From contig CAJWFS010000003.1 of assembly GCA_913030665.1 (NCBI GenBank), forward strand, positions 101-64,100: 64,000 nt of DNA, written 5' to 3'. The translations under genes and the position numbers were made by a program. The stretch's first letter is position 1; each line of letters starts with the position of its first letter. The DNA is from an uncultured Acidimicrobiaceae bacterium (lineage in GTDB: Bacteria > Actinomycetota > Acidimicrobiia > Acidimicrobiales > MedAcidi-G1). The notes under the pieces are model-generated. The model ran no database searches and had not been told where the DNA came from. It saw only the letters and a program-made list of their open reading frames with translations. Shown here in pieces: positions 1 to 64,000 of the stretch.

Positions 1-26
1 CCAGCACACCGGCAGCGACCGGAATC

Positions 27-317
27 GTGAAGTCGGTCGAGTCCAACGACCTCGGCTCGGTCCTGAGCTTCGGCGACTCGGCCACCACGACGACCCTCGT
101 CGTCGAGGCCAGACCCAACATCATTGGTGCCGAGCGACGGCTGAAGGCCTTCCACGACGTCTACTCGGTGGTTGTCAGGGCCGACGCGGACGACATCTCC
201 GCCGAGCTCTACGGTGTGAACCACAACGGAGAGGTGCATCGACCGGTGCCGATCGCCGATGCCCTCGGGCTGTGGGAACTTGGCGTGCCGATCCGTGTGG
301 AGCGGTCCGCCGCCTGA
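27..317 (+). CDS. hypothetical protein; the frame is open to the left window edge, so this may be the 3' end of a longer gene
   Basis: Track ORF of 96 aa with G/C-rich third codon positions like the real genes here. There is no stop in this frame between position 3 and 27. I recognised no family by eye. Confidence 0.5.
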   Translation: MKSVESNDLGSVLSFGDSATTTTLVVEARPNIIGAERRLKAFHDVYSVVVRADADDISAELYGVNHNGEVHRPVPIADALGLWELGVPIRVERSAA

Positions 318-338
318 TCGTCCGCAGCCTGAGTTGGC

Positions 339-1097
339 TCAGGCGCTCTTGGCCGCCCGGAACCGGGCAGGCGTCTCGCCGATCAGGCGTCCGAACAGGC
401 GGGTCAGGTTTGCCTGGTCCGAGAACCCGCATTCGGCGGCGATGCCGGCGATCGAGCGGTCGGTGTCGACCAGGAGGTCGGCTGCACGGTCCACCCGGAC
501 GCGCAGCACGTACTGCGTCGCGGTGAGGCCGAACACCTTCTTCATCCGTCGTTCCAGCTGGCCCTCCGAGCAGCCGGCGGCCGCTGCCAGGTCGGCCACC
601 TTGAGGGCCCCGCCGGCCTGAGCCTGGACCAACTCCACCACACGGGTCAGCGACTCCAGAGCGATGCCCTCGTCGCTGGGCGTCTCCAGGTCGCGGCTGA
701 CGCTGACCAGGCCGACCACCTCGCCGTCGCGCACGACCGGGAGTTTCGTGGTCAGGTACCAGCCGGTGGAACCATCGGGACGTCTAATCAGCTCCAACTC
801 GTCGCGGAGTGCCTCGCCGTCGGCGAACACCTGGCGGTCCTGTTCCTCGTAGCGCCCGGCAAGGGGAGCGGGGAACAGGTCGACGGCACGGGCCCCCAGG
901 ACGTCGCGCCGGTCCATCCGGCCTGAGCGCCGCACGAAGGCATGGTTGACGGCCACGTACCGGTCGTCAGGGCCCTTCCAGCAGAACATCACGTTTGGGA
1001 GGGCGTCGAACAACTCGAGCAGTTCCGGGGGGCAGCCGTGGTCTGATGGGCCGCCTGGCGGGGTGTCCGCCGTCGATTTGTCCGAAATCGGGTTCAT
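339..1097 (-). CDS. AraC-family transcriptional regulator with an N-terminal PAS-like sensor domain
   Basis: The C-terminus 'GLTATQYVLRVRVDRAADLLVDTDRSIAGIAAECGFSDQANLTRLFGRLIGETPARFR' is a typical AraC double HTH. The N-terminal half looks like PAS ('RYVAVNHAFVRRSG...LELIRRPDGSTGWYLTTKLPV'). It is divergent from putA. Confidence 0.9.
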   Translation of the reverse strand: MNPISDKSTADTPPGGPSDHGCPPELLELFDALPNVMFCWKGPDDRYVAVNHAFVRRSGRMDRRDVLGARAVDLFPAPLAGRYEEQDRQVFADGEALRDELELIRRPDGSTGWYLTTKLPVVRDGEVVGLVSVSRDLETPSDEGIALESLTRVVELVQAQAGGALKVADLAAAAGCSEGQLERRMKKVFGLTATQYVLRVRVDRAADLLVDTDRSIAGIAAECGFSDQANLTRLFGRLIGETPARFRAAKSA

Positions 1098-1149
1098 GTG
1101 TGCGCGGATCGTACAAGACTCCGAACGGTCCGATCCCGACTATGTAGGC

Positions 1150-4100
1150 ATGGTCACGACCCGAGAGCGACGTCGTTCCTCCGAAGGAGGCGAACCCGTT
1201 CCAGGTGCCACCGCCCCGGCCTCGGACGGGGCGGGCAGGCATGTCGATCCGGACGCCCTGGCCGAGGACGCCGTGGCGGTCGTGGCCCGCTGGTTGACCG
1301 AGGCCCACTCGACCGAGACGCCCACCGAGCGCCGTTCGACCGACCGGATGCGGGCGATCATCGCCGATCCGGGCGGCATCGGATTCACGATGCGGTTCGT
1401 GGACCGGGTCGCCCGACACCGCCAGGACGTGCTCGCCGCCGAGCAGCTGGTCCGCCTTGTCACCGACCGGGGCCTGCCGGGCTTCCTGGGCCCCATGGAC
1501 CGGCTGATGCTCCAGGCGGGGGCCCGGTTGGCGCCGGCCCTGCCCCGGCTGGTCATGCCACTGGCCCGTCGTCGGCTCCGCCAACTGGTTGGCCACATGG
1601 TGGTGGACGCCGCTCCGGATTCGATGCACGACCACCTGTCCCGGCGTCGGGCCGATGGCTACGCCATGAATGTGAACCTCCTGGGCGAGGCCGTTCTCGG
1701 CGAGGGCGAGGCCTCCCGTCGCTTCGAGCGCACCCTCGAACTGATCCGGGATCCGGCGGTCGACTACGTCTCGGTGAAGGTCTCGGCCATCGCCAGCCAG
1801 CTCAACATGTGGGCGTTCGACCACACCCTGGAACGCATCAAGGACCGACTCCGGGTCCTGTACCGGGCGGCTGCGGCAGCCCCCACGGAGGCCGGTCGGA
1901 CCACCTTCCTGAACCTCGACATGGAGGAGCACCGGGACCTGGAGGTCACCCTCCGGGCGTTCATGGAGTTGCTGGACGAACCCGACCTCAGGGACCTGGA
2001 CGCCGGAATCGTGCTGCAGGCCTACCTGCCTGACGCCTTCGGGGCCCTTCAGCGCATCACGGCGTGGGCCTGTGCACGGTCCAGCGCCGGCGGGGGAGAG
2101 GTGAAGGTCAGACTGGTCAAGGGAGCCAACCTGTCAATGGAAAGGGTTGACGCGTCGATGCACGGTTGGGTGCAGGCGCCCTACGGGACCAAGGCCGAGG
2201 TGGATGCCAACTACAAGCGGTGCGTGGACTGGGCCCTGCGACCCATCCACGCCCGCTCCGTCCGCATCGGCCTCGCCAGCCACAACCTGTTCGACGTGGC
2301 CTGGGCCCACCTCCTGGCCGAGGCACGCGGCGTGGCCGACAGGGTGGAGTTCGAGATGCTCCAGGGCATGGCGCCGTCCCAGGCCCGCGTGGTCCGGGCC
2401 GAGGTCGGGAGCCTGCTCCTCTATACGCCGACCGTGGGACGCGACGACTTCGACGTCGCTGTCAGCTATCTCTTCCGCCGGTTGGAGGAGAACAGTTCCG
2501 AGGAGAACTTCCTCCACCACCTGTTCACCCTGCGGCCGGGCACGCCGGACTTCGAGGAGCAGGCCGGGTGCTTCCGTGCAGCGGTGGCCAGCCGTTGGAA
2601 GGTGGGTGACCTGCCCCGCCGCGAGGTCGAGGTGCCGCCCGGGGGTGGTGGACGGTTCCGGAACCAGCCCGACGGCGATCCGACGCTTCCGGCCACCCGC
2701 CGCCGCCTGGAGGTGCTGACCGCAAGGGCGTTCGAGCCGGTACGGACCACGCTGACCTCGACGATCGACGGGATCGATGCCGAGGTGGCCACGGCCCGTG
2801 TCGCCCAGGCTGAGTGGGGCGCACGTGGAGCCTCCGAGAGGTGCGAGGTGCTGCGGCGCGTGGCCGACGAGCTCGTGGTCCGACACGACGACCTGCTCCT
2901 GGCCATGATGCACGAGGCATCTAAGACGGTGGCCGAGGCGGACCCGGAGATCGGAGAGGCGGTCGACTTCGCCCGCTGGTACGCCGAGCGTGCGACGGAG
3001 TTGGAGCGCATCGACGGCGCGGAGTTCACGCCGCTGGGGGTGGTGGCCGTGATACCCCCGTGGAACTTCCCGGTGGCCATACCTGCGGGCGGGACGCTGG
3101 CTGCGCTGGCTGCCGGCAACGCCGTGGTGTTCAAGCCGGCTCCAGAGACGCCCCGTTGCGCCGAGTTGGTGGCGGAGGCCTGCTGGGCTGCCGGCGTACC
3201 GCCCGACGTGCTGAGGTTCGTCCGTACCCCCGATGACGAGGTCGGCCGTCGGCTGGTGACCACGGTCGACGGTGTGATCCTGACGGGCTCGTATGAGACG
3301 GCCGACCTGTTCCGCTGCTGGGACCCGAACATGAGGCTCTTCGCCGAGGCCAGTGGCAAGAACGCTCTGGTCGTGACCCCTCAGGCCGACCTGGACCTGG
3401 CGGCCGCCGACCTGGTGCTCTCGGCGTTCGGCCACCAGGGCCAGAAGTGCTCGGCTGCCAGCCTGGGGATCCTCGTGGGTCCGGTGGCCACCGACGAGCG
3501 GTTCCTGAGACAGCTGGTCGATGCGGCAACCTCCCTGCATATCGGTCCCGCCACCGATCCCGCCACCGTGTTCGGCCCCCTCGTGGCCCCGGCAGCCGGC
3601 AAGCTGCTTGATGCCTTGACCGTGCTGGCCCCCGGCGAGGAGTGGTTGCTAGAGCCGCGACGCCTGGATGCCGATGGACGGGTGTGGACGCCGGGGATCA
3701 AGGCCGGGGTGCGTGCCGGTTCGCAGTTCCATCGCACCGAGTACTTCGGACCGGTCCTGGGCCTGGTCGCCGTCGACACCCTGGAGGAGGCCATCGAGGT
3801 CCAGAACGCCGTGGACTACGGGCTGACCGGGGGCATCCACTCCCTGGACCCGGTCGAGGTGGATGCCTGGCTGGAGGCCGTCGAGGTGGGGAACGCCTAC
3901 GTCAACAGGGCCATCACCGGTGCCATCGTGCAGCGCCAGCCGTTCGGGGGCTGGAAGAGGTCGTCGGTCGGGGTGGGTGCCAAGACCGGCGGTCCCGACT
4001 ACCTCCTGCAGCTCGGCACGTGGGCGCCGGCGACGGATCTCTCCGAGGTGGACGCAGCCGAGCTGGCCATCGCCGACGACGGTTGGTGGGAGGACCACTA

Positions 4101-4509
4101 CGGGATTCCGCACGACCCGACGGGCCTGTTCTGCGAGGTGAACGTGCTTCGCTACCGGCCCCTCCCGGACCTGGTAGTGCGGGTCGGGCCCGGTGCGACG
4201 GCGGCAGAGGTGGACCGGGTGCTGGCGGCGTCGGCGCGCTGTGGGGTGGTGCCGCTCGTGAGTCGGGCCACCGTCGATGACGACGTCACGTTCGCTGGCA
4301 CGCTGACCGCCCACAGGTTCGGCCGGGTCCGTGCGGTGGGCTTCGTGTCCGAGTTGATCCGCCGGGCGGCCATTGCAGCCGAGGTGGACCTGGTTGATGA
4401 AGCGGTCACGGCCAGTGGTCGCCTCGAGCTGCGCCATCACCTCCGCGAGCAGGCGGTCAGTCGGACCCTGCACCGCTTTGGGAACCTCGTCGGCGCTAGT
4501 GACGACTGA
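1150..4509 (+). CDS. putA: bifunctional proline dehydrogenase / L-glutamate-gamma-semialdehyde (P5C) dehydrogenase
   Basis: Long ORF in the track (946-4509). The N-terminal half has proline dehydrogenase motifs ('MNVNLLGEAVLGE', 'VSVKVSA', 'FLNLDMEE', 'VRLVKGANL', 'EMLQGM'). The C-terminal half is ALDH-like ('VIPPWNFP', 'FKPAPETP', 'EASGKNA', 'GQKCSA', 'TEYFGPVL'). I chose the in-frame ATG at 1150 because the track start at 946 overlaps the araC-like gene; ATG 1096 is an alternative. Confidence 0.9.
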   Translation: MVTTRERRRSSEGGEPVPGATAPASDGAGRHVDPDALAEDAVAVVARWLTEAHSTETPTERRSTDRMRAIIADPGGIGFTMRFVDRVARHRQDVLAAEQLVRLVTDRGLPGFLGPMDRLMLQAGARLAPALPRLVMPLARRRLRQLVGHMVVDAAPDSMHDHLSRRRADGYAMNVNLLGEAVLGEGEASRRFERTLELIRDPAVDYVSVKVSAIASQLNMWAFDHTLERIKDRLRVLYRAAAAAPTEAGRTTFLNLDMEEHRDLEVTLRAFMELLDEPDLRDLDAGIVLQAYLPDAFGALQRITAWACARSSAGGGEVKVRLVKGANLSMERVDASMHGWVQAPYGTKAEVDANYKRCVDWALRPIHARSVRIGLASHNLFDVAWAHLLAEARGVADRVEFEMLQGMAPSQARVVRAEVGSLLLYTPTVGRDDFDVAVSYLFRRLEENSSEENFLHHLFTLRPGTPDFEEQAGCFRAAVASRWKVGDLPRREVEVPPGGGGRFRNQPDGDPTLPATRRRLEVLTARAFEPVRTTLTSTIDGIDAEVATARVAQAEWGARGASERCEVLRRVADELVVRHDDLLLAMMHEASKTVAEADPEIGEAVDFARWYAERATELERIDGAEFTPLGVVAVIPPWNFPVAIPAGGTLAALAAGNAVVFKPAPETPRCAELVAEACWAAGVPPDVLRFVRTPDDEVGRRLVTTVDGVILTGSYETADLFRCWDPNMRLFAEASGKNALVVTPQADLDLAAADLVLSAFGHQGQKCSAASLGILVGPVATDERFLRQLVDAATSLHIGPATDPATVFGPLVAPAAGKLLDALTVLAPGEEWLLEPRRLDADGRVWTPGIKAGVRAGSQFHRTEYFGPVLGLVAVDTLEEAIEVQNAVDYGLTGGIHSLDPVEVDAWLEAVEVGNAYVNRAITGAIVQRQPFGGWKRSSVGVGAKTGGPDYLLQLGTWAPATDLSEVDAAELAIADDGWWEDHYGIPHDPTGLFCEVNVLRYRPLPDLVVRVGPGATAAEVDRVLAASARCGVVPLVSRATVDDDVTFAGTLTAHRFGRVRAVGFVSELIRRAAIAAEVDLVDEAVTASGRLELRHHLREQAVSRTLHRFGNLVGASDD

Positions 4510-4540
4510 ATCATCGATCTAGACTTATAGTGACGACTGA
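4497..4540. repeat. 13-nt perfect direct repeat TAGTGACGACTGA (4497-4509 and 4528-4540); the first copy contains the last codons and the stop of putA
   Basis: Read directly from the sequence. The copies are separated by 18 nt of AT-rich sequence (atcatcgatctagactta). Confidence 0.85.
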
Positions 4541-4626
4541 TATAGTTGTTAATGTACAGAAGAACGAATGATACGCTTGCACACCAGTTGTCGATGGGTC
4601 AGACTGACGCGGTGATACGACCCCCG
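4510..4626 (+). promoter_or_regulatory. AT-rich intergenic region, candidate promoter for the C45/GNAT pair
   Basis: My hand count of line 4501-4560 is 22/60 G+C in an otherwise ~70% GC context. Two TATAGT (-10-like) hexamers sit at 4526-4531 and 4541-4546. Confidence 0.4.
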
Positions 4627-5703
4627 ATGCGGATCCTGGACCTGACAGGCAGTCCGGCGGCCATGGGGAACGCCCATGGTGCGGCCCACGCCGAGGAGAT
4701 CCGGACGTATGCCGCTGAACGCGTCCGGCTGGCCGGCTCCAAGTTCTGGGCAGGTGGCGAGATCGGCCGTGGCGACGTCCTTGACATAGCCCGTTCCTGC
4801 CTCCCGGCCCACGAGGCACACTCAGCCAGCCTCTACGCCGAGATGTGCGGCATAGCCGAAGGAGCGGGGATCACGCCCGAGGAGGCTGTCGTGGTCGGCG
4901 GCTTCACGGACTTCGTGGACACGGTGCGAGCCGTCGTCGGTGGGTCACATCCTGACGAGGTGGTCGAGGACGACTGCACTGCGTTCATCGTCCCGGACCA
5001 CCGGTGCAACGGGCGGGGCTTCTACGGCCAGACCTGGGACATGCATGACAGCGCCACCGAACACGTGGTGCTGCTCCGGGTCCAGCCGGAGGACGGTCCG
5101 GCCGCCCTGGTGTTCACCACCACGGGGTGCGTCGGACAGATCGGTATGAACGAGGCCGGAGTCTGCGTCGGGATCAACAACCTCGTCGCCACAGACGGAT
5201 GTCCGGGCGTCATGTGGACCTCGGTCGTGCGCGACGCCCTCATGCAGGACTCGGCGGTAGCGGCCCGCGATGCCATCCTCGCCGCCGGCCTGGCCGGGGC
5301 GCACAGCTTCTTGGTGTTCGACGCGGGCGGTGAGGGCCACATGATCGAGGCCTTCCCGACGGCTGGCCCCACCGTCACCCTCGATGCAGATGCCCTCGTG
5401 CACACCAACCACGCCCTGTGGGACGAGGCGGTGGCCCTAGAGGCTCCGAAGCACGATGTGTTGAAGGACAGCTCGACCCGGCGTCGGGCCAGGGCCCTCG
5501 AGTTGCTTGACCGGGACGGCATCGACGAGCACGTCCTGATGGCCGTGACCCGCGACGAGGGGTCCATCTGCCAGGTATCCCGGGAGCCGTTCCACATCGA
5601 ATCCAGTGGAGCGGTGATCATGCGCCCGCGCACCCTGGACTTCTGGGCGGTGTGGGGCCTGCCCAGCCACAACGAGTACGTCCACGTCTCGTTCCCCGTC
5701 TGA
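4627..5703 (+). CDS. peptidase C45 / acyl-CoA:6-aminopenicillanic-acid acyltransferase family (Ntn hydrolase)
   Basis: 'MRILDLTGSPAAMGNAHG..' is a typical N-terminus, 'DDCTAFIV' is a candidate nucleophile Cys, and 'FYGQTWDM' also fits. The start was moved from the track start at 4546 to ATG 4627. Confidence 0.8.
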   Translation: MRILDLTGSPAAMGNAHGAAHAEEIRTYAAERVRLAGSKFWAGGEIGRGDVLDIARSCLPAHEAHSASLYAEMCGIAEGAGITPEEAVVVGGFTDFVDTVRAVVGGSHPDEVVEDDCTAFIVPDHRCNGRGFYGQTWDMHDSATEHVVLLRVQPEDGPAALVFTTTGCVGQIGMNEAGVCVGINNLVATDGCPGVMWTSVVRDALMQDSAVAARDAILAAGLAGAHSFLVFDAGGEGHMIEAFPTAGPTVTLDADALVHTNHALWDEAVALEAPKHDVLKDSSTRRRARALELLDRDGIDEHVLMAVTRDEGSICQVSREPFHIESSGAVIMRPRTLDFWAVWGLPSHNEYVHVSFPV

Positions 5704-5707
5704 GCCG

Positions 5708-6328
5708 ATGCCTGAGATCACCTACGCACCGATCCAGGAACGCTGGGCCGAGGAGTTGGCTGCCATCGAGCGGGCGGCCTTCCCGACAGCCGGAATGGTC
5801 GACCTGCTCAGCGTCGACGACATCCGCATCCTCTGTGGGACCTTTCCCGAGGGTGGCTTCGTGGCCCTTGACGGCGACAGGCCGGTCGGCATGGGCGTGG
5901 GGATCCTCATCGACTTCGACTTCGACGAGCCCCACCACTGCCTGGACGACCTGCTCGGGGAGAACTCGTGCGGCAACCACCGGGCCAACGCCGACTGGTA
6001 CTACGGGGTGACGATCGCGGTTGATCCCGGCTACCGGCGCCTCGGCATCGGACAGCAGCTCTACGTGCGGCGCAAGGAGGTGGTCCGGCGCCTCGGGAAG
6101 GCCGGGATCGTGGCCGGAGGCGTGATTCCCGGCTACGCCGACCACATGGACGCCATGTCGGCAGACGAGTACGTCGACGAGGTGAAGGCGGGGCGGCTCT
6201 ACGACCCGACCCTCAGCTTCCAGCTGGAGAACGGCTTCGAGGCCCTTGGGGCGATCCCCGACTACATGGAGGACCCGGCGGTTGGCGGCAACGCCGTGCT
6301 GATCGTCTGGCGTAACCCCGACCGGTAG
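5708..6328 (+). CDS. GNAT-family N-acetyltransferase
   Basis: 'VTIAVDPGYRRLGIGQQLYVRRKEVV' is an acetyl-CoA binding motif A (R-x-x-G-x-G). It lies 4 nt downstream of the C45 gene. Confidence 0.8.
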   Translation: MPEITYAPIQERWAEELAAIERAAFPTAGMVDLLSVDDIRILCGTFPEGGFVALDGDRPVGMGVGILIDFDFDEPHHCLDDLLGENSCGNHRANADWYYGVTIAVDPGYRRLGIGQQLYVRRKEVVRRLGKAGIVAGGVIPGYADHMDAMSADEYVDEVKAGRLYDPTLSFQLENGFEALGAIPDYMEDPAVGGNAVLIVWRNPDR

Positions 6329-6352
6329 GCGGGGGGCTGAACGGCGGCCGGT

Positions 6353-7159
6353 TCAGGCGTCGTCGGCCAGCGAGGCGGGGATGGGCAGGCGGGTCATGCG
6401 ACCACCGTCGACGGTCACCACCTGCCCGGTCACGAAACCGGCATCGGCCGAGGCGAGCCAGAGGGCGGTGGCGGCGATGTCCGCAGGATCGCCGATGCGT
6501 CCCACCGGATGCAGCGACGCCAACTCGGCCATCGTCGTCTCACGGTTCGGGTGCCTGTCCACGTAGCCGCGGTTCAGGTCGGTGTCGATCCACCCGGGGG
6601 CGATGGCGTTGACACGTATTCCCATGGGGCCGAGGTCCACGGCCAGCGCACGGGTGAGGCCATGGATTCCCGCCTTGGAGGTGGCGTAGGCGGCGTGCAG
6701 GGCGTTGGCGGCCAGCCCCTCGATCGATCCGATGTTGATGATCGAGGGCGAGCCCCGCCCATCCATGAGGGGCAGCAGGTGCTTGACCATCAGGAACGGG
6801 CCACGCAGGTTGACAGCCATCGTGAGGTCCCAGTCGGCAACCGTTTCGTCCAGGATCGACCGGGTGTCCATGATCCCGGCGTTGTTCACCAGGACGTCGA
6901 CGCCGCCGTGCCCGGCCTGCACCGATTCGGCGAACTCCAGAACCGATATCTCGTCGGTCACGTCCAGGGGGACCCATTCTCGGTGTCCGGCGACGTCAAG
7001 GCCGGCCCCCACCTCGCCTGGATCGGTGAGGTCGCCGATCACGACGGTGGCCCCCTCGGCGGCCAGGCGGTCCACTATCGCCCGACCGATCCCGCGTGCA
7101 CCACCGGTCACCACCACTATCCGACCCTGCATCCGTACCGGTGCGTCCTGTCCGGTCAT
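6353..7159 (-). CDS. short-chain dehydrogenase/reductase (SDR)
   Basis: 'VVVTGGARGIGRAI', 'NNAG', and 'YATSKAGIHGLTRALA' (YxxxK). The start ATG at 7159 overlaps the stop of the upstream SDR (ATGA). The 633-aa track ORF is an upstream shadow extension. Confidence 0.9.
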   Translation of the reverse strand: MTGQDAPVRMQGRIVVVTGGARGIGRAIVDRLAAEGATVVIGDLTDPGEVGAGLDVAGHREWVPLDVTDEISVLEFAESVQAGHGGVDVLVNNAGIMDTRSILDETVADWDLTMAVNLRGPFLMVKHLLPLMDGRGSPSIINIGSIEGLAANALHAAYATSKAGIHGLTRALAVDLGPMGIRVNAIAPGWIDTDLNRGYVDRHPNRETTMAELASLHPVGRIGDPADIAATALWLASADAGFVTGQVVTVDGGRMTRLPIPASLADDA

Positions 7160-7947
7160 GCTGCCGTGTACCCCCCGTCGATGCTGAGGTTCGCTCCGTT
7201 CACGTGACGGGACCGGTCGTCGGCCAGGAAGGCCACCAGCTCGGCCACCTCCTCGCCGGTCGGGATCCGACCTTCGGGGATGGTCGCCAGGTTGGCCGCC
7301 CGGACCTCTTCGACGGTGTCGCCGCGCTCCGAGTACAACATGTGGGTGTCCACGGCGCCCGGACAGACGGCATTGATCCGGATGCCCTCGTGGGCGTGAT
7401 CGAGGGCCATGGCACGGGTGAGGTTGGTGACCGCACCCTTGGAGGCGCAGTAGGCGGCCAGCCCGACGGCGCCGACCAGGCCGTTGGTGGAGCTGACGTT
7501 GACGATGGACCCGCCCCCAGCTGCCCGGATGGCCGGCAGGGCCGCCCGGCTGCTCCTGAACAGGCCGTCCACGTTGGTGGCCATGACTCGGTGCCATTCC
7601 TCGTCGGAGGTGCCCTCGGCGTCGGCCCGGGTGATCACGCCGGCCGCGTTGACCAGCACGTCGAGGCGACCGAAGGCGTCGATGGCGGCCGCCACGGCTG
7701 CATCGCCGTAGCCGGGATCGGTCACGTCCCCCAGAGCGGTGGCGGCCGCACCACCGGCGGCGGTGATCTCCTCCACGACGCTGTCGGCGCGCTCCACGTC
7801 GCGCCCCCCGACCAGGATCGCCAGGCCGTCGGCCGCCAACCGCAGTGCGCACGCCCGCCCGATCCCCGAGGTTGCCCCGGTCACCAGGGCGACCCGCCGG
7901 ATGTCGGGTGTGGTCGACTCCAGGTCCTGTGCGTCCGTCCGTGTCAT
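7156..7947 (-). CDS. short-chain dehydrogenase/reductase (SDR)
   Basis: 'ALVTGATSGIGRACA', 'NAAG', 'YCASKGAVTNLTRAMA'. Confidence 0.9.
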   Translation of the reverse strand: MTRTDAQDLESTTPDIRRVALVTGATSGIGRACALRLAADGLAILVGGRDVERADSVVEEITAAGGAAATALGDVTDPGYGDAAVAAAIDAFGRLDVLVNAAGVITRADAEGTSDEEWHRVMATNVDGLFRSSRAALPAIRAAGGGSIVNVSSTNGLVGAVGLAAYCASKGAVTNLTRAMALDHAHEGIRINAVCPGAVDTHMLYSERGDTVEEVRAANLATIPEGRIPTGEEVAELVAFLADDRSRHVNGANLSIDGGYTAA

Positions 7948-7974
7948 CTAGGTCCTCCCTCTGGGCTCTGGGCC

Positions 7975-9294
7975 CTACATCTCCCGGCCGGACCGCATCC
8001 GCAGTCGGCGGGCGTACAGGTTCACGCCCCAGCCGAGGAGCGGGTCGGGGAGGTTCCGGTTGGGCCGTCCCGTGGCCAGCATCCCGTCCAGCAGGTCCGA
8101 GCCCTCGCCGCAGACCATCTCGGCTATGAGCTTTCCGCAGATCGCCCCACGGCTCAGCCCCGTGCCGTTGTGGACCAGCGCACCGTGGATGCCGTCGGCG
8201 AGGCGTCCGAAGACCGGTTCGCCGTTGCGGGCCATGGACAGCGCACCGCCCCACGAGTAGTCGAACGGCACGTGCGCCAGGCCGGGGAACCGACGCTCGA
8301 AGGCCACCCGGTGGGCTCCGGCGGCCCGACGCCGGAAGCGGCCACCGGCCATCGAGTGACGGCTGTAGCTGTAGACGTTGCGGATCAGGATCCGGCCGTC
8401 GACCAGGCGTCGCACCGTGGTGCCGGACGGTGCCGCCGGGATCACACCCCAGGTCAGGTCGCCACCTATTGAAGCCGACTCCTCGTCGGTGAGCGGTCGC
8501 GTCATGGACCCCCAGGTCACGACCGGAATGAGGTGGTGGGCGTAGAAGCCAAAGCCGACGGCGAAGCCGTTGTTAGCCAGCACGAGCTCCGGGGTGCGGA
8601 TGGTTCCACCGTCGGTGTGCAGCTCGTGGGGTGGGCCCTCGTCCAGCCACGTCACCGGAGTTTCCTCGTGGACGGTCACGTTGGCCGGCAGGGATGCGGC
8701 CAGGCCCCTGCAGAGTGCAGCCGGCTGCAGCAGCACCGTCCCGGGGGTGTGGAGAGCCCGGTGGTAGTAGTCGATGCCCAGCCGCGCCACGGTGGCGTCG
8801 CTGTCCAGCAGTTCGTAGTCCTCGTCGATGAGGTCGAGCGTGGCAGCGAAGTGGTCCAGGTCCCGTGCCCCGCGGTTGGTGCACGCGGCGTGGATCTTTC
8901 CGGCCCAGGTCCAGTCGCAGTCGATGCCGTGGGCCGTCACCGCCTCGGCGAGGTAGGCCTGTCCGGCCCTGTTCAGGGCGATCTGCTGCCTCTCGTATGT
9001 GGCCGAGTCGGCGAAGCCCTCGGAGCGGATGTTGTGGGCGTGGTCGATGGCGAAGCCGGACGACCGCCCGGCGGCGCTGTTTCCGATCCGGCCCGCTTCA
9101 ACGAGGAGGATCCGGGCATCCGGACGTAGTTCGGCCAGCCTGCGAGCGGCCGCCAGCCCTGTGAACCCGGCGCCCACGACGACCACGTCGGCTTCCGTCG
9201 GACCGGAGAGCGGTGCGGCCGGCGGCACCTCGGCCAGGGTCTCGAACCAACCGTTGTTCCTGTCGTACCTGGGCAGGAGCGTGACGGCACCCAT
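7975..9294 (-). CDS. FAD-dependent oxidoreductase, DAO family (amine / D-amino-acid type oxidase or dehydrogenase)
   Basis: 'DVVVVGAGFTGLAAARRLAE' is a Rossmann GxGxxG motif. The ~440-aa size and general look match PuuB, D-hydroxyproline dehydrogenase and sarcosine-oxidase-beta-like enzymes. Confidence 0.85.
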   Translation of the reverse strand: MGAVTLLPRYDRNNGWFETLAEVPPAAPLSGPTEADVVVVGAGFTGLAAARRLAELRPDARILLVEAGRIGNSAAGRSSGFAIDHAHNIRSEGFADSATYERQQIALNRAGQAYLAEAVTAHGIDCDWTWAGKIHAACTNRGARDLDHFAATLDLIDEDYELLDSDATVARLGIDYYHRALHTPGTVLLQPAALCRGLAASLPANVTVHEETPVTWLDEGPPHELHTDGGTIRTPELVLANNGFAVGFGFYAHHLIPVVTWGSMTRPLTDEESASIGGDLTWGVIPAAPSGTTVRRLVDGRILIRNVYSYSRHSMAGGRFRRRAAGAHRVAFERRFPGLAHVPFDYSWGGALSMARNGEPVFGRLADGIHGALVHNGTGLSRGAICGKLIAEMVCGEGSDLLDGMLATGRPNRNLPDPLLGWGVNLYARRLRMRSGREM

Positions 9295-9327
9295 CGTGGC
9301 CTCCCCCGTCCGATCAGCGGTCCGCCA

Positions 9328-10824
9328 TCAGGAAAGGTCCATCCAGATGGTCTTCAACTCGGTGTACTGCTCGTGGGCCGCGATCGACTTGTCCCGGCCA
9401 CCGAAGCCCGACTGCTTGAACCCACCGAAGGGCGTGGTGATGTCGCCCTCGCCGTAGCAGTTCACGGCGACCGTTCCGGCCCGGATGGCCCGTGACGCCA
9501 GGTGGGCGGTGCGAAGGTCGGTGGTGTGGATGGTGGCGGCCAGCCCGTAGTCGGTGTCGTTGGCAAGACGGATGGCCTCCTCGGGCGTGTCGAAGGTGGT
9601 CACAGCCAGGACCGGTCCGAAGACCTCCTCGCGGGCCAGGCGGCTGGAGGGATCCACATTCGTGAAGACGGTGGGCTCCACGAACCACCCACCGCTCTCC
9701 ACGCGCACCCGGTTGCCCCCGATGGCACACGTCGAGCCGGCTGCGTGCGCGTCCGCTATGTGGCCCAGCACCTTGTCCATGTGGGCCTCCTCGATCATGG
9801 CCCCCACGGTCGTCTCGGGCACCAGGGGGTCGCCCACCACCCAGTCGCGGCTGCGTTCGGCGATGCGCTCCATGAGCTCGTCGAGGACCGAGTGCTGGAC
9901 GATGAGCCGTGAGTTGGCGCTGCAGTTCTGGCCTCCGTTCCAGAAGATCCCCTCGCAGATTCCTGTCGCCGCGGCATCCAGGTCGTCGGCGTCGGCCATG
10001 ACTATGACCGGGCTCTTGCCGCCGCACTCCAGCAGTACCTCCTTGAGGTTGGAGTCGGCCGAGTAGCGGAGGAAGTGGCGGCCTACCTCGGTGGATCCGG
10101 TGAAGGCGACGCAGTCCACGTCCGGGTGCAGTCCGATCGCTGCGCCGGCCGTTTCGCCGAACCCCGGGACCACGTTCAAGACGCCGTCCGGGATCCCGGC
10201 CTCGACGGCCAGCTCGGCCACCCGGATGGTCGACATGGAGGTCTGCTCTGCCGGCTTCACCACGCACGTGTTGCCGGCCGCCAGGATCGGGCCGATCTTC
10301 CAGCCGGCCATCATCAGCGGGTAGTTCCAGGGCAGCACGGCGCCGACCACGCCGACTGGCTCGCGGACCACCATCCCGACCTTGCCGGGGCCCGACGGCG
10401 AGAGCTGGTCGTAGAGCTTGTCGCACGCCTCGGCGTGCCAGCGCAGGGTCATCACCAGGTCGGGGACGTCGATCCCCGAGCAGTCGCTGATCGGCTTGCC
10501 CGCCTCCAGCGTCTCGATGATGGCGAGCTCGTCGGTGTGGGCCTCCACCAGGCTGGCGAACCGCAGCAGCAGCAGCTTGCGGTCAGCGGGCGCCATGCGA
10601 CCCCAGGGCCCCTCCTCGAAGGCGGCCCGTGCCGCGGCGACGGCACGGTCCACGTCCGTGGCATCGCACTCGGAGACCTGGGCCAGCTCGCGACCGGTGG
10701 CCGGATCCAGGGTGGCAAAGGTCCGTCCGCTGGCCGACTCCACGCTGCGGCCCCCGATGAGGGCCCGCGTCGGAGGCTGCACGGATGCCGCCAGGGCTGT
10801 CGGATCTGCAAGGTCGGTGGTCAT
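9328..10824 (-). CDS. NAD(P)+-dependent aldehyde dehydrogenase
   Basis: 'VLPWNYPL', 'VVKPAEQT', 'ECGGKSP', 'GQNCSANSR', 'EEVFGPVL'. The start was moved to ATG 10824 ('MTTDLADP'), which overlaps the stop of the upstream gene (ATGA). Confidence 0.92.
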   Translation of the reverse strand: MTTDLADPTALAASVQPPTRALIGGRSVESASGRTFATLDPATGRELAQVSECDATDVDRAVAAARAAFEEGPWGRMAPADRKLLLLRFASLVEAHTDELAIIETLEAGKPISDCSGIDVPDLVMTLRWHAEACDKLYDQLSPSGPGKVGMVVREPVGVVGAVLPWNYPLMMAGWKIGPILAAGNTCVVKPAEQTSMSTIRVAELAVEAGIPDGVLNVVPGFGETAGAAIGLHPDVDCVAFTGSTEVGRHFLRYSADSNLKEVLLECGGKSPVIVMADADDLDAAATGICEGIFWNGGQNCSANSRLIVQHSVLDELMERIAERSRDWVVGDPLVPETTVGAMIEEAHMDKVLGHIADAHAAGSTCAIGGNRVRVESGGWFVEPTVFTNVDPSSRLAREEVFGPVLAVTTFDTPEEAIRLANDTDYGLAATIHTTDLRTAHLASRAIRAGTVAVNCYGEGDITTPFGGFKQSGFGGRDKSIAAHEQYTELKTIWMDLS

Positions 10825-11852
10825 CGGGTGCTCCTCGTCGGGATCGTCCTGCCCACTCCCGCCCGGTCGGTCATGCGTACCAGCCAGTCGCGTTCGTCGT
10901 CCCATTCCCGGAACACCAGGCGGTCACGGTCCACCCGGTTCGTCGGCAGCGTGGAGAGGGCGGCGGTCAGCGATACGCGGCCCCGGCGGGTCATGGGCAT
11001 CACCGGCCGACGGCACGGGCCTACCGGCCGACCGACCATGTTGGTGGCCGTCTTGACCGCCACGTTGTACTCGGCGTCCACGGCGTTGTCCCAGAAGAAC
11101 AGGTTGGCTGGCAGCATCCGATTCCAGAGCTCGAGTGCCTCGAGGTTGCGACCGGCGATGATGTGGTCGTAGAGGGCCACGCACTCGTGCGGCATGACGT
11201 TGGCGGCGCCCCAGATCCAGCCTGCCGAGCCGGCCATGAGGGCGTACGGGGCCAGTGGGTCGGCTCCGGACAGCACGTGACCGCCGATGCCCAGCAACTG
11301 CTGGATGCGTATCAGGTCACCTGTGGAGTCCTTGATGTAGTCGATGTTCTCCATGGCTATGAGCTTCCGGTACAGGTCCGGGGTGATGTCGAAGCCGGAC
11401 TGTGCAGGGATGTTGTAGAGGACGATGGGGGCGTCGATGGCCCGGGCCAACTTCTCGTAGTGGTACATGACCCCGCGTTCGAACGGTCCCTCGAAGTACG
11501 GAGGGAGGACCATCACGGCGCTGGCTCCCAGGCCGATCGCAGCCCGGGAGTTCTCTATGGCGTCCACGGTGGTTATCGCCGACGTCTGACAGATGACCGG
11601 GATGCGGCCTGCCACCTGTTCGATGCCGACCTCGAAGGCGCGGCGCTTCTCGTCGGTCGAGAGGAAGGCGAACTCGCCGGTGCCGGCGGCCAGCACCAGG
11701 CCGTGGATGCCTGCGTCGACGAGGCTCTCGACGTGGTCGCGCAGTCGCCCCTCGTCGAGCGACTCGCCGGAGTCGTCGAACGGGCTGCACATGGCGGCGC
11801 AGACGCCGTGGAGCAGTGGCGGTTCCGGGGCGGTGCCGTTGGTGGTGGTCAT
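10821..11852 (-). CDS. DHDPS/N-acetylneuraminate-lyase family (class I aldolase fold) enzyme
   Basis: 'GLVLAAGTGEFAFLSTDEKRR', 'VMVLPPYF', 'LYNIP', and 'IKDSTGD' (Schiff-base Lys context). Confidence 0.88.
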   Translation of the reverse strand: MTTTNGTAPEPPLLHGVCAAMCSPFDDSGESLDEGRLRDHVESLVDAGIHGLVLAAGTGEFAFLSTDEKRRAFEVGIEQVAGRIPVICQTSAITTVDAIENSRAAIGLGASAVMVLPPYFEGPFERGVMYHYEKLARAIDAPIVLYNIPAQSGFDITPDLYRKLIAMENIDYIKDSTGDLIRIQQLLGIGGHVLSGADPLAPYALMAGSAGWIWGAANVMPHECVALYDHIIAGRNLEALELWNRMLPANLFFWDNAVDAEYNVAVKTATNMVGRPVGPCRRPVMPMTRRGRVSLTAALSTLPTNRVDRDRLVFREWDDERDWLVRMTDRAGVGRTIPTRSTR

Positions 11853-11890
11853 GTCGGATTCCTCGGGATTCTGGGTGGGCTGTCGCCGTC

Positions 11891-13438
11891 TCAGGTGACC
11901 AGGTCCGGCAACTCGGCATCACGACGAGCCACGTAGTCGTCGAGTTCTTCGCGGACGTGGTCGTCCAGTGCCGGTTCCTCGTACTCGTCGAGCATCTGGC
12001 GGCACCTGGCAGCTGCCCTCTCCTCGGCGCTCTGCGACCCGTCGGCCAACCACTGTTCGTAGTTGTCGCTGTTCATCATCTCGGGCATCGAGAAGGCGGT
12101 CTGGAAGTTGGCCAGCGTGTGCTCCGTGCCGAGGTGGTGGCCGCCCGCCGGCACCGAGCGCATCGAGTCCAGCACCTCGTCCAGGTCGTCGAACGAGACC
12201 CCGCTGCCCAACTGGTACATGAGCTCCAACTGCTCGCTGTCCAGGACCCACTTGGCGTAGCTCTGGCACATGGCGCTCTCCAGGTAGCCGGTGGTGGAGA
12301 GGACGAAGTTCGTGCCCGCCATGAGCACGCCGTACATGTTGCGGGCCGCCTCGTAGCCGGCCTGGGCGTCGACCATCTTGGAGCTCGTGCACGAGCCGCT
12401 GCAACGCGACGGAAGGTTGTAGTGGCGGGCCATCTGTGCGGTGAGCAGGTTCATGTGGCAGATCTCAGGCGTGCCGGCCTGGGGAGCGCCGGTACGCATC
12501 GAAACGGTGGACAGCCACTGGCCGTAGAGGGCAGGGGCGCCCGTACGGACCAGCTGCGAGAAGGCCACGCCGGTGAGGGCCTCGATGTTGACCTGGATGA
12601 CCGCCCCGACCGTGGAGGCCGGCGTGGAGGCGCCACCCAGCACGAACGGGCTGAAGAGCGTGGCCTGGTTGGCGGCTGCGAAGACCCGGACGCTGTCCAG
12701 CATGGTCTTGTCCCAGACCAGGGGGGTGTTGGCGTTGGCCAGGCAGGTCATGACGGTCGTCTCGCGTACGAAGTCTTGGCCGAACACGATTCCCGCCATG
12801 TGCAGGCTGTCCTCGGCTCGGTCCATGGAGGTGACCGCTCCCATGAACGGCTTGGACGAGTACTTCAGGAGGCTCTCCGTCATGTAGAGGTGCCGCTTTG
12901 GGACCGGTACGTCCATCGGCTCGCAGACCACCCCGCCCGACATGTGAAGTGCCGGCGACAGGTGGTTCAGCTTCGTGAAGTCACGGAAGTCCTGAAGGGT
13001 GGCTGGGCGACGGACGCCGTCAAGGTCCAGCACGTACGGGGCGCCGTAGGAGGGGGTGAAGATGGTCCTGCCATCGCCGACAGTGACCGTGTGGGCCGGG
13101 TCGCGGGCCACCATCGTGTACGAGGAGGGAGCGGTGCCGACGAGAGACATCAGGTGCTCGCGGTCGATGCGCACGGTGACACCGTCAATGTCGGCCCCGG
13201 CCGCACGCCACATGCCGATGGCGTCGTCGCACCTGAACTCGACGCCCACCTCCTCGATGATGTCCATGGAGGCGTCATGGATCCTCTGGACCTGCTCGTC
13301 GTCGAGCAGGTCCACCCAGGGGATCCTGCGCTCCAGCTCGGGAAGCCACCGCTGGACCCTGGTACGGCGCTTCGCTGCCCGGGCATCGCGACCCCGGCGG
13401 ACTCCTCGCTGTGGCCGGACCGTGCTCGTGTCGGTCAT
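11891..13438 (-). CDS. MttB (trimethylamine methyltransferase) superfamily protein, non-pyrrolysine type
   Basis: 515 aa from ATG 13438 ('MTDTSTVRPQRG'). It has an Arg-rich N-terminus and the segments 'FMGAVTSMDRAEDSLHMAGIVFG', 'SPFVLGGASTPAS' and 'MRTGAPQAGTPE'. There is no in-frame TAG. The 848-aa track ORF is an upstream shadow extension. Confidence 0.85.
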   Translation of the reverse strand: MTDTSTVRPQRGVRRGRDARAAKRRTRVQRWLPELERRIPWVDLLDDEQVQRIHDASMDIIEEVGVEFRCDDAIGMWRAAGADIDGVTVRIDREHLMSLVGTAPSSYTMVARDPAHTVTVGDGRTIFTPSYGAPYVLDLDGVRRPATLQDFRDFTKLNHLSPALHMSGGVVCEPMDVPVPKRHLYMTESLLKYSSKPFMGAVTSMDRAEDSLHMAGIVFGQDFVRETTVMTCLANANTPLVWDKTMLDSVRVFAAANQATLFSPFVLGGASTPASTVGAVIQVNIEALTGVAFSQLVRTGAPALYGQWLSTVSMRTGAPQAGTPEICHMNLLTAQMARHYNLPSRCSGSCTSSKMVDAQAGYEAARNMYGVLMAGTNFVLSTTGYLESAMCQSYAKWVLDSEQLELMYQLGSGVSFDDLDEVLDSMRSVPAGGHHLGTEHTLANFQTAFSMPEMMNSDNYEQWLADGSQSAEERAAARCRQMLDEYEEPALDDHVREELDDYVARRDAELPDLVT

Positions 13439-13469
13439 AGGTGTACAGGTCCGGTTCGCACCGTCGGAT

Positions 13470-13498
13470 GCTTGCCGTGATCGGTGCTGAAGGCAAGC
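13470..13498. promoter_or_regulatory. perfect 7-bp inverted repeat GCTTGCC-N15-GGCAAGC in the mttB-like / CoA-transferase divergent region
   Basis: Read directly from the sequence. It lies 32 nt from the mttB-like start codon. Confidence 0.45.
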
Positions 13499-13546
13499 GA
13501 GGCCCCCGCATTGCCGTGTCGTGCCGCCGCTGAGAGACTCCCGCTC

Positions 13547-14734
13547 GTGCCGGACAGCCCCGATGACGATCAGCGTGCCGATACCGGTGCGTTGGGCCAC
13601 CTCCGGATAGCCGACTTCAGCCGGGTGCTGGCGGGGCCGATGGCCACGATGGTGCTGGGTGACCTGGGCGCCGACGTGGTGAAGGTCGAGCAGCCGGGCG
13701 TGGGCGACGAGACCAGAACCTGGGGTCCGCCGTGGTGGGGCGAGGGGGGTGCGGCGACCAGCACCTACTACCTGGGCCTGAACCGCAACAAGCGCAGCAT
13801 CGCGCTGGACCTCCGGGATGCCGACGACCTCACCGTGGCACGGAGGATCGCCCTGGGTGCCGACGTCGTGGTCGACAACTTCAGGGTGGGCACCATGAAA
13901 CGCTTCGGCCTGGACAGGGAGTCGCTGGCCATCGAGCGTCCCGACCTGGTTACCTGTTCGATCACCGGATTCGGCAGCACCGGAGCCGGTGCCCGCCTGG
14001 CCGGCTACGACTTCCTGGTCCAGGCCATGAGCGGGGTGATGTCGATCACGGGCGACGCCGATGGCGAACCGACCAAGGTCGGATCGGCGATGGTGGACAA
14101 CCTGACCGGTCTCTACGCCGTGATCGCCATCCTGGCGGCCATCGAGGAACGCCACTGGACCGGTCTCGGCCAGCACGTGGAGGTCTCGCTCATGGGGGCG
14201 GCCCTGGCCGGCCTGTTGAACGTCGGGTCGGGGCACGTGGTGGCTGACATCGATCCGGGCAGGCAGGGCAACCGGCACCCGTCGATCGTCCCATATCAGC
14301 CGTACCGGACGTCGGACGGCGTGCTGGCCGTGGCCGCCGCCAGCCCGAGCCTCTGGGAGAGGTTCTGCGTGGTCCTGGGGCGGGACGACTGGCTGACCGA
14401 CGTCCGCTTCTGCGACAACGGGTCGCGGATGCGACACGCCGACGATCTGGAGGTCGAGATCGAGTCAGCCCTGGCCACCGATACGACGGAGGCGTGGTTG
14501 GAGCGCCTGCGTGCCGGCGGCATCCCGGCGGGGCCGATCAACACGGTGCGCAGCGCGTTCTTGGAGGCGACTGAGCTGGGCCTGGACCCGGTCGACGTGT
14601 TCGAGGATGGCGACGGGGAGTTCAGGTCCGTGCGGTCGCCCATTCGGATGTCGGCGACGCCTCCAACGGTGAGGCGGCGACCGCCGACCAACGACCAGCA
14701 CGGCGCCGAACTCCGCTCCGGGCTGGATTCCTGA
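13547..14734 (+). CDS. CaiB/BaiF family (class III) CoA-transferase
   Basis: 'RIADFSRVLAGPMATMVLGDLGADVVKVEQP' and 'YYLGLNRNKRSIALDL'. I preferred the GTG 13547 start because the track start at 13484 lies inside the inverted repeat. Confidence 0.88.
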   Translation: MPDSPDDDQRADTGALGHLRIADFSRVLAGPMATMVLGDLGADVVKVEQPGVGDETRTWGPPWWGEGGAATSTYYLGLNRNKRSIALDLRDADDLTVARRIALGADVVVDNFRVGTMKRFGLDRESLAIERPDLVTCSITGFGSTGAGARLAGYDFLVQAMSGVMSITGDADGEPTKVGSAMVDNLTGLYAVIAILAAIEERHWTGLGQHVEVSLMGAALAGLLNVGSGHVVADIDPGRQGNRHPSIVPYQPYRTSDGVLAVAAASPSLWERFCVVLGRDDWLTDVRFCDNGSRMRHADDLEVEIESALATDTTEAWLERLRAGGIPAGPINTVRSAFLEATELGLDPVDVFEDGDGEFRSVRSPIRMSATPPTVRRRPPTNDQHGAELRSGLDS

Positions 14735-14779
14735 AAGGACCGGTACCGCTACGGCGGCGGGTGGCCCGGGGGACCGGGC

Positions 14780-16702
14780 CTACGGCTCGATGACGTTCCA
14801 GAAGAGCGGGAAGTCGGTGAGGTTTCCGAACAGCCCCACGACCCGCTCGACGTCTCCGGCGATGGTCACCGCTCCGGATTCCACTACCTCGGCGAACGGG
14901 GTGCCCGTGGCAATCATGTTCTCCAGTGCCGCCCGGTCGCCGGTGACCGTGGCATCTGGCGATGCGTGCGTACGTCCGGGGAGCGAGTGCAGGGTTCCGT
15001 TGGAGAGCTCCACCCTGACCGTGTCGACGACGTCGGGCAGGACCCAGTCCACCGAGAGGTGGCCCAGCGACACGACGGCGGGACCGTCCAGGCGGACAGC
15101 CATGAAGTCGAAGATCTGCTGGAGGCTCATGCCCCGGAGCACCTCGTCCCTGGGGCGCTGGATGGCTGGGAGGTCGATGGGCCCGTTCCGGAGTTCCTGG
15201 GCGCCGGTCAGGTAGATGTCGCGCCACGGGCCGGACTCGGCCCGGTAGCCGAGTTGCTCGAAGGCGTCGGCCTGCAGCATGCGGGCCTCGACGCAGGTTG
15301 GGTCTGCGAACACGGCGTGGCGCAGCACCTCGGCAACCCAGCGGTGGTCGCCGGCCTCGTACGAGGACCGGGCCTGTTCCAGTAGGCGGTCCATTCCACC
15401 CATGAAGTCGACGTAGCGCCTTCCGGCCTCGACGGGCTCGTAGGGGTCCAGGCTGGACGGGTGGCCGTCGTAGAAGCCGAGGTACCGCTGGTAGACGGCC
15501 CGGACGTTGTGGCTGACCGTGCCGTAGTAGCCGTGGCAGAGGTAGTCGGCCCACAGGCCCGGCGGCAGGTCGATGGCCGCTGATATCTCGTTCGGCGTGA
15601 GGCCCTTGTTGGCCAGCCGCATGGCCTCGTCATGGAGCCAGCGGTAGAGGTCCCGCTGGCGGGTGAGGTAGCCGTGGACCGCCCCGGCCCCCCAGTGGGG
15701 CCAGCCGTGGCTGGCGAACACCACGTCGGTGACGTCGCCCCAACGGTCCATGGCCTCGTCGATGTAGCGGCTCCACATGAGGGCGTCGCGCACCAGGGCG
15801 CCGCGCAGGGTGAGCACGTTGTGCATGGTGCCGGTGCAGTTCTCGGCCATGCAGAGGGCACGGTGGTCCGGGAAGTAGAAGTGCATCTCGGCCGGGGCCT
15901 CGGACTCCGGGGTGAGCTGGAACTCGATCCTGACGCCGTCGAGCACCAGTTCCTGTCCGGTCTCGGTGATCTCGATGGTCGGAGGCACGAGGGCCGAGGA
16001 GCCGGTGGGAACCCCCTTGCCCAGGCCCTGGTCGACGTGGCCCTGCTCATCGGCCGGCAGGAGCATTCCGAACTGGTAGGTGGCCCGGCGTCCCATGGCC
16101 GGTGCGGCGACAACATTCTCGGCGACCGCCTCGTGGACGAATCCCTCCGGAGCCACTACCGGCACCTCGCCGGAGTCCACCCGGGCCCGGTCGACCACGC
16201 CAAGGATGCCGCCATAGTGGTCAACGTGGGAGTGGGTGTAGATGACAGCGGTGACAGGGCGTTCGCCGAGCTGCTCGGTGACGAGCTGGAATGCGGCTGT
16301 GGCGGTCTCGGTGGTTGTCAGGGGGTCTATGACCACCCAGCCCTCGTCTCCCCGGATGAACGTGATGCTGGAGGTGTCGAAGCCCCGCACCTGGTAGAAG
16401 CCGTCGAGGACCTCGTAGAGGCCGTGCTGGGCGTTGAAGCCGGCCTGGCGCCACAGCGACGGGTTTACGGTGTCGGGGCATGGGGCATGCACGAAGTCCG
16501 ATGCCGAGAGGTCCCAGGAGATGGGCTGCCACGGGTTGGGGAGCAGCTTCGGGATAACCGGTTCGGTCCTCGTGGCGATGAAGCCCCGGGCCACGTTGGC
16601 AGCATCGGTGCCGTCGTCGGGTGGAAGGGTTGATGCGAACGCCTCGATGTCGGCTCGGGTATGGGCGGTTGCCGGCTTGCGGGAGAGCGGGTCGTGCGTC
16701 AT
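14780..16702 (-). CDS. metallo-beta-lactamase-fold alkyl/aryl-sulfatase (SdsA1/BDS1 type) with a C-terminal SCP2-like domain
   Basis: 'IYTHSHVDHYGG' is an HxHxDH motif. The 640-aa size fits, and so does the C-terminal 'ATVTGDRAALENMIATGTPFAEVVESGAVTIAGD'. No N-terminal signal peptide is visible. Confidence 0.85.
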   Translation of the reverse strand: MTHDPLSRKPATAHTRADIEAFASTLPPDDGTDAANVARGFIATRTEPVIPKLLPNPWQPISWDLSASDFVHAPCPDTVNPSLWRQAGFNAQHGLYEVLDGFYQVRGFDTSSITFIRGDEGWVVIDPLTTTETATAAFQLVTEQLGERPVTAVIYTHSHVDHYGGILGVVDRARVDSGEVPVVAPEGFVHEAVAENVVAAPAMGRRATYQFGMLLPADEQGHVDQGLGKGVPTGSSALVPPTIEITETGQELVLDGVRIEFQLTPESEAPAEMHFYFPDHRALCMAENCTGTMHNVLTLRGALVRDALMWSRYIDEAMDRWGDVTDVVFASHGWPHWGAGAVHGYLTRQRDLYRWLHDEAMRLANKGLTPNEISAAIDLPPGLWADYLCHGYYGTVSHNVRAVYQRYLGFYDGHPSSLDPYEPVEAGRRYVDFMGGMDRLLEQARSSYEAGDHRWVAEVLRHAVFADPTCVEARMLQADAFEQLGYRAESGPWRDIYLTGAQELRNGPIDLPAIQRPRDEVLRGMSLQQIFDFMAVRLDGPAVVSLGHLSVDWVLPDVVDTVRVELSNGTLHSLPGRTHASPDATVTGDRAALENMIATGTPFAEVVESGAVTIAGDVERVVGLFGNLTDFPLFWNVIEP

Positions 16703-16753
16703 CGGACCTCCTCGTGTGCTGTGTTCACTGACTGACGTGGTGGGCCGGGGAAA

Positions 16754-18076
16754 TCAGGGCCTGGAGAAGATCGGGCCGGTGGCGTCCAGCATCGGTATCT
16801 CGCCCGGACCGTCCTGGTAGCGGTTCAGCTCGAACCGGGCGACGACGAAGTGGTGTACCTCGTCCGGACCGTCGGCCAGGCGAAGGGTGCGCTGACGGGT
16901 GTACATGCCTGCCAGCGGTGTCCACTGGGATACGCCGGTGGCGCCGTGGATCTGGATGGCGGCATCGATGATCTGGCAGACCTTCTCCGGGACCATGGCC
17001 TTCACGGCGCTGATCCACACCCGGGCCTCGGCATTGCCCATGGTGTCCATGGCCTTGGCGGCCCTCAGGACCATGAGGCGCATGGCCTCGATCTCGATCC
17101 GGGCCCTGGAGATGACCTCCATGTTCTTGCCCAGGCGGGCGATCGGCTTGCCGAATGCCTCACGGTGGAGCCCCCGGCGGCACATCAGCTCGATGGCCCG
17201 CTCGGCGGCTCCGATGGACCGCATGCAGTGGTGGATGCGGCCGGGGCCCAGGCGGAGTTGGGAGATCTCGAATCCCCTGCCCTCGCCCAGCAGCATGTTC
17301 GATGCCGGCACCCGGGCGTCCTTGAAGGTGATGTGCATGTGGCCGTGTGGGGCGTCGTCGTCGCCGAAGACCTGCATCGGATGGTCGACGGTGACACCGG
17401 GGGTGTCGATGGGCACGAGGATCTGCGACTGGCGGCGGTGCGGCGGACCGTCGGGGCTGGTCTGCAGCATCGTGATCATCACCTTGCAGCGGGGATCACC
17501 CGCCCCGGAGATGTAGTACTTGGTGCCGTTGATGACCCACTCGTCACCGTCCAGGACCGCCCGACAGGCAATGGTCTTGGCGTCCGAGGAGGCCACATCG
17601 GGTTCGGTCATTGCGTAGGCAGACCGGATCTCACCGTTCAGCAGCGGTTCCAGCCACCGCTTTTTCTGCTCCGGGGTGCCGACCCTCTCCAGGACTTCCA
17701 TGTTGCCGGTGTCGGGGGCCGAGCAGTTGAGGCTCTCCGAGGCGAGGGGGTTCTTGCCTAGTTCGGACGCTATGTAGGCGTAGTCCAGGTTCGAGAGGCC
17801 CTCTCCGGTCTCGGCGTCCGGGAGGAAGAGGTTCCAGAGACCGACCTCGCGGGCCTTGGCCTTGAGCCCGTCCAGGATGTCCATCTGGCCCGGGTGGTAG
17901 CCCCAGTGATCGGTGCGTTCAGCCCCCAGCCGGTGGAATTCCAGGGTGACCGGTTCCACCTCGTCGGCGATGAAGGCCCGCACCCGGTCGTAGATGGGGC
18001 GTGCGCCCTCGGACATGGTGAGGTCCAGGGAGGGGTCTGTGGGATCCTCGATGTGCAGGCCGGGGCCGATTGCCAT
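16754..18076 (-). CDS. acyl-CoA dehydrogenase (ACAD10/11 / FadE2-like)
   Basis: 'AYAMTEPDVASSDA', 'WVINGTKYYISGAGD', 'QIHGATGVS'. Confidence 0.9.
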   Translation of the reverse strand: MAIGPGLHIEDPTDPSLDLTMSEGARPIYDRVRAFIADEVEPVTLEFHRLGAERTDHWGYHPGQMDILDGLKAKAREVGLWNLFLPDAETGEGLSNLDYAYIASELGKNPLASESLNCSAPDTGNMEVLERVGTPEQKKRWLEPLLNGEIRSAYAMTEPDVASSDAKTIACRAVLDGDEWVINGTKYYISGAGDPRCKVMITMLQTSPDGPPHRRQSQILVPIDTPGVTVDHPMQVFGDDDAPHGHMHITFKDARVPASNMLLGEGRGFEISQLRLGPGRIHHCMRSIGAAERAIELMCRRGLHREAFGKPIARLGKNMEVISRARIEIEAMRLMVLRAAKAMDTMGNAEARVWISAVKAMVPEKVCQIIDAAIQIHGATGVSQWTPLAGMYTRQRTLRLADGPDEVHHFVVARFELNRYQDGPGEIPMLDATGPIFSRP

Positions 18077-18165
18077 GGATGCGTCCTAGTGCTGGGCGGC
18101 GCCCTCTCGGGGCGGGTTCGGGCCGAATCTAGGCGCGCTCGCCACGGGCCTCCCCAGCGGGCAGA

Positions 18166-18708
18166 ATGCGCGCCATGCACGTCGCGGACGAGGTCCTCGG
18201 TTTGTTCGCGGCACATGGTGGGAACACCTATGCGGAGCAGGTTTCCATGGAGCAGCACGCCCTGCAGGCTGCGGCCCTGGCCCGGGCCTCCGGTGCGTCG
18301 GACGCTCTCGTGCTAGCCGCCCTGCTCCACGACGTCGGGCACTTCCTGGCCCAGCCCGACTCGGAGTTCGGCGTGACGGACCACGGCACGACGGGAGGAG
18401 CGTGGCTGGCCGAACGGTTCGAGCCGGCGGTCAGCGAGCCGGTCCGGCTGCACGTGGCGGCCAAGCGGTTCCGGTGCTTCGTGGACCCTGCCTACGAGGA
18501 GCAGCTCAGCTCGGCATCCGTCGGGACGCTGCGCCTCCAGGGTGGTGCCATGTCGGCCGCCGAGGCCCGGGAGTTCGAGGCCGAGCCGTTCGCACAGGAC
18601 GCCCTGGCCCTCCGGTCGTTCGACGATGGCGGCAAGGTCGCCGGCCTGGAAATACCGGCGCTCGACGAATGGCGCCCGCTGCTGGACTCGCCGGGGTTCC
18701 GCCTGTGA
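18166..18708 (+). CDS. stand-alone HD-domain protein, putative PhnZ/TmpB-like di-iron oxygenase
   Basis: 'SMEQHALQAAALA..(24 aa)..LLHDVGH...DH...RLHVAAKRF'. The H / HD / H / H ligand spacing resembles phosphonate-associated HD oxygenases. Assignment as a CDS is secure; the function is an inference. Confidence 0.6.
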   Translation: MRAMHVADEVLGLFAAHGGNTYAEQVSMEQHALQAAALARASGASDALVLAALLHDVGHFLAQPDSEFGVTDHGTTGGAWLAERFEPAVSEPVRLHVAAKRFRCFVDPAYEEQLSSASVGTLRLQGGAMSAAEAREFEAEPFAQDALALRSFDDGGKVAGLEIPALDEWRPLLDSPGFRL

Positions 18709-19829
18709 CGGGCCTTCATGTCTCGGCGGTGGAGGCCGAGGTGCTCACTTTGGAACTGGCTGGCGGCCCGGCCAGGTTCCACGCCATCTGGTTGCGTGAC
18801 AACGCCCGCGACGACGCTTCGCGGGACGTGGCCAACGACCAGCGCCTGTTCGACGTGTCGGAGCTTCCGGAAGAGGTGGTGATCGCTGCCGCCGAGGTGG
18901 TGGACGGCAATCTGCGGGTGGAGTTCGGCCCGGATGGGGTGGTCAGCATCTTCGAGGTCGACTGGCTGGAGGCACACCGCTACGACGGCGTGGAGCGCCG
19001 CTCGTCGGGCGCTGTGCCCTGGCTGGCGTCTGGTCTGGACCCGTACCGGCTGGCGTGGTCACGACGCGACGACCCGTCAGCAAGGTCGGCCACGACGGCC
19101 GCCCTCGTGCGCGACGGCCTGGCGATCGTCCACGGCCTGGCACGAGGTTCCGATCCGACGGGTCCCTCAATCGGTGACGTCGCCGGGATCTGGGGGCCGA
19201 TCAGAGAGACCAACTACGGCGAGGTGTTCCACGTTCGGGCCGAGGCCGATCCGGTGAACCTGGCGTTCACGCCGCGGGCGCTGAACGTGCACACCGACAA
19301 CCCATACCGCCGCCCGGTGCCCGGGTTCCAGCTCCTCCACTGCCTCGTGGCCAGCGAGGCCGGAGGTGTGACCATGCTGGTCGACGGCTTCAGCGCCGCA
19401 GAGGCGTTGCGTGACGAGGACCCCGTTGCCTTCGACCTGCTGGCCGGCCATCGGGTCCCCTTCCGGTGGCGGGGCGACGGGTTCGACCTGCGGAACCGTT
19501 CGGCCGTCATCGGGGTGGACGACCGTGGGGTGGTGCTGGCGGTCAACTACAACAACCGGTCGGCGGCGCCGTTCGATACGCCGTTCGAGGAGATGTCCGG
19601 CTTCTACGAGGCGTACCGGTCCTTCGCCAGGCTCCTGCACCGCTCCGAGATGGAGTACCGGTTCACGCTCTCGCCGGGCGAGTGCCTGGTGTTCGACAAC
19701 GAACGGGTCCTCCACGGCCGGGAGGGGGAGTCCGACCCGGAGCGCTACCTGCAGGGCTGCTACCTTGACCGGGACTGGGTACACGGCAGCATCGGGCCAC
19801 CTGCCGAGGCACCCGGGGCTGGGATCTAA
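18705..19829 (+). CDS. Fe(II)/2-oxoglutarate dioxygenase, gamma-butyrobetaine-hydroxylase-like (DUF971 N-domain + TauD fold); putative PhnY*/TmpA-like
   Basis: 'FHAIWLRDNA' is a BBOX-type N-domain without Cys ligands. 'NVHTDNPY' is an HxD motif, and 'LVFDNERVLHGR' also fits. The GTG start at 18705 overlaps the HD gene stop (GTGA). The track ORF start at 18402 is a shadow extension. Confidence 0.7.
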   Translation: MTGLHVSAVEAEVLTLELAGGPARFHAIWLRDNARDDASRDVANDQRLFDVSELPEEVVIAAAEVVDGNLRVEFGPDGVVSIFEVDWLEAHRYDGVERRSSGAVPWLASGLDPYRLAWSRRDDPSARSATTAALVRDGLAIVHGLARGSDPTGPSIGDVAGIWGPIRETNYGEVFHVRAEADPVNLAFTPRALNVHTDNPYRRPVPGFQLLHCLVASEAGGVTMLVDGFSAAEALRDEDPVAFDLLAGHRVPFRWRGDGFDLRNRSAVIGVDDRGVVLAVNYNNRSAAPFDTPFEEMSGFYEAYRSFARLLHRSEMEYRFTLSPGECLVFDNERVLHGREGESDPERYLQGCYLDRDWVHGSIGPPAEAPGAGI

Positions 19830-19873
19830 CCCCTTGGGGCACGGGTCTGGGACCCGGCGAAAGGCAGCACGCC

Positions 19874-20854
19874 ATGATGGATATAGAGGGCCTGGTCCGC
19901 CATGACGTGGATGCACGGGGTACCCGGATCCACGTGGCCGAGGTGGGTGAGGGCCCGATGGTGCTCTTCGTACACGGCTTCCCCGAGTCGTGGTACTCGT
20001 GGCGTCACCAGCTTCCGGCGGTGGCGGCGGCCGGCTACCGGGCCGTGGCCATCGACGTGCGGGGCTACGGGTCCTCGGAGCGCCCCACCGAGGTGGACGC
20101 CTACCGCCTAGTTGACCTGGTCGGGGACTGCGTGGGGGTGGTCGAGGCTCTTGGCGACGAGGGAGCAGTGATCGTGGGCCACGACTGGGGGTCGCCGATC
20201 GCCAGCACGGCGGCGCTGTTGCGCCCCGAGGTGTTCCGGGCGGTCGCCCTCCTGAGCGTCGCCTACACCCCGCCCAACGAGTTCCGACCGACCGACGTCT
20301 TCCGGATGATGGGCGGCGACGACACGTTCTACTTGGAGTACTTCCAGGAACCCGGCGTGGCCGAAGCCGAGATCGGCACCGATCCGGCCCGGTGGCTGGA
20401 GGGAATGATCTTCAGCGCATCGGGGGACGCACCACCGCCGCTCCCGGGCGAACCGACCGGCTTCGCCGTTTCAGAGGGTGGTCGTTTGGACGACAACTTT
20501 CGCTACCCGACGGGTCCGCTGGCATGGCAGGGCGCCGACGACCTCGCCTTCTATGTCGGAGAGTTCGCCAGGGCCGGGTTCTCGGGCGGCCTGAACCGGT
20601 ACCGCTGCGTGGACCACGACTGGGTAGACCTGCGGGCCTGGCGTGGGGCGCCGATCCACCAGCCCTCGCTCTACATCGGCGGGGAGAAGGACGGTCCCAC
20701 CATCTGGGGCGCCGGCAGCATCGCCCGCTACCCCGAGACCCTGCCGGGCCTGCACGACTCGGTGGTCCTACCGGGCGTCGGCCACTGGATGCAGCAGGAG
20801 GACGCTGCGGGGGTCAACGCCCTCCTCCGGGACTTCCTGGACGCCTGCTCCTGA
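19874..20854 (+). CDS. alpha/beta hydrolase, epoxide-hydrolase / haloalkane-dehalogenase-like
   Basis: 'FVHGFPESWYSWRHQ' and 'VGHDWGS' (nucleophile Asp context), with a C-terminal 'GVGHWMQQE'. Confidence 0.85.
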   Translation: MMDIEGLVRHDVDARGTRIHVAEVGEGPMVLFVHGFPESWYSWRHQLPAVAAAGYRAVAIDVRGYGSSERPTEVDAYRLVDLVGDCVGVVEALGDEGAVIVGHDWGSPIASTAALLRPEVFRAVALLSVAYTPPNEFRPTDVFRMMGGDDTFYLEYFQEPGVAEAEIGTDPARWLEGMIFSASGDAPPPLPGEPTGFAVSEGGRLDDNFRYPTGPLAWQGADDLAFYVGEFARAGFSGGLNRYRCVDHDWVDLRAWRGAPIHQPSLYIGGEKDGPTIWGAGSIARYPETLPGLHDSVVLPGVGHWMQQEDAAGVNALLRDFLDACS

Positions 20855-20865
20855 TCAACCGGGTG

Positions 20866-20885
20866 GCGGCCGCATCGACGGCCGC
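20866..20885 (+). terminator. GC hairpin GCGGCCG-CATCGA-CGGCCGC downstream of the hydrolase gene (no U-tract)
   Basis: A perfect 7-bp stem read from the sequence, 12 nt after the stop codon. Confidence 0.3.
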
Positions 20886-20935
20886 GGCCCGACGCCCCGC
20901 AGGTCTACCGACAGGCGTCGCCTAGGGTCACCCGG

Positions 20936-23017
20936 ATGGGAAAGGGCGACCATGGCCGGCTGACCCGCTCGCTGGGGCTCCGCCACGTCTTCGCCCTCTC
21001 GACAGGGGCGATGCTTTCCTCGGGCCTGTTCCTGCTGCCTGGCATCGCCGCGGCGAAGGCCGGACCGGCGGCCGTACTGGCCTACCTGCTGGCGGGCCTG
21101 ATGGCCGTGCCGGCAATGCTCAGCGTGTCCGAGCTGGCCACGGCACTACCCAAGGCCGGCGGCGCGTACTACTTCCTGGAGCGGGCGCTGGGACCGGCGG
21201 TGGGAACCGTTGCCGGGTTCGGGACCTGGCTGTCGCTGGTGCTCAAGGACGCCTTCGCCATGGTCGGCATGAGCGCCTACCTGGTGCTGGTCCTGGACGT
21301 GAACGCCACGGTCCTCGCCCTGGTGCTCATAGCAATGTTCACCCTGGTGAACGTGGTGGGATCCAAGGCCAGCGCCTCCATGCAGCTCGCCCTGGTGGTG
21401 GTGGTGCTGGGTGCCATGGCCTGGTTCATTGTCGAGGGGTTGGCGGAGACGGCCTCGCGCGGCTTCGACGGCTCGAACCTGGACCCCTTCTTCACCACGG
21501 GGGTATCCGGGATCACCGCCGTGGTCGGTCTGGTGTTCGTGTCGTTTGGTGGCCTCACCAAGGTGGCCAGTGCCGCCGAGGAGGTGGAGGACCCCTCGCA
21601 GCGCATCCCGTTGGGTATGGCCCTCTCGCTGGCCACCGCCACGGTGGTCTACACCCTCGGCGTCCTGGTGACCATCGCCCTGGTGCCGCCCGACGTACTG
21701 CACGGCGACCTGGCTCCCATACACACCGCAGCACAGGCGGTCCTGCCGAAGATCGGCGTGTGGCTGGTCGTGGTGGCGGCACTGGCTGCCTTCTCCTCGG
21801 CGGTGAACGCGGGGATCCTGGCCGCTGCCCGGTACCCGATGGCCATGGCCCGCGACGGCCTCCTGCCTGCCCGCATGGGGGCCCTCAGTCGGTTCGGCAC
21901 CCCGGTCGTCGGTGTCGTCATGACGGGATCGGCTATTGCCCTGGTCGTCGTGGCATTTGACATCGAGTCCATCGCCAAGATGGCCAGCGCCTTCGTGCTC
22001 CTGACGCTGGGCCTGGTGAACCTGGCCGTGCTGGTGCTGCGGGCATCGGAGATCCGGTCGTACGCACCGGCGTTCCGGTCGCCCCTGTACCCGTTCACCC
22101 AGCTGGTCGGCATGGCCATCTCGGCATACCTGATCGTGCGCCTCGGGGTTTCCGCCCTCGTCTTCGTGGCCATCGTGTCCGCTCTGGGCTGGGCGTGGCA
22201 CCACCTCTACGCCACCCCGCGGACCGATCGGGCCGGGGCCATACGCCACGTGTTCCGCCGCTGGGGTCGGGGAGCCGACGAGGCCCTGGAGCGGGAGATC
22301 AGTGCTGCGATGGCCGGGCACGGGCTGCGCTCCGTCGACGACTATCCGGGGCTTATCGCCCGGGCCGTGGTCCTCTCGGTGCCGGCTGGCACGGACATCA
22401 CGGAGGCGGCGTCCCGTGCGGCGGCGGTGCTGTCGGACCGCATCGGCGTGTCGACCGAGCGGGTCACCGAGCGGTTCCTGGAGACGGGGTCGCTCTGGAT
22501 CCAGTCGTCGGACGACCACCCCACGGCCACGCCAGTGGCCCTCTTCGACGCCATCCAGACCGACCAACTGGTGATCGTGCGGGCCGCGGCGGGAATCCGG
22601 ATACCAGCCGCCTGGGGCGGGTCAGGCGAGCTGGTGAACGCCCTGTTCTTCCTGGCTGGCACGTCGTCAGACCCGGGTCGGTCCCTGCGCCTTGCCGGCG
22701 AGTTGGCCGGGTTCCTCCACTCCGGCGCCCGCGCCTGCGGCCTGGCCACCACCGAGGCCGAGGTGAAGTCGTCGCTCCTACCCGGCTGGGCCGTCCGTCA
22801 GTACGCACTGCTGCCCGAGGGGCGTGACGCCGGCCTCATCGGTCGGCGGGTGGGTGGCCTGCCCCTTCCCGACGGGGTGGAGGTGGCTGCGGTGACCCGG
22901 TTCGGGGTTCCCCTGCTCGTCGAAGACAGCCTGGTGCTGGAACCTGATGACCAGCTCACCATCGTCGGCCCGGAGGGCGTCATGCCGACTCCCGGAGATC
23001 CCGCCCCGGTCGTCTGA
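20936..23017 (+). CDS. APC-superfamily amino-acid/polyamine permease fused to a ~260-aa cytoplasmic tail ending in a TrkA-C (RCK_C)-like domain
   Basis: 'LSTGAMLSSGLFLLPG' and 'SELATALPKAGGAYYF' are typical APC N-terminal motifs. The tail 'LIGRRVGGLPLPDGVEVAAVTRFGVPLLVEDSLVLEPDDQLTIVGPEG' looks like TrkA-C. Confidence 0.85.
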   Translation: MGKGDHGRLTRSLGLRHVFALSTGAMLSSGLFLLPGIAAAKAGPAAVLAYLLAGLMAVPAMLSVSELATALPKAGGAYYFLERALGPAVGTVAGFGTWLSLVLKDAFAMVGMSAYLVLVLDVNATVLALVLIAMFTLVNVVGSKASASMQLALVVVVLGAMAWFIVEGLAETASRGFDGSNLDPFFTTGVSGITAVVGLVFVSFGGLTKVASAAEEVEDPSQRIPLGMALSLATATVVYTLGVLVTIALVPPDVLHGDLAPIHTAAQAVLPKIGVWLVVVAALAAFSSAVNAGILAAARYPMAMARDGLLPARMGALSRFGTPVVGVVMTGSAIALVVVAFDIESIAKMASAFVLLTLGLVNLAVLVLRASEIRSYAPAFRSPLYPFTQLVGMAISAYLIVRLGVSALVFVAIVSALGWAWHHLYATPRTDRAGAIRHVFRRWGRGADEALEREISAAMAGHGLRSVDDYPGLIARAVVLSVPAGTDITEAASRAAAVLSDRIGVSTERVTERFLETGSLWIQSSDDHPTATPVALFDAIQTDQLVIVRAAAGIRIPAAWGGSGELVNALFFLAGTSSDPGRSLRLAGELAGFLHSGARACGLATTEAEVKSSLLPGWAVRQYALLPEGRDAGLIGRRVGGLPLPDGVEVAAVTRFGVPLLVEDSLVLEPDDQLTIVGPEGVMPTPGDPAPVV

Positions 23018-23032
23018 CCTTCCTGCGCTGGA

Positions 23033-23959
23033 TCAGGCGATGAGGAGGCGTCGGATCTCGGCTGCTCCGGCCACGCGTTCGGCATTGGTGGCGGCGATGG
23101 GGGCGAGGTTGAAGTCGACGGCGCCGGCCTCCACGAACGGGCGGAGCCAGTCGGCGATCTCGGCCGGGGTCCCGACAGGGGAGTACCTCTCGAAGGCCGA
23201 ATACGGAGCGCCGTAGAACTTCTCCATGGCCGGGCCCAGGAGTGCGGCGCCCTCTGCGGGGTCGTCGCCCAGCCCGACCCACACCTGGTAGCCGTGCCGC
23301 CAGGACACGCCGCTTCGTCCGGCTTCGGCGGCGGTCGCCTCTGCGAGGGACACGCCGAGAGCAAAGCGGCCGGGGGAGCACCACGAGGCCAGCCAGCCGT
23401 CGCCTCGTCGGCCGGCCCGTTCCACGGCGGCGTCGGACCGCCCGCCCACGATGATCGGGACCGGTGGCGATGGGGCAGGTAGCACTGACACGTCCGGGGC
23501 CTCGTAGAAGTCGCCATGGTGGTCGATGGTCTCGCCGGCCAGGAGCGGCCGTAGGACGTCCAGCGCCTCGTCGGTGCGGCGCCCGCGGGTGGCCGGATCC
23601 ACCCCGACCACCTCCATCTCGTGGCGGTCCTCGCCGCCCACGCCCACCCCGAAGGTGAGGCGGCCGGGCGCCTGCTCGGCGAGCGTGGAGACCTGTCGGG
23701 CCACGGCGACCGGGTGGCGCAGCGCCAGCAGGTAGACGCCGACGTAGACGCCTATCGTGGGATGGAGGCCTGCCAGCCACGACACGGTCATGAGGCCGTC
23801 CCGTCCCCGTCCACCGTGGAAGGCGACGTGGTCGGCGGTGATCAGGTGGTCCAGGCCGGCCTCGGCCGCTGAATGTACGTAGTCGACCGCCTCCTCGTGC
23901 GTAGCGAATCCCGCTGGCGGGATCGACAACCCGACCCTGATACGGGCCGGCGGCGGCAT
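23033..23959 (-). CDS. luciferase-like monooxygenase (LLM) family, F420-dependent-oxidoreductase-like
   Basis: 'RVGLSIPP', 'GLDHLITADHV', 'QVSTLAEQAPGRLTFGVGVGG', 'RGRRTDEALDVLRPLLAGE'. The start was moved to ATG 23959. Confidence 0.85.
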   Translation of the reverse strand: MPPPARIRVGLSIPPAGFATHEEAVDYVHSAAEAGLDHLITADHVAFHGGRGRDGLMTVSWLAGLHPTIGVYVGVYLLALRHPVAVARQVSTLAEQAPGRLTFGVGVGGEDRHEMEVVGVDPATRGRRTDEALDVLRPLLAGETIDHHGDFYEAPDVSVLPAPSPPVPIIVGGRSDAAVERAGRRGDGWLASWCSPGRFALGVSLAEATAAEAGRSGVSWRHGYQVWVGLGDDPAEGAALLGPAMEKFYGAPYSAFERYSPVGTPAEIADWLRPFVEAGAVDFNLAPIAATNAERVAGAAEIRRLLIA

Positions 23960-23961
23960 GG

Positions 23962-24648
23962 TCAAGGCGTGCGCTTCTCCCCGAAGGCGTCCCAGGAGGT
24001 GATCCTCTCGGGGCCGCGGTAACGGGGGGCCACCCCCCACTTCCCGGTCGGGTGCCCGAGCGGGAGCAGCGCCAGCACCTCGTAGCGCCCGGGGATGCCG
24101 AGCAGCGATCGCACGTCGTCTTCGTAGATGCGGTGCAGGGTGGTCATCGCCGTTCCGAGGCCCAACGAGCGGGCGGCCAGCATGAAGTTCTGGATGGCCG
24201 GGTACACCGAGGCGTGGGTGGGCCCTACGGGCATCGGCCCCTCCTCGTCGTGGACGGTCATGTCGATGGTCGGCATGAGCAGTAGGACGATCACGGGAAC
24301 GTGCTCGAGGTTCTGGGCCAGGTGCACGGTGGCCCGGTTGTTGCGCTCCCAGGCGTCGCGTGCCGAGTCGTTGGGGAACTCGGCAGGGGCGATGGCCGGC
24401 TCGTAGCGCGCCCAGCCACGACGGTAGATCCCGGCCAGACCGGTGCGCAGTTCAGGGTCCTGCACGACCACAAACTGGTACGGCTGGATGTTCCCGCCGC
24501 TGGGTGCCTGGACGGCCGCCTGCAGGCAGGTCCAGATGTCCTCGTCGGCCACGGGTTCGTCGCTGTAGCGACGCATGGCCCGGTTGGTCATCAGGCCGTC
24601 CAGTAACCCGATCTGGTTTCCGCGGGCCTGTCCTGTCTCGAATGTCAT
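23962..24648 (-). CDS. nitroreductase-family protein
   Basis: 'TNRAMRRYSDEPVADEDIWTCLQAAVQAPSGGNIQPYQFVVVQD'. The start was moved to ATG 24648 ('MTFETGQ'). Confidence 0.85.
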   Translation of the reverse strand: MTFETGQARGNQIGLLDGLMTNRAMRRYSDEPVADEDIWTCLQAAVQAPSGGNIQPYQFVVVQDPELRTGLAGIYRRGWARYEPAIAPAEFPNDSARDAWERNNRATVHLAQNLEHVPVIVLLLMPTIDMTVHDEEGPMPVGPTHASVYPAIQNFMLAARSLGLGTAMTTLHRIYEDDVRSLLGIPGRYEVLALLPLGHPTGKWGVAPRYRGPERITSWDAFGEKRTP

Positions 24649-24662
24649 CGGTGGGGTCCTCT

Positions 24663-25454
24663 CTACTTCCCGGTGAATCGGGGTTCGCGCTTCTCGGCCA
24701 GAGCCGAGAGTGCTTCGGTGAAGTCCTCGGAACTGAAGGTCACGGTCTCCAGGGCGGTCGACAGGTCGAAGGCCGGGCCACAGGTCTGCTTGATCCAGGC
24801 GTTCACCGCCTGCTTCGTGAACTGGACCGCCTGGGGCGCTCCGGCGGCCAGGCGCTTCGCCCATGCCAGGCCGGCGGCGACGCAGGCCACGGGGTCGGGC
24901 GCCGATTCCACGATTAGGCCCATCCGGACGGCTTCGGTGGCCGTCACCGGGTCTCCGGTCAGCAGGAACCGCTTGGCCAGTTGCGGCCCGAGGGCCAGCG
25001 GCCAGGCGATGGTGCCGCCGTCGCCGGCCACGATGCCGACCCGCACATGGGGGTCGCCGAGTCGGGCCGTCTCGGACATGACCGTGATGTCGGACAGCAG
25101 CGCGATGCTGGCCCCCAGCCCCATGGCGTGGCCGGTCACCGCGCAGACCAGCGGGAGGTGCAGGTCCAGCAGGTCCCACACGATGGCCCTGCCGTCCAAG
25201 CGGATGTCGGTGGCGTAGCCGGGCTTCGAGAACTCCGGAAACCAGCCGAAGTCGCCGCCGGCGGTGAAGGCGCGATCGGTGCCGGCCAGCAGGACGGCCC
25301 GGGCCTGGCGTTCGTTGCGTAGGTGCTTGAAGAGGTGCGTGAGCTCGTGGTGCATCTGCTCGTCGACCTTGTTGAGGTGGTCGTCGGGCTTGTCGATGGT
25401 CACCACCAGCACGTCACCGTCCCGGTCGAGGTGGAGGTACTCGAAGTCGGTCAT
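24663..25454 (-). CDS. enoyl-CoA hydratase/isomerase (crotonase) family
   Basis: 'VLVVTIDKPDD..LNKVDEQM', 'AVLLAGTDRAFTAGGDF', 'LVCAVTGHAMGLGASIALLSD'. The start was moved to ATG 25454. Confidence 0.88.
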   Translation of the reverse strand: MTDFEYLHLDRDGDVLVVTIDKPDDHLNKVDEQMHHELTHLFKHLRNERQARAVLLAGTDRAFTAGGDFGWFPEFSKPGYATDIRLDGRAIVWDLLDLHLPLVCAVTGHAMGLGASIALLSDITVMSETARLGDPHVRVGIVAGDGGTIAWPLALGPQLAKRFLLTGDPVTATEAVRMGLIVESAPDPVACVAAGLAWAKRLAAGAPQAVQFTKQAVNAWIKQTCGPAFDLSTALETVTFSSEDFTEALSALAEKREPRFTGK

Positions 25455-25491
25455 GGTCGCTCCCGTGGTCGTTTGTATGTCGGTTGGTGGG

Positions 25492-26616
25492 TCAGGAGGC
25501 GGGCCTGGGTTCCCGGGGAAGCCCCAGGAGCCGCTCGCCGATGATGTTGCGTTGCACCTCGCTGGTGCCACCGCCGATGGTCAGGGCCCGTGAGAAGTAG
25601 TGGCCCCAGGCCCACTGGTCATCATGCTCCTCGTACGGGTAGTGCCCGTCCAGCATGGTGGACGGGCCCTCGAGGTCCTTCACCAGCGACATGGCCTTCT
25701 GGCCGTGCACGTCACCCATGGCCTTGCGGACCGACGACAACGGGCCCGGATCGGCGCCGGCCACCCTGGCGCTCATGATGCGCTGGTTGAGGAGCCTCAG
25801 GATCACCATCTCGGTGTAGAGGTCTGAGATGCGCTGGCGGAGCACCGGGTCGTCGCAACCGAATGACCGGATCCGGTCCAGCACCGCCTCGTCGTCGGGC
25901 CCCCGTCCCCAGAGCACGCCGCCCTCCGAGAGCGAGACCCGTTCGTTGGCCAGGGTCACCTTGGCGAGGCGCCAGCCCTCGTTCTCCGCCCCGACGAGGT
26001 GCTCGGCGGGGATGCGTACGTCGGTCAGGAACGTCTCGTTGAAGTGGCGGCCGCCGGTCATCTCGATGATCGGGCGGACCTCGATGCCCGGGGTGGCCAT
26101 GTCCAAGAGAAAGTAGGAGATGCCCCTCTGTGGCGGGCCGTCGTCCGAGGTGCGTGCCAGGAGGATTCCCCAGTCGGTCACGTCGGCCCGCGTCGACCAG
26201 AGCTTCGAGCCGTTCACCACGTAGCAGTCGCCGTCGCGCACGGCACGGGTCCGGAGCGAGGCCAGGTCCGACCCGGCCTCCGGCTCGCTGAAGAGCTGGC
26301 ACCAGTCCTCGGTGTCGTCGAGCATAGGGGGGAGGAATCGCTGCTTCTGGGCCTCGGTCCCGCCGGCGAGGATCGTGGGTCCGGCCCATCCCACGCCGAT
26401 GGACGCTCCGGGGATCCTCACGTCGGCGGCCCTGAACTCGTCCTCGATGATGAGCTGTGCCTCGGCGTCGGCGTCGCGGCCCCACGGGCTGGGCCAGTGG
26501 GGGGCTATGAAGCCACCTTCGGCGAGGTCTCTGCGCGACGGCGACGGGTTGGAGGCCAGCCAGGAACGGACCTCGAGGCGACGGGGGTCATCGTCGGCGG
26601 GTAGGGCGAAGTCCAT
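25492..26616 (-). CDS. acyl-CoA dehydrogenase
   Basis: 'FSEPEAGSDLASL', 'YVVNGSKLWST', 'IGGGTSEVQRNIIGERLLGLP'. Confidence 0.9.
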   Translation of the reverse strand: MDFALPADDDPRRLEVRSWLASNPSPSRRDLAEGGFIAPHWPSPWGRDADAEAQLIIEDEFRAADVRIPGASIGVGWAGPTILAGGTEAQKQRFLPPMLDDTEDWCQLFSEPEAGSDLASLRTRAVRDGDCYVVNGSKLWSTRADVTDWGILLARTSDDGPPQRGISYFLLDMATPGIEVRPIIEMTGGRHFNETFLTDVRIPAEHLVGAENEGWRLAKVTLANERVSLSEGGVLWGRGPDDEAVLDRIRSFGCDDPVLRQRISDLYTEMVILRLLNQRIMSARVAGADPGPLSSVRKAMGDVHGQKAMSLVKDLEGPSTMLDGHYPYEEHDDQWAWGHYFSRALTIGGGTSEVQRNIIGERLLGLPREPRPAS

Positions 26617-26626
26617 CGGCCCTACC

Positions 26627-27778
26627 TCACAGGAGGGTGGTGTCGGTGTCCAGGCCGAACCTGAGCCGGCCTGTCAACTCGTGGATCCGGGGGGCGACCA
26701 TGGCATGCGTGGCCGCCACCTGGCCATCGCGCACCATTCGCTGCAGTGGCTCCCTGAGGTAGACGGCAGCGCCACCGGCCTCGCGCTGCAGGTTGGTCAG
26801 GGCGTCGGCGCAGCGCTGGGCGGAGTCGCATGCGGCCAGCCGCAGGCTCCGCCGGTGCTCGATGGTGAGTGGGTCGCCGGCTTCCGCCGTGGTCCAGGCC
26901 TCACCGATCACGTCGTGGAGGAACGATCGGGTGGAGCGGGCGGTCGCCTCCGCGTTCGAAACGGTTGCCTGCCCCGTCGATCGTTCCGAGAGGGTCCGAC
27001 CCGAACCCTCGGGCTTCTTCGAGGTGGCCAGCTCGGCGAACCTGTCGACGGCTCCATCCAGCAGGCCGATGGATACGGCGGCTATGCCCATGGCCAGCAT
27101 CCCGTAGAAGGGGAAGCGCCACTGGGGTCCGTCGAGTCGGGGGGTGGCGGTCATGAGTTGCGTCCACCGACCCTCGGGGACGAAGGCGTCGGCGACCCTG
27201 TAGTCGGCCGAGCCGCTGCCGGAGAGTCCCGTCACATGCCAGGTGTCGAGGTGCTCGACGTCGGTCCGGTCGAAGAACACGAACGGGGCGTAGAGGCCGT
27301 CGTGGCGTCGCAGCGGTGAACCTTCGGCATCGACGATGCGTGCGCCGCCGCCGATCCAGGTGCAGTGCTGTGTTCCCGATCCCCAGGCCCAGGTTCCGGT
27401 GACCTGCAGGCCGCCGTCGACGATGCGGGCCGTGCCGACGGGGGCGGCGTAGCCGCCGGTGCAGGAGTCGGCCGGGCCATAGATCTCTCGGGCATGAGGT
27501 TCGTCCAGGAATCCGGCCAGCAGCGACGTGGTGCCGGCAATCATGACGCACCAGCCTGCGCCTCCGTCGTGGCGGGACACCTCAGCGATCACGTCGATGG
27601 CGGTCGCCACGTCGGCCTCGGGGCCTCCGAGGCTGGTCGGCGTGAACATCCGGAAGAGGCCTGCCTCGGTGAGGTCGGTGACGACGTCGTCGGGGAGCGT
27701 ACGGGTGGCCTCGATCTGCTCGGATCGGCCGGCGAGGGATGGCCCGAGTCCACGGGCCTGCTGGAGGAGGTCGACCAT
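26627..27778 (-). CDS. acyl-CoA-dehydrogenase-fold protein (ACAD or flavin-dependent monooxygenase type)
   Basis: 'GLFRMFTPTSLGGPE', 'HDGGAGWCVMIAGT', 'VTGTWAWGSG'. There is no clear C-terminal catalytic Glu motif. Confidence 0.8.
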   Translation of the reverse strand: MVDLLQQARGLGPSLAGRSEQIEATRTLPDDVVTDLTEAGLFRMFTPTSLGGPEADVATAIDVIAEVSRHDGGAGWCVMIAGTTSLLAGFLDEPHAREIYGPADSCTGGYAAPVGTARIVDGGLQVTGTWAWGSGTQHCTWIGGGARIVDAEGSPLRRHDGLYAPFVFFDRTDVEHLDTWHVTGLSGSGSADYRVADAFVPEGRWTQLMTATPRLDGPQWRFPFYGMLAMGIAAVSIGLLDGAVDRFAELATSKKPEGSGRTLSERSTGQATVSNAEATARSTRSFLHDVIGEAWTTAEAGDPLTIEHRRSLRLAACDSAQRCADALTNLQREAGGAAVYLREPLQRMVRDGQVAATHAMVAPRIHELTGRLRFGLDTDTTLL

Positions 27779-27838
27779 GGGCCAAAACTAGAAGGAATAT
27801 CTAGTATTTGCAAATAAAACTGTAGGCAACATAGAGTC
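27779..27838. promoter_or_regulatory. AT-rich divergent promoter/operator region between the ACAD operon and tetR
   Basis: Palindrome CTAGA-N7-TCTAG (27788-27804). TTGCAA (27808-27813), 18 nt, then TAGAGT (27832-37) resembles a -35/-10 pair. Confidence 0.45.
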
Positions 27839-28474
27839 GTGTCTGTGAGGGATTCGGAAGTGGAACCATTGGGAGCCGTACCGGGCGGAAGGTCGGAGCG
27901 GACCCGACGGGTAGTCGTGGATGCGACCGTGGCACGCCTGCGTTCCGAGGGTGCCTTCACGGTGGAACAGGTGGCCGCCGATGTGGGGGTGAGCGTGGCG
28001 ACCATCTACAACCGCTTCCCCGAGGGGCGAGACGGCCTGCTGGCGGCGGCTTTCGACTCGGCGCTGGATCGGTTGGTTTCTGCAGGCGCCGTGCTGACCG
28101 TCGAACACCTGCTGGACCACGGCCTCGAGGCCACCGTGCGGGCCATGGTCGACGGCCTCGTCGCCGTCTTCACCGACGAGGCCCTCGTGATGCGCTCTGC
28201 TCTGGCCCGGTTGCCCGAGAGTCGGGTGCTCCGGGAGTCCTACCGCAGGCACGAGGCCGATGCCCGTTCCTGGAACCACCGGTTCGTCCAACTGGGCCAG
28301 GCAGCCGGTCGGATAACCGATGAGGACACGGCGGAACTGGCCGACGTACTGGTTGTGATGGGCCAGGGGTTGAACAACCCGGTGCTGCTCGGGTCGTCCC
28401 ATCGTGGTCGATTGGTTGACCACCTCACGGCGGCCCTCGTGGCCGTACTCAAACCCGGAGGACCGACAAGGTGA
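27839..28474 (+). CDS. TetR-family transcriptional regulator
   Basis: 'RTRRVVVDATVARLRSEGAFTVEQVAADVGVSVATIYNRFPEGRDGLL' is the HTH. The start is uncertain: GTG at 27839, 27845 or 27860, and it may be leaderless. Confidence 0.88.
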   Translation: MSVRDSEVEPLGAVPGGRSERTRRVVVDATVARLRSEGAFTVEQVAADVGVSVATIYNRFPEGRDGLLAAAFDSALDRLVSAGAVLTVEHLLDHGLEATVRAMVDGLVAVFTDEALVMRSALARLPESRVLRESYRRHEADARSWNHRFVQLGQAAGRITDEDTAELADVLVVMGQGLNNPVLLGSSHRGRLVDHLTAALVAVLKPGGPTR

Positions 28475-28725
28475 GCGAATCCACCACCGAAGGGCTCGTC
28501 GTCTACTGGCGCCCACTCTGCGGCTTCTGCCAACGGCTCCTGGAGGCGCTGGAGTCGGCTGGAATCCGACCGGAACTCCACGACATCTGGGAGGAACCGG
28601 AGGCGGCCGAGTTCGTCCGATCGGCGAACGGCGGCAAGGAGATCGTGCCCACGGTGGTGGTCGGCGGAACGGCCTACACCAACCCGCCGCCCGACCAGTT
28701 GGTGGCGCACCTCCTCCAGGCCTGA
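28471..28725 (+). CDS. mycoredoxin / actinobacterial glutaredoxin-like protein
   Basis: 'VVYWRPLCGFCQRL' (CxxC) and 'PEAAEFVRSANGGKEIVPTVVV' match my memory of the GlrX_actino family. The GTG start overlaps the tetR stop (GTGA), and GGAGGA lies 8 nt upstream. Confidence 0.85.
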   Translation: MSESTTEGLVVYWRPLCGFCQRLLEALESAGIRPELHDIWEEPEAAEFVRSANGGKEIVPTVVVGGTAYTNPPPDQLVAHLLQA

Positions 28726-28860
28726 CCGTCCTCAGGCCCAGCAGCGGTCGCTTCGGTGGCGCTAAACCGGGGGACGTGCGACCATTGGGGATCCGAGCGG
28801 ACTCGGTGGATCGCACCGACGGCGTTGCGACGACCCGCCCGGGGACAGAGGGGGTTGGAG

Positions 28861-29313
28861 ATGGAGGTCTCCGTCACCGTCAACGGTACCGGGCGTTCCG
28901 CCGACGTAGAGCCGCGCACGCTGCTGGTGCACTACCTGCGCGACGACCTGGGCCTGACAGGAACCAACATCGGTTGCGACACCAGTTCCTGTGGAGCGTG
29001 CACCGTGCTGGTGGATGGCCGGTCGGCCAAGTCGTGCACCCTGCTGGCCGCCCAGGTGGACGGCGCCGAGGTGACCACGATCGAGGGGCTGGCCACCGCC
29101 GATGGCCTGCACCCCATGCAGCAGGCCTTCCACGAGTGCCATGCGTTGCAGTGCGGCTACTGCACCCCGGGAATGGTCATGGCTGCCGTGTCGCTGGTCG
29201 ACGAGTACGACGACCTGGATGCGGCCGGTGTCCGGGTTGGCCTGGAGGGCAACCTCTGCCGCTGTACCGGCTACCAGAACATCGTCAGGGCCGTCCTGGC
29301 CGCCAGCGAATGA
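28861..29313 (+). CDS. [2Fe-2S]-binding small subunit of a CoxSLM / xanthine-dehydrogenase-family molybdo-hydroxylase
   Basis: '[16 protein letters not shown]', 'QCGYCTPG', '[11 protein letters not shown]'. The start was moved to ATG 28861. Confidence 0.92.
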
Positions 29314-29323
29314 GGGGTTCGAG

Positions 29324-31705
29324 ATGACCGACACCATGAGCCCGTTTGCCGGTGGAATTGTCGGCACCCCCCGACTCCGCAAGGAGGACCCGCCCCTGTT
29401 GACCGGGGAGTCCAAGTTCATCGACGACTTGCAGCTCCCCGGCGCGTTGTGGATCTCGCTCGTCCGCAGCCCGCACGCCCACGCCCGCATCGACGCCATC
29501 GACGCCTCGGCCGCGCTGGCAGTCGACGGCGTTGTCGCCGTGTACACCGGTGCTGACCTGGAGGGCGACTGGGCCGGCCCCCTGCCCTGTGCCTGGCCGG
29601 TCACCGACGACATGAAGAACCCTGCACATCTTCCCCTTGCCGTCGGCAAGGCCAACTTCGCAGGTGATGCGGTCGCCGTGGTTGTGGCCACATCGCGCTA
29701 CGCGGCTGCCGACGGAGTTGAGGGAGTGGTGGTCGACTACGAGCCGCTGGAGGCGGTGGTCGACGTGAGGGACGCCGCCAGCGACAGGTTGGTCATCCAC
29801 GAGGACTGCGGAACCAACGTCGCCTACGACTGGGAGCTCACGCCGGACCCCGACGGCGTTGCCGCCGCCTTCCAGGACGCGGTCCACCACGTGACCGAGA
29901 CCTACGTGCACCAGCGGCTCATACCCGCGCCGATGGAGACCCGGGGCGTGGCCGTCGTACCGGCTCCGCACAACGGCGACATGACGCTCTACTCGTCGAC
30001 CCAGATCCCCCACGTGCTGAAGGTGATGGCCTCCCTCACCCTGGGTGTGCCGGAGCAGAAGCTGCGGGTGGTGGCCCCGAGCGTGGGCGGTGGATTCGGC
30101 TGCAAGTTGAACGTCTACGCGGAGGAGCTGGTCTGCATGACGCTGGCCAACCGCCACGGCGTGCCGGTGCGGTGGACCGAGACCCGTACCGAGGCCTCAA
30201 CGGCGACAATCCAGGGCAGGGCACAGCGCCAGACCATCGAGCTGGCCGCCGACGCCGACGGGAAGCTAACGGGCGTGCGGGCCACCCTCCTGGCCGACAT
30301 GGGGGCGTACCTGCAACTGGTGGGCCCTGGTGTTCCGCTGCTCGGGGCGTTCCTATACCACGGCCTCTACGACGTGCCCGTTTACTCGTTCACCTGTCGG
30401 AGCGTGTTCACCAACCTGACGCCGACCGATGCCTACAGGGGTGCCGGTCGTCCGGAGGCCACCTACGCCATCGAACGTGCCATGGACTCCCTTGCGGTGG
30501 CCGTGGGCGTGGGCCAGGACGAGATCCGGTCTCGGAACTTCATCCCGACCGAGAAGTTCCCGTACGACTCCCCGGCCGGCCTGATCTTTGACTCGGGCAA
30601 CTATCAGCCGACACTGGACCGGGCCAAGGAACTCGTGGACTGGGACGGGCGACGGGCCGAGCAGGCCGAACGCCGTGCCACCGGGTCGACGATGCACCTG
30701 GGTCTGGGCATCTCGTCCTACGTCGAAATGTGCGGCCTCGCCCCCAGCCGTACGCTGGCTGCCTTAAATTACGGCGCCGGTGGCTGGGAGTCGGCCACCG
30801 TCCGGATCCTGCCGACGTGCAAGGTCCAGGTGGTCACGGGTGCCACGCCCCACGGCCAGGGACATGAGACCTCCTGGTCGATGATCGTGGCCGACAGGCT
30901 GGGAGTGGATCCCGACGACGTCGAGGTACTGCATTCCGACACGGCGATCAGCCCGCTGGGTATGGACACCTACGGGTCCCGGTCGCTGTCGGTGGGTGGG
31001 ACGGCGCTCTGGATGGCCACCGACAAGGTCGTCGAGAAGGCCCGGGCCATTGCGGCGCACATGCTGGAGGCAAGCGCCGAGGACCTGGAGTTCGCTGGCG
31101 GCACCTTCACGGTGAAGGGCAGCCCCGACAAGGAGGTCCCGCTGGCCGGCGTGGCGTTCGGGGCATTCACCGCCCACGACCTTCCCGACGGCATGGAGCC
31201 CAACCTGGAGGCCCAGGTCACCTGGGACCCGGGGAACTTCGTGTTCCCGTTCGGAACCCACATCGCCGTGGTGGAGGTCGACGAGGAGACCGGGGCCGTC
31301 GAGTTGGTCGACTACGCGGCGGTGGACGACTGCGGCAACCAGATCAACCCGATGATCGTGGAGGGCCAGCTGCACGGAGGCATCGTCCAGGGTGTGGCCC
31401 AGGCCCTCTGGGAGGAGGCCATCTACGACGCCGACGGGCAGCTCCGGTCGGCCAATCTGGCCGACTACCTGGTTCCCTCGGCCGCTGAGTGCATCGACAT
31501 GAAGCTGGACCACACGGTGACGCCGTCGCCCACCAACCCGATGGGGGTGAAGGGCATCGGCGAGGCTGGGACCATCGCCTCGACCCCGGCCGTGATGAAC
31601 GCCGTGGTGGACGCGCTGCGACCCATGGGCATCACGGACGTGAGGATGCCGGCGTCGCCTATGACCGTGAGACGGGCCATCGAGGCAGCGGGAGGCGCGT
31701 CATGA
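29324..31705 (+). CDS. molybdopterin-binding large subunit (CoxL form-II-like)
   Basis: 'GTPRLRKEDPPLLTGESKFIDD', the active-site loop 'AYRGAGRPEA', and 'GGGFGCK'. The start was moved to ATG 29324. Confidence 0.92.
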   Translation: MTDTMSPFAGGIVGTPRLRKEDPPLLTGESKFIDDLQLPGALWISLVRSPHAHARIDAIDASAALAVDGVVAVYTGADLEGDWAGPLPCAWPVTDDMKNPAHLPLAVGKANFAGDAVAVVVATSRYAAADGVEGVVVDYEPLEAVVDVRDAASDRLVIHEDCGTNVAYDWELTPDPDGVAAAFQDAVHHVTETYVHQRLIPAPMETRGVAVVPAPHNGDMTLYSSTQIPHVLKVMASLTLGVPEQKLRVVAPSVGGGFGCKLNVYAEELVCMTLANRHGVPVRWTETRTEASTATIQGRAQRQTIELAADADGKLTGVRATLLADMGAYLQLVGPGVPLLGAFLYHGLYDVPVYSFTCRSVFTNLTPTDAYRGAGRPEATYAIERAMDSLAVAVGVGQDEIRSRNFIPTEKFPYDSPAGLIFDSGNYQPTLDRAKELVDWDGRRAEQAERRATGSTMHLGLGISSYVEMCGLAPSRTLAALNYGAGGWESATVRILPTCKVQVVTGATPHGQGHETSWSMIVADRLGVDPDDVEVLHSDTAISPLGMDTYGSRSLSVGGTALWMATDKVVEKARAIAAHMLEASAEDLEFAGGTFTVKGSPDKEVPLAGVAFGAFTAHDLPDGMEPNLEAQVTWDPGNFVFPFGTHIAVVEVDEETGAVELVDYAAVDDCGNQINPMIVEGQLHGGIVQGVAQALWEEAIYDADGQLRSANLADYLVPSAAECIDMKLDHTVTPSPTNPMGVKGIGEAGTIASTPAVMNAVVDALRPMGITDVRMPASPMTVRRAIEAAGGAS

Positions 31706-32517
31706 TCCCGGCGGCGGTGGACTACGTCAGGGCCGACTCGGTTGAGGCTGCGATCGCAGCGCTCGTCGAGCACGGCGACGAGGCCAAGCTGCTGGCCGGT
31801 GGCCAGTCCCTGCTACCGCTTATGAGGCTCCGACTGGCCACGCCCACCGTGCTGGTCGACGTGGGCCGGGCGACCGACCTGGCCGGCATCTCGGTGGAGG
31901 GCGACACGGTCTCGATCGGAGCCCTGACCACCCACAGCACGCTGGAACATTCAGCGGAGCTGGCGGTGGCCTGTCCGCTGCTGGCCCACGTGGCCTCGGT
32001 GGTGGGTGACCCGGCGGTGCGCCACCGAGGCACCCTGGGTGGCTCGGTGGCGCACGCCGACCCGGCGTCGGACCTGCCGGCTGCCGTGCTGGCCCTCGGA
32101 GGGACGCTGGTGGTCGCAGGCCCCGGTGGTACGCGGGAGGTCGCTGCGACCGACTTCTTCACCGGCTTCCTGGAGTCGGTGCTGGGCGTCGACGAGGTGC
32201 TGACCGAGGTCCGCGTGCCGGTCTCAACCGGTGGATGGTCGTACCAGAAGTTCAACCGGCGTGCCCAGGACTGGGCCATCGTCGGGGTGGTGGTGGCCGA
32301 GGGTGGCGCCGGCGTGTCGCTGGTGAACATGGCCTCCACACCGATGCGGGCCACGGCGGTTGAGGCTGCTGTGGCCGGTGGTGCCTCGGCGACAGACGCT
32401 GCTGCGGGCGCTGCGGACGGCACCGAACCACCGACCGACAACCAGGCCGACGGTGCCTACAGGGAGCACCTGGCGCGGGTCCTGACCGCCCGGGCACTCA
32501 CTGCCGCTGGTAGGTAG
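31702..32517 (+). CDS. FAD-binding medium subunit (CoxM-like)
   Basis: 'LLAGGQSLLPLMRLRLATP' and 'GTLGGSVAHADPASDLP'. The ATG at 31702 overlaps the large-subunit stop (ATGA). Confidence 0.9.
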   Translation: MIPAAVDYVRADSVEAAIAALVEHGDEAKLLAGGQSLLPLMRLRLATPTVLVDVGRATDLAGISVEGDTVSIGALTTHSTLEHSAELAVACPLLAHVASVVGDPAVRHRGTLGGSVAHADPASDLPAAVLALGGTLVVAGPGGTREVAATDFFTGFLESVLGVDEVLTEVRVPVSTGGWSYQKFNRRAQDWAIVGVVVAEGGAGVSLVNMASTPMRATAVEAAVAGGASATDAAAGAADGTEPPTDNQADGAYREHLARVLTARALTAAGR

Positions 32518-32558
32518 GGGCCAGGAACGGAACTGCCGCGGGGTTGGCGGTTCCCGGT

Positions 32559-33587
32559 TCAGGGACCTCCGGGGAGCGACTCGCACGGCTCGCCATCGCC
32601 GTCCCCGTCTAGGCGCGCCACGTCGCCGTAGGCATCTGCATAGGTGTCGAACCAGGCCTTGGCTGTCGCGTAGTCGTCGAAGTCTCCGCAGTTCCTGACA
32701 TCGCCGGGATTCGGTGGGTCGTCGCCGTTCTCCGGTTTGCCCAGATCCATGGGTTCTCCGAGGTCGATGGGTTCACCCAGGCTGATGATCGCTGTCGGAG
32801 CGACGTCGGCCCATGGGTCACCGTCGCAGGTGGCGAGCATGTCGGCCAGTGCCGCCAACTCCGGGGAGGTCACGGTGAGGGACCAACGGAGCTTGATGTC
32901 GACCCACGTGTCGGCGTAGCGGCACCGGTAGCTCGGATCAAAGTCCGGATACCGGTCTCCGGGCCACTCGTCGGGGCCACGGTCGCCCTTGGAGCGGTTG
33001 GCGGAGGCGGTCACGGCGATCAGGTGTCGGGGGTCGGTCAGGTCGTTGGCATAGCGCTGCTTCGTGTCCCGGGTCCAGTCCCAACCGCCGGACCGGTGGG
33101 CATTGGCCAGCGGGACGAAGTGGTCGACGTCGAGGGAGCGGGGGTCCTCCACGATGGTGCCGGTGAACGCCGTCAACCAGCGGCCGCCGGCCACCAGGCA
33201 GCCGTCGTCCCGCAGGAACGGGGAAGCGGTCGCCTCGGCCATGAGCACCTCGTGGCGGGTGTTCAGGCAGTCTCCGTCGTCATCTGACCAGCCCCCCCAG
33301 TCGTCCCTGCTGTAGCCCTCAGCGTGCGGGTCGTCGTCCACCGCGAGTAGGGCGAGGACCGAGTTGGGCCAGGTGGCCGCCTCCGTCGGGGTCGAGGTCG
33401 TGGGAGCAACCTCTGTCATCGGGACCGTGGTGGAGGGAGCTGTCGTGCCTGTCGGAGCGCTGGTGGTCGATGGTGCGTCCGTGGTCGGCGCGTCGCCCGT
33501 GCTGCCTGAACCCACTCCGGCGCCACAGGCGGAGCCGACCATTACCAGGAGCGCGATGGCTCCCGTCCGCCAGGCGAAGTACGGCAC
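32559..33587 (-). CDS. secreted lipoprotein with a DUF1524/HNH-type nuclease domain and a C-terminal Excalibur Ca-binding domain
   Basis: Signal/lipobox 'ALLVMVGSAC', a Thr/Pro-rich linker, 'LDVDHFVPLANAHRSGGWDW...HLIAVTASANRSKGDRGPDEW', and the C-terminal 'NCGDFDDYATAKAWFD...DGDGDGEPCE'. Confidence 0.8.
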   Translation of the reverse strand: MPYFAWRTGAIALLVMVGSACGAGVGSGSTGDAPTTDAPSTTSAPTGTTAPSTTVPMTEVAPTTSTPTEAATWPNSVLALLAVDDDPHAEGYSRDDWGGWSDDDGDCLNTRHEVLMAEATASPFLRDDGCLVAGGRWLTAFTGTIVEDPRSLDVDHFVPLANAHRSGGWDWTRDTKQRYANDLTDPRHLIAVTASANRSKGDRGPDEWPGDRYPDFDPSYRCRYADTWVDIKLRWSLTVTSPELAALADMLATCDGDPWADVAPTAIISLGEPIDLGEPMDLGKPENGDDPPNPGDVRNCGDFDDYATAKAWFDTYADAYGDVARLDGDGDGEPCESLPGGP

Positions 33588-33634
33588 CGTGCAATGTTTT
33601 CACGTCGGCGCCCACCGTGCGGGTCGATCGACGG

Positions 33635-35017
33635 TCAGGAACGTCGGAGGAGGCGGTTCAACCAGTCGATCCGGCGGGTCGGGCGACCGGTCCTGGCTTC
33701 AGCTCGGTCGGCACTCGCCGCCAGGCGGAGGCCTGCGTTGATGCCGATCCAGCGGAACGGCTCGGGCTCCCACTTCCGGGCCACGTGGTCCACCCACGGA
33801 AGGTCGGTCCGGTCGCTCGCCGTCCCGGTGACCAGTTCGGCGATGGTCTGGCCGGCCAGCTTGGCGGTGGCCACACCGTCGCCCACGTAGCCGCCTCCCC
33901 ATGCCATGCCGGTAGCCCTGTCCAAGCCGACCGACGGCGTCCAGTCCCTGGAGAGGCCAAGCACGCCACCCCACCGGTGGGTGATCGCGGCGTCTCCGAC
34001 CATGGGAAACATCTGTCGGACGGTGGCTTCCACCGCGTCGTGGATCGGGTGGTGGGTGCCGGTGGTGGAAACCACCTTCGACCCGAACCTGTACGGGGCA
34101 CCGCGGCCTCCCACGGCGAGGCGGCCATCGGCGGTCCGTTGTCCGTAGATGATGAGGTTCCGACCGTCGCCGAAGGTGGGGCGATCGGTCAGGCCGATCT
34201 CCTCCCAGACGTTGGCCGGGAGCGGCTCGGTGGCCACCATCATGGAGTAGACGGGGGCGATGGTCCGGCGGTGACCTGCCAGGTCCCGGGTGTAGCCCTC
34301 GGTGGCGCGCACCACGACCCCGGCCCGGACCGTTCCCCTGTCGGTTACCACCCGGGCCGATCCGGAACCGTCCGCCGGTTGGATGGCCCGGACGGCGGTC
34401 TCCTCGTGGATGGTCCCGCCGAGCCTCTCCACGGTTTCGGCCAGTCCCCGGACGAGACGGCAGGGGTGGATGGCGGCGACGTGCGCGTTGAACCAGCCGC
34501 CCACCACGTCCGTGGCGTTGCAGAACCGGCGGGCCTCGTCGGCGCCCACCCAGCGGACGTCGTCGGCGGACAGGCCCAGGTCGTGTCGTGCCCGGACCCC
34601 GGCCGATATCCGGTCGGCCTGGACGGAGCTGCGGGCCAGGTCGATCCAGCCACCCTTCGCATAGTGGGCGTCGATGCCCTCGGCGTCGGCCACCCGCCCG
34701 ATGTCGTCGATGGCTTCGTACAGAGCCCGCATCTGGCGGAGGGCGGCCCCGGTGCCGGCCCGGGCCGCCCAGTCCATGGGGCTGATGCTGTACTCGCCCA
34801 GGGCCCATCCGCCGTTGCGTCCCGAGGCGCCGTAACCGGCGACCTTCCGTTCCAGGACCACGACCCGGATCCTCGGGTCCAGGCGGAGCAGGTGGTAGGC
34901 GGTCCAGAGGCCGGTGTAGCCGGCCCCCACGATGGCCACGTCGGCGTCCCGGTCGCCGGGCAGGGCCGTGCGGGGCGCGAACGAGCCCGGCACCGTGTCG
35001 TGCCAGAGCGACACCAT
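33635..35017 (-). CDS. FAD-dependent oxidoreductase, DAO family (gamma-glutamylputrescine-oxidase-like)
   Basis: 'DVAIVGAGYTGLWTAYHL' and 'GASGRNGGW'. I chose the start ATG at 35017 ('MVSLWHD', GAGGA upstream); GTG 35074 is an alternative. The track start at 35431 overlaps the next gene. Confidence 0.85.
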   Translation of the reverse strand: MVSLWHDTVPGSFAPRTALPGDRDADVAIVGAGYTGLWTAYHLLRLDPRIRVVVLERKVAGYGASGRNGGWALGEYSISPMDWAARAGTGAALRQMRALYEAIDDIGRVADAEGIDAHYAKGGWIDLARSSVQADRISAGVRARHDLGLSADDVRWVGADEARRFCNATDVVGGWFNAHVAAIHPCRLVRGLAETVERLGGTIHEETAVRAIQPADGSGSARVVTDRGTVRAGVVVRATEGYTRDLAGHRRTIAPVYSMMVATEPLPANVWEEIGLTDRPTFGDGRNLIIYGQRTADGRLAVGGRGAPYRFGSKVVSTTGTHHPIHDAVEATVRQMFPMVGDAAITHRWGGVLGLSRDWTPSVGLDRATGMAWGGGYVGDGVATAKLAGQTIAELVTGTASDRTDLPWVDHVARKWEPEPFRWIGINAGLRLAASADRAEARTGRPTRRIDWLNRLLRRS

Positions 35018-35094
35018 CCGGTAACGGGGATCCTCGGAGGCGTCGACCGGCGGTCCATCCGGTTGGGGGTGCACGGCTGAGAACCTAGGGCCCG

Positions 35095-36513
35095 TCAGCT
35101 GTCGAAGCCGATTCCGAACCTGTCCAACAGGGTCAGCCATGGCCCACGGCGCCCACCCCGCCGATCTGATCGCTGTATGGCCCGACGTGTGGCCTGGATC
35201 GCCGGCCAGCGCAGTGGCTCGGGTGGGAACGGAAACGGCGACCTGCGAACCATCTCGAGTTCGGTCCGTTCGGTGGTTGGCCCGTCGACCAGGTCGAGGG
35301 CGACGAGCGCACCGAAGCGGCTGGCGCCCACCCCGAGGCCCGTGTATCCAGCTGCCCACGAGACGGTCCCGCGGTGGCTGGTACCCCAGGCGCAGGTGAA
35401 CCGGCTGGTGGTGGCGATGGGCCCACCCCACCTGTGGGTGAACGAGAGGCCCTCCAACTGGGGGAACGTCTCGAAGAAGTGGGTTGCCAGCATCCGGGAG
35501 GTTCCCGGACTGTGCTCGACGGCTGCACCGACCCGGTTGCCGAAGTGGTAGATGGCGTCCCAGCCGCCCCAGAGGATCCGGTCATCGGAGGTGAGGCGGT
35601 AGTAGTGGAACTGGTTACCCATGTCGGATAGTCCCTGACGGTTCGACCAGCCGATCGCCGCCAGCTGGTCGCCTGAGAGCGGTTCAGTCACCAGGACGTG
35701 GTCGTACACGGGTGCGACGTACCGGCGGATGCGACGGACCGGCGGGTCGAAGGCGTTCGTAGCCACGACAGCGCGTCGGGCAGCCACCGCACCTGTGTCG
35801 GTCCGGATACGTACGCCCGTCGTCCCGCCTCCGCCTACGGCTTCGATCGATCGCACCAGCGTGTTCTCGAAGAACCGCACCCCGAGTGATTCGGCAGCGC
35901 GTTGCAGGCCCCAGGCCAACCTTGCCGGGTCCAGCATCACCACGCCGTCATGGTGCCAGATCCCACCTAGGTAGGTGGGCGAGTCCACCTCGGAACGGGT
36001 GGATGGTGTGTCCAGCAGGGTCACGGACAGGCCGTGTGCCTCGTGGAGCGAGGCGCTGTCGGCCAGGGAGTCGGCCTGCCATGGGGAGACGGCCACGTTA
36101 AGCGCACCTGTCGACTCCGGTGAGCAGTCGATGCCGTGGCGGGAGATGACGTCTAGTAGTCCCCGCAGGTTCTCGTCGCCGAGGTGGAGGAGCGTGTCGA
36201 CCTCGTCGGGCCAGTGGGCGACGCCGTTCTCGAGTCCGTGGGTGAGCGAGGCCTCGCAGAACCCACCGTTGCGGCCTGACGCTCCGGAGGCCGCGGTGTC
36301 GGCCTCCAGGACCACAATGGAGCGCCCAGGGTTCGCTTCCGCGGCGGTGAGCGCCGTCCAGAGCCCGGTGAAGCCACCCCCCACTATGGCGAGGTCGACG
36401 TCCAGGTCGGTGTCCAGACACGGTGCGGGCTCAGGTCGCTCGGGTCGATCCAGCCAGAACACCGCCGGGCGGGCTTCGCCCAGAGCTCGCGCGCCGATCG
36501 TCTCAGCGCTCAT
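35095..36513 (-). CDS. FAD-dependent oxidoreductase, DAO family (a divergent paralogue of the preceding gene)
   Basis: 'DLAIVGGGFTGLWTAL' and 'GASGRNGGF'. Confidence 0.88.
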   Translation of the reverse strand: MSAETIGARALGEARPAVFWLDRPERPEPAPCLDTDLDVDLAIVGGGFTGLWTALTAAEANPGRSIVVLEADTAASGASGRNGGFCEASLTHGLENGVAHWPDEVDTLLHLGDENLRGLLDVISRHGIDCSPESTGALNVAVSPWQADSLADSASLHEAHGLSVTLLDTPSTRSEVDSPTYLGGIWHHDGVVMLDPARLAWGLQRAAESLGVRFFENTLVRSIEAVGGGGTTGVRIRTDTGAVAARRAVVATNAFDPPVRRIRRYVAPVYDHVLVTEPLSGDQLAAIGWSNRQGLSDMGNQFHYYRLTSDDRILWGGWDAIYHFGNRVGAAVEHSPGTSRMLATHFFETFPQLEGLSFTHRWGGPIATTSRFTCAWGTSHRGTVSWAAGYTGLGVGASRFGALVALDLVDGPTTERTELEMVRRSPFPFPPEPLRWPAIQATRRAIQRSDRRGGRRGPWLTLLDRFGIGFDS

Positions 36514-36690
36514 GACACTGGGGCGGCGTGGCCGTAGGAAACGACGGAAAACATCGTCAAAATAGAAAAAAGAAACTGAATCCGTCGCAAAACTGGCGCC
36601 TGTCCAACGAAATCAGTAGCATTTGGCACGTTCCAGAGGGTAGTCCCTTCGGGAGGGGGAGTCGACGAGGCATGGGGAGGAGCTGGGTCG
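36514..36690. promoter_or_regulatory. 177-nt divergent control region with a ~60-nt A-rich block (36541-36600)
   Basis: 'acgacggaaaacatcgtcaaaatagaaaaaagaaactgaatccgtcgcaaaactgg'. GGAGGAG lies 8 nt before the potA ATG. Confidence 0.45.
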
Positions 36691-37788
36691 ATGCATGACA
36701 CTACGGATGGACCGCGACCGGCGGTGGAGTTGCAGGGCGTCGTCAAGCGGTTCGGTGATCGGTCGGGGACCGAGGTCACCGCGGTGGACGACCTCGACCT
36801 CAGGATCGCCGACGGCGAGTTCTTCTCACTTCTGGGACCATCAGGCTGCGGCAAGACGACCACCCTCCGGATGATCGCCGGCCTGGAGCTCCCGACCGCC
36901 GGTTCCATCCGGATCCACGGTGAGGAGATGGGACTCCGGCCGCCCAACAGGCGACCCGTCAACACCGTGTTCCAGAACTACGCCCTCTTCCCCCACATGA
37001 CGGTGGCTAAGAACATCGGATTCGGGCTGGAGATGCGCAAGGTCCCGACCGGCGATCGAGCCGAGTTGATTGACTGGGCCATCCAGCTCGTCGAGATGGG
37101 CGCCCTGGCCCATCGCAAGCCAGGACAGCTCTCTGGAGGGCAGCAGCAGCGGGTGGCCCTCGCCAGGGCGCTCGTGAATAGGCCCGAGGTCCTCCTGCTG
37201 GACGAGCCTCTGGGTGCCCTTGACCTGAAACTCCGCCAGCAGATGCAGCATGAGCTGAAGACCCTCCAACGAGAGGTCGGGATCACCTTCGTCTACGTGA
37301 CCCACGACCAGGAGGAGGCGGTCACGATGAGCGACCGAATCGGCGTCATGCACGACGGTCGCCTGCTCCAGGTCGACACGCCGGAGGCCATCTACGAGAG
37401 ACCCACTACCCGGTTCGTGGCCGACTTCATCGGGCAGAGCAACTTCCTGGAGGCGACGGTGGCCTCGGCCGACGAGGTGGTCCTGGCCAACGGCCAGCGC
37501 CTCCGCCTGTCATCTGACAGTCCATCGGGCGAGGCCGTGGCCGTGACCGTCAGGCCGGAGCGCCTCACGGTCCACCGTCGCGGCGAGGCCCCGGCAGGCC
37601 TCCACCACCTGGAGGGCCGAGTGGAGACGGTCACCTACCTGGGCAACGCGATCGTCTACGGAATCGGCATCGACTGGATGCACCTCGATGTCCGTTGTCC
37701 TGCCACTCTGGCCGTGGAGCGGCGCGATGTCGGAGACGAGGTCACCGTGTCGTTCGAGCCCCGGCACGCAGCGGTGGTCACTGGCTGA
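36691..37788 (+). CDS. potA: spermidine/putrescine-type ABC transporter ATP-binding protein
   Basis: Walker A 'GPSGCGKTT', signature 'LSGGQQQRVALARAL', Walker B 'LLLDEP', and a C-terminal TOBE-like tail. Confidence 0.9.
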   Translation: MHDTTDGPRPAVELQGVVKRFGDRSGTEVTAVDDLDLRIADGEFFSLLGPSGCGKTTTLRMIAGLELPTAGSIRIHGEEMGLRPPNRRPVNTVFQNYALFPHMTVAKNIGFGLEMRKVPTGDRAELIDWAIQLVEMGALAHRKPGQLSGGQQQRVALARALVNRPEVLLLDEPLGALDLKLRQQMQHELKTLQREVGITFVYVTHDQEEAVTMSDRIGVMHDGRLLQVDTPEAIYERPTTRFVADFIGQSNFLEATVASADEVVLANGQRLRLSSDSPSGEAVAVTVRPERLTVHRRGEAPAGLHHLEGRVETVTYLGNAIVYGIGIDWMHLDVRCPATLAVERRDVGDEVTVSFEPRHAAVVTG

Positions 37789-38708
37789 TGTCCGTCGTCG
37801 CTCCCCCGGATGAGGCACAGGCCGTGGATGGTCCATCCGAGGTGGCGACGCCGGGACTGGAGCGCCAGGCCGAACGGGCGAAGGCCCGCCAGGGGTTCCT
37901 TCTCGGCCTGCCGGCGATCCTCTACCTGCTGGTCTTTTTCGTCATCCCCCTGGGGGTAGTCGTCGCCTACTCGTTCGCCACCCGGACCCGCAGCGGCCGG
38001 ACGGAACTCCGGGACTGGAACCTCAACGCATACGCCCGCCTGGGAGACGACATCGTGCTCACGGTGGCGTGGCGGTCCCTCTGGGTGGCAGCGCTCACCA
38101 CGGTCATTTGCATCCTGCTGGCCTACCCGCTGGCCTACTTCATCTCCACGCGGAGCGCGGTCACCCGCAACCTGCTCCTCGTCGGGATCATGATTCCGTT
38201 CTGGTCCAACTTCCTGATCCGAACGTACGCCTGGAGGGTCCTACTGGACAGCGACGGGCTGGTCACGCAGATGGTCCAGGCCACCGGCCTTGGCGATGGC
38301 CGCATCCTGTTCACAACCAACGCGGTGATCCTGGGACTGGTTTATGGCTACCTGCCGTTCATGGTCCTGCCCCTCTACGCGGCCATCGAGCGGATCGACT
38401 GGAGTCTCGTGGAAGGGGCCCGTGACCTCTACGCCAACGGCTGGGGTGCCTTCCGACGGGTGGTCTGGCCGTTGTCCAAGCCGGGCGTTGTGGCTGGTTC
38501 GATCCTGGTGTTCGTTCCGAGCTTCGGCGCCTATGTGACGCCGGCGATCCTGGGAGGCAACAAGGAGGGCCTGCTGGGGAGCTACATCGTGCTGCAGTTC
38601 CTGTCCGCCCGCAATGGGCCCGTCGGTTCAGCCGTCTCAGTCGTGGTGCTGGTAGTCATGCTGCTCGGCACTTTGTTGTACTTCCGTGCCGGTGGGAAGA
38701 ACCTGTGA
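37788..38708 (+). CDS. potB: polyamine-type ABC transporter permease
   Basis: It is multi-TM, and 'EGARDLYANGWGAFRRVVWPLSKPG' is the EAA loop. The ATG at 37788 overlaps the potA TGA (TGATG). Confidence 0.88.
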   Translation: MSVVAPPDEAQAVDGPSEVATPGLERQAERAKARQGFLLGLPAILYLLVFFVIPLGVVVAYSFATRTRSGRTELRDWNLNAYARLGDDIVLTVAWRSLWVAALTTVICILLAYPLAYFISTRSAVTRNLLLVGIMIPFWSNFLIRTYAWRVLLDSDGLVTQMVQATGLGDGRILFTTNAVILGLVYGYLPFMVLPLYAAIERIDWSLVEGARDLYANGWGAFRRVVWPLSKPGVVAGSILVFVPSFGAYVTPAILGGNKEGLLGSYIVLQFLSARNGPVGSAVSVVVLVVMLLGTLLYFRAGGKNL

Positions 38709-39571
38709 GCAAGGGCGTCGCTAGGTCTACCGCTGAGCCTCAGGGACTCTCCAGGTGGTGGTTGCGGGGGCATTCCCTGCTCGTCTTCGTCTTCTTCTAC
38801 GCGCCGATCGTGGTCCTGTTCGTGTTCTCGTTCAACGACAGCAACGCTGTCGGCAACTGGAAGGGCTTCACCCTCGGCTGGTACGAAGCATTCCTGGACA
38901 ACCAGAACGTCCATGAGTCGATCTGGATATCGGTCAAGGTCTGCCTTTTCTCCACGGTCATCGCAGTAGTGCTGGGCACCGCCAGCGCCCTGGCCCTGGA
39001 ACGCTTCCGTTGGTGGGGCCAGAAGGCCTTCGACGCCGTGCTCTACCTTCCGATCATCATCCCCGACGTCACCATGGCCGTGATGATGCTCGTCTTCTTC
39101 GGCGAGACGGCCCACTGGTTCAACGTGATCCCCGGCGTCGACCTCACATCCGGCCTCGAGAAGCTGGTCCTCAGCCATGTGGCCTTCAACATCTCGTTCG
39201 TGTCGGTGGTCGTGCGGGCTCGCCTCGCCAATCTGGACGCATCCATGGAGGAGGCGGCGGCCGACCTCTACGCCAACCGCTGGCAGGCGTTCCGGCGGGT
39301 CACGCTTCCGCAGATCATGCCGGGCGTGTTGGGTGGTGCCCTGCTGGCCATCACCATCTCGTTGGACGATGTCGTCGTCTCCAGTTTCGTGGCGGCAGTG
39401 GGCGCAACCCCGATCTCCGTATACGTGTTCGGCATGTTGAGAAAGGGCGTCAGCCCCCTCGTGAACTCCGTGTCGGTCGTGATGTTGACGGCGTCGATCA
39501 GCCTCGTGCTGGCATCGCTGGTGTTCTCCCGGGCAACGGGCTCGGAGAGGGAGGAAAGGTTAAAGACATGA
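38705..39571 (+). CDS. potC: polyamine-type ABC transporter permease
   Basis: 'EEAAADLYANRWQAFRRVTLPQIMPG' is the EAA loop. The GTG at 38705 overlaps the previous stop (GTGA). Confidence 0.88.
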   Translation: MSKGVARSTAEPQGLSRWWLRGHSLLVFVFFYAPIVVLFVFSFNDSNAVGNWKGFTLGWYEAFLDNQNVHESIWISVKVCLFSTVIAVVLGTASALALERFRWWGQKAFDAVLYLPIIIPDVTMAVMMLVFFGETAHWFNVIPGVDLTSGLEKLVLSHVAFNISFVSVVVRARLANLDASMEEAAADLYANRWQAFRRVTLPQIMPGVLGGALLAITISLDDVVVSSFVAAVGATPISVYVFGMLRKGVSPLVNSVSVVMLTASISLVLASLVFSRATGSEREERLKT

Positions 39572-40665
39572 GAAATTGGATGCGAGCGTTCGCTCTTCTG
39601 GGGGTGATCAGCGTCTTGGCTGTCGGATGCGGCAGCGACGAGGAGGAGGCTTCGGCCTTCAAGCAGTGCGCCTTCGGGGAGACCGACGGCGACCTGGCGT
39701 TCTTCAACTGGTCCGAGTACATGGACCCCGACCTGATCACGGCATTCCAGGATCAGTTCGGGGTCTCGGTCATCGAGGACTTCTACCCGTCCAACGAGGA
39801 GATGTTCGCCAAGGTGGAGCACGGCGAATCCGGCTACGACATGATCGTTCCGTCCGACTACATGATCTCGATCCTCATCTCAGAGGCGATGATCCAGCCG
39901 GTGCAGGCTGCGGCGGTTCCCAACCGGACCAACATCTCAGACAAGTTCTCCGACCCGCCCTTCGATCCGGGCAGCACATACACGTCGGCCTACCAGTGGG
40001 GGACCACCGGGGTCGGTGTCGACCTCGGGGTGACCGGTGACGTGCCACAGACATGGGGCCTGCTGTTCGACGCCGACCTCGCCGAGAAGTACGGGCTGGA
40101 TGGGGCCATCACGCTGCTGGACGATCCACGGGAGACCGTTGGTGCAGCGCTCAAGTACCTGGGCTACTCGTTGAACTCGACGTCAGCCGACGAGCTGGCT
40201 GAGGCCGAGGCGGTCATCGCCGACGCAGTCAGTCGCGTCGCGGCGTTCGACTCCGACCAGTACAGCGAGTTGATCGTCAGCGGTGAGACCATCGTCGGCC
40301 ACGGCTACAGCGGCAACTTCCTCTGGGACTTCGAGGAGGGTGAGAGCGAGTACACCTACTTCGTGCCCGACGAGGGAGGCACGATCTGGGTGGACGGTAT
40401 GGCCGTCCTGGTGGACGCGCCGCATCCGTGCACGGCATTCGCCTTCATGAACTTCCTGCTGGACGCGCACAACGGCGCCCAGCTGACCAACTTCAACTGG
40501 TATGCCAGCCCGAACGGGGCAGCGGAGGAGTTCATCGACCAGGAGGTTCTGGACAACCAGATCATCTACCCGTCGGACGAGACTATGAAGCGCCTCGAGT
40601 TCATCGAGGACACCGGTGACTTCGAGATCGAGTTCACCGACGCCCTGACACGGGCACGCGGCTAG
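39568..40665 (+). CDS. potD: polyamine-type extracellular solute-binding lipoprotein
   Basis: Lipobox 'VLAVGCGS'; 'FFNWSEYMDPDLI', 'YDMIVPSDYM' and 'NFNWYASPN' are PotD/PotF-like. The ATG at 39568 overlaps the previous stop (ATGA). Confidence 0.88.
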   Translation: MRNWMRAFALLGVISVLAVGCGSDEEEASAFKQCAFGETDGDLAFFNWSEYMDPDLITAFQDQFGVSVIEDFYPSNEEMFAKVEHGESGYDMIVPSDYMISILISEAMIQPVQAAAVPNRTNISDKFSDPPFDPGSTYTSAYQWGTTGVGVDLGVTGDVPQTWGLLFDADLAEKYGLDGAITLLDDPRETVGAALKYLGYSLNSTSADELAEAEAVIADAVSRVAAFDSDQYSELIVSGETIVGHGYSGNFLWDFEEGESEYTYFVPDEGGTIWVDGMAVLVDAPHPCTAFAFMNFLLDAHNGAQLTNFNWYASPNGAAEEFIDQEVLDNQIIYPSDETMKRLEFIEDTGDFEIEFTDALTRARG

Positions 40666-40689
40666 GACCGTCCTCCCTTCCGGGCCGTT

Positions 40690-40720
40690 GGGGCGGGGGC
40701 GCACGGCGCGCTCCCGCCCC
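40690..40720 (+). terminator. 13-bp GC-rich hairpin (GGGGCGGGGGCGC-ACGGC-GCGCTCCCGCCCC, one G.U pair) after potD, with no U-tract
   Basis: Read from the sequence, 25 nt after the potD stop. Confidence 0.4.
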
Positions 40721-40797
40721 ACCCCCGGGCGGACGAACCCCGGGCAACCGACGACGGCAGCCGGTCAGACCCGATCAAACGATCTGGAGAGCAGGCG

Positions 40798-42165
40798 ATG
40801 AGCGAACACAGGCGGTTGGCAGAGCTGGCCGAGAGGCACCTCTGGGGCCACTTCTCGGTCCTCAAGAACGACATCGACGGAACCCGCGTCATCGAACGAG
40901 GCCAGGGCTGCCACGTCTGGGACGCCGAGGGCAACCGGTACCTGGACGGCCTTGCCGGCCTCTTCGTGAGCCAGTTGGGCCACGGCCGACCCGAGCTGGC
41001 CCGCGCCGCAGGCGACCAGGCGGCGACGCTTGGCTATTTCCCGATCTGGACCTACGGGCACCCGAAGGCCATCGAGTTGGCGGCGAAGCTGGCCGAGCTG
41101 GCTCCCGGCGACCTGAACCGGGTGTTCTTCACCACCGGCGGTTCTGAGGCTGTCGAGTCGGCGTGGAAGCTGGCACGTCAGTACTTCAAGTTGAAGGGCC
41201 AACCCGACCGCGTAAAGGTCATCAGCCGCAACCTCGCCTACCACGGCACCACCATGGGGGCCCTGTCCATCACCGGCCTGGACTCGATCAAGACCATGTT
41301 CGAGCCGCTGGTCCCCGGCGCGGTCAAGGTGCCCGAGACCAACCACTACCGGTGCCCGACCTGTCAGGACGACCCCCACTGCACGTTGCACGCCGCCGAC
41401 GCGATAGAGGAGGCCATTCTCCGGGAGGGTCCCGAGACGATCGCCGCCGTTTTCTTGGAGCCGGTCCAGAACGCCGGAGGCTGCTTCACTCCGCCGCCCG
41501 GCTACTGGACGCGGGTGCGCGAGATCTGTGACCGGTACGGCGTGCTGCTTGTTTCCGACGAGGTGATCTGCGCCTTCGGACGGCTTGGGTACATGTTCGG
41601 ATGCGAGAGTTACGGCTACCAGCCGGACATGATCACCTGCGCCAAGGGGCTCACTTCCGGCTACGCGCCCCTCGGGGCAATGCTCGTGAGCGACAAGGTG
41701 GCCGAGCCGTTCGTGGGTACCGGCGAGTCGTTCCTGCACGGCATCACCTTCGCCGGCCACCCGGTCAGCTGTGCGGTGGCGCTGGCCAACCTGCAGATCT
41801 TCGAGGACGAGAAGGTCCTCGAACACGTCCGGACCAACGAGCCAGCCTTCCGTGCCGCCCTGGACGACCTGGCCGACCTGCCCATCATCGGCGACATCAG
41901 GGGCGCCGGCTACTTCTACGGCATCGAGCTGGTGAAGGACCGGACCGATCGGGTGTCGTTCAGCGGCGAGGAGCGCGAGCACCTGCTGCGAGGGTTCCTC
42001 TCGAACCGGCTGCTGGAGCTCGGCCTCATCTGCCGGGCCGACGACCGGGGCGAGCCGGTCATTCAACTTGCGCCCCCGCTCATCGCCGGACCGGACGAGT
42101 TCGCCGAGATCACCTCGAAGCTCCGGCAGGCCCTCACCGAGGCCATGGCGGAGGTGGGCACGTGA
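40798..42165 (+). CDS. class-III (omega) aminotransferase, PLP-dependent
   Basis: 'FFTTGGSEAVESAWKLAR', 'LVSDEVICAFGRLG', 'TCAKGLTSGY' (PLP Lys). Confidence 0.9.
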   Translation: MSEHRRLAELAERHLWGHFSVLKNDIDGTRVIERGQGCHVWDAEGNRYLDGLAGLFVSQLGHGRPELARAAGDQAATLGYFPIWTYGHPKAIELAAKLAELAPGDLNRVFFTTGGSEAVESAWKLARQYFKLKGQPDRVKVISRNLAYHGTTMGALSITGLDSIKTMFEPLVPGAVKVPETNHYRCPTCQDDPHCTLHAADAIEEAILREGPETIAAVFLEPVQNAGGCFTPPPGYWTRVREICDRYGVLLVSDEVICAFGRLGYMFGCESYGYQPDMITCAKGLTSGYAPLGAMLVSDKVAEPFVGTGESFLHGITFAGHPVSCAVALANLQIFEDEKVLEHVRTNEPAFRAALDDLADLPIIGDIRGAGYFYGIELVKDRTDRVSFSGEEREHLLRGFLSNRLLELGLICRADDRGEPVIQLAPPLIAGPDEFAEITSKLRQALTEAMAEVGT

Positions 42166-42653
42166 ACAAGCTGGTGGGAGCGACGGGTACGGATCGCAGC
42201 GCGGTCTTCCCGCTGGACGACGTGGACCGGGCGATCATCAGCGAACTGCAGGTGGACGGCCGCATGTCGTATGCCGAGCTGGGCCCCAGGGTGGGCCTGT
42301 CACAGGCAGCGGCTCGTCAGCGGGTCAACCGCCTGACCGAGCGGGGTGTCATGCAGGTCGTCGCCGTCACGGACCCGCTCAGCCTGGGCCTGACTACGCA
42401 GGCCATGGTCGGTATCACGGTGGTCGGCGACGTCCGGGTTGTCGCCGCGGCGGTGGCGGACCTGGCCGAGGCCGAGTACGTGCTGATCACCGCCGGTCGC
42501 TTCGACGTCCTGGCCGAGGTGCTCTGCGAGGACAACGCGGCCCTCCTGGCGCTGGTGAACGACTGGATCCGCTCCATCGATGGCGTGGCCTCGACCGAGG
42601 TGTTCTCGATCCTGAAGATGGAGAAGCTGACGTTCTCATGGGGGACCGGCTGA
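42162..42653 (+). CDS. Lrp/AsnC-family transcriptional regulator
   Basis: 'LDDVDRAIISELQVDGRMSYAELGPRVGLSQAAARQRVNRL'. The GTG at 42162 overlaps the aminotransferase stop (GTGA). Confidence 0.88.
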   Translation: MNKLVGATGTDRSAVFPLDDVDRAIISELQVDGRMSYAELGPRVGLSQAAARQRVNRLTERGVMQVVAVTDPLSLGLTTQAMVGITVVGDVRVVAAAVADLAEAEYVLITAGRFDVLAEVLCEDNAALLALVNDWIRSIDGVASTEVFSILKMEKLTFSWGTG

Positions 42654-42700
42654 CCGGTTCCCGGCTAAGGGTCAGTGGCGGGTGGGTTGATCCTGCCCCT

Positions 42701-43906
42701 CTACCGGAGGGCGGCCGCCATGGTGTCAATCACCCGTCCCACCTCGTCGTCCGTGATGACCAGCGGCGGGCAGATCGCCAGGCACGTGCCGATCGGCCTG
42801 ACGATGACCCCGGTGGCCAGGATCTCGTTTCGCACGGGAATCGAGTCCCTTCCCAGCTCGGCGGCGTAGACGGCGCCCATCCCGCGCCAGGACTCGATGA
42901 GGCCGTCGGCCTGCAGGGCACGTAGGCCCTCCTGGATTCGTTCGCCCACGTGGTTCGCTCGCTGGTCGAGCCCCTCCCTCTCCATGATGTCCAGGTTTGC
43001 GACGCCGGCCGCGCACGATGCCTGGTGGCCCGAATAGGTGTAGCCGGTGCGCAACAGGAAGCCGGGTTCCTCCAACTCCTCGGAGACCCGGCGCGAGAGG
43101 ATGACGCCTGACAACGGGAGGTAGCCGGACGTGACGCCCTTGGCGAAGGTCATGAGATCGGGTGTGACACCGAAGGCCTGGGAACCGAACCAGTGGCCGG
43201 TGCGCCCGAATCCGCAGATCACCTCGTCGAAGATGAGCAGGGCGCCGTTGTCATCGCACAGGCGCCTCAGGCCCTCCAGGTAGCCGTCTGCCGGTGGGAA
43301 GACGCCGCCGGCACCCTGGAGTGGCTCGGTCAGCACGGCGGCGATCCGGTCACCGTGTTCGGCGAACAACGACGCGGCTGCCTCGAGGTCGTCGTGTGGT
43401 ACCTCCAGGAAGTGGGGGACGAGGTCGCCCCAGCCCTCCCGGTTGGGGGCGATCCCCTGGGCCGACGTGCCACCGAAGTTGGTGCCGTGGTAGCCGTTAG
43501 TGCGCTTCACGATGACCTGGCGTCCCTCTTGTCCGCGGCGCTGCTGGACCAGCCTGGCGATCTTGAGGGCAGTGTCGACCGCCTCGGATCCGGAGCAGCC
43601 CAGGAAGACCCTCCCGTCGGGGTGAGGGGACCGTTCCGCGATCATCTCGGCCACCCGGGAGGCCGGCCCGTTGGTGAACGGGGCGAAGGTGTTGTAGGCC
43701 TCGATCTGGCGCATCTGGGCCGTCACGGCATCGATGATCTCCGTTCGCCCGTGGCCGACCTGGCAGAGCCACAGGTTCGCCATGGCGTCTACGTATTCCC
43801 GACCGTCGGAGTCAAAGACGAGCGATCCCTCGCCCCGGACGATGTCGATGAAGTCGCCCTCGGGCATGGCCGGCGGAGAGAACGGGTGGAGCAGGACATC
43901 GGTCAT
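42701..43906 (-). CDS. class-III aminotransferase, PLP-dependent (GABA / omega-amino-acid type)
   Basis: 'FLGCSGSEAVDTALKIAR', 'LIFDEVICGFGRTG', 'TFAKGVTSGY'. Confidence 0.9.
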   Translation of the reverse strand: MTDVLLHPFSPPAMPEGDFIDIVRGEGSLVFDSDGREYVDAMANLWLCQVGHGRTEIIDAVTAQMRQIEAYNTFAPFTNGPASRVAEMIAERSPHPDGRVFLGCSGSEAVDTALKIARLVQQRRGQEGRQVIVKRTNGYHGTNFGGTSAQGIAPNREGWGDLVPHFLEVPHDDLEAAASLFAEHGDRIAAVLTEPLQGAGGVFPPADGYLEGLRRLCDDNGALLIFDEVICGFGRTGHWFGSQAFGVTPDLMTFAKGVTSGYLPLSGVILSRRVSEELEEPGFLLRTGYTYSGHQASCAAGVANLDIMEREGLDQRANHVGERIQEGLRALQADGLIESWRGMGAVYAAELGRDSIPVRNEILATGVIVRPIGTCLAICPPLVITDDEVGRVIDTMAAALR

Positions 43907-45126
43907 CGGAAGGGCCTCCTGATCAGGTCGGTGGGGACGCCGGGTCGGACGAGCTGATGGTCGGCGGGTCGCGTGAGTATGGCACCGATCAGCAACAGGA
44001 TCGCCATGGTGGAGGCGGTGACAATCCAGGCAATGAGGTCACCGTGGCTGTCGTAGACCATGGACATGACTAGGGCTGCCACCGCGGCCGTGGCCACCTC
44101 GACGGCACCCATGAGACCCTGCGCGGAGGCCTGCCGGTTCTCGGCCACTGCGGCGGCCACCAGCATGGGGGCCGACGGGAAGGCGAAGCCCTCCATTACC
44201 GAGGTGACCATGGTCAGGGCCACCAGAGCGACCACTCCGGGGACGACGCCGTAGAAGGTGGTCAGCAGGGTGATACTGCTCAGGCCTCCGATGGCCCACC
44301 GGCGGGCGCCGTACCGCTGGGCCAGCGAGCCACCCAGTGGCGACAACATGGCGATGGGGAGGGCCGCCAGAGTGAGCCCGATGGCCACCGTGGTCTGGGT
44401 GGCACCGCGGGTGTCCATCTCGAGGACCCACACGGCCTCGAAGGCACCGATGAACACGAAGTAGGCCGCCACCACGAAGAAGGCGCCCACCAGGCGACGG
44501 ATGCGAAGCAGGCCCTTGAGGCCGAGGCCCTCCTCATCGCGTGCCGCCGTGTCAGGTTGGGCCCGGAAGGCGACGGGCAGCAGCGCGGCCAACGCGACGG
44601 CCATGGACCAGAACGTGAACCGGAAGCCACCGATGCCGGCCAGCAGGGAGGCGATCATCGGACCGGCCACGAAGCCGCCGACGTCCCACGCCCCGAGACG
44701 GCCCATGTTGCGTCCCAGGTTCACCGGATCGGCCACGATCACCGTGCGTCGGGCCGCCGGGCCGGCAGTGCCCAGTGCGAAGCCGAAGACCGCCCGCCCG
44801 AGCACGTAGTGCCAAAGGTCCTGGCCGACGGCCAGGAGCACCAGGCCGACGACGCCGAGGGCGAGGCCGCCGCGAAGCATGGCCGGGGCCCGGCCCCGGT
44901 CGGCATGGGGGGCCATGATGATGCTGGCCACGAAGGCCGCCCCGAATCCCGCAGCGATGGCCAGGCCGATGCCGGTCTCGGTGAACCCGAGCTCACTGCG
45001 GATCTCGGCCAGCAGCACGATTATCGACCCCAGCCCCGCCGACGCCCCGAACAGGATCAGGAAGTAGGGCATGAGGCTGGGCCCGGTCTCGGAGGGCTCG
45101 CCGTTACTGGTCAGATCGTCAGCCAC
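43903..45126 (-). CDS. MFS transporter
   Basis: About 12 hydrophobic segments. The stop overlaps the aminotransferase start (ATGA). An alternative start is ATG 45072. Confidence 0.8.
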   Translation of the reverse strand: MADDLTSNGEPSETGPSLMPYFLILFGASAGLGSIIVLLAEIRSELGFTETGIGLAIAAGFGAAFVASIIMAPHADRGRAPAMLRGGLALGVVGLVLLAVGQDLWHYVLGRAVFGFALGTAGPAARRTVIVADPVNLGRNMGRLGAWDVGGFVAGPMIASLLAGIGGFRFTFWSMAVALAALLPVAFRAQPDTAARDEEGLGLKGLLRIRRLVGAFFVVAAYFVFIGAFEAVWVLEMDTRGATQTTVAIGLTLAALPIAMLSPLGGSLAQRYGARRWAIGGLSSITLLTTFYGVVPGVVALVALTMVTSVMEGFAFPSAPMLVAAAVAENRQASAQGLMGAVEVATAAVAALVMSMVYDSHGDLIAWIVTASTMAILLLIGAILTRPADHQLVRPGVPTDLIRRPFR

Positions 45127-46069
45127 GGACGTCTACGCCGGGGAGCACACAGAGCATCTCGTAGAGCAGGTTGGCGCCGACCAGGCTGGTCATCCCGCTG
45201 GTGTCATAGATGGGGGCGACCTCCACCAGGTCGCAACCCACGAGGTCCAGGCCCCGGCAACCCCTGATGACCTCCAGGGCCTGGGGCATGGTGAGGCCAC
45301 CGATCTCGGGGGTGCCGGTTCCCGGCGCATAGGCAGGGTCCAGGCCGTCAATGTCGAAGCTGAGGTACACGGGGCCCTCTCCCAACTGGTCGCGTACCTC
45401 GACCATGAGGGGTTCGAGGCTCCGGTGCCAGCACTCCTCAGCCTGGACCACCCGGAATCCCTGCTGGCGGGACCAGTCGAAGTCGTCGGCTGCGTATCCG
45501 GTTCCCCGGACGCCGATCTGGACCACCCGGTCGCCGGCAAGGAGGCCCTCCTCTACGGCACGTCGGAACGGGGTGCCGTGGGCGACCCTTGATCCGAACA
45601 TGGTGTCGTTGATGTCGGTGTGGGCGTCTATGTGGACCAGGCCGACTGGTCCGTGCTTCCTGGCCATGGCACGCAGGATGGGTAGCACCACTGTGTGGTC
45701 GCCTCCCATCGAGGCGGTCATGACGTCGTCGGCCAGCAGGCCGTCGAAGTGCTCCTCTATGGCCTCCACGGCGGCCAGCAGGTCGTACGGGCTGGCAGCC
45801 ACGTCACCTGTGTCGTCGATGCGAAGGCTGTCGAACGGGGCGGCACGGGTGGCCATGTTGTAGGGGCGCAGCAGGACCGACTCGTCGCGTATCCCACGGG
45901 GGCCGAACCGTGCTCCCGGCCGGTTCGAGGTGCCGGTGTCCAGCGGGACCCCGACCACGGCGACGTCCAGGTCGGTCGGTGCGGTGGTCCCGGGAAGGCG
46001 CATGAACGTGGCTATGCCCCCGAAGCGGGGCATCTCGTTGCCGCTCAACGGCTGGGGATTCTCAGGCAT
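45119..46069 (-). CDS. agmatinase-family ureohydrolase (agmatinase or guanidino-acid hydrolase)
   Basis: 'RFGGIATFMRLP', 'GGDHTV', 'HIDAHTD', 'LSFDIDGLDPAYAPGTGTPE'. Confidence 0.9.
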   Translation of the reverse strand: MPENPQPLSGNEMPRFGGIATFMRLPGTTAPTDLDVAVVGVPLDTGTSNRPGARFGPRGIRDESVLLRPYNMATRAAPFDSLRIDDTGDVAASPYDLLAAVEAIEEHFDGLLADDVMTASMGGDHTVVLPILRAMARKHGPVGLVHIDAHTDINDTMFGSRVAHGTPFRRAVEEGLLAGDRVVQIGVRGTGYAADDFDWSRQQGFRVVQAEECWHRSLEPLMVEVRDQLGEGPVYLSFDIDGLDPAYAPGTGTPEIGGLTMPQALEVIRGCRGLDLVGCDLVEVAPIYDTSGMTSLVGANLLYEMLCVLPGVDVRG

Positions 46070-46167
46070 CGGCAGAGTCTCTCATGCCGATCGCCATGGC
46101 ACCCCCCAGATCGTGGCAGGCTCCGATGAGGCGACCGGCGGTGCCGGTGATCCGAGGAGCAGCCCTG

Positions 46168-46797
46168 ATGGCCCACGACCACCACCGACACGACCACGAC
46201 AAGGGCCTGGTGGCCAAGCTCCACTGGCTCTTCCTGATCCGGCGCTTTTGGATGTCGGATGTGAACCGTGCCGTCGTCGACATGGCCGCCCCGAAGCCCG
46301 GCGAGCGCGGACTGGACGTGGGCGCCGGCATGGGCCCGGCCACCGTGCTGGCCGCGAAGCGGGGCGCCCACGTGGTGGCCGTGGACCCTTCGGGCTTCAT
46401 GCGGGCCTTCTGCGGGTTCCGACGACTCCTGCAGCGTGCCCGGCGTCGGATCACCGTGGAGTCCGGCGTGGCGGAGGACCTCCCGGTGGCAGGGGGTTCG
46501 ACTGAGGTCCTGTGGGCCGTCAACGCCGTGCACCACTGGGTCGACCACGGGGCGGTGTGGCGAGAGTTCGCCAGGGTGCTGGCCCCCGGCGGCCGCCTGG
46601 TGCTGGTCGACGAGGACTTCGACGACGCGACCCACCCGTCCCACGAGAAGCACGCAGGTCACGAGGCCGAGATGACCCCTGTCGACGTGGCGGTGATAGC
46701 TGCCGCTATGGCGGAGGTCGGCCTGGAGGCCACCGGGGAGCACACGACGGTCGCCGGCGTTCCGGCCAAGGTGATCCTGGCGGTCCGCGCCGCCTGA
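46168..46797 (+). CDS. class I SAM-dependent methyltransferase with a His-rich N-terminus
   Basis: 'GLDVGAGMGPATV' is motif I, and 'LAPGGRLVLVDE' also fits. The N-terminus is 'MAHDHHRHDHDKG'. I chose ATG 46168 because GAGGAG lies 7 nt upstream. Confidence 0.8.
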   Translation: MAHDHHRHDHDKGLVAKLHWLFLIRRFWMSDVNRAVVDMAAPKPGERGLDVGAGMGPATVLAAKRGAHVVAVDPSGFMRAFCGFRRLLQRARRRITVESGVAEDLPVAGGSTEVLWAVNAVHHWVDHGAVWREFARVLAPGGRLVLVDEDFDDATHPSHEKHAGHEAEMTPVDVAVIAAAMAEVGLEATGEHTTVAGVPAKVILAVRAA

Positions 46798-46828
46798 GCG
46801 GGCCGTGTCCTAAGGCGAGAGGCCCGCT

Positions 46829-46858
46829 GGGCTGACCCAGGAGGCGTCGGGTCAGCCC
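46829..46858. terminator. perfect 10-bp hairpin GGGCTGACCC-N10-GGGTCAGCCC between convergent genes; a second 7-bp hairpin lies at 46798-46827
   Basis: Read directly from the sequence. It sits between the stop at 46797 (+) and the stop at 46882 (-). Confidence 0.5.
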
Positions 46859-46881
46859 GTGACCGGTTCGACCGGAAGTAC

Positions 46882-47823
46882 CTACTCGGCGGCGGTCCTC
46901 GTAGACGTCGCCACCGGTCCCTGGCCCGAACCGGACCGGGTCGCCTCGGCCCGGGCGATGAGCGCGCAGATCGGATCCAGGATCTGGGGCCACGCTCCCT
47001 CGGGGAGTTCGTGGCCCATGCCCTCGATCCAGACCAGCTCGGCGCCGGGAATGGCGTCAGCGGTCTCCTGCCCACCCTGGGGCACGATGAGCGGATCGTC
47101 GGTGCCGTGGATGACCAGCGTCGGTGCGGCGACCGTGCTGAGCGCCGGCCGGCGATCGCCATCGGCCAGGGCGGCCATCACCTGCCTGACGCCACCGTCC
47201 GGGTGCCAGGCCCTGTCCAGGTTGGCCAGGGCCTCTCGCCGCACGTACGCCTCGTCGAACGGGTAACTCGTGCCGGCGATGAGCCGGGCCGCTTCGATTC
47301 CCGCTGCGACGATGGCCTCACGATCATGCGGGGCCACGTCCGGCGGCTGTAGGGAAAGCGCCACCTCCATCTCCATGGGAATGAACCGGGGCATGGACAT
47401 GATCGACGTGAACGTCCTGACCCGATCGGGGTGGCGGGTGACCACGTGCTGCCCGATCATGCCGCCGAGAGACGCCCCGACGATGTGGGCCGATCCGAGG
47501 CTGAGAGCGTCGATTACGCCTACGGCATCATCGGCCATGTCGGCCAACGAGTAGGGAGCCTCTATGGTCCCGCCACCCAGGACGGTGAACAGGGCTTCGA
47601 TCGGATCGCCGGGCGGCTGGTCATCCAGCCAGGTGCTGAGGCCGACATCTCGATTGTCGAAGCGGACCACGTGGTGACCACGATCGGCCAGCCCACGACA
47701 GAAACCCTCGGGCCACACGGTCAGCTGGGCATTCAGCCCCATGATCAGGAGGATCGGGGGATCGGCCGGACTGCCCATCTTCTCGACCTCGATGGTGATC
47801 CCGTTGGCTTGGACCTTCGCCAT
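46882..47823 (-). CDS. alpha/beta hydrolase
   Basis: 'PILLIMGL' and 'HIVGASLGGMIG' (GxSxG), with a C-terminal 'GMGHELPE'. Confidence 0.88.
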   Translation of the reverse strand: MAKVQANGITIEVEKMGSPADPPILLIMGLNAQLTVWPEGFCRGLADRGHHVVRFDNRDVGLSTWLDDQPPGDPIEALFTVLGGGTIEAPYSLADMADDAVGVIDALSLGSAHIVGASLGGMIGQHVVTRHPDRVRTFTSIMSMPRFIPMEMEVALSLQPPDVAPHDREAIVAAGIEAARLIAGTSYPFDEAYVRREALANLDRAWHPDGGVRQVMAALADGDRRPALSTVAAPTLVIHGTDDPLIVPQGGQETADAIPGAELVWIEGMGHELPEGAWPQILDPICALIARAEATRSGSGQGPVATSTRTAAE

Positions 47824-47863
47824 CCCCGCTCCTCACCGCCTAGTCAACGGTGGTTAGGTTGCC

Positions 47864-48145
47864 ATGGTGGACGACGTTCTCTGGAACCGGGCCGGGCTGG
47901 AGTTGGCAGCCATGATCGCCGACGGTGAGGTGTCCAGCCGGGAGGTGGTAGACGCTCACCTTGAACGCATCCACGAGGTGAACGGCCGGCTGAACGCCGC
48001 AGCGCTGCTCCTGGAGGGCACGGCACGGAGCGCCGCCGATGCAGCCGATCGGGTCACCTCCGCAGGGCTCCCCACCGGCCCGTTCCATGGTGTGCCCATG
48101 ACGGTCAAGGACGGCCTGGACCTGGCCGGCCACGCCACCACGTAG
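47864..48145 (+). pseudogene. N-terminal remnant (93 codons) of an amidase-signature-family amidase
   Basis: 'AAMIADGEVSSREVVDAHLERIHEVNGRLNAA...GPFHGVPMTVKDGLDLAGHATT*' stops exactly where full-length amidases (~450-500 aa) continue into the Ser-Ser-Lys core. The convergent ABC permease stop is 6 nt away. Confidence 0.7.
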
Positions 48146-48151
48146 GCCTCC

Positions 48152-50872
48152 CTACTCGTGGGAGATGGCTTCCAGGATGTTCAGCCGTGCGGCCCGCCGG
48201 GCGGGGAGGATGGCGGCAAGCATCCCGAACAGCCCTGATACCAGCAGGTAGCCCAGCAGGCTCCGGTACGGGATCGACACTATGTCCACGAAGGTCTCGG
48301 GGATGGCCGCTATGGCTGCCAGCCCGAACAACACCCCCATTCCCACGCCCAACAGGCCCCCGAATAGGGCGATGATGACCGCCTCCCAGCGAACCATCCG
48401 GCGGAGCTGGCGTCGGGTCATCCCGATGGCCCGCAGCAGCCCGAGTTCGCGTGTCCGTTCGTAGACCGAAAGGGCCAGTGTATTGGTGATGCCCAGCACG
48501 GCTATCAACAGTGACAGGCCGAGAAATACCTGAATTATCGACAGCACCTGGTCGAGTTGCTTCTCCTGGGCATTGCGGAATTCGGATCGATTCTCTACGA
48601 CGACCTGCGGGTAGGCGTCGGTGTAGACCTCGATTGCAGCTCGAGATGCATAGTTGTCAGCGTCGACCGGGAAAAGGACCGAGATCCAGGCAAGGGGCGC
48701 GGTCGGAAGATACGAGTCAAAGACCGAGATATCGACGACCCAGTTCCCCAGAAGGGTTGAGTCCTCGAAGATCGCCGCGACGGTCAACTCGCTAGTTCGA
48801 CCACCTGGGAAATCAATGAGGATCGGATCACCAATGGTGAGCCCTAGATCGCCTGCCGGGTCGACGTGGACCAGTACTCCGTTGCTTCCGGCGCCGAACT
48901 CGGAGCCCTCGGTCACCTGGACATTCATATGTTCGTCCAGGATCTCCAGGTCGGCGGCCACCAGGTCCTTGAAGTCTTCTCCGATTTTCACTCCCCCCAA
49001 AGTCCAGCGCATCGTCATTACCGACTTGACGAGGTCGGGTCTTTCGGCAGCCAGATGCTGCAGGTCCGACCCGAGTTCAGTGGAGAAGCCAGCCTGTGGG
49101 TTGAAGGTGTCCCCATATACGAAGAGATCCGCCTCGACACTCTGATCCATGGTGCTCAGAAAGGTCGTCTTCACAGAATCGCTTACCACCGCTGCGAGGC
49201 TCACCAGGGCGAGTCCGATGGTCAATGCGGCGGCGGTCGCGGCGGTGCGGCGCGGCGACCGCCGAGCGTTGTCGGTCGCCAGGCGACCGGGGATTCGGTA
49301 CAGCCTCTGAATGGGCCATCCCAGGATGGAGGCCACCGGCCTGGCAATCACCGGGCTTAGGAGGTACACGCCCATGAAGGTCGTGAGTGCCCCACCACCT
49401 ACTGCTGTCAGGACAGAGACGGTCGACATCTCGACGGTCATGCCCAACGTCAGGGCTCCGATGCCGATGGCCGTCACGGCCGAACCCACCTGGAGGCGCC
49501 GCCTCAGGCCTGTCGGGGTGAGGCGTACGTCGTCGCGCATCGCAGCCACCGGTGGGATCTGCCGAACCCGGCGTGAAGGCCCGATTGCGGAGACGAGAGT
49601 GGCGCCCACCCCTACTACCGAGGCCACAATGATGGTCCTTGGCCGGATCGGGATCGAGCCTGGCAATTCGCCGAAGCCGATGTTTACAAGTACCCAAACA
49701 AGCAGCGTGGAGAGTAGGTAGCCGCCAACGAGACCAAAGACGGTGGCGACCACGCCAATTGCGACTGCCTCCAGCCTCACTGATCTGCTGATCTGGCGAC
49801 CCGTGGCCCCCAACGCTCGGAGCAGGGCCAGCTCGCGAACCCGCTGTCCGATGACGATCGAAAACGTGTTGTTGATGATGAAGGCGCTGACCACCACGGA
49901 GATGACCGCGAAACCCAGGAGTACCGAGGAGATGATGTCTATGAACTGGTCGAAGTCACTCTGGTCCTCGGCAATCTTCGTGGCTGCCGTGACCACTTCT
50001 AGATCGACATCAGTGAGAGCAGACAGTTGCTTCCGCTGGCCCTCCGGAAGAGTCGAGACGACGGCCCGGAAGTCGGCGGTCGCCAGGTCGAGGCGATCTT
50101 GGACTACGGCCATTACTGCGGCTTCGTCCGCACCGTCTTCCAGGTAGATCGCGATCTCGTCGTAGAGGCCGACCTTGTTGCCGACCTCCTGGGCGGTCTC
50201 CTCGTCGAAGAGGCTCATGTTGGCACCGAGGCTCTTGTTCTCGTCCGAGTCGCCGAAGTTGGCCGTACCTACGAGGACAAACCGGCGGTTACCGCTAGGG
50301 GCACTGACCGTGTATGTCTCGCCGATGGTGAACCCGAACTCGTCAGCAGTCATGTTGTCGAGCGCGAACTCGCCCACGGTGGCCGGGTCTGCCATTGACC
50401 CGGTGCGGAGCGGGGCCCGACCGTCCGTGATGAAGAATTGGCTATGGTCCTCCGTCGCATCTCCGTAGTCGGACCCTTCCGGGGGTGTGAAGTTGAAGCC
50501 GAACTGCGGTGCCCCGCCATTGGTGCCGATTGCCGCGAGTTCGCCGTCCCCATCGGTGTACAGGGGGACCACGTTCCAGACTTGGACCGACGGCCAGACG
50601 TAACGGATTCCGGGGACGTCCGTCAATGCGCCGAGAACCTCTTCCGGGAAGGGGAGACGGTTGATCCGTTCAGCGCCTTCGTCGATCGATGTCCGCACGA
50701 CGAGGTCAATTTCGCCACTGATGTCGGTAGCCAGCTCGTCAAAGGTGTCTCGGAGACGGTCCGTCAAGAAGAACGAGGTCGAAAGAAATGCGACGCCCAG
50801 CACCACGGCCAGGGTCGTGAGGGCGAACCGCAGCTTGCGGCGCGTGATGTTCCGGAATGTGAGTCGGAACAC
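48152..50872 (-). CDS. ABC transporter permease with two FtsX-type domains (MacB/DevC-like, 906 aa)
   Basis: 'FRNITRRKLRFALTTLAVVLGVAFLS', 'RELALLRALGATGRQI' and 'RELGLLRAIGMTRRQL'. The last two are duplicated FtsX loop motifs. Confidence 0.9.
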   Translation of the reverse strand: MFRLTFRNITRRKLRFALTTLAVVLGVAFLSTSFFLTDRLRDTFDELATDISGEIDLVVRTSIDEGAERINRLPFPEEVLGALTDVPGIRYVWPSVQVWNVVPLYTDGDGELAAIGTNGGAPQFGFNFTPPEGSDYGDATEDHSQFFITDGRAPLRTGSMADPATVGEFALDNMTADEFGFTIGETYTVSAPSGNRRFVLVGTANFGDSDENKSLGANMSLFDEETAQEVGNKVGLYDEIAIYLEDGADEAAVMAVVQDRLDLATADFRAVVSTLPEGQRKQLSALTDVDLEVVTAATKIAEDQSDFDQFIDIISSVLLGFAVISVVVSAFIINNTFSIVIGQRVRELALLRALGATGRQISRSVRLEAVAIGVVATVFGLVGGYLLSTLLVWVLVNIGFGELPGSIPIRPRTIIVASVVGVGATLVSAIGPSRRVRQIPPVAAMRDDVRLTPTGLRRRLQVGSAVTAIGIGALTLGMTVEMSTVSVLTAVGGGALTTFMGVYLLSPVIARPVASILGWPIQRLYRIPGRLATDNARRSPRRTAATAAALTIGLALVSLAAVVSDSVKTTFLSTMDQSVEADLFVYGDTFNPQAGFSTELGSDLQHLAAERPDLVKSVMTMRWTLGGVKIGEDFKDLVAADLEILDEHMNVQVTEGSEFGAGSNGVLVHVDPAGDLGLTIGDPILIDFPGGRTSELTVAAIFEDSTLLGNWVVDISVFDSYLPTAPLAWISVLFPVDADNYASRAAIEVYTDAYPQVVVENRSEFRNAQEKQLDQVLSIIQVFLGLSLLIAVLGITNTLALSVYERTRELGLLRAIGMTRRQLRRMVRWEAVIIALFGGLLGVGMGVLFGLAAIAAIPETFVDIVSIPYRSLLGYLLVSGLFGMLAAILPARRAARLNILEAISHE

Positions 50873-50876
50873 CGGG

Positions 50877-51617
50877 TCAGCCGCCGATGGCCTTGATTCG
50901 ATCGAGGATGGCGTCGGCTTCCGGGTCGACCAACTCGTCCACGATCATGCCGTCGGCCAGGAACAGGACCCGGTCGGCCCGGGCTGCCGCACCCGCATCG
51001 TGCGTGACCACTACCAGGGTCTGGTCGAGGTCGTCGACGGCGGACCGCAGGAAGTCCAACACCTCCCCGCCGGTCACCGAGTCCAGGTTCCCCGTCGGTT
51101 CGTCGGCGAAGACGATCTCAGGTCGGCTCACCAGCGCCCGGGCCACGGCCACCCGCTGCTGCTGTCCTCCCGACAACTCGCTGGGTCTGTGGCCCAGGCG
51201 GTCCTGTATGCCCACGGACTCGATCACCTCGACGAGCCATCCCGGATCGGGCTTTGTTCCCGCCAGGTCCAGCGGGAGGGTCAAGTTCTCCCTGGCGGTC
51301 AGCGTCGGGAGCAGGTTGTACGCCTGGAATACGAAGCCGATCCTGTCGCGACGCAGCAGCGTCAGGTCGCGTTCCGACAGGGTCCCCAGCTCCACGTCGC
51401 CGATGTGCACGGTGCCGGAGGTCAGGTCGTCGAGACCCGCCGAACAGTGCATGAGGGTGGACTTGCCGGAACCCGAAGGACCCATGATGGCGGTGAACCG
51501 ACCGCGCTCGAACTCGACGTCCACGCCATCCAGGGCGCGGACCTCGGTGTCGTCCGAGCCGTAGGTCTTAGTACCGCCAGCCATGCGGGCCGCAGCGTTG
51601 GTGATCTTGGTGCTCAT
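50877..51617 (-). CDS. ABC transporter ATP-binding protein (MacB/LolD-like)
   Basis: 'GPSGSGKSTL', 'LSGGQQQRVAVARAL', 'VFADEPTGNLD'. The start was moved to ATG 51617. Confidence 0.9.
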   Translation of the reverse strand: MSTKITNAAARMAGGTKTYGSDDTEVRALDGVDVEFERGRFTAIMGPSGSGKSTLMHCSAGLDDLTSGTVHIGDVELGTLSERDLTLLRRDRIGFVFQAYNLLPTLTARENLTLPLDLAGTKPDPGWLVEVIESVGIQDRLGHRPSELSGGQQQRVAVARALVSRPEIVFADEPTGNLDSVTGGEVLDFLRSAVDDLDQTLVVVTHDAGAAARADRVLFLADGMIVDELVDPEADAILDRIKAIGG

Positions 51618-51677
51618 GGCCGCCACCCTATGGTCGGTGTTGTTAGCGGCCGACCACGGGGTGACGGGAGATGCGTG

Positions 51678-52205
51678 ATGGATGAGGTGACATCGGCCAC
51701 GGCGGACGGGTTCCGTCGTGCCACCCCGGACGACCTGGAGCGGCTGCTGGAGTTGAACAACCAGGCCGTTCCAGCGGTGAACGAGCTCACGGCTGACGAG
51801 CTCGCCTGGTTCCTGGAGGTCGCCCACCTGTTCCCGGTGGCCGAGGACCCGGGGACCGGTGAGGTGGTGGCCCTCCTCGTCGGCCTGGACGGGCCGGGAC
51901 TGGCGTATCAGAGCCTCAACTATGCGTTCTTCTGCGAGCAGGCCCGTCGCCGACAGGACCGGTTCCTGTACGTGGACCGGGTGGTCGTCCATCCATCGGC
52001 CTGGGGGCGTGGCCTGGCGCGTGCGATGTACCGGTTGCTCATCGAATCGGCTGACGGCCACACCTGCCTGTGTGCCGAGGTGAACACCGTGCCGCGCAAT
52101 GACAGGTCCCTCGAGTTCCACGAGCGGTACGGGTTCGAGGTGGTCGGCGAGCAGTCCGACGAGGTGACGGGCAAGACGGTCTCGATGTTCGCCCTGGCAC
52201 TCTGA
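51678..52205 (+). CDS. GNAT-family acetyltransferase
   Basis: 'LYVDRVVVHPSAWGRGLARAMY' and 'NDRSLEFHERYGFEVVG'. The start was moved to ATG 51678. Confidence 0.8.
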   Translation: MDEVTSATADGFRRATPDDLERLLELNNQAVPAVNELTADELAWFLEVAHLFPVAEDPGTGEVVALLVGLDGPGLAYQSLNYAFFCEQARRRQDRFLYVDRVVVHPSAWGRGLARAMYRLLIESADGHTCLCAEVNTVPRNDRSLEFHERYGFEVVGEQSDEVTGKTVSMFALAL

Positions 52206-52225
52206 GGCCGGGAGCCCGGTACCGG

Positions 52226-52468
52226 TCAGTCCCGGAGGATGGTGGTGCCGGCTGGTCGCCGACCAACCGAACCACACGACCAGCAGGGCTCGGCAGGATC
52301 GCCACGCCACGCCACCTCGCAGCTGGTGCAGACCAGCCCCACCCAGTGGGATGGTTCGACGCCCGCCACCCGGGATGGGCCCGTGGTCGACCGGTACCGG
52401 AGTGGATGGTCGAGGGACGCCTGACCCGGCGGGCGGTCCGAGTTCCTCGGCGTCGGCCAGAGTGCCAT
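52226..52468 (-). CDS. possible small (80 aa) zinc-ribbon protein
   Basis: An internal Met of track ORF 52226-52729(-) gives 'MALWPTP...VCTSCEVAWRGDPAEPCWSCGS..' (CxxC-N11-CxxC). Third positions are G/C-rich, but a same-phase shadow ORF exists on the + strand (52239-52424). Confidence 0.35.
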   Translation of the reverse strand: MALWPTPRNSDRPPGQASLDHPLRYRSTTGPSRVAGVEPSHWVGLVCTSCEVAWRGDPAEPCWSCGSVGRRPAGTTILRD

Positions 52469-52595
52469 GCGCGGCACCGTAGCGAAGGCCCGCGCGTGGC
52501 TGGGTGACCCCGGCCCGTGGCCCGTAGCCTGCATCCGGAGATCGACCTGTGCAAAGCGCACCACCCATCTGATCCAGGTCGCCGAGGAGACACCG

Positions 52596-53153
52596 ATGTC
52601 CGACCTGATTCCACACCCAGACGGCTCCAGTGAGCGCAGAACGAGCTTTCCATCTGCACCACCGATGGTCATCGACCCGGCGAAGGCGTATTCGGCCGAG
52701 ATGGTGACTTCGATGGGCACCATGACCATTCACCTGGATCCGATCGGTGCACCGCAGACGGTCAACAACTTCGTGTACCTGGCCCGGTGGCACTACTTCG
52801 ACGGCCTCATCTTCCACCGTGTCATCGATGGCTTCGTGATCCAGGGTGGTTGTCCCGAGGGCTCGGGTAGGGGCGGCCCCGGATACAAGTTCGCCGACGA
52901 GCTCCCGAAGCCCGGTCGCTACGAGCTCGGGTCGGTGGTCATGGCAAACGCTGGTCCGGACACCAACGGCAGCCAGTTCTTCGTCATCACCGGCCCGAAC
53001 GGGGTCGGCCTGCCCCCGTCCTACGCCTTGTTCGGCAAGGTCGTGAGCGGCCTCGAGGTGGCTACTGCCATCCAGGAGGTTTCCACCGGACCCGGTGACC
53101 GACCCACCAGCAACGTGATCATCGAGTCGGTGACCGTCACTGAGTCCGACTGA
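52596..53153 (+). CDS. cyclophilin-type peptidyl-prolyl cis-trans isomerase
   Basis: 'FHRVIDGFVIQGG', 'MANAGPDTNGSQFFI'. I chose ATG 52596 because GAGGAGA lies 5 nt upstream. Confidence 0.9.
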   Translation: MSDLIPHPDGSSERRTSFPSAPPMVIDPAKAYSAEMVTSMGTMTIHLDPIGAPQTVNNFVYLARWHYFDGLIFHRVIDGFVIQGGCPEGSGRGGPGYKFADELPKPGRYELGSVVMANAGPDTNGSQFFVITGPNGVGLPPSYALFGKVVSGLEVATAIQEVSTGPGDRPTSNVIIESVTVTESD

Positions 53154-53240
53154 ACCTTCCGACGTTTTCGGGCAATCCTGGCCTTCGGGGCAAGTGACCT
53201 CACCAGGCCAACCAGACGATCAACGACTAGGGAGTTGACT

Positions 53241-54088
<848 letters not shown>

Positions 54089-54098
<10 letters not shown>

Positions 54099-55525
54099 GG
54101 CTCCGGGGCGTCCTCGATCCCGGTGGCCAGGATGGCCGCCACAATGCCGGTACCCGCCGCAACTAGGTGGAGTAGCAGGAACCGTGTGCCGTCCACGGCG
54201 TCGGCCATCAGGGCGGTCAACACGGTGATGCCGACGGCAGCACCGATCTGCTGGAGCATGTTCATGGACCCGCCGGCGATGCCCAGGTCGTCGTCACCGG
54301 CTGCGGAGGTGACCGCGTTGGCGATCGTCGGTCGTATGTAGCCGCTGCCCGCCCCGGCCAGCATGGCGCCGCACAGGAACATCAGCAGCCAACGCTGGTG
54401 GGCACCGATCCCGGCCAGCACCATGGCCAGGGCGAACACCAGCATGCCCGTGATCGCCACCCGCCGTGCCCCGTGGCGGGGGTCGTGGTGGCTCCCTAGC
54501 CGGGCGCAGAAGGCGAACGAGAGTGGCCTGGGGAGCATCACCAACCCGATGATCGTCGGGCGGAAGCCCCAGCGGCGTTCCAACAGGAACGGTGCCATCA
54601 CCATCGCTCCCATGTAGCCCGACTGGAGGACGGCCTGGGCCAGCATCGGTCTGGTGAACGCCCTGCGCCGCAGGAGCGACGGCGGGAGGAGGGGCGCCTC
54701 GGTCCGTGTCTCCACCCGTACGAACAGTGTGAGTGCCAGGGGGGCCACGACGGCGGCGACGAGCACGATGGGGTTGGTCCACCCCCAGCTGATGCCCCTG
54801 TTGATGGCTAGGAGCAGACTGCTCACGCCCACTCCCAGGGTTATGGCTCCCGGGATGTCGAATCGGATGCCGACCCGACGACGGGTCTCGGGGGCGATGA
54901 AGACGCCGCCCACCAGGGCGATGAGCACCGTGCATCCCTGCACGACGAAGAGCGACCGCCAGCCGATCCACTCGATGAGTGGACCGCCCGTGACCACCCC
55001 GACGGCCGGGGAGAGGGCCACCACAGCGGCCCAGATCCCCAGCGCCCGGGTACGTTCCCGCTGCGGGTACACCGACAGGATCATCGCCATTGCCGACGGC
55101 CCGGATGCCGCCTTGGCGGCCTGGGCGATCGTCCGGAGCACGATCAGCGAGGTGGTGTCCCAGGCCAGGGCCGTTGCGAAGGCCAGCACGGTTCCGATGC
55201 TGAAGCTGACTAGGTAGGTCCGGCGGTGGCCGTAGAGGTCGCCGACCTTGCCGATTATGGGTGTGATCACGGCGAACGCCAGCAGTGGTGCTGCTATGAC
55301 CCACGTGATCGTGGAGTCCGCCGCTCCCAGGTCGTCTGCGATGCGGGGCAGCGACGCTGATAGCACGGTGACCGGGTAGCTGCCGGCCGCAGCGCCGAAG
55401 AGGGCGGTTATGAGGACGAGCCGCTGGTAGTCGCCACGTTGTCGTATCCGGGCTCGACGGGCCTTCAACCCGCCAGCCGGGTCTCCGGGTCTGGCACCGT
55501 CCCCTGCGTCCACCGGTCGGAACAT
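54089..55525 (-). CDS. MFS transporter (drug:H+ antiporter-like)
   Basis: Many hydrophobic segments plus 'GKVGDLYGHRR' (MFS motif A-like). I chose start ATG 55525. The 3' end overlaps the convergent hbd-like gene by 10 nt. Confidence 0.8.
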
Positions 55526-55575
55526 ACGGGTGCCCCGTTCGGAGGCCCGCAGCGGCGGCCGGTACGGTCCCGCTA

Positions 55576-56583
55576 GTGGACGACCGGATCGCATCGAGGC
55601 CCATTGGCATCGTTGTCAATCCACGGTCCGGGACCGATGTCCGTAGGTCGGTGGCGGCAGCGGGCAGCGTGACCGTCGAGGACAAGGCCAACGTGGTTCG
55701 ACGGGTGGTCCGCGGGGCCAGCGAGGCCGGGGCGCGCCACTTCATGGTCCACCACGACTCGCATCGCATCATTCGCAGGGCCACCGAGACGATGCGCGAT
55801 GTGGAGTTGTCGTGGATCGACATGGACCTGACGTTCACGGAGGAGGACACCGTCACCGCTGTGGCCGCCATGCGTGTCGCCGATTGTGCGGTTGTCGTCG
55901 TGATCGGTGGCGACGGTACGAACCGGGCGGCGGCCCGGGCCTGGCCCGACCTCCCGGTGGTGCCGCTCTCGACGGGCACCAACAATGCCTTCCCGATCAT
56001 GGTGGAGGCGACCGTGGCAGGCGCCGCCTGCGGCCACCTGGCTACCGGCCGGTGTCGGCTGGACGACGTGGCACGAATGGTCAAGGTGGTCCGCGTGACG
56101 CCGAGAGGAGCGGGCCTGCCCGATGACCTGGCCCTCGTGGACGCCGTTGCCGTCGATGACCCGTACGTGGGCTCGTTCGAGCTCTTCGACCCGGCGACGC
56201 TGAGGGTGGCGGTTGTGACCCGGGCCGAGCCGACGGCTGTGGGCTTCGCCGGTGTGGCGGGGCTGGTGGAGCCGGTGGGCCCGGACGACGAGGGTGGCCT
56301 ACTGCTCCGATTCGGGCCCGTCGCCGACTGCGACCGGGTGGTTCGGGGCCCGACGGCTCCCGGCCATTACGACGACCTGGGCCTGGCCGAGGTGCGACGG
56401 CTGGCCGAGGGTGAGGAGGTGGTGGTCTCCGGGCCGCTGCTCCTGGCCTTCGACGGGGAGAGGAAGCGGCGACTCGTGGCCGGCGAGGAGGTCATGCTGG
56501 CGGTCCGGCGCGACGGGCCCCGGGTGGTGGACGTGGCGGCCGTGATGTCCCGGGCAGCGGCCGACGGCGCCTACCTACGTTGA
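55576..56583 (+). CDS. ATP-NAD kinase-family protein (AcoX-like)
   Basis: 'IGIVVNPRSG', 'VVVIGGDGTNRAAA', 'PLSTGTNNAFP'. Confidence 0.75.
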   Translation: MDDRIASRPIGIVVNPRSGTDVRRSVAAAGSVTVEDKANVVRRVVRGASEAGARHFMVHHDSHRIIRRATETMRDVELSWIDMDLTFTEEDTVTAVAAMRVADCAVVVVIGGDGTNRAAARAWPDLPVVPLSTGTNNAFPIMVEATVAGAACGHLATGRCRLDDVARMVKVVRVTPRGAGLPDDLALVDAVAVDDPYVGSFELFDPATLRVAVVTRAEPTAVGFAGVAGLVEPVGPDDEGGLLLRFGPVADCDRVVRGPTAPGHYDDLGLAEVRRLAEGEEVVVSGPLLLAFDGERKRRLVAGEEVMLAVRRDGPRVVDVAAVMSRAAADGAYLR

Positions 56584-57324
56584 TGTCCACCCGCGGGTGT
56601 TGGCCGGCCAGGCAGCGAGGAGGTCTGCCACGTCCGCCAGTCGGTCCACTACCGGGAACTCGGCGGCGGCTGCCGCCATTGGATCCGGCTCCTCCAGCGC
56701 CCACGTCGTGGTGTGCGGTACGTGTATGGCCCGGCCACCGATCCCGAGTACGGGGAGCACGTCGGACCTGACCGAGTTGCCGACCATCACGAAGGCCGAT
56801 GGTTCGACACCGTGGCGGTCCAGCACCGCAGCGTAGGAGGCTTCATCCTTCTCGGCCAGGACCTCGACCCGCCAGAACCGGTCCGCCAGGCCGCTGCGGT
56901 TCACCTTGCCCATCTGGTCGTTCAGGTCACCCTTGGTGATGACGAGTAGGCGGTGCGTGGTGCCCAGGCGATCGAGCGCTTCGGTGACCCCGTCCAGGAG
57001 TTGGACGGGGTGGTCGAGCATCTCGTGTCCCCACGAGACGATGTCGCCGATCCACCTACCCTCCACCCGGCCGTCGGAGAGCTCGACGGCGGTGACGATC
57101 ATTGAGAGCACGAAGCCCTTCACGCCGTAGCCGTGGCTGGCGATGTTGGCCCTCTCGGTGGACAGGAGTGCAGCGTCGATCGTGGCGCTGTCGGCCCACG
57201 GAGACATCAGGTCCCGGAACCGCCCCTCCACCTCGTGGAACCGGGCTTCGTTCTCCCAGAGCGTGTCGTCGGCGTCGAGGCCCAGCACCGGGAGGTCGTC
57301 AGGCGGAAGGTCGGGGTTGGCCAC
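56575..57324 (-). CDS. HAD-superfamily hydrolase
   Basis: 'LGLDADDTLW' is the DxD motif I, and 'LVITKGDL' and 'MVGNSVRSD' also fit. Confidence 0.8.
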   Translation of the reverse strand: MANPDLPPDDLPVLGLDADDTLWENEARFHEVEGRFRDLMSPWADSATIDAALLSTERANIASHGYGVKGFVLSMIVTAVELSDGRVEGRWIGDIVSWGHEMLDHPVQLLDGVTEALDRLGTTHRLLVITKGDLNDQMGKVNRSGLADRFWRVEVLAEKDEASYAAVLDRHGVEPSAFVMVGNSVRSDVLPVLGIGGRAIHVPHTTTWALEEPDPMAAAAAEFPVVDRLADVADLLAAWPANTRGWTST

Positions 57325-57440
57325 GGCGGGAGAGCCTAGGTTCGATGACCGGCAGCGGAGGCCAGCGTGGTCGGCCCCGAGGGCCTCGCCGTGGCTCGGG
57401 TGTCCGCGAACGGTCGGACGCCCGGGGGTACCTTGGGTCC

Positions 57441-58007
57441 ATGCGGGACCTGTGTATGCGATCAGCGTGTCTCGGTATGGCTGACGTGCTGGTGGCGATG
57501 GACGTCAAGGGCCTGACCTTCACGGTCCATGATCTCAACGAGGTGGACGGACCGGGGGCCGTGGTGCTCTGCAGCCTGCACCTGGACAGGTTGAAGGCGC
57601 CCAGGGGATGGACCCTCGTGGACTCCCGGACCGGCGGAAACCTGATTCCGCTACCCAAGCGTCCCATGACCACCGACGAGGCCATTGACGAGGTGATGCG
57701 CCCCGTCGCCGATGTCGCACCGCTGCGTCCGGTAGCCGCCGCCGTCCACCCGCTGGAATCCGCCCGTTCGGCCAGGTCCCGGTCGGCACCAGCCGGGGTC
57801 CCTTCCCGGTCGGAGACACCGTTGCTGGCGCGGGCGTTCCTGGGGGTGGATCCACACCCGACCACGCCACGTGACCAGCCTTCGTCGGTGGAGGATCCTG
57901 TCGAGGAGCAGCCATGGGACCAGGACTGGGACCAGCGCGATCCGGGTGAGGCAATGGTTGGCCAAGACGACGAACAGCTCGTCTTCGGGGGCGATCCGGG
58001 AGCCTGA
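57441..58007 (+). CDS. DUF3499-family protein (actinobacterial) with an acidic disordered tail
   Basis: 'CMRSAC....LCSLHLDRLKAPRGWTLVD' fits my memory of the DUF3499 pattern (C..C ... C..H..RL..P.GW). Confidence 0.65.
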   Translation: MRDLCMRSACLGMADVLVAMDVKGLTFTVHDLNEVDGPGAVVLCSLHLDRLKAPRGWTLVDSRTGGNLIPLPKRPMTTDEAIDEVMRPVADVAPLRPVAAAVHPLESARSARSRSAPAGVPSRSETPLLARAFLGVDPHPTTPRDQPSSVEDPVEEQPWDQDWDQRDPGEAMVGQDDEQLVFGGDPGA

Positions 58008-58030
58008 ATGACACCGGTTGGCGCCTGACG

Positions 58031-59677
58031 GTGGTCTCCGTCCGGGCGCTGGTGTTCGCGGTCCTCGTGGTCGGCTGCGGTGGACAACCCGGCGAAGTGG
58101 CCGGTGGGTTGTTCCCCGAACCACCGGGTACGACGACCTCGACCCGACCGGTCACCACGGATCCACCCCTGGCCGGATCGACCTCCACCATTGCGGCCGG
58201 CGTTCCGTCGACCACCACGGGACCACCGACCGCCAGCGACCCGCCGGTCACAACCGACCCACCGACCGCCAGCGACCCACCGGTCGCCATGGATCCACCG
58301 ACCACCAGCCTCCTTCCGACGACCGGTTGGCCCGCCGGGAGCTGGGTAGACCCGTTCAGCATCGGCGAGCCGTGGGGGAGCGTGCCCGGCGTGCTCACGT
58401 TCCGCGGGTCGCCCACCCGGAGCTTCCACGGAACCGGCCCGGTCCCGACGGATCCGGTGGTGGCCTGGCGGTTCCCCCGCGACGCACCGATGTGCTCGCT
58501 CTCCACCGTCGGCGACGTCCAGAAGGAGTGGTGCGGGGTGGGTTGGACCGGCCAGCCTGCGGTGTTCCAACGCGATGGCCACACCTGGCTGGTGTTCGGG
58601 GGCCTCGACGGCAGGGTTCACTTCCTAGACGGGATAACCGGTGCCCGTCGGCTCCCGGACTTCACCACCGGCGACCTGGTGAAGGGTTCCGTGACGGTCG
58701 ACCCCGACGGCTACCCATTGGTCTACGTCGGGTCCAGGGACGACCTGATGCGCGTCATCGCCTTCGACCGGGACGAGCCGGTCGAGTTGTGGAGCCTCCA
58801 CGCCGAGGATTCCGGCCAGCCCCTCTGGAACACCGACTGGGACGCCGCCCCGCTGGTGCTGGCCGACCACCTGTTCGCCGCCGGTGAGAACAGCCGTTTC
58901 CACGTGGTCCACCTGCGCCGTGGCTACGACGCCGACGGCCTCGTCACGGTAGATCCGGAACTGGTCTGGTTCACCCACGGATGGGACAACCAGCTCATCG
59001 CCGACGTCGGGTACAACCTCTCGATAGAGAACTCGCCGTTGGTGATCGGCGACACGCTGTGGTTCGCCAACTCCGGTGGGCTGGTCCAGGGGTGGGATAT
59101 TGCCGGCCTGGCGATCGGCATCCAGCCGAAGCGGATCTTCCGCTTCTGGGTAGGCGACGACGTGGACGCCACGCTGGTTCCGGACGGCGATGGGATGCTC
59201 TACGTGGCCGTCGAGTACGAACGCGGGACCGACCGGTCCCACGAGTTGGGACAGGTCGTCAAGCTGGATCCCTCGAAGCCGTCGGATCCCCTCGTCTGGG
59301 CGATCGAAGCCCGTTCGGAGGCACCGTCGGGAATCTGGTCCACGCCTGCCGTGCACCGTGACCTGCTCATCGTCGCCACCAATGACGGTGAGGTCCTGGG
59401 CATCGACCGCGAGGCGGGCACCGTCCGCTGGACCCTGCACCTCCCCGGACCCGTCTGGTCGTCGCCGACCGTGGTGGACGACATCCTGGTGATCGGTGAC
59501 TGTGCTCCGGCCGGTCGGATCCTGGCGTTCGACGTGGCCGACACGACCGTCGTGCCTCCGTTGCTCTGGGAGGTACCGACGGGTGCATGCGTGGAGGCCT
59601 CGCCGACCGTGTGGAACGGCACCGTCTACATCGGCTCGCGCGATGGCTACATGTACGCACTGCGTGATCGCCGCTGA
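58031..59677 (+). CDS. secreted lipoprotein with a PQQ-like / BamB-like beta-propeller
   Basis: Lipobox 'VLVVGCGG' and a Pro/Thr-rich linker. Recurrent propeller-blade strings include 'LFAAGENSRFHVV', 'LWFANSGGLVQGWD', 'LIVATNDGEVLGIDREAGTVRW' and 'VYIGSRDGYMYAL'. Confidence 0.8.
   Translation: MVSVRALVFAVLVVGCGGQPGEVAGGLFPEPPGTTTSTRPVTTDPPLAGSTSTIAAGVPSTTTGPPTASDPPVTTDPPTASDPPVAMDPPTTSLLPTTGWPAGSWVDPFSIGEPWGSVPGVLTFRGSPTRSFHGTGPVPTDPVVAWRFPRDAPMCSLSTVGDVQKEWCGVGWTGQPAVFQRDGHTWLVFGGLDGRVHFLDGITGARRLPDFTTGDLVKGSVTVDPDGYPLVYVGSRDDLMRVIAFDRDEPVELWSLHAEDSGQPLWNTDWDAAPLVLADHLFAAGENSRFHVVHLRRGYDADGLVTVDPELVWFTHGWDNQLIADVGYNLSIENSPLVIGDTLWFANSGGLVQGWDIAGLAIGIQPKRIFRFWVGDDVDATLVPDGDGMLYVAVEYERGTDRSHELGQVVKLDPSKPSDPLVWAIEARSEAPSGIWSTPAVHRDLLIVATNDGEVLGIDREAGTVRWTLHLPGPVWSSPTVVDDILVIGDCAPAGRILAFDVADTTVVPPLLWEVPTGACVEASPTVWNGTVYIGSRDGYMYALRDRR
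58223..58310 (+). repeat. in-frame 36-nt-period tandem repeat (about 2.4 copies) encoding (T/M)DPPTASDPPV units in the lipoprotein linker
   Basis: The 27-nt core CCACCGACCGCCAGCGACCC(G/A)CCGGTC occurs at 58223-58249 and 58259-58285, with a partial third copy from 58295. Confidence 0.8.
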
Positions 59678-59791
59678 CCGGCGGGTCCTGCCGGATGGGA
59701 TCCGTACGGTTGCCCGCAGGTAGGTTCGGCGCTGTTCTCTCCCGCGCCCGCCGGGCGCCCGCCCGTGCCGCAGACGATCCAGGAGCCCTCC

Positions 59792-61003
59792 ATGGCCGAC
59801 ATCACCGAAGCCGAGATCCGGGACCTGACCAGGCAGCTGGTCGCCGACGTCTCGCCCGACGACGTCGACCAGTTCGAGTTCCGGGGCGCCCAGTTCGACC
59901 GTGGTCTGGCGCTGGTGCAGTTCCCCGTCGGCCTGGGTGGCCTGGGCTTGTCCAGTCGCAGGATGCAGACGGTCGTGGACGCCGAGCTGCGGGCCGCCGG
60001 AGTGACCTACCACGACCTCAACATCAACCCGATCGGCATCGGCATGGGCGCACCGGTGGTGCTCACCTACGCCACCGAGGACCAGAAGAAGCGCCTCCTC
60101 CGACCCATGTACACCGGTGAGGAGGTCTGGTGCCAGATGTTCTCCGAGCCCGGCTCCGGCTCCGACGTGGCCGGCCTCTCGTGTCGGGCCCTACGAGACG
60201 GCGACGAGTGGATCGTGAACGGGCAGAAGGTGTGGACCACGCTGGCCCACGTGTCGCGCTGGGGGATGCTGGTGGCCAGGACCGATCCGGACCAGCCCAA
60301 GCACAAGGGCCTCACCTACTTCCTGCTGGACATGGAGTCCGAGGGAGTCGACGTCAGGCCGCTCCACCAGATCACCGGCGAGGCCGAGTTCAATGAGATA
60401 TTCCTCACTGACGTCAGGATCCCGCATGACCGGGTATTCGGCGAGGTGGGAGGCGGCTGGGGTGCCGCGGTCACAACGCTCATGAACGAGCGGGTGGCTC
60501 TGGGTGGCGGCGTTCCCAGGAAGGGCTCGGGTCCGATCGCCGACCTGGTCAATCTCTGGACGGAGCGGAGGGACACGCTGGATCCGGTGGCCCACGACGT
60601 GATGCGCGACCGGGTGGCCGACCTGTGGACGCAGGCCGAGGCGCTTCGGCTCACCAACTGGCGGGCCCGTGAGGCCTCCAAGGGTGGCAACCCCGGCCCC
60701 GAGGGATCGGTCACCAAGCTCATGTCGGCCGAGATGAACCAGCACATCTACGAGACCTGCATGGACCTGCTGGGTCCTGACGGGATGGTCTACGACTCCG
60801 GCTACGAACGCAAGCGTCCCGACGGGATTCGGCTGACCGGCGGCGCCGGCACGAAGTACTCGTTCCTGCGGGCCCGGGCCAACACGATCGAGGGCGGTAC
60901 CTCCGAGGTGATGCGAAACATCCTGGGTGAGCGCGTCCTGGGCCTGCCCGGTGACGTGCGGGTCGATAAGGAGATCGCCTGGGTGGACGTGCCCCGCAAC
61001 TAG
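59792..61003 (+). CDS. acyl-CoA dehydrogenase
   Basis: 'FSEPGSGSDVAGL', 'WIVNGQKVWTT', 'IEGGTSEVMRNILGERVLGLP'. I chose ATG 59792, with AGGAG upstream. Confidence 0.9.
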   Translation: MADITEAEIRDLTRQLVADVSPDDVDQFEFRGAQFDRGLALVQFPVGLGGLGLSSRRMQTVVDAELRAAGVTYHDLNINPIGIGMGAPVVLTYATEDQKKRLLRPMYTGEEVWCQMFSEPGSGSDVAGLSCRALRDGDEWIVNGQKVWTTLAHVSRWGMLVARTDPDQPKHKGLTYFLLDMESEGVDVRPLHQITGEAEFNEIFLTDVRIPHDRVFGEVGGGWGAAVTTLMNERVALGGGVPRKGSGPIADLVNLWTERRDTLDPVAHDVMRDRVADLWTQAEALRLTNWRAREASKGGNPGPEGSVTKLMSAEMNQHIYETCMDLLGPDGMVYDSGYERKRPDGIRLTGGAGTKYSFLRARANTIEGGTSEVMRNILGERVLGLPGDVRVDKEIAWVDVPRN

Positions 61004-61016
61004 GGCGAAGCCGGGG

Positions 61017-62405
61017 TCAGCCCCGGTGCCAGGAGGTGCCCCGGGCTGAGTCCTCCAGGACTATTCCCCGGGCGGTCAGCTTGTCTCGGATGCGGTCGGC
61101 CCTGCCATAGTCCTTCGCCGCCTTTGCGACAAGGCGCTGGTCGACCAGGTCGTCGATCTCGGCGGTCTCGACATCGTCTTCAACGGCCCGTGCAGGGGCG
61201 GCGGCCGATCCCAGTTCCAGCCCCAGTACCCCGGCCAGGTGGGTGGCAGCCGCGTGCAGTCCGGCTGCGGTGGCGTCGTCCTCGGCGTCCAGTGCCCTGT
61301 TGGCGTCCCGTACGGCATCGAAGATCACCGCCAGGGCCTGTGGCGAGCCGAGGTCGTCGTCCATGGCGGATCGGAACCGGGCCACGACGTCTGCGTCCGG
61401 CCCGGTCTCGGGGAGGTCCGCGGCGGCCATCCGGTCGGCGAACTTGTCGAGGCGGGCAAGGGCGGCGGCTGACTGGTCGAGCGTTGTCGAGCCGACCTCC
61501 ATCGTGCGCCGGTAGTGCGTTTGGAGGACCAGCAGGCGCAGCGCCCGGGGGTCCCAGGTGTTGAGCAGGTCGTCCAGGGTGGTGAAGTTGCCAAGCGACT
61601 TGGACATCTTCTCGCCGTCCACCTGGACCATTCCGTTGTGGACCCAGTGTCGGGCGAAGGCCCGGTCGCATCCGAGGGCCTCGGCTCGTTCGTTCTCGTG
61701 GTGCGGGAAGACGAGGTCATCACCTCCGCCGTGGATGTCGAAGCCGTCCCCCAGCAGGTGCAGCGACATGGCCACGCACTCGATGTGCCAACCGGGTCTA
61801 CCTGGGCCCCACGGAGAGTCCCAGGTGGGTTCGCCCGGCTTGGCGGCCTTCCAGAGGGCGAAGTCCAGCGGATCGTCCTTGTCGTCGTCCACCTCCACCC
61901 GGGCGCCGGCACCCTCCCGGAGGTCCTCGACCGACCTGCCCACCAGGGCGCCGTAGTCGTCCAGGCGGTCCACGTCGAAGTAGACGCCGGAGGCGGTCGT
62001 GTAGGCCGTGCCCCGGTCGACCAGGTCGCCGATGACCTCGACCATCCTGTCCACGTACTCTGTGGCACGCGGACGTAGGTCGGGGTGGGCCACGTTCAGG
62101 CGGTCCATCTGGCCTATGAACGACGCTTCGTAGCGGCCCGCCACCTCGGGTTCGCTGCTGCCCTCGGCGGCGGCCCGGTTGATGATCTTGTCGTCGATGT
62201 CGGTGATGTTGGACACAGCGCACACGTCGTAGTCCGACCACCGCAGGTATCGGACCAGCACGTCGAACGCCAGCGTGGAACGGGCGTGCCCGAGGTGGGG
62301 ATCGTCGTAGACGGTGGGTCCGCACCAGTAGATCGACGCCTTGCCGGGGTCGCGCGGGGTGAACTCAACCTTTTCGCCGGTCAGGCTGTCGGTGAATCGC
62401 AGCAC
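61017..62405 (-). CDS. cysS: cysteine--tRNA ligase
   Basis: 'CGPTVYDDPHLGHARS' (HIGH), 'KMSKSLGN', 'MDDDLGSPQALAVIFD', and the C-terminal 'ARGIVLEDSARGTSW'. Confidence 0.95.
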   Translation of the reverse strand: MLRFTDSLTGEKVEFTPRDPGKASIYWCGPTVYDDPHLGHARSTLAFDVLVRYLRWSDYDVCAVSNITDIDDKIINRAAAEGSSEPEVAGRYEASFIGQMDRLNVAHPDLRPRATEYVDRMVEVIGDLVDRGTAYTTASGVYFDVDRLDDYGALVGRSVEDLREGAGARVEVDDDKDDPLDFALWKAAKPGEPTWDSPWGPGRPGWHIECVAMSLHLLGDGFDIHGGGDDLVFPHHENERAEALGCDRAFARHWVHNGMVQVDGEKMSKSLGNFTTLDDLLNTWDPRALRLLVLQTHYRRTMEVGSTTLDQSAAALARLDKFADRMAAADLPETGPDADVVARFRSAMDDDLGSPQALAVIFDAVRDANRALDAEDDATAAGLHAAATHLAGVLGLELGSAAAPARAVEDDVETAEIDDLVDQRLVAKAAKDYGRADRIRDKLTARGIVLEDSARGTSWHRG

Positions 62406-62440
62406 CGGGTCAGGATACGGCCGGCTGGCCCTATGCCGGG

Positions 62441-63646
62441 TCAGGTGGTGCGGACCCAGGACTCCGGGATGGTGGCGTCCAGACGCAGGCCCAGCAGGGC
62501 GGCAGCGCCGGCCAGCCCGGAGGCTGATGTCGGATCCTCACCGGACCCGGCCAGAATTCCGCCTGCCAGCAGGTCGATCGCATCGCGTGCTGTCACGGTG
62601 TCCAGGTTGTCGTCGAGTGCTGCACGCACTGCCGCCAGGGTGGGGGCGGGGTTCGGTCCCTTCGGCCGACGTGCCGCACTCACCAGCCTGTCCAGGCGGG
62701 TGACGGCGTCGTCGATGTCGTAGTCGAACCACTCGAATCCGGCCCGGTAGTGGTGGGCCATGAGGGCCAGTCGGATGGCTCGCGGGTCGTGCATGCGGCG
62801 CAGGTTCCGGACGAACACGAGGTTCCCCAGCGACTTTGACATCTTGGTGCCCTCGTAGGCCACCATCCCCACGTGCATCCAGTGGCGAGCCAGGGGCACC
62901 CCGGTGGCCGCCTCGCTCTGGGCCGCCTCACACTCGTGGTGGGGGAACGTCAGGTCGTCGCCGCCACCGTGCAGGTCGATGGTCTCTCCCAGTTCGGCCA
63001 TGGCCATCGTGGAGCACTCGATGTGCCAGCCGGGACGACCCGGCCCGAACGGTGAGTCCCATGACGGTTCACCCTCGGCGCTGGCCTGCCAGAGCACGAA
63101 GTCGAGTGGGTTGCGCTGCCGGGGGTCTTCGGGGTGTCCGCCGCGGTCGGCGGCGTAGGCGAGCATCGTGGACTCGTCCAGCCCGGTCATGGAACCGAAC
63201 CCGTCCCAGGTGGATATGTCGAAGTAGGTGTTGCCCTCCACCGCGTAGGTGTGGCCGCCGGCCTCGAGGCGACCGATCAGGTCCAGGATGCCGTCGACGG
63301 AGCCGGTTGCCGTGGGTTCGGCGCTGGCAGGCCTCAGGTCCAGGGCTGCCAGGTCGGCATGGAATAGCTCCATCTCGCGGGCCGCCAGGTCCTGGTAGTC
63401 GATGTCCAGGTCCCGGGCCTTGGCCAGGATGGAATCGTCCACGTCGGTGACGTTGCGGACCATCCGTACCTCGTGTCCCAGGTCTTCGAGGCGGCGGACA
63501 ACCAGATCGAACGTGAGGTAGGTGAAGGCGTGCCCGAGGTGGGTTGCGTCGTACGGGGTGATTCCACAGACGTACATCGACACCTTCTGTCCGGGCTGGA
63601 ATGGGACCACCTCGCCCCGGGCCGTGTCGTACAGGTTCATTCCCAT
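62441..63646 (-). CDS. mshC: L-cysteine:1D-myo-inositol 2-amino-2-deoxy-alpha-D-glucopyranoside ligase (mycothiol ligase)
   Basis: A CysS paralogue of ~400 aa lacking the CysS C-terminal anticodon extension: 'CGITPYDATHLGHAFT', 'DPLDFVLWQAS..GEPSWDSPFGPGRPGWHIEC', 'GGGDDLTFPHHE', 'KMSKSLGN'. The start is ATG 63646 or 63640. Confidence 0.85.
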   Translation of the reverse strand: MGMNLYDTARGEVVPFQPGQKVSMYVCGITPYDATHLGHAFTYLTFDLVVRRLEDLGHEVRMVRNVTDVDDSILAKARDLDIDYQDLAAREMELFHADLAALDLRPASAEPTATGSVDGILDLIGRLEAGGHTYAVEGNTYFDISTWDGFGSMTGLDESTMLAYAADRGGHPEDPRQRNPLDFVLWQASAEGEPSWDSPFGPGRPGWHIECSTMAMAELGETIDLHGGGDDLTFPHHECEAAQSEAATGVPLARHWMHVGMVAYEGTKMSKSLGNLVFVRNLRRMHDPRAIRLALMAHHYRAGFEWFDYDIDDAVTRLDRLVSAARRPKGPNPAPTLAAVRAALDDNLDTVTARDAIDLLAGGILAGSGEDPTSASGLAGAAALLGLRLDATIPESWVRTT

Positions 63647-63741
63647 GGGCGGGGACGGTAGCGGCCACCCTGCCCCAGCGCGGCCCCGGGCCTTGGCCCA
63701 AATGAACGTGGGTTCGGGTCCGGAGCCGGATGGACGGGGGC

Positions 63742-64000
63742 TCAGCTCCGGATGAACGGGACCGAGTGCTCCCAGTCGGCGAGCATGGTCCGCAGAGCGG
63801 TGACCAGGAGGAGGGGCTGGTCCAGCATGACGTGGTGTCCCGCCAGCGGGATCTCCACCACGGGCGCCACCCGGCCCAGCTGTTCGTACATGTATGCGCC
63901 GATGTCGGCGGTGACCAGGCCGTGCTGGGCGCGGAACAGGGCGATCCGACACGTGATGCGGGGGAGCAGGTCATCGGCGGCCGCCCGTTCGGGGATGAAG
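63742..64000 (-). CDS. alpha/beta hydrolase, C-terminal part only (the 5' end lies beyond the window)
   Basis: My manual minus-strand translation ends '...VEIPLAGHHVMLDQPLLLVTALRTMLADWEHSVPFIRS*' (catalytic His context). It is not in the ORF track because no start codon lies inside the window. Confidence 0.6.
   Translation of the reverse strand, partial: FIPERAAADDLLPRITCRIALFRAQHGLVTADIGAYMYEQLGRVAPVVEIPLAGHHVMLDQPLLLVTALRTMLADWEHSVPFIRS

Follow-up and report, generated by a model that had tools for sequence, protein, structure and literature searches.

An operon in marine Acidimicrobiales associates a distinct MttB-superfamily methyltransferase with a putative hydroxyproline-betaine-type catabolic pathway

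Results

A six-gene operon headed by a non-pyrrolysine mttB gene

The 64 kb window (the whole stretch of 64,000 nucleotides that was analysed) contains a string of six ORFs on the minus strand (Table 1), each matched over its full length by its family in a profile search and each backed in its reading frame by GC3 values of 0.81–0.89. Genes, positions and families agree with the original prediction. Two ATGA overlaps, also predicted, were read from the sequence: one joins the DHDPS-like and aldehyde dehydrogenase (ALDH) genes (10821–10824), the other SDR 1 and SDR 2 (7156–7159). The remaining intergenic gaps of 38, 33 and 27 bp carry Shine-Dalgarno-like motifs. SDR 2 is translationally coupled to SDR 1 through their overlap, and the two proteins may form a heteromer. 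The mttB ORF ends in TGA and has no in-frame stop inside it, confirming that it lacks an in-frame TAG; database entries with alternative shorter starts are 474–506 aa long.

Outside the operon, PutA lies where it had been placed. Translation probably begins downstream of the listed TTG start, which overlaps an AraC gene. PutA is syntenic with the operon in those close Acidimicrobiales loci whose flank is long enough to include it, and would be the expected sink if proline betaine were also a substrate. Two genes had been overlooked: a family III CoA-transferase divergent to the operon, which is not CaiB-like (69 bits), and a TmpA/gamma-butyrobetaine-dioxygenase-like gene ∼5 kb upstream. The gene block upstream of the operon is kept in close relatives only. 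An Rfam search of the window returned no cobalamin riboswitch and no other match.

Table 1. Features of the operon and its surroundings.
Feature	Position	Strand	Remarks
MttB-superfamily methyltransferase, non-pyrrolysine	11891–13438	-	First gene of operon; PF06253, 628.7 bits, full length
DHDPS/NAL-family Schiff-base lyase	10821–11852	-	PF00701, 185 bits
NAD(P)-dependent aldehyde dehydrogenase (ALDH)	9328–10824	-	PF00171, 561 bits
DAO-family FAD amine oxidoreductase	7975–9294	-	PF01266, 146 bits
SDR 1, classical short-chain dehydrogenase	7156–7947	-	adh_short and adh_short_C2
SDR 2	6353–7159	-	adh_short_C2, 220 bits; ATGA overlap with SDR 1
PutA (proline dehydrogenase and P5C dehydrogenase)	946–4509	+	Pro_dh and Aldedh domains; outside operon
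Family III CoA-transferase	13484–14734		Divergent to operon
TmpA/gamma-butyrobetaine-dioxygenase-like gene	within 18402–19829		Upstream of operon

The MttB protein belongs to a distinct subfamily

A search with PF06253, the family originally suggested, matched MttB (Table 1), and the Pyl-type model TIGR02369 scored it at 276, under its cut-off of 525. The nearest structures were 4YYC (474 bits) and Desulfitobacterium hafniense MtgB (DhMtgB; 367 bits). Pocket mapping and alignment to the Pyl position identified Y131, R345, C350, S381, Y385 and A389 as pocket residues. The Pyl-aligned residue, which had been singled out for inspection, is C350; this lineage has Cys at that position, and DhMtgB and 4YYC both have Leu. 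Among the glycine-betaine contacts of DhMtgB (PMC13080624), Y97 and R312 are kept, the latter being conserved in every member that acts on acidic quaternary amines (PMC13080624), and H348 and F356 are replaced. The signature Y-R-S-Y-A (Y131/R345/S381/Y385/A389) is invariant in 50-plus orthologues of at least 59% identity from four lineages, and differs in 4YYC, DhMtgB and paralogues of 53% identity or less. The MttB of this operon is a member of a distinct subfamily, new here, and its pocket, as judged from the aligned residues, is not a glycine-betaine site.

Five partner genes follow the subfamily across phyla

SDR 1, SDR 2, DAO, ALDH and DHDPS genes were all present in 19/19 close Acidimicrobiales loci with an MttB orthologue, and each of them in 4–5 of 5 distant Acidimicrobiales loci. 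Among 13 alpha- and gammaproteobacterial MAG loci the counts of partners were 8–11, with 4 for ALDH. None of the five was found in any of 20 control loci with other MttB paralogues. The association is far beyond chance, and the set travels with this MttB subfamily only, across phyla and despite rearrangement. Gene order and orientation vary between lineages, which, we argue, reflects selection on function. Of all the partners, the SDRs show the tightest tie to the MttB clade, co-occurring with it across phyla; beside Mesorhizobium orthologues they are kept and paired with a lone hydantoinase-A-like gene in place of DAO and DHDPS.

Enzymes of the proposed lower pathway

The trio of DAAO-, DHDPS- and ALDH-type enzymes is the established lower pathway for hydroxyproline and hydroxyproline betaine (PMC4113996). 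The DHDPS-like protein passed no equivalog model, scoring under the cut-offs for DapA (174 against 206), KdgD (89 against 374) and NanA. Its best homologues in cultured bacteria are 42–45% identical and lie in DAO-DHDPS-SDR-ALDH or proline-racemase-family/ALDH/DHDPS clusters. Its proposed role is that of a dehydratase/deaminase of pyrroline-4-hydroxy-2-carboxylate or the N-methyl analogue; alternatively, it could be a 4-hydroxy-2-oxoacid aldolase. The best NCBIfam match of the ALDH was PuuC (564, cut-off 850); a GucD-type KGSADH model gave 353 (cut-off 770), and no KGSADH model was passed. With 7UYY, AldA, AldC, KauB and PuuC as nearest structures, the ALDH can be classed as PuuC/KauB/AldA-like, with dehydrogenases of amino-aldehydes and aliphatic aldehydes as its closest relatives. 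It is 55–58% identical to ALDHs of hydroxyproline-type clusters in Leisingera and Mesorhizobium, and in cultured bacteria the closest homologues of both ALDH and DHDPS lie in clusters with proline-racemase-family genes. From this context we propose that it acts as a 2-oxoglutarate-semialdehyde dehydrogenase. The DAO matched the aminophosphonate oxidoreductase and L-pipecolate oxidase AmaA models best (∼122 bits, far under cut-off), and a sequence search for a solved homologue detected none. With the DAO adjoining DHDPS in islands of A. tumefaciens and S. meliloti it shares 42% identity; it belongs to the PuuB/AmaA-like subgroup and is proposed to oxidize N-methyl-hydroxyproline or hydroxyproline. 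Scores of 224 and 219 bits put the two SDRs above the cut-off (215) of the glucose 1-dehydrogenase subfamily model, and the PDB relatives of either are uninformative.

Since the DHDPS family includes KdgD and L-KDA dehydratases, and SDR sugar dehydrogenases with KGSADH complete such routes, the DHDPS-like protein, ALDH and SDRs could be read as a Weimberg/KdgD-type sugar-acid pathway (dehydrogenases, 2-keto-3-deoxy-acid dehydratase, KGSADH) with MttB and DAO as mere neighbours. The SDR scores on the glucose 1-dehydrogenase model fit such a pathway, but we regard it as very improbable. KdgD models gave the DHDPS-like protein only 89–104 bits against cut-offs of 278–374; a sugar-acid dehydratase, a lactonase and a sugar transporter are all lacking; the partners stay with the MttB clade through cross-phylum rearrangement and are absent from other paralogues; and in other lineages it is betaine and proline genes that lie nearby. 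A grouping with KdgD and KGSADH had been named originally as the contrary case; the DHDPS-like protein and the ALDH score under the cut-offs of those models.

Orthologous modules point to a cyclic betaine

HpbD is a hydroxyproline-betaine epimerase of the enolase superfamily. In Alphaproteobacteria, the orthologous modules adjoin an HpbD orthologue (472 bits to Paracoccus denitrificans HpbD, 4E8G; PDB codes from PMC3950512), in which the catalytic residues are present along with a conserved Trp, presumably the cation-pi Trp. They also adjoin a ProX-equivalog betaine SBP with ABC ATPase and permease, and orthologous modules further contain a LysR regulator and GbdR-like regulators. A Mesorhizobium island holds an Oxidored_FMN+Pyr_redox_2 flavoprotein, proline-racemase-family genes and an ALDH-DHDPS-FAD trio. 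In distant Acidimicrobiales the module is paired with an LhpJ-type cis-3-hydroxyproline dehydratase, not HpbD. Neither the window nor the flanks of close relatives contain an epimerase, betaine transporter or corrinoid gene, so the substrate clues come from orthologues 59–70% identical.

This context supports the (hydroxy)proline-betaine reading. The coupling of MttB to a hydroxyproline-type lower pathway, as originally predicted, is upheld by the HpbD, ProX and proline-racemase-family neighbours of orthologues, but the exact enzyme names given to that pathway are not borne out by sequence models. Likewise, an epimerase is indeed missing from the window, but the relatives have the enolase-superfamily HpbD rather than the proline-racemase type that had been expected.

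No SDR takes part in the canonical hpb and lhp pathways; two of the six operon genes are therefore left without a step, and the substrate could be another hydroxylated betaine. The window also lacks an HpbA-type flavoprotein, which leaves the second demethylation without an obvious enzyme. A cobalamin-dependent demethylation, with its corrinoid partner elsewhere, might act on a different quaternary amine (a hydroxylated betaine such as carnitine, homoserine betaine or a di- or 3-hydroxyproline betaine, or else glycine betaine), an alternative that we consider unlikely yet deserving of weight. Here the DHDPS-like enzyme would be a retro-aldolase, as others of its family are aldolases and no equivalog was passed, splitting a 4-hydroxy-2-oxoacid into pyruvate and an amino-aldehyde or other aldehyde. 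The PuuC-like ALDH, nearest to amino-aldehyde dehydrogenases, would oxidize the aldehyde, and the two conserved SDRs, which suggest hydroxyl chemistry foreign to the canonical hydroxyproline-betaine pathway, would oxidize substrate hydroxyls. The TmpA-like gene upstream and the 3-hydroxyproline dehydratase, in place of HpbD, in distant Acidimicrobiales are also consistent with it. It is countered by the HpbD orthologues and ProX-type transporters directly adjoining the orthologue in Alphaproteobacteria. In addition, the glycine-betaine pocket is not conserved, and it is a different paralogue that sits beside MtgC; the CoA-transferase is not CaiB-like, and the upstream block is restricted to close relatives.

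A predicted corrinoid partner

In none of the sizeable ORFs of the window did domain searches detect a B12-binding domain (PF02310/PF02607), a pterin-binding domain or one of RamA type, as the original prediction held, and a six-frame scan of the window for the cobalamin-binding motif DxHxxG..SxL..GG was also negative. No corrinoid, pterin-binding or RamA gene occurred in ∼0.5 Mb of flanks from related Acidimicrobiales. An MtgC-like protein (PF02607 and PF02310) is encoded ∼5 kb from the MttB orthologue in islands of four Mesorhizobium species (L047–L050), and an MtgE-like homocysteine S-methyltransferase near the orthologue in three loci (L037, L039, L052). A different MttB paralogue abuts MtgC in 16/34 metagenome loci, a hub-and-spoke layout.

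Could MttB be a true orphan, using the cobalamin domain of MetH or free cobalamin, or methylating THF or another acceptor directly? Such methyl-handling chemistry would be new, and we think it quite improbable. The absence of corrinoid, pterin-binding and RamA genes from the window and related flanks is what it would lead one to expect, and Cys in place of Leu at the Pyl-aligned position also speaks for it; however, all characterized superfamily members known to us are corrinoid-dependent, and orthologues with the same pocket occur in Mesorhizobium with the MtgC-like gene in the island. Moreover, in aerobic marine bacteria MtgB relies on the corrinoid protein MtgC, which is shared, and on MtgD, a methyl-THF methyltransferase, and an unlinked arrangement of these is the demonstrated norm there (PMC12478193, 2025). 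The genes for MtgB, MtgC and MtgD occupy separate loci in Ruegeria pomeroyi, where reactivation falls to RamA and a DUF1638 protein (PMC12478193). Actinomycetota account for ∼5% of the mtgC reads from the ocean (PMC12478193), which further argues against an orphan. Because unlinked MtgC and MtgD are known, absence from 64 kb is expected wiring rather than an anomaly, and we infer that the corrinoid partner is encoded elsewhere in this organism's genome. The statements that characterized non-Pyl members all come from anaerobes, and that this protein is an orphan whose methyl acceptor is an open question, have been overtaken by that work (PMC12478193).

Discussion

A proposed pathway

The analysis establishes which families the genes belong to, how the operon is built, and that both the pocket and the cross-phylum gene association are specific to the clade. 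We see about an even chance that the six genes serve an aerobic marine member of the Acidimicrobiales in the catabolism of a cyclic alpha-carboxyl quaternary amine, with MttB and a corrinoid protein acting first; the likeliest substrate would be 4-hydroxyproline betaine, perhaps along with proline betaine. Family membership and orthologue context suggest that in MttB R345 would hold the carboxylate of the betaine and Y131/Y385 would contribute cation-pi contacts. One N-methyl group would pass to Co(I) of an MtgC-type corrinoid protein, encoded elsewhere and common to other methyltransferases, and then to tetrahydrofolate by an MtgD-type enzyme. The context further suggests that the DAO would oxidize N-methyl-hydroxyproline, removing the second methyl or forming a ring iminium directly. 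The DHDPS-like enzyme would dehydrate and deaminate the 4-hydroxy-2-oxo intermediate to 2-oxoglutarate semialdehyde, and the ALDH would convert this to 2-oxoglutarate. Any proline derived from proline betaine would enter the neighbouring PutA. We place both SDRs in the pathway, at no particular step, because no other partner is linked as tightly to the MttB clade; the original prediction had given them no role. The operon would then be a variant on known pathways, a B12-dependent demethylase of a proline-type betaine osmolyte wired to carbon-skeleton catabolism, and not a mystery enzyme.

Comparison with known systems

The closest solved structure, 4YYC (a putative trimethylamine methyltransferase, uncharacterized, which we take to be from Sinorhizobium meliloti), is likewise non-Pyl and shares the Arg-rich N-terminal extension of MttB. 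Its pocket, however, reads Y-R-L-H-W-G against Y-R-C-S-Y-A in MttB, and it groups outside the MttB clade with a 53% identical paralogue (L053).

The lhp/hyp pathway (4-hydroxyproline epimerase, cis-4-hydroxy-D-proline dehydrogenase, Pyr4H2C deaminase and KGSADH; PMC4113996, PMC5144071) brings the same three superfamilies together in one cluster. The closest cultured ALDH and DHDPS homologues lie beside proline-racemase-family genes, and LhpJ-type cis-3-hydroxyproline dehydratase occurs in related loci. The operon described here lacks a proline-racemase-family epimerase, and its DAO and ALDH are of other subfamilies (PuuB/AmaA-like, PuuC/KauB-like), making the equivalence putative.

In the Hpb pathway of P. 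denitrificans and Pelagibaca bermudensis for trans-4-hydroxyproline betaine and proline betaine (PMC3950512, PMC4113996), the lower pathway also consists of DAAO-, DHDPS- and ALDH-superfamily enzymes, with PutA for the proline branch, and its HpbD, betaine ABC transporter and LysR regulator recur in orthologous modules. The first demethylation is here assigned to an MttB-family enzyme instead of the Rieske oxygenase HpbB/HpbC. The window has two conserved SDRs and no HpbA-type flavoprotein, and HpbD and the transporter are not at this lineage's locus.

The proline betaine:corrinoid methyltransferase MtpB, which PMC13080624 and PMC12478193 name from Eubacterium limosum, resembles the role proposed here for MttB. 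It is a superfamily member that converts a cyclic alpha-carboxy betaine to an N-methyl imino acid via a corrinoid protein. Its host is an anaerobic acetogen, in which the methyl group enters the Wood-Ljungdahl pathway and the ring is not known to be degraded.

The MtgBCD(E) system of R. pomeroyi and other aerobic marine bacteria likewise has a non-Pyl pfam06253 methyltransferase in an aerobic host, with the substrate subunit encoded apart from the shared MtgC and MtgD and with several paralogues per genome that have no assigned substrate (PMC12478193). MttB differs in that S381 and A389 take the place of His and Phe and residue 385 is an additional Tyr, and its partner proteins are so far only predicted. 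The operon belongs to the Actinomycetota and places its methyltransferase inside a dedicated carbon-skeleton catabolic operon.

The MttB operon and its surroundings

The original prediction of six tightly spaced genes on one strand was borne out by the sequence. Six minus-strand ORFs were found at the coordinates tabulated below, all with a strong third-position GC bias in a window of ~69% GC, and full-length Pfam matches assigned their products to the families that had been named (MTTB, DHDPS, Aldedh, DAO and two SDR families). In a search with PF06253, the MttB protein scored 628.7 bits against a cut-off of 25, residues 14-511 aligning with positions 2-500 of the 500-position profile. Two ATGA overlaps were read directly at the DHDPS/ALDH and SDR1/SDR2 junctions; the remaining gaps are 38, 33 and 27 bp, with a purine-rich ribosome-binding motif ahead of each. 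There were no sigma-70 or intrinsic-terminator consensus matches, and an Rfam search of the entire window returned zero families, riboswitches included.

The start of MttB is ambiguous (13315-13484), public gene calls giving proteins of 515, 506, 481 and 474 aa. The long form is supported because its Arg-rich N-terminus aligns with the N-terminus of 4YYC, the closest solved structure. The longest start (13438) lies just 45 bp from the start of the divergent CoA-transferase gene. MttB proteins nearly identical to that of the window are encoded in marine metagenomes and in MAGs that carry the labels Acidimicrobiales, Microtrichales or "Candidatus Microthrix"; given these sources and the oxygen-dependent enzymes also encoded in the window, the earlier description of the host as an aerobic-type actinobacterium is reasonable.

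Coordinates of features in the window and, where a locus is named, in comparison loci
Feature	Positions	Strand	Remarks
PutA	946-4509	+	
SDR2	6353-7159	-	operon
SDR1	7156-7947	-	operon
DAO	7975-9294	-	operon
ALDH	9328-10824	-	operon
DHDPS-like	10821-11852	-	operon
MttB	11891-13438	-	operon
Family III CoA-transferase	13484-14734		divergent from MttB; not mentioned in the original prediction
TauD-family Fe(II)/2-oxoglutarate dioxygenase	18402-19829	+	TmpA/gamma-butyrobetaine-dioxygenase-like; not mentioned in the original prediction
Three-subunit molybdenum hydroxylase, xanthine/CO dehydrogenase family	28756-32517	+	
Polyamine or guanidino-compound style catabolic region	33635-46069		also contains an MFS transporter
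Two DAO-family oxidoreductases	33635-36513		
PotA-type ABC transporter with TOBE domain	36691-39571		
Class III aminotransferases, two	40798-42165 and 42701-43906		
Arginase-family hydrolase	45119-46069		
93-aa amidase-domain ORF and lower-GC ABC stretch	47864-52817		
MacB/FtsX-type ABC permease, 906 aa	48152-50872	-	
ATPase of the MacB/FtsX-type permease	50877-52817		
Tandem class I cysteinyl-tRNA-synthetase-family genes, two	61017-62405 and 62441-63952	- (both)	
680-aa hydantoinase/oxoprolinase A-like gene, Mesorhizobium island L042	12955-14997	-	no B subunit
680-aa hydantoinase/oxoprolinase A-like gene, Mesorhizobium island L058	11621-13669	+	no B subunit
Nicotinate phosphoribosyltransferase and DDAH/arginine-deiminase-fold genes, locus L028	7941-9332, 11546-12484		one Pseudomonadota MAG

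A carnitine role of CaiB type for the CoA-transferase was rejected because the protein resembles succinate-glutarate CoA-transferases (CaiB model, 69 bits) and is conserved in close relatives only. The dioxygenase gene lies 5 kb upstream of MttB and is a second one directed at trimethylammonium compounds. Its product best matched 2-trimethylaminoethylphosphonate dioxygenase TmpA (356 bits, below the cut-off of 400), followed by gamma-butyrobetaine dioxygenase (280 bits, below 415); its true start is probably at ~18.7 kb, since homology spans residues 121-461. Together with the succinate-glutarate-type CoA-transferase, an alkyl sulfatase and an acyl-CoA dehydrogenase it forms a block that is conserved in close relatives only and lies outside the MttB module.

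Further along the window, the molybdenum hydroxylase consists of a [2Fe-2S] small, a MoCo large and an FAD-binding medium subunit, and is preceded by glutaredoxin and TetR-like genes. The 93-aa ORF holds the N-terminal part of an amidase domain only and is followed directly by a lower-GC stretch (~0.625) carrying the MacB/FtsX-type genes. This stretch may be an insertion truncating the amidase gene; a look at its flanks revealed no notable repeats. The second cysteinyl-tRNA-synthetase-family gene may be a mycothiol ligase MshC-type paralogue, typical of Actinobacteria.

A binding-pocket signature marks the MttB subfamily

The MttB reading frame holds no internal in-frame stop, and the protein scored 276.1 against the Pyl-type model TIGR02369 (cut-off 525), outside that class. 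The Pyl of the reference structure 7XCL aligns with its Cys350. Across the 57 genome loci with MttB homologues, residue 350 differs between lineages and contexts: Cys stands there in the window lineage and in alpha- and gammaproteobacterial MAGs; Gln in most distant Acidimicrobiales loci, those with a cis-3-hydroxyproline dehydratase; Asn in Mesorhizobium/Ensifer, which have a hydantoinase-A-like gene as a neighbour; and Leu in 4YYC and in DhMtgB, the Desulfitobacterium hafniense-type glycine betaine methyltransferase.

The glycine-betaine contacts of D. hafniense MtgB are Y97, R312, H348 and F356 (Picking et al., 2026, PMC13080624). Relative to these, the window MttB retains the carboxylate-binding Arg (R345) and one aromatic residue (Y131), H348 and F356 are replaced by S381 and A389, and an additional Tyr stands at position 385; it is thus set apart from glycine-betaine enzymes of the D. 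hafniense type. The combination Y-R-S-Y-A was found in every orthologue of at least 59% identity among the 57 genome loci, in Acidimicrobiales, alphaproteobacterial MAGs, Arenicellales and Mesorhizobium/Ensifer; the pocket differs in DhMtgB, in 4YYC and in paralogues at 53% identity or less. We conclude that the Y-R-S-Y-A pocket marks an isofunctional MttB subfamily, whose substrate is probably an acidic quaternary amine of greater bulk than glycine betaine.

Five partner genes travel with the subfamily

The window proteins were compared by tblastn with the 57 loci, counts being restricted to loci of at least 12 kb.

Partner genes of the operon at MttB loci of at least 12 kb
Group	MttB identity	Loci	Loci with partner genes
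Close Acidimicrobiales	84-98%	19	all five partners 19/19
Distant Acidimicrobiales	66-71%	5	partner genes 4-5/5
Alpha/Gamma MAGs	62-66%	13	partner genes 8-11/13, ALDH 4/13
Mesorhizobium/Ensifer	59-61%	9	both SDRs 4, ALDH 3, DAO 0, DHDPS 0
Other paralogues	43-53%	4	0
MtgC-adjacent paralogues	41-46%	16	0

The two SDRs, DAO, ALDH and the DHDPS-like gene thus travel with this MttB subfamily, the SDRs being its most faithful partners. MttB-SDR-SDR and DHDPS-ALDH-DAO are transcribed divergently in distant Acidimicrobiales; in Proteobacteria, an SDR-SDR-DAO-(ALDH)-DHDPS block lies a few kb from MttB. This variation in gene order between lineages argues for functional coupling rather than inherited synteny, and the sequence flanking the rearranged modules showed nothing conserved besides the core genes. 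Within the window's lineage, the operon and PutA remain in synteny, which fits the upper-pathway enzymes common to hydroxyproline betaine and proline betaine (PMC3950512).

The lower-pathway enzymes and the SDRs

Genes of the DAAO, DHDPS and ALDH superfamilies together constitute the established route from cis-4-hydroxy-D-proline to 2-oxoglutarate, with which the hydroxyproline-betaine pathway ends (PMC4113996). All three lie in the operon, which at superfamily level matches the lower part of the known Hpb and lhp pathways (PMC4113996).

The DHDPS-like protein reached the cut-off of no equivalog model, falling short of DapA (TIGR00674, 174.1 against 206.15) and of KdgD (TIGR03249, 89.3 against 373.95; NF002958, 104.5 against 278). 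The ALDH likewise fell below the two KGSADH models compared, of the GucD type (NF042993, 353 against 770) and the haloarchaeal type (NF052305, 348 against 750). Given the KdgD scores, a sugar-acid pathway, with the two products acting as KdgD and KGSADH, is scarcely credible. By sequence the ALDH is PuuC/KauB/AldA-like; PuuC is the nearest subfamily, of which it is no member (564.5 against 850). The DAO is PuuB/AmaA-like, and no solved homologue of it was detectable by sequence. Beside these assignments have to be set a chemically plausible reading in which the DHDPS-like enzyme would be a retro-aldolase and the ALDH would act on an amino-aldehyde, and another in which the true substrate would be a different hydroxylated betaine; together we rate them as rather unlikely.

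The ALDH shares 55-58% identity with its counterparts in a gene trio on the Mesorhizobium sp. NZP2077 plasmid and in a Leisingera cluster, which consists of a proline-racemase-family gene, an ALDH gene and a DHDPS gene. Identity of the DHDPS-like protein to its Leisingera and Agrobacterium counterparts is 42-45%, the latter coming from a DAO-DHDPS-SDR-ALDH cluster beside an 815-aa FAD oxidoreductase, ETF, PurU and FolD. On A. tumefaciens 1D1609 pAt and S. meliloti AK57 pSymA this sub-module stands without any MttB gene; its neighbours are the 815-aa FAD oxidoreductase, both ETF subunits (alpha and beta), a cupin, PurU and FolD. This suggests that a THF-linked flavoprotein demethylase can supply this lower pathway in place of MttB. 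A stretch of S. meliloti 1021 pSymB, examined for an experimental anchor of the lower pathway, gave no matches.

For the SDRs, NCBIfam and the PDB returned generic SDR relatives only, and the described pathways for hydroxyproline and betaines offer no step for either protein. A role in cobalamin reactivation was considered and rejected, because that function is performed by RamA and a DUF1638 protein (PMC12478193).

Orthologous loci point to a hydroxyproline-type betaine as a probable substrate

All ORFs of the distant loci were clustered and the recurrent ones annotated. The modules of Proteobacteria encode a substrate-binding protein that exceeds the ProX equivalog cut-off (421 against 215), its ABC ATPase and permease, a LysR regulator, GbdR-like AraC/DJ-1 regulators and an MR/MLE enolase-superfamily protein. 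The alphaproteobacterial MR/MLE protein scored 472 bits to 4E8G/4J1O/4IZG and 400 bits to 2PMQ, structures of HpbD, the hydroxyproline-betaine 2-epimerase/proline-betaine racemase of P. denitrificans and P. bermudensis (PMC3950512). It retains both catalytic lysines, the metal ligands, D293 and one conserved Trp, which is taken to be the substrate-binding Trp though it lies ~8 residues off the numbering of PMC3950512. This HpbD homologue adjoins the MttB orthologue in 12 alphaproteobacterial or rhizobial loci. The window and its close relatives have no MR/MLE homologue; in distant Acidimicrobiales an MR/MLE gene lacking the HpbD Trp directly adjoins DAO-ALDH-DHDPS. The cis-3-hydroxyproline dehydratase of the latter loci is of the LhpJ type, an enzyme of hydroxyproline gene clusters (PMC5144071). 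Literature confirmation of the identity of 4MGG was not found, and an NCBIfam equivalog match was taken as evidence instead.

The NZP2077 plasmid carries two proline-racemase-family genes flanking the ALDH-DHDPS-FAD oxidoreductase trio, two SDRs, a hydantoinase-A-like gene, MttB and a ProX ABC system. Also encoded there are an MR/MLE protein, LysR and GlxA regulators, an Xaa-Pro peptidase and a flavoprotein with Oxidored_FMN and Pyr_redox_2 domains, which we take to be the HpbA/StcD architecture. This flavoprotein is confined to the Mesorhizobium island. The window ORFs encode neither a Rieske domain, as in HpbB/HpbC, nor an Oxidored_FMN domain, and the window holds no epimerase, no betaine transporter and no HpbA-type second demethylase. 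A search of a literature library found no paper connecting MttB with hydroxyproline betaine.

Two side observations concern genes near the orthologues. In Mesorhizobium islands the lone 680-aa hydantoinase A-like gene is placed between the SDR pair and MttB, its product matching caprolactamase alpha and acetophenone carboxylase gamma models weakly. At L028 the MttB orthologue has the nicotinate phosphoribosyltransferase gene upstream and is separated from the SDRs by the DDAH/arginine-deiminase-fold gene; other loci conserve neither of the two.

The search for a corrinoid partner

The corrinoid set reported missing is indeed absent from the window: no ORF in the 64 kb encodes a B12-binding, pterin-binding or RamA-type domain, and a scan of all six frames of the window for cobalamin-binding motifs was negative. 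Neither the window nor the Acidimicrobiales flanks held a PF02310/PF02607 protein or a methylcorrinoid:THF methyltransferase. When 1.24 Mb of collected sequence was scanned for the motif, genuine B12-binding proteins were found in Mesorhizobium only. In four species of this genus, the island of the 59-61% MttB orthologue includes a 230-aa B12-binding_2 plus B12-binding protein, whose best NCBIfam match is the shared corrinoid protein MtgC. An MtgE-like homocysteine S-methyltransferase lies near the MttB orthologue in three alphaproteobacterial loci. Among the metagenome matches listed for a Mesorhizobium MtgC-like query (relatives of at least 79% identity, with no actinobacterial sequence among them), 16 of the 34 long loci have a different MttB paralogue, 41-46% identical to the window MttB, adjoining MtgC. 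The layout is one of hub and spokes, with one paralogue beside the corrinoid hub and others dispersed with substrate-specific genes.

In aerobic marine bacteria, the MttB-family protein MtgB, the shared corrinoid protein MtgC and the bidirectional methyl-THF transferase MtgD demethylate glycine betaine (Mausz et al., 2025, PMC12478193). The genes concerned occupy separate loci in Ruegeria pomeroyi, genomes carry up to seven pfam06253 paralogues with unknown substrates, and ~5% of ocean mtgC reads are assigned to Actinomycetota (PMC12478193). The Mesorhizobium, MtgE-like and metagenome loci described above are consistent with this picture. The puzzle posed by an 'orphan' MttB, whose disposal of the methyl group had been called unresolved, is largely answered by such unlinked MtgC and MtgD. 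In the light of that precedent we regard a true corrinoid-independent orphan MttB as very improbable, the gap in the window and flanks notwithstanding. It is also improbable, if slightly less so, that marine Acidimicrobiales have no dedicated MtgC-type partner, a MetH cobalamin domain or other acceptor serving in its place, and that this and the SDRs form a route, not described before, that takes an N-methylated hydroxyproline-type betaine into central metabolism. If true, both the wiring of methyl transfer and an SDR-dependent step in ring processing would be new.

Discussion

We propose, with about even confidence, that the operon degrades 4-hydroxyproline betaine, perhaps proline betaine, to 2-oxoglutarate by corrinoid-linked demethylation and the DAO, DHDPS-like and ALDH enzymes. 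The MttB-family enzyme would transfer a methyl group from the betaine to a corrinoid protein encoded elsewhere in the genome, from which it would pass to THF. The DAO would oxidize N-methyl-hydroxyproline, the DHDPS-like enzyme would convert the 4-hydroxy-2-oxo intermediate to 2-oxoglutarate semialdehyde, and the ALDH would oxidize this to 2-oxoglutarate.

One marine MttB subfamily thereby gains a pocket signature, a gene module and a testable substrate prediction, hydroxyproline betaine or proline betaine, and the two SDRs mark a step absent from the textbook pathway. If the proposal is correct, cobalamin-dependent osmolyte demethylation reaches abundant marine Actinomycetota, the Rieske oxygenase of the hydroxyproline-betaine pathway can be replaced by a first step that needs B12 and no oxygen, and the turnover of another algal or plant osmolyte is tied to the ocean's vitamin B12 supply.

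Compared with known systems, the locus resembles the Hpb and lhp pathways where the carbon skeleton is concerned and the aerobic MtgBCD system in its logic of methyl transfer. New are the distinct MttB subfamily and the apparent exchange of the Rieske demethylase of the hydroxyproline-betaine pathway for it, as well as the two added SDRs and the occurrence in abundant marine Actinomycetota.

Follow-up and report, generated by a model that had tools for sequence, protein, structure and literature searches.

A divergent, reversed-order TmpAB-like gene pair in marine Acidimicrobiia and its predicted role in oxidative C–P bond cleavage

Which reaction is carried out by two overlapping genes of a marine actinobacterium (Acidimicrobiia), an HD-domain protein followed by an Fe/2-oxoglutarate (2OG) dioxygenase, whose products carry public names from the carnitine pathway? 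Both proteins are called gamma-butyrobetaine dioxygenase in public records, or else ‘TauD/TfdA family dioxygenase’. [quoted passage not shown] The core of this proposal is supported by our analysis and is narrowed to the TmpB/TmpA type. Judging from sequences and structural models, the pair probably constitutes a TmpAB-type module whose most likely substrate would be 2-(trimethylammonio)ethylphosphonate (TMAEP) or a quaternary compound closely resembling it. We assign this reading a probability of about three in four.

In Leisingera caerulea, TmpA and TmpB (PDB 6NPB-D and 6NPA) convert TMAEP via (R)-OH-TMAEP to glycine betaine and phosphate. PhnY* and PhnZ of the HF130 fosmid (PDB 4MLM, 4MLN and 4N6W) convert 2-aminoethylphosphonate (AEP) to glycine and phosphate; PhnY* is a different, shorter 2OG oxygenase which acts on a primary amine. 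The Gimesia maris enzymes GmPhnY* and PhnZ1 produce formate and phosphate from methylphosphonate. For comparisons with full-length proteins we used Leisingera TmpA and TmpB sequences which share about 95% identity with the proteins whose crystal structures were solved.

Layout, pairing and fusion of the two genes

Both genes lie on the plus strand. The HD gene (18166–18708) encodes a protein of 180 residues, predicted to be a mixed-valent di-iron oxygenase similar to TmpB and PhnZ. It is followed by the gene for a predicted TmpA-like Fe(II)/2OG dioxygenase with the fold of gamma-butyrobetaine hydroxylase (BBOX), which comprises 374 residues and starts at a GTG codon (18705–19829). As described previously, the HD stop codon and this GTG start share the four nucleotides GTGA (18705–18708, plus strand); read from the sequence, this overlap would couple translation of the dioxygenase to that of the HD protein. 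The same overlap is found in loci L007, L008, L011, L012 and L013. The codon composition of both reading frames is native (GC3 of 0.87, the same as in the flanking genes) and identical copies of both proteins occur on many independent metagenome contigs, so the pair consists of real genes. Recent horizontal transfer was considered and rejected, as the matching GC3 gives no sign of it.

The divergent intergenic region 5′ of the HD gene (18077–18165, plus strand) is a candidate promoter or operator. An alignment of 12 Acidimicrobiia loci revealed two conserved elements in this region, GAACCTA and CCCCAGCGGGCA[GT][GA], the latter abutting the ATG. A scan of 17.9–23.3 kb for promoter and terminator consensus sequences gave no match, and a sigma-70 scan of 18077–18165 was likewise blank; this outcome speaks neither for nor against an operon of four genes. 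The upstream LysR gene of Leisingera has no counterpart at this position here.

The HD-first order, listed earlier as an unusual point, is real and specific to the lineage. In the Acidimicrobiia clade the HD gene always comes first, and it either overlaps the dioxygenase gene by four nucleotides or is fused to it; in-frame fusions yielding a single HD–2OG polypeptide are P0033, P0037, P0038, P0040, P0041 and L018. These fusions indicate that the two activities form a functional unit. The pairing is obligatory: all 70 proteobacterial loci holding both genes have them adjacent, with the dioxygenase first (a further locus, L088, ends after the dioxygenase gene). Elsewhere in the family the HD-first order recurs, and fusions occur in both orders and in several independent lineages, also with NPP, HAD or ADH domains. 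PhoF of Fonsecaea multimorphosa is a fungal 2OG/HD fusion acting on AEP and 3-aminopropylphosphonate (PMC10574752); the Acidimicrobiia clade includes HD–2OG fusions too, whereas the window has two separate overlapping genes.

The HD protein and the dioxygenase

The HD residues singled out earlier, H31 (in MEQHALQ), H55-D56 (LLHDVGH), H73 (TDHG) and H96 (RLHVAAKRF), are all present, and the spacing of 24 residues between H31 and H55 equals that of H34–H58 in PhnZ and H40–H64 in TmpB. Alignment supplies a sixth ligand which had not been named, D153 (RSFDDGGK), opposite D161 of PhnZ. The full di-iron set H31, H55, D56, H73, H96 and D153 corresponds to H34/H58/D59/H80/H104/D161 of PhnZ and to H40/H64/D65/H86/H109/D166 of TmpB. 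Residues H59, K100, S118, T121, Q125 and R150 are also conserved; they are the equivalents of H62, K108, S126, T129, Q133 and R158 of PhnZ. The six-ligand motif H...HD...H...H...D is used here as defined in PMC8177086.

Profile scores for the HD protein are modest. Pfam assigns a generic HD domain (24.6 bits) and a weak MIOX match, and precomputed annotation lists no domain for most clade members. The NCBIfam models Phn-HD (TIGR03276; 194 bits, cut-off 214.6), PhnZ1 (148 bits, cut-off 300) and TmpB (NF049941; 142 bits, cut-off 300) all score below threshold, and the values place the protein no nearer to TmpB than to PhnZ1. Missing the TIGR03276 cut-off says little, since the near-authentic Leisingera TmpB itself reaches just 203.5 bits there. 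In a PDB sequence search TmpB (6npa, E = 1e-30) ranked above PhnZ (5e-23), to which identity is just 33–34%. The AlphaFold2 model is of high confidence (pLDDT 94). It retrieved ten significant PDB matches, all of them PhnZ or TmpB (TM 0.81–0.86; 0.85 for PhnZ), and the next match had an E-value of 0.25. Structurally the protein is tied between PhnZ and TmpB, and nucleotide or (p)ppGpp hydrolases, a relationship with which would have spoken against the earlier proposal, are absent from the significant matches.

The substrate-gating loop of the reference enzymes differs in length. In TmpB (Y30/E33, Y-L-G-E) and PhnZ (Y24/E27) it follows the pattern YxxE, whereas the HD protein has Y-A-E (Y-S-E in relatives), one residue shorter, with Tyr22 and Glu24 invariant. 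A short Y-G-E loop also occurs in a large alphaproteobacterial group in which the partners of the HD proteins are BBOX-type dioxygenases. Between H59 and H73, too, the loops of the HD protein are shortened.

The dioxygenase contains FHAIWLRDNA at residues 25–34, as reported, and the HxD motif in NVHTDNPY (H196-x-D198). The absence of zinc-binding cysteines was also borne out: the segment CPCSDC of human BBOX is matched by ARDDAS here and by ALDPET in TmpA (NCPCSDCYLD, NARDDASRDV and NALDPETRSP, respectively, in the wider alignment), and the Cys3His zinc site of BBOX is missing from the N-domain. Pfam detects TauD (1e-39) and, below threshold, GBBH-like_N (18 against 22.8 bits). On the NCBIfam TmpA model (NF049936) the protein scores 357.5 bits against a cut-off of 400, which is an operational threshold and not a mechanistic feature; Leisingera TmpA scores 604 and the Pacificispira protein L020 444 bits. 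Its score on the BBOX model TIGR02409 (281.7 bits, cut-off 414.75) is below its own TmpA score. The closest solved relative is TmpA (6npb; 3.5e-82, 279 bits), with human BBOX well behind (9e-39, 137 bits). The phmmer alignment joins residues 13–362 to TmpA 19–373, that is, end to end. A Foldseek search with a model of pLDDT only 69 also favoured TmpA (1.8e-31) over BBOX (8.6e-24), the top matches being 6npb and 6npc.

Conservation in the active site is strict. The 51 clade sequences all carry the iron triad H196/D198/H337 and the 2OG-binding R347, and likewise the triad N185/N284/R285, which is equivalent to N187/N287/R288 of TmpA. At the R288 position the clade has arginine in 51 of 51 members, human BBOX has alanine and DfmD proline. 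An aromatic cage (Y171/F175/F188/Y353) is present; its positions were carried over by alignment from human BBOX. At position 188, 45 of the 51 clade members have Phe and 6 have Tyr; Phe is also found in 19 of 71 proteobacterial homologues. In TmpA, N187, N287 and R288 bind the phosphonate, and R288 separates TmpA from BBOX (PMC9296572). The dioxygenase shares with BBOX1 the two-domain fold, the Fe/2OG site, the cage and equivalents of Asn191 and Asn293, but it lacks the zinc cysteine cluster, has Arg for Ala at the R288 position and invariably comes with an HD oxygenase gene.

Both proteins belong to a separate monophyletic Acidimicrobiia clade (100% and 98% bootstrap) in neighbour-joining trees whose outgroups were DfmD and a single eukaryotic BBOX, and which contained no bacterial BBOX, PhnY* or PhnZ1 sequences. 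The dioxygenase clade falls among TmpA-like sequences and apart from human BBOX and DfmD, a placement with which the sequence and Foldseek searches agree. Deeper nodes are weak (47–68%), and the HD protein is placed, with weak support, beside a soil alphaproteobacterial ‘YGEG’ group and not with canonical TmpB. The stem of the clade is long (0.24). Identity amounts to about 45% with TmpA and 34–39% with TmpB. Of the 168 positions of the 2OG protein which show 90% or higher conservation among the proteobacterial sequences, 71 differ in the clade, as do 31 of 78 such positions of the HD protein; F165W, E178H, L193R, D205R, Y257W, A359L and G363W lie close to active-site motifs. Clade-invariant charge-reversing and tryptophan substitutions around these motifs, together with the shortened gating loop, are features that can be offered for the less probable reading of a re-tuned scaffold given below.

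Substrate and rival explanations

By sequence, the pair is a divergent, reversed-order version of the known TmpA/TmpB, with the known chemistry predicted to be unchanged. Like these enzymes it combines a BBOX-fold hydroxylase without zinc cysteines with a six-ligand HD di-iron oxygenase, keeping the iron triad, the 2OG arginine, the Asn/Asn/Arg triad and the cage. TmpA and TmpB are the best sequence matches of the two proteins, and TmpA is the best structural match of the dioxygenase. The differences concern gene order, the four-nucleotide overlap or fusion, moderate identity, scores under the equivalog cut-offs, and the host, which is an actinomycetote here and a member of the Pseudomonadota there. 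PhnY*/PhnZ share the two-step logic, and the HD protein resembles PhnZ in fold, ligands and spacing; the partner, however, is not a PhnY* but a BBOX-type dioxygenase whose aromatic cage suits a quaternary ammonium group. Likewise, where the HD scores on the PhnZ1 and TmpB models are similar and both far under 300 bits, the partner dioxygenase is TmpA-like.

In a first step, the dioxygenase would bind a TMAEP-like zwitterion, with the cage holding the ammonium and Asn/Asn/Arg the phosphonate, and would hydroxylate C1 of the phosphonate. The HD enzyme, with a mixed-valent Fe(II)/Fe(III) centre at its six ligands, may then oxidatively cut the C–P bond of the 1-hydroxy intermediate, giving phosphate and glycine betaine. 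By analogy with Y30/E33 of TmpB, access to the O2 site is probably controlled by the loop with Tyr22 and Glu24.

The same two-step chemistry might instead serve a different aminophosphonate, such as a mono- or dimethylated AEP, a longer or substituted quaternary compound or one with an extra acidic group, with TMAEP a side substrate at best. We consider this fairly unlikely. The long clade stem, the sub-threshold profile scores, the shorter HD loops, the Y-x-E gating loop and new tryptophans at positions 163, 255 and 358 of the dioxygenase would all fit such a shift, as would the clade-invariant loss of acidic residues (E178H, D205R) and gain of a basic one (L193R) near active-site motifs; furthermore, the family is known to switch between AEP, methylphosphonate, TMAEP and, in PhoF, 3-aminopropylphosphonate (PMC10574752). 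However, all documented TMAEP-contacting residues of TmpA are invariant, and many of the differences are common to sister proteins accepted by the NCBI TmpA model (L020 at 444 bits; P0091 is named TmpA). The Y-x-E loop, too, is found in the large alphaproteobacterial group with the same BBOX-type partner. Somewhat less probable again is that the TmpAB scaffold was re-tuned in this clade for another quaternary or N-alkylated phosphonate, with the downstream APC/TrkA_C permease as its importer; if true, this would be the first APC-family aminophosphonate transporter, along with a new marine phosphonate substrate. The earlier suggestion of an undescribed N-alkylated substrate found no support: besides the invariant TMAEP-holding residues, HD-first order and fusions recur in the family and the canonical locus likewise showed no transporter among its scanned flanking ORFs. 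The unusual points put forward for it reflect the lineage.

Two readings depart from C–P chemistry. A carboxylate betaine (beta-alanine betaine or gamma-butyrobetaine) might be the substrate, with C–C cleavage of the alpha-hydroxy acid as in SmaO/SmaX, which would tie the pair to nearby CoA-transferase, acyl-CoA dehydrogenase (ACAD) and enoyl-CoA hydratase (ECH) genes. In that system a 2OG hydroxylase and an HD oxygenase act in cascade to cut the C–C bond beside a carboxylate (PMC12186529), and the public gamma-butyrobetaine names of both proteins point the same way. We nevertheless hold this to be very improbable. SmaX, from a RiPP aminomalonate pathway, is a mono-iron enzyme without second-site ligands which cuts peptide-bound hydroxy-aspartate (PMC12186529), whereas the HD protein here has the full di-iron set and a small-molecule-type partner. 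The BBOX profile and structures score well under TmpA, arginine replaces the BBOX alanine throughout the clade, and the CoA-pathway genes lie on the opposite strand and match carnitine-specific models weakly. Rajakovich and colleagues are also said to have found in 2019 that L. caerulea TmpA is inactive on gamma-butyrobetaine. The other reading takes the HD protein for an ordinary metal-dependent phosphohydrolase which happens to lie beside an unrelated TauD-family enzyme. It would agree with the protein's generic Pfam assignment and the missing domain annotation, but the adjacency in 70 of 70 proteobacterial loci, the overlap in the clade and the lack of any significant phosphohydrolase match to the HD model speak against it; the fusions in several independent lineages and the fold search effectively refute it.

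Neighbouring genes and wider meaning

An epoxide-hydrolase-like enzyme and an APC permease had been named as neighbours, and both are indeed found downstream, co-directional with the pair. The former (19874–20854, plus strand), 45 nucleotides downstream, is a soluble EphB-type epoxide hydrolase of alpha/beta fold (PDB 6unw, 372 bits; Mycobacterium tuberculosis EphB, 247 bits). It is probably not part of the module. Its candidacy as a pathway member is unsupported, as it is an ordinary EphB-type enzyme, a toxin–antitoxin pair sits between the 2OG gene and the epoxide hydrolase gene in most relatives, the gene is missing in L019, and its linkage to the pair is confined to this lineage. A fosfomycin-type pathway was also considered and fits poorly with the ammonium cage. 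The APC-superfamily permease (20936–23017, plus strand; Pfam AA_permease and a C-terminal TrkA_C domain) has GkApcT and cationic amino-acid transporters as nearest solved relatives. All Acidimicrobiia loci have it linked to the pair, against 0 of 71 proteobacterial loci, and it is a possible candidate importer of the substrate. At the canonical Leisingera tmpAB locus no transporter was found among the flanking ORFs scanned.

Of the quaternary-amine genes reported upstream, the MttB-family gene is present, but the CaiB assignment is weak: the family-III CoA-transferase scores 69 bits on the CaiB model (413 required) and best matches succinate–glutarate CoA-transferase. A nearby gene reaches 73 bits against 540 on the crotonobetainyl-CoA dehydrogenase model; ACAD and ECH genes also lie on the opposite strand. 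The proposal that a betaine product would feed the MttB enzyme was not sustained. MttB lies on the other strand, in one block with genes of hydroxyproline-catabolism type (DHDPS-like, aldehyde dehydrogenase and DAO), and is absent beside one fused variant; none of the scanned ORFs was found to encode a corrinoid protein.

In line with the earlier note, C–P lyase and phosphonatase gave 0 matches in about 50 scanned ORFs of the window. One ABC importer (36.7–40.7 kb) was rejected as a phosphonate transporter, being of PotABCD type with scores under the PhnT/U/V cut-offs. Neither phosphate-regulon nor betaine-catabolic genes could be shown to be linked to the pair. A block of 17 kb is kept within one lineage only, and identity is higher for most flanking genes (about 77–90%) than for the pair (63–76%); in some loci the epoxide hydrolase gene has diverged about as far as the pair. 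The joint occurrence of the epoxide hydrolase, APC permease and MttB genes with the pair seems to reflect inherited synteny, and conserved synteny was not retained as functional evidence.

If the TmpAB-type reading holds, Acidimicrobiia that are abundant in the pelagic ocean (MAGs of Microtrichales type; Station ALOHA, ETNP, Tara, TOBG) would mineralise a trimethylated aminophosphonate to phosphate and glycine betaine. Among the marine phosphonate surveys examined, this capacity is reported mainly in Proteobacteria and Acidimicrobiia are unmentioned. Gene-centric surveys relying on NCBI/TIGR cut-offs would miss the clade, given that public records continue to list its proteins as ‘gamma-butyrobetaine dioxygenase’ or as ‘TauD/TfdA family dioxygenase’. 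Lastly, the natural HD–2OG fusions are handy single-polypeptide targets for assays.

A coupled HD-dioxygenase gene pair

The gene of the HD protein (18166-18708, + strand, 180 aa) and that of the Fe/2OG dioxygenase (18705-19829, + strand, GTG start, 374 aa) are joined by a GTGA overlap at 18705-18708, where the HD stop runs into the dioxygenase start as the earlier note had claimed; the motifs quoted there were all found at their residues in both open reading frames. In this window of 68% G+C, the codon composition of both genes matches that of their neighbours (GC3 0.87). The identical HD protein sequence is present on 49 contigs and exact copies of the dioxygenase on 13, the latter inside a 277-member cluster at 90% identity; contig sources include Tara Oceans. 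The host phylum is not mentioned in the available marine phosphonate surveys.

An oxidative C-P cleavage module had been proposed from sequence. Metal ligands, fold, pairing and substrate-site residues agree with this proposal, and we assign the pair as a probable TmpAB-type module. It falls below NCBI equivalog thresholds and departs from the literal YxxE spacing; all the mechanistic features tested are present. Some HD proteins of the Acidimicrobiia relatives (hereafter the clade) are already named hydroxy-TMAEP dioxygenase by JGI (P0190), while NCBI and most JGI entries read gamma-butyrobetaine dioxygenase or TauD/TfdA. The putative module has a variant architecture, reversed or fused.

In the region upstream of the HD gene (18077-18165), two motifs are kept in 11-12 loci of the Acidimicrobiia: GAACCTA, ~45 nt upstream, and CCCCAGCGGGCA[GT][GA], immediately adjacent to the start codon of the HD gene. 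A sigma-70 consensus scan of this region gave no match; the motifs may mark a promoter of the leaderless type, an operator or a signal for translation.

Active sites and predicted chemistry

Pfam recognises a TauD core in the dioxygenase (1e-39) and, below threshold, a GBBH-like N-domain which, like that of TmpA, lacks the zinc cysteines of gamma-butyrobetaine hydroxylase (BBOX), as had been described from the sequence. NCBIfam ranks TmpA first (357.5 bits, below the cut-off of 400), above gamma-butyrobetaine dioxygenase (281.7 bits, cut-off 414.75). In a PDB sequence search, residues 13-362 matched TmpA (6NPB) with 279.5 bits (E=3.5e-82) and human BBOX scored 136.7 bits. The AF2 model is of moderate quality (pLDDT 69) and ranks TmpA (E=1.8e-31) above BBOX (8.6e-24) and DfmD.

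Residues were compared in an alignment of the window dioxygenase, 51 clade sequences, human BBOX and DfmD, with TmpA of the Leisingera locus L028 (~95% identical to crystallised TmpA) as reference in native numbering. In the window protein, as in each of the 51 clade sequences, the Fe triad H196/D198/H337, the 2OG arginine R347 and the four aromatic cage positions Y171/F175/F188/Y353 are kept. The same holds for N185, N284 and R285, the equivalents of TmpA N187, N287 and R288, which are reported to hydrogen-bond the phosphonate of TMAEP (PMC9296572). Human BBOX carries Ala at the R288 position, whereas the window dioxygenase has Arg.

The HD protein scores 194 bits against NCBIfam Phn-HD (cut-off 214.6), 148 against PhnZ1 and 142 against TmpB (cut-offs 300), all below threshold. 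These HD-side models are too narrow for the diversity of the family, since in L020 (Pacificispira sp., 9089-9682) the dioxygenase clears the equivalog threshold for TmpA (444 vs 400) and the adjoining HD protein fails that of TmpB (204 vs 300), and a genuine Leisingera TmpB itself falls below TIGR03276 (203.5 vs 214.6). A PDB sequence search returned TmpB (1e-30) and PhnZ (5e-23) only. Likewise, the confident AF2 model (pLDDT 94) has PhnZ and TmpB as sole significant PDB matches (TM 0.81-0.86), and HD hydrolases of nucleotides, (p)ppGpp or cyclic dinucleotides all gave E>0.2 in the structure search, which bears out the view that this is no generic phosphohydrolase. Alignment located all six di-iron ligands defined for MIOX, PhnZ and TmpB (PMC8177086), namely H31, H55, D56, H73, H96 and D153. 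Together with H59, K100, S118, T121, Q125 and R150, they show little or no variation among 91 clade, 45 soil alphaproteobacterial and 69 proteobacterial TmpB-homologue sequences. The Tyr...Glu gating loop, Y22-A-E24, is one residue shorter than Y30-L-G-E33 of TmpB; short loops (Y-S-E, Y-G-E) are common to the whole clade and the alphaproteobacterial group.

Conservation, fold and pairing are observed for the pair; its chemistry and substrate would follow by homology with the two-step TmpA/TmpB pathway (PMC8177086, PMC10574752). The dioxygenase would hydroxylate C1 of 2-(trimethylammonio)ethylphosphonate. The resulting 1-hydroxyphosphonate would bind at Fe1 of the HD enzyme, and O2 would be activated at Fe2 once the Tyr loop moves away. 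Cleavage of the C-P bond in a four-electron oxidation would then release glycine betaine and phosphate.

Relatives, gene order and substrate

Database searches place the pair in a tight group of Acidimicrobiia/Acidimicrobiales MAGs (dioxygenase 53-94% identical, HD 67-100%); outside it, identity to proteobacterial proteins falls to <=51% and <=61%, respectively. A scan of species-representative genomes gave 80 loci, all searched by tblastn with the window proteins. The dioxygenase gene precedes the HD gene in 70/70 proteobacterial loci with both genes, usually with a gap of ~60-110 nt (71 loci from Ruegeria, Leisingera, Aestuariispira, Paraburkholderia and others; L088 ends after the dioxygenase). 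The HD-first order pointed out earlier recurs in all Acidimicrobiia loci (ALOHA, ETNP, TOBG and UBA MAGs), where the two genes share 4 nt or have merged to encode a single 539-551-aa polypeptide (P0033, P0037, P0038, P0040, P0041, L018). Translational coupling and the naturally occurring fusions speak for a need for both activities at a constant ratio, possibly with direct handover of the intermediate. HD oxygenase domains are fused to TauD domains in both orders family-wide, so the HD-first order and fusion are recurrent, not unique; 146 clusters (50% identity) match the window HD protein at E<=1e-30, and relaxing the limit to E<=1e-10 raises this to 1846.

Neighbour-joining supports the clade with bootstraps of 100% (dioxygenase) and 98% (HD), on a long stem and with weak deeper nodes. 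With human BBOX and DfmD as outgroups, the dioxygenase clade falls within the TmpA-like ingroup. The HD clade groups weakly with the soil alphaproteobacterial HD proteins, which likewise pair with a BBOX-type dioxygenase (order 2OG-HD, 4-nt overlap).

Among sites with at least 90% conservation in proteobacterial sequences, the clade departs at 71/168 (dioxygenase) and 31/78 (HD), and nine dioxygenase changes are clade-specific and nearly invariant (F165W, E178H, L193R, G194A, D205R, Y257W, A359L, G363W, S366G). Such divergence could reflect a different aminophosphonate as substrate, which we consider unlikely; many of the clade differences also occur in sister-group proteins that pass the TmpA model. 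Far less probable is a non-phosphonate role in C-C cleavage, for which SmaO/SmaX provide a precedent (PMC12186529), as the HD protein has the full di-iron site and the dioxygenase carries the TmpA-specific Arg. A TmpAB-type module remains our preferred reading.

Elsewhere, HD oxygenase domains are also fused to NPP-type phosphodiesterase, HAD hydrolase, Zn-alcohol-dehydrogenase and DUF5690 domains, including tri-domain NPP-HD-TauD proteins (fusion examples P0262, P0336, P0256, P0269, P0287, P0297). These fusions suggest that uncharacterised steps come first, e.g. freeing of a phosphonate head group from its diester, and that other substrates may be involved. At the canonical tmpAB locus (L028 9701-10366, Leisingera sp. 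D0M16), a 4-nt overlap links the stop codon of tmpB to a ureidoglycolate-lyase-like gene, and a LysR regulator lies divergently upstream; no transporter was found among the six flanking ORFs scanned.

Neighbourhood and other clusters

Downstream and co-directional with the pair are a soluble epoxide hydrolase of EphB type (372 bits to PDB 6UNW) and an APC permease that carries a TrkA_C domain, a candidate importer. Diverging upstream are genes for an acyl-CoA dehydrogenase and an MBL-type alkyl sulfatase; beyond them come a family-III CoA-transferase and a member of the MttB family, which is clustered with DHDPS-like, aldehyde dehydrogenase, DAO and SDR genes. This arrangement is kept across all Acidimicrobiia loci, except that the hydrolase is absent from L019 and MttB from the fused-variant loci L009 and L010; no flanking gene accompanies the pair in proteobacterial loci (tblastn). 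Most flanking genes are ~77-90% identical, against 63-76% for the pair, the epoxide hydrolase gene being similarly divergent in some loci. In most Acidimicrobiia relatives a FitA-like/PIN toxin-antitoxin pair separates the dioxygenase and hydrolase genes (L007 9209-9882, L011 9148-9791, L009 9699-10351); it is absent from the window (19830-19873) and L013. Given the restriction to one lineage, the mostly better conserved flanks, this insertion and the losses, we treat the linkage as inherited synteny: the neighbours listed in the earlier note are present, but their conserved position gives no evidence of a functional link to the pair. None of the window ORFs scanned matched a C-P lyase, a phosphonatase or the Pho regulon, and their sole ABC importer is of PotABCD type, which agrees with the absence of phosphonate importers noticed before.

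The 339-13400 region resembles a gene set for demethylating and degrading (hydroxy)proline betaine. It comprises an AraC/PAS regulator (339-1139, - strand), PutA (853-4509, +) and, all on the - strand, an SDR (7156-7947), a D-amino-acid-oxidase-like FAD enzyme (DAO, 7975-9327), an aldehyde DH (9328-10905), a DHDPS-family putative deaminase (10821-11852) and a non-pyrrolysine MttB-family methyltransferase (11891-~13400). The last is co-directional with hydroxyproline-catabolism-type genes; no corrinoid-binding partner was found in any scanned ORF.

A polyamine-type cluster (33635-47832) holds two DAO-family FAD oxidoreductases, the PotABCD-type importer, two class-III aminotransferases, an MFS transporter and agmatinase. 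One oxidoreductase weakly matches TIGR03329 'aminophosphonate oxidoreductase' (201 bits vs cut-off 633), and the phosphonate-specific models PhnT2, PhnU, PhnV and PbfA all stay below cut-off there. The flanks conserved with the pair in the lineage (14780-18076 and 23033-27778) form a CoA-dependent catabolic set of MBL-type alkyl sulfatase, acyl-CoA dehydrogenase, luciferase-like monooxygenase, nitroreductase-family protein, enoyl-CoA hydratase and two further ACADs; its acyl-CoA dehydrogenase weakly matches acryloyl-CoA reductase and 3-sulfinopropanoyl-CoA desulfinase.
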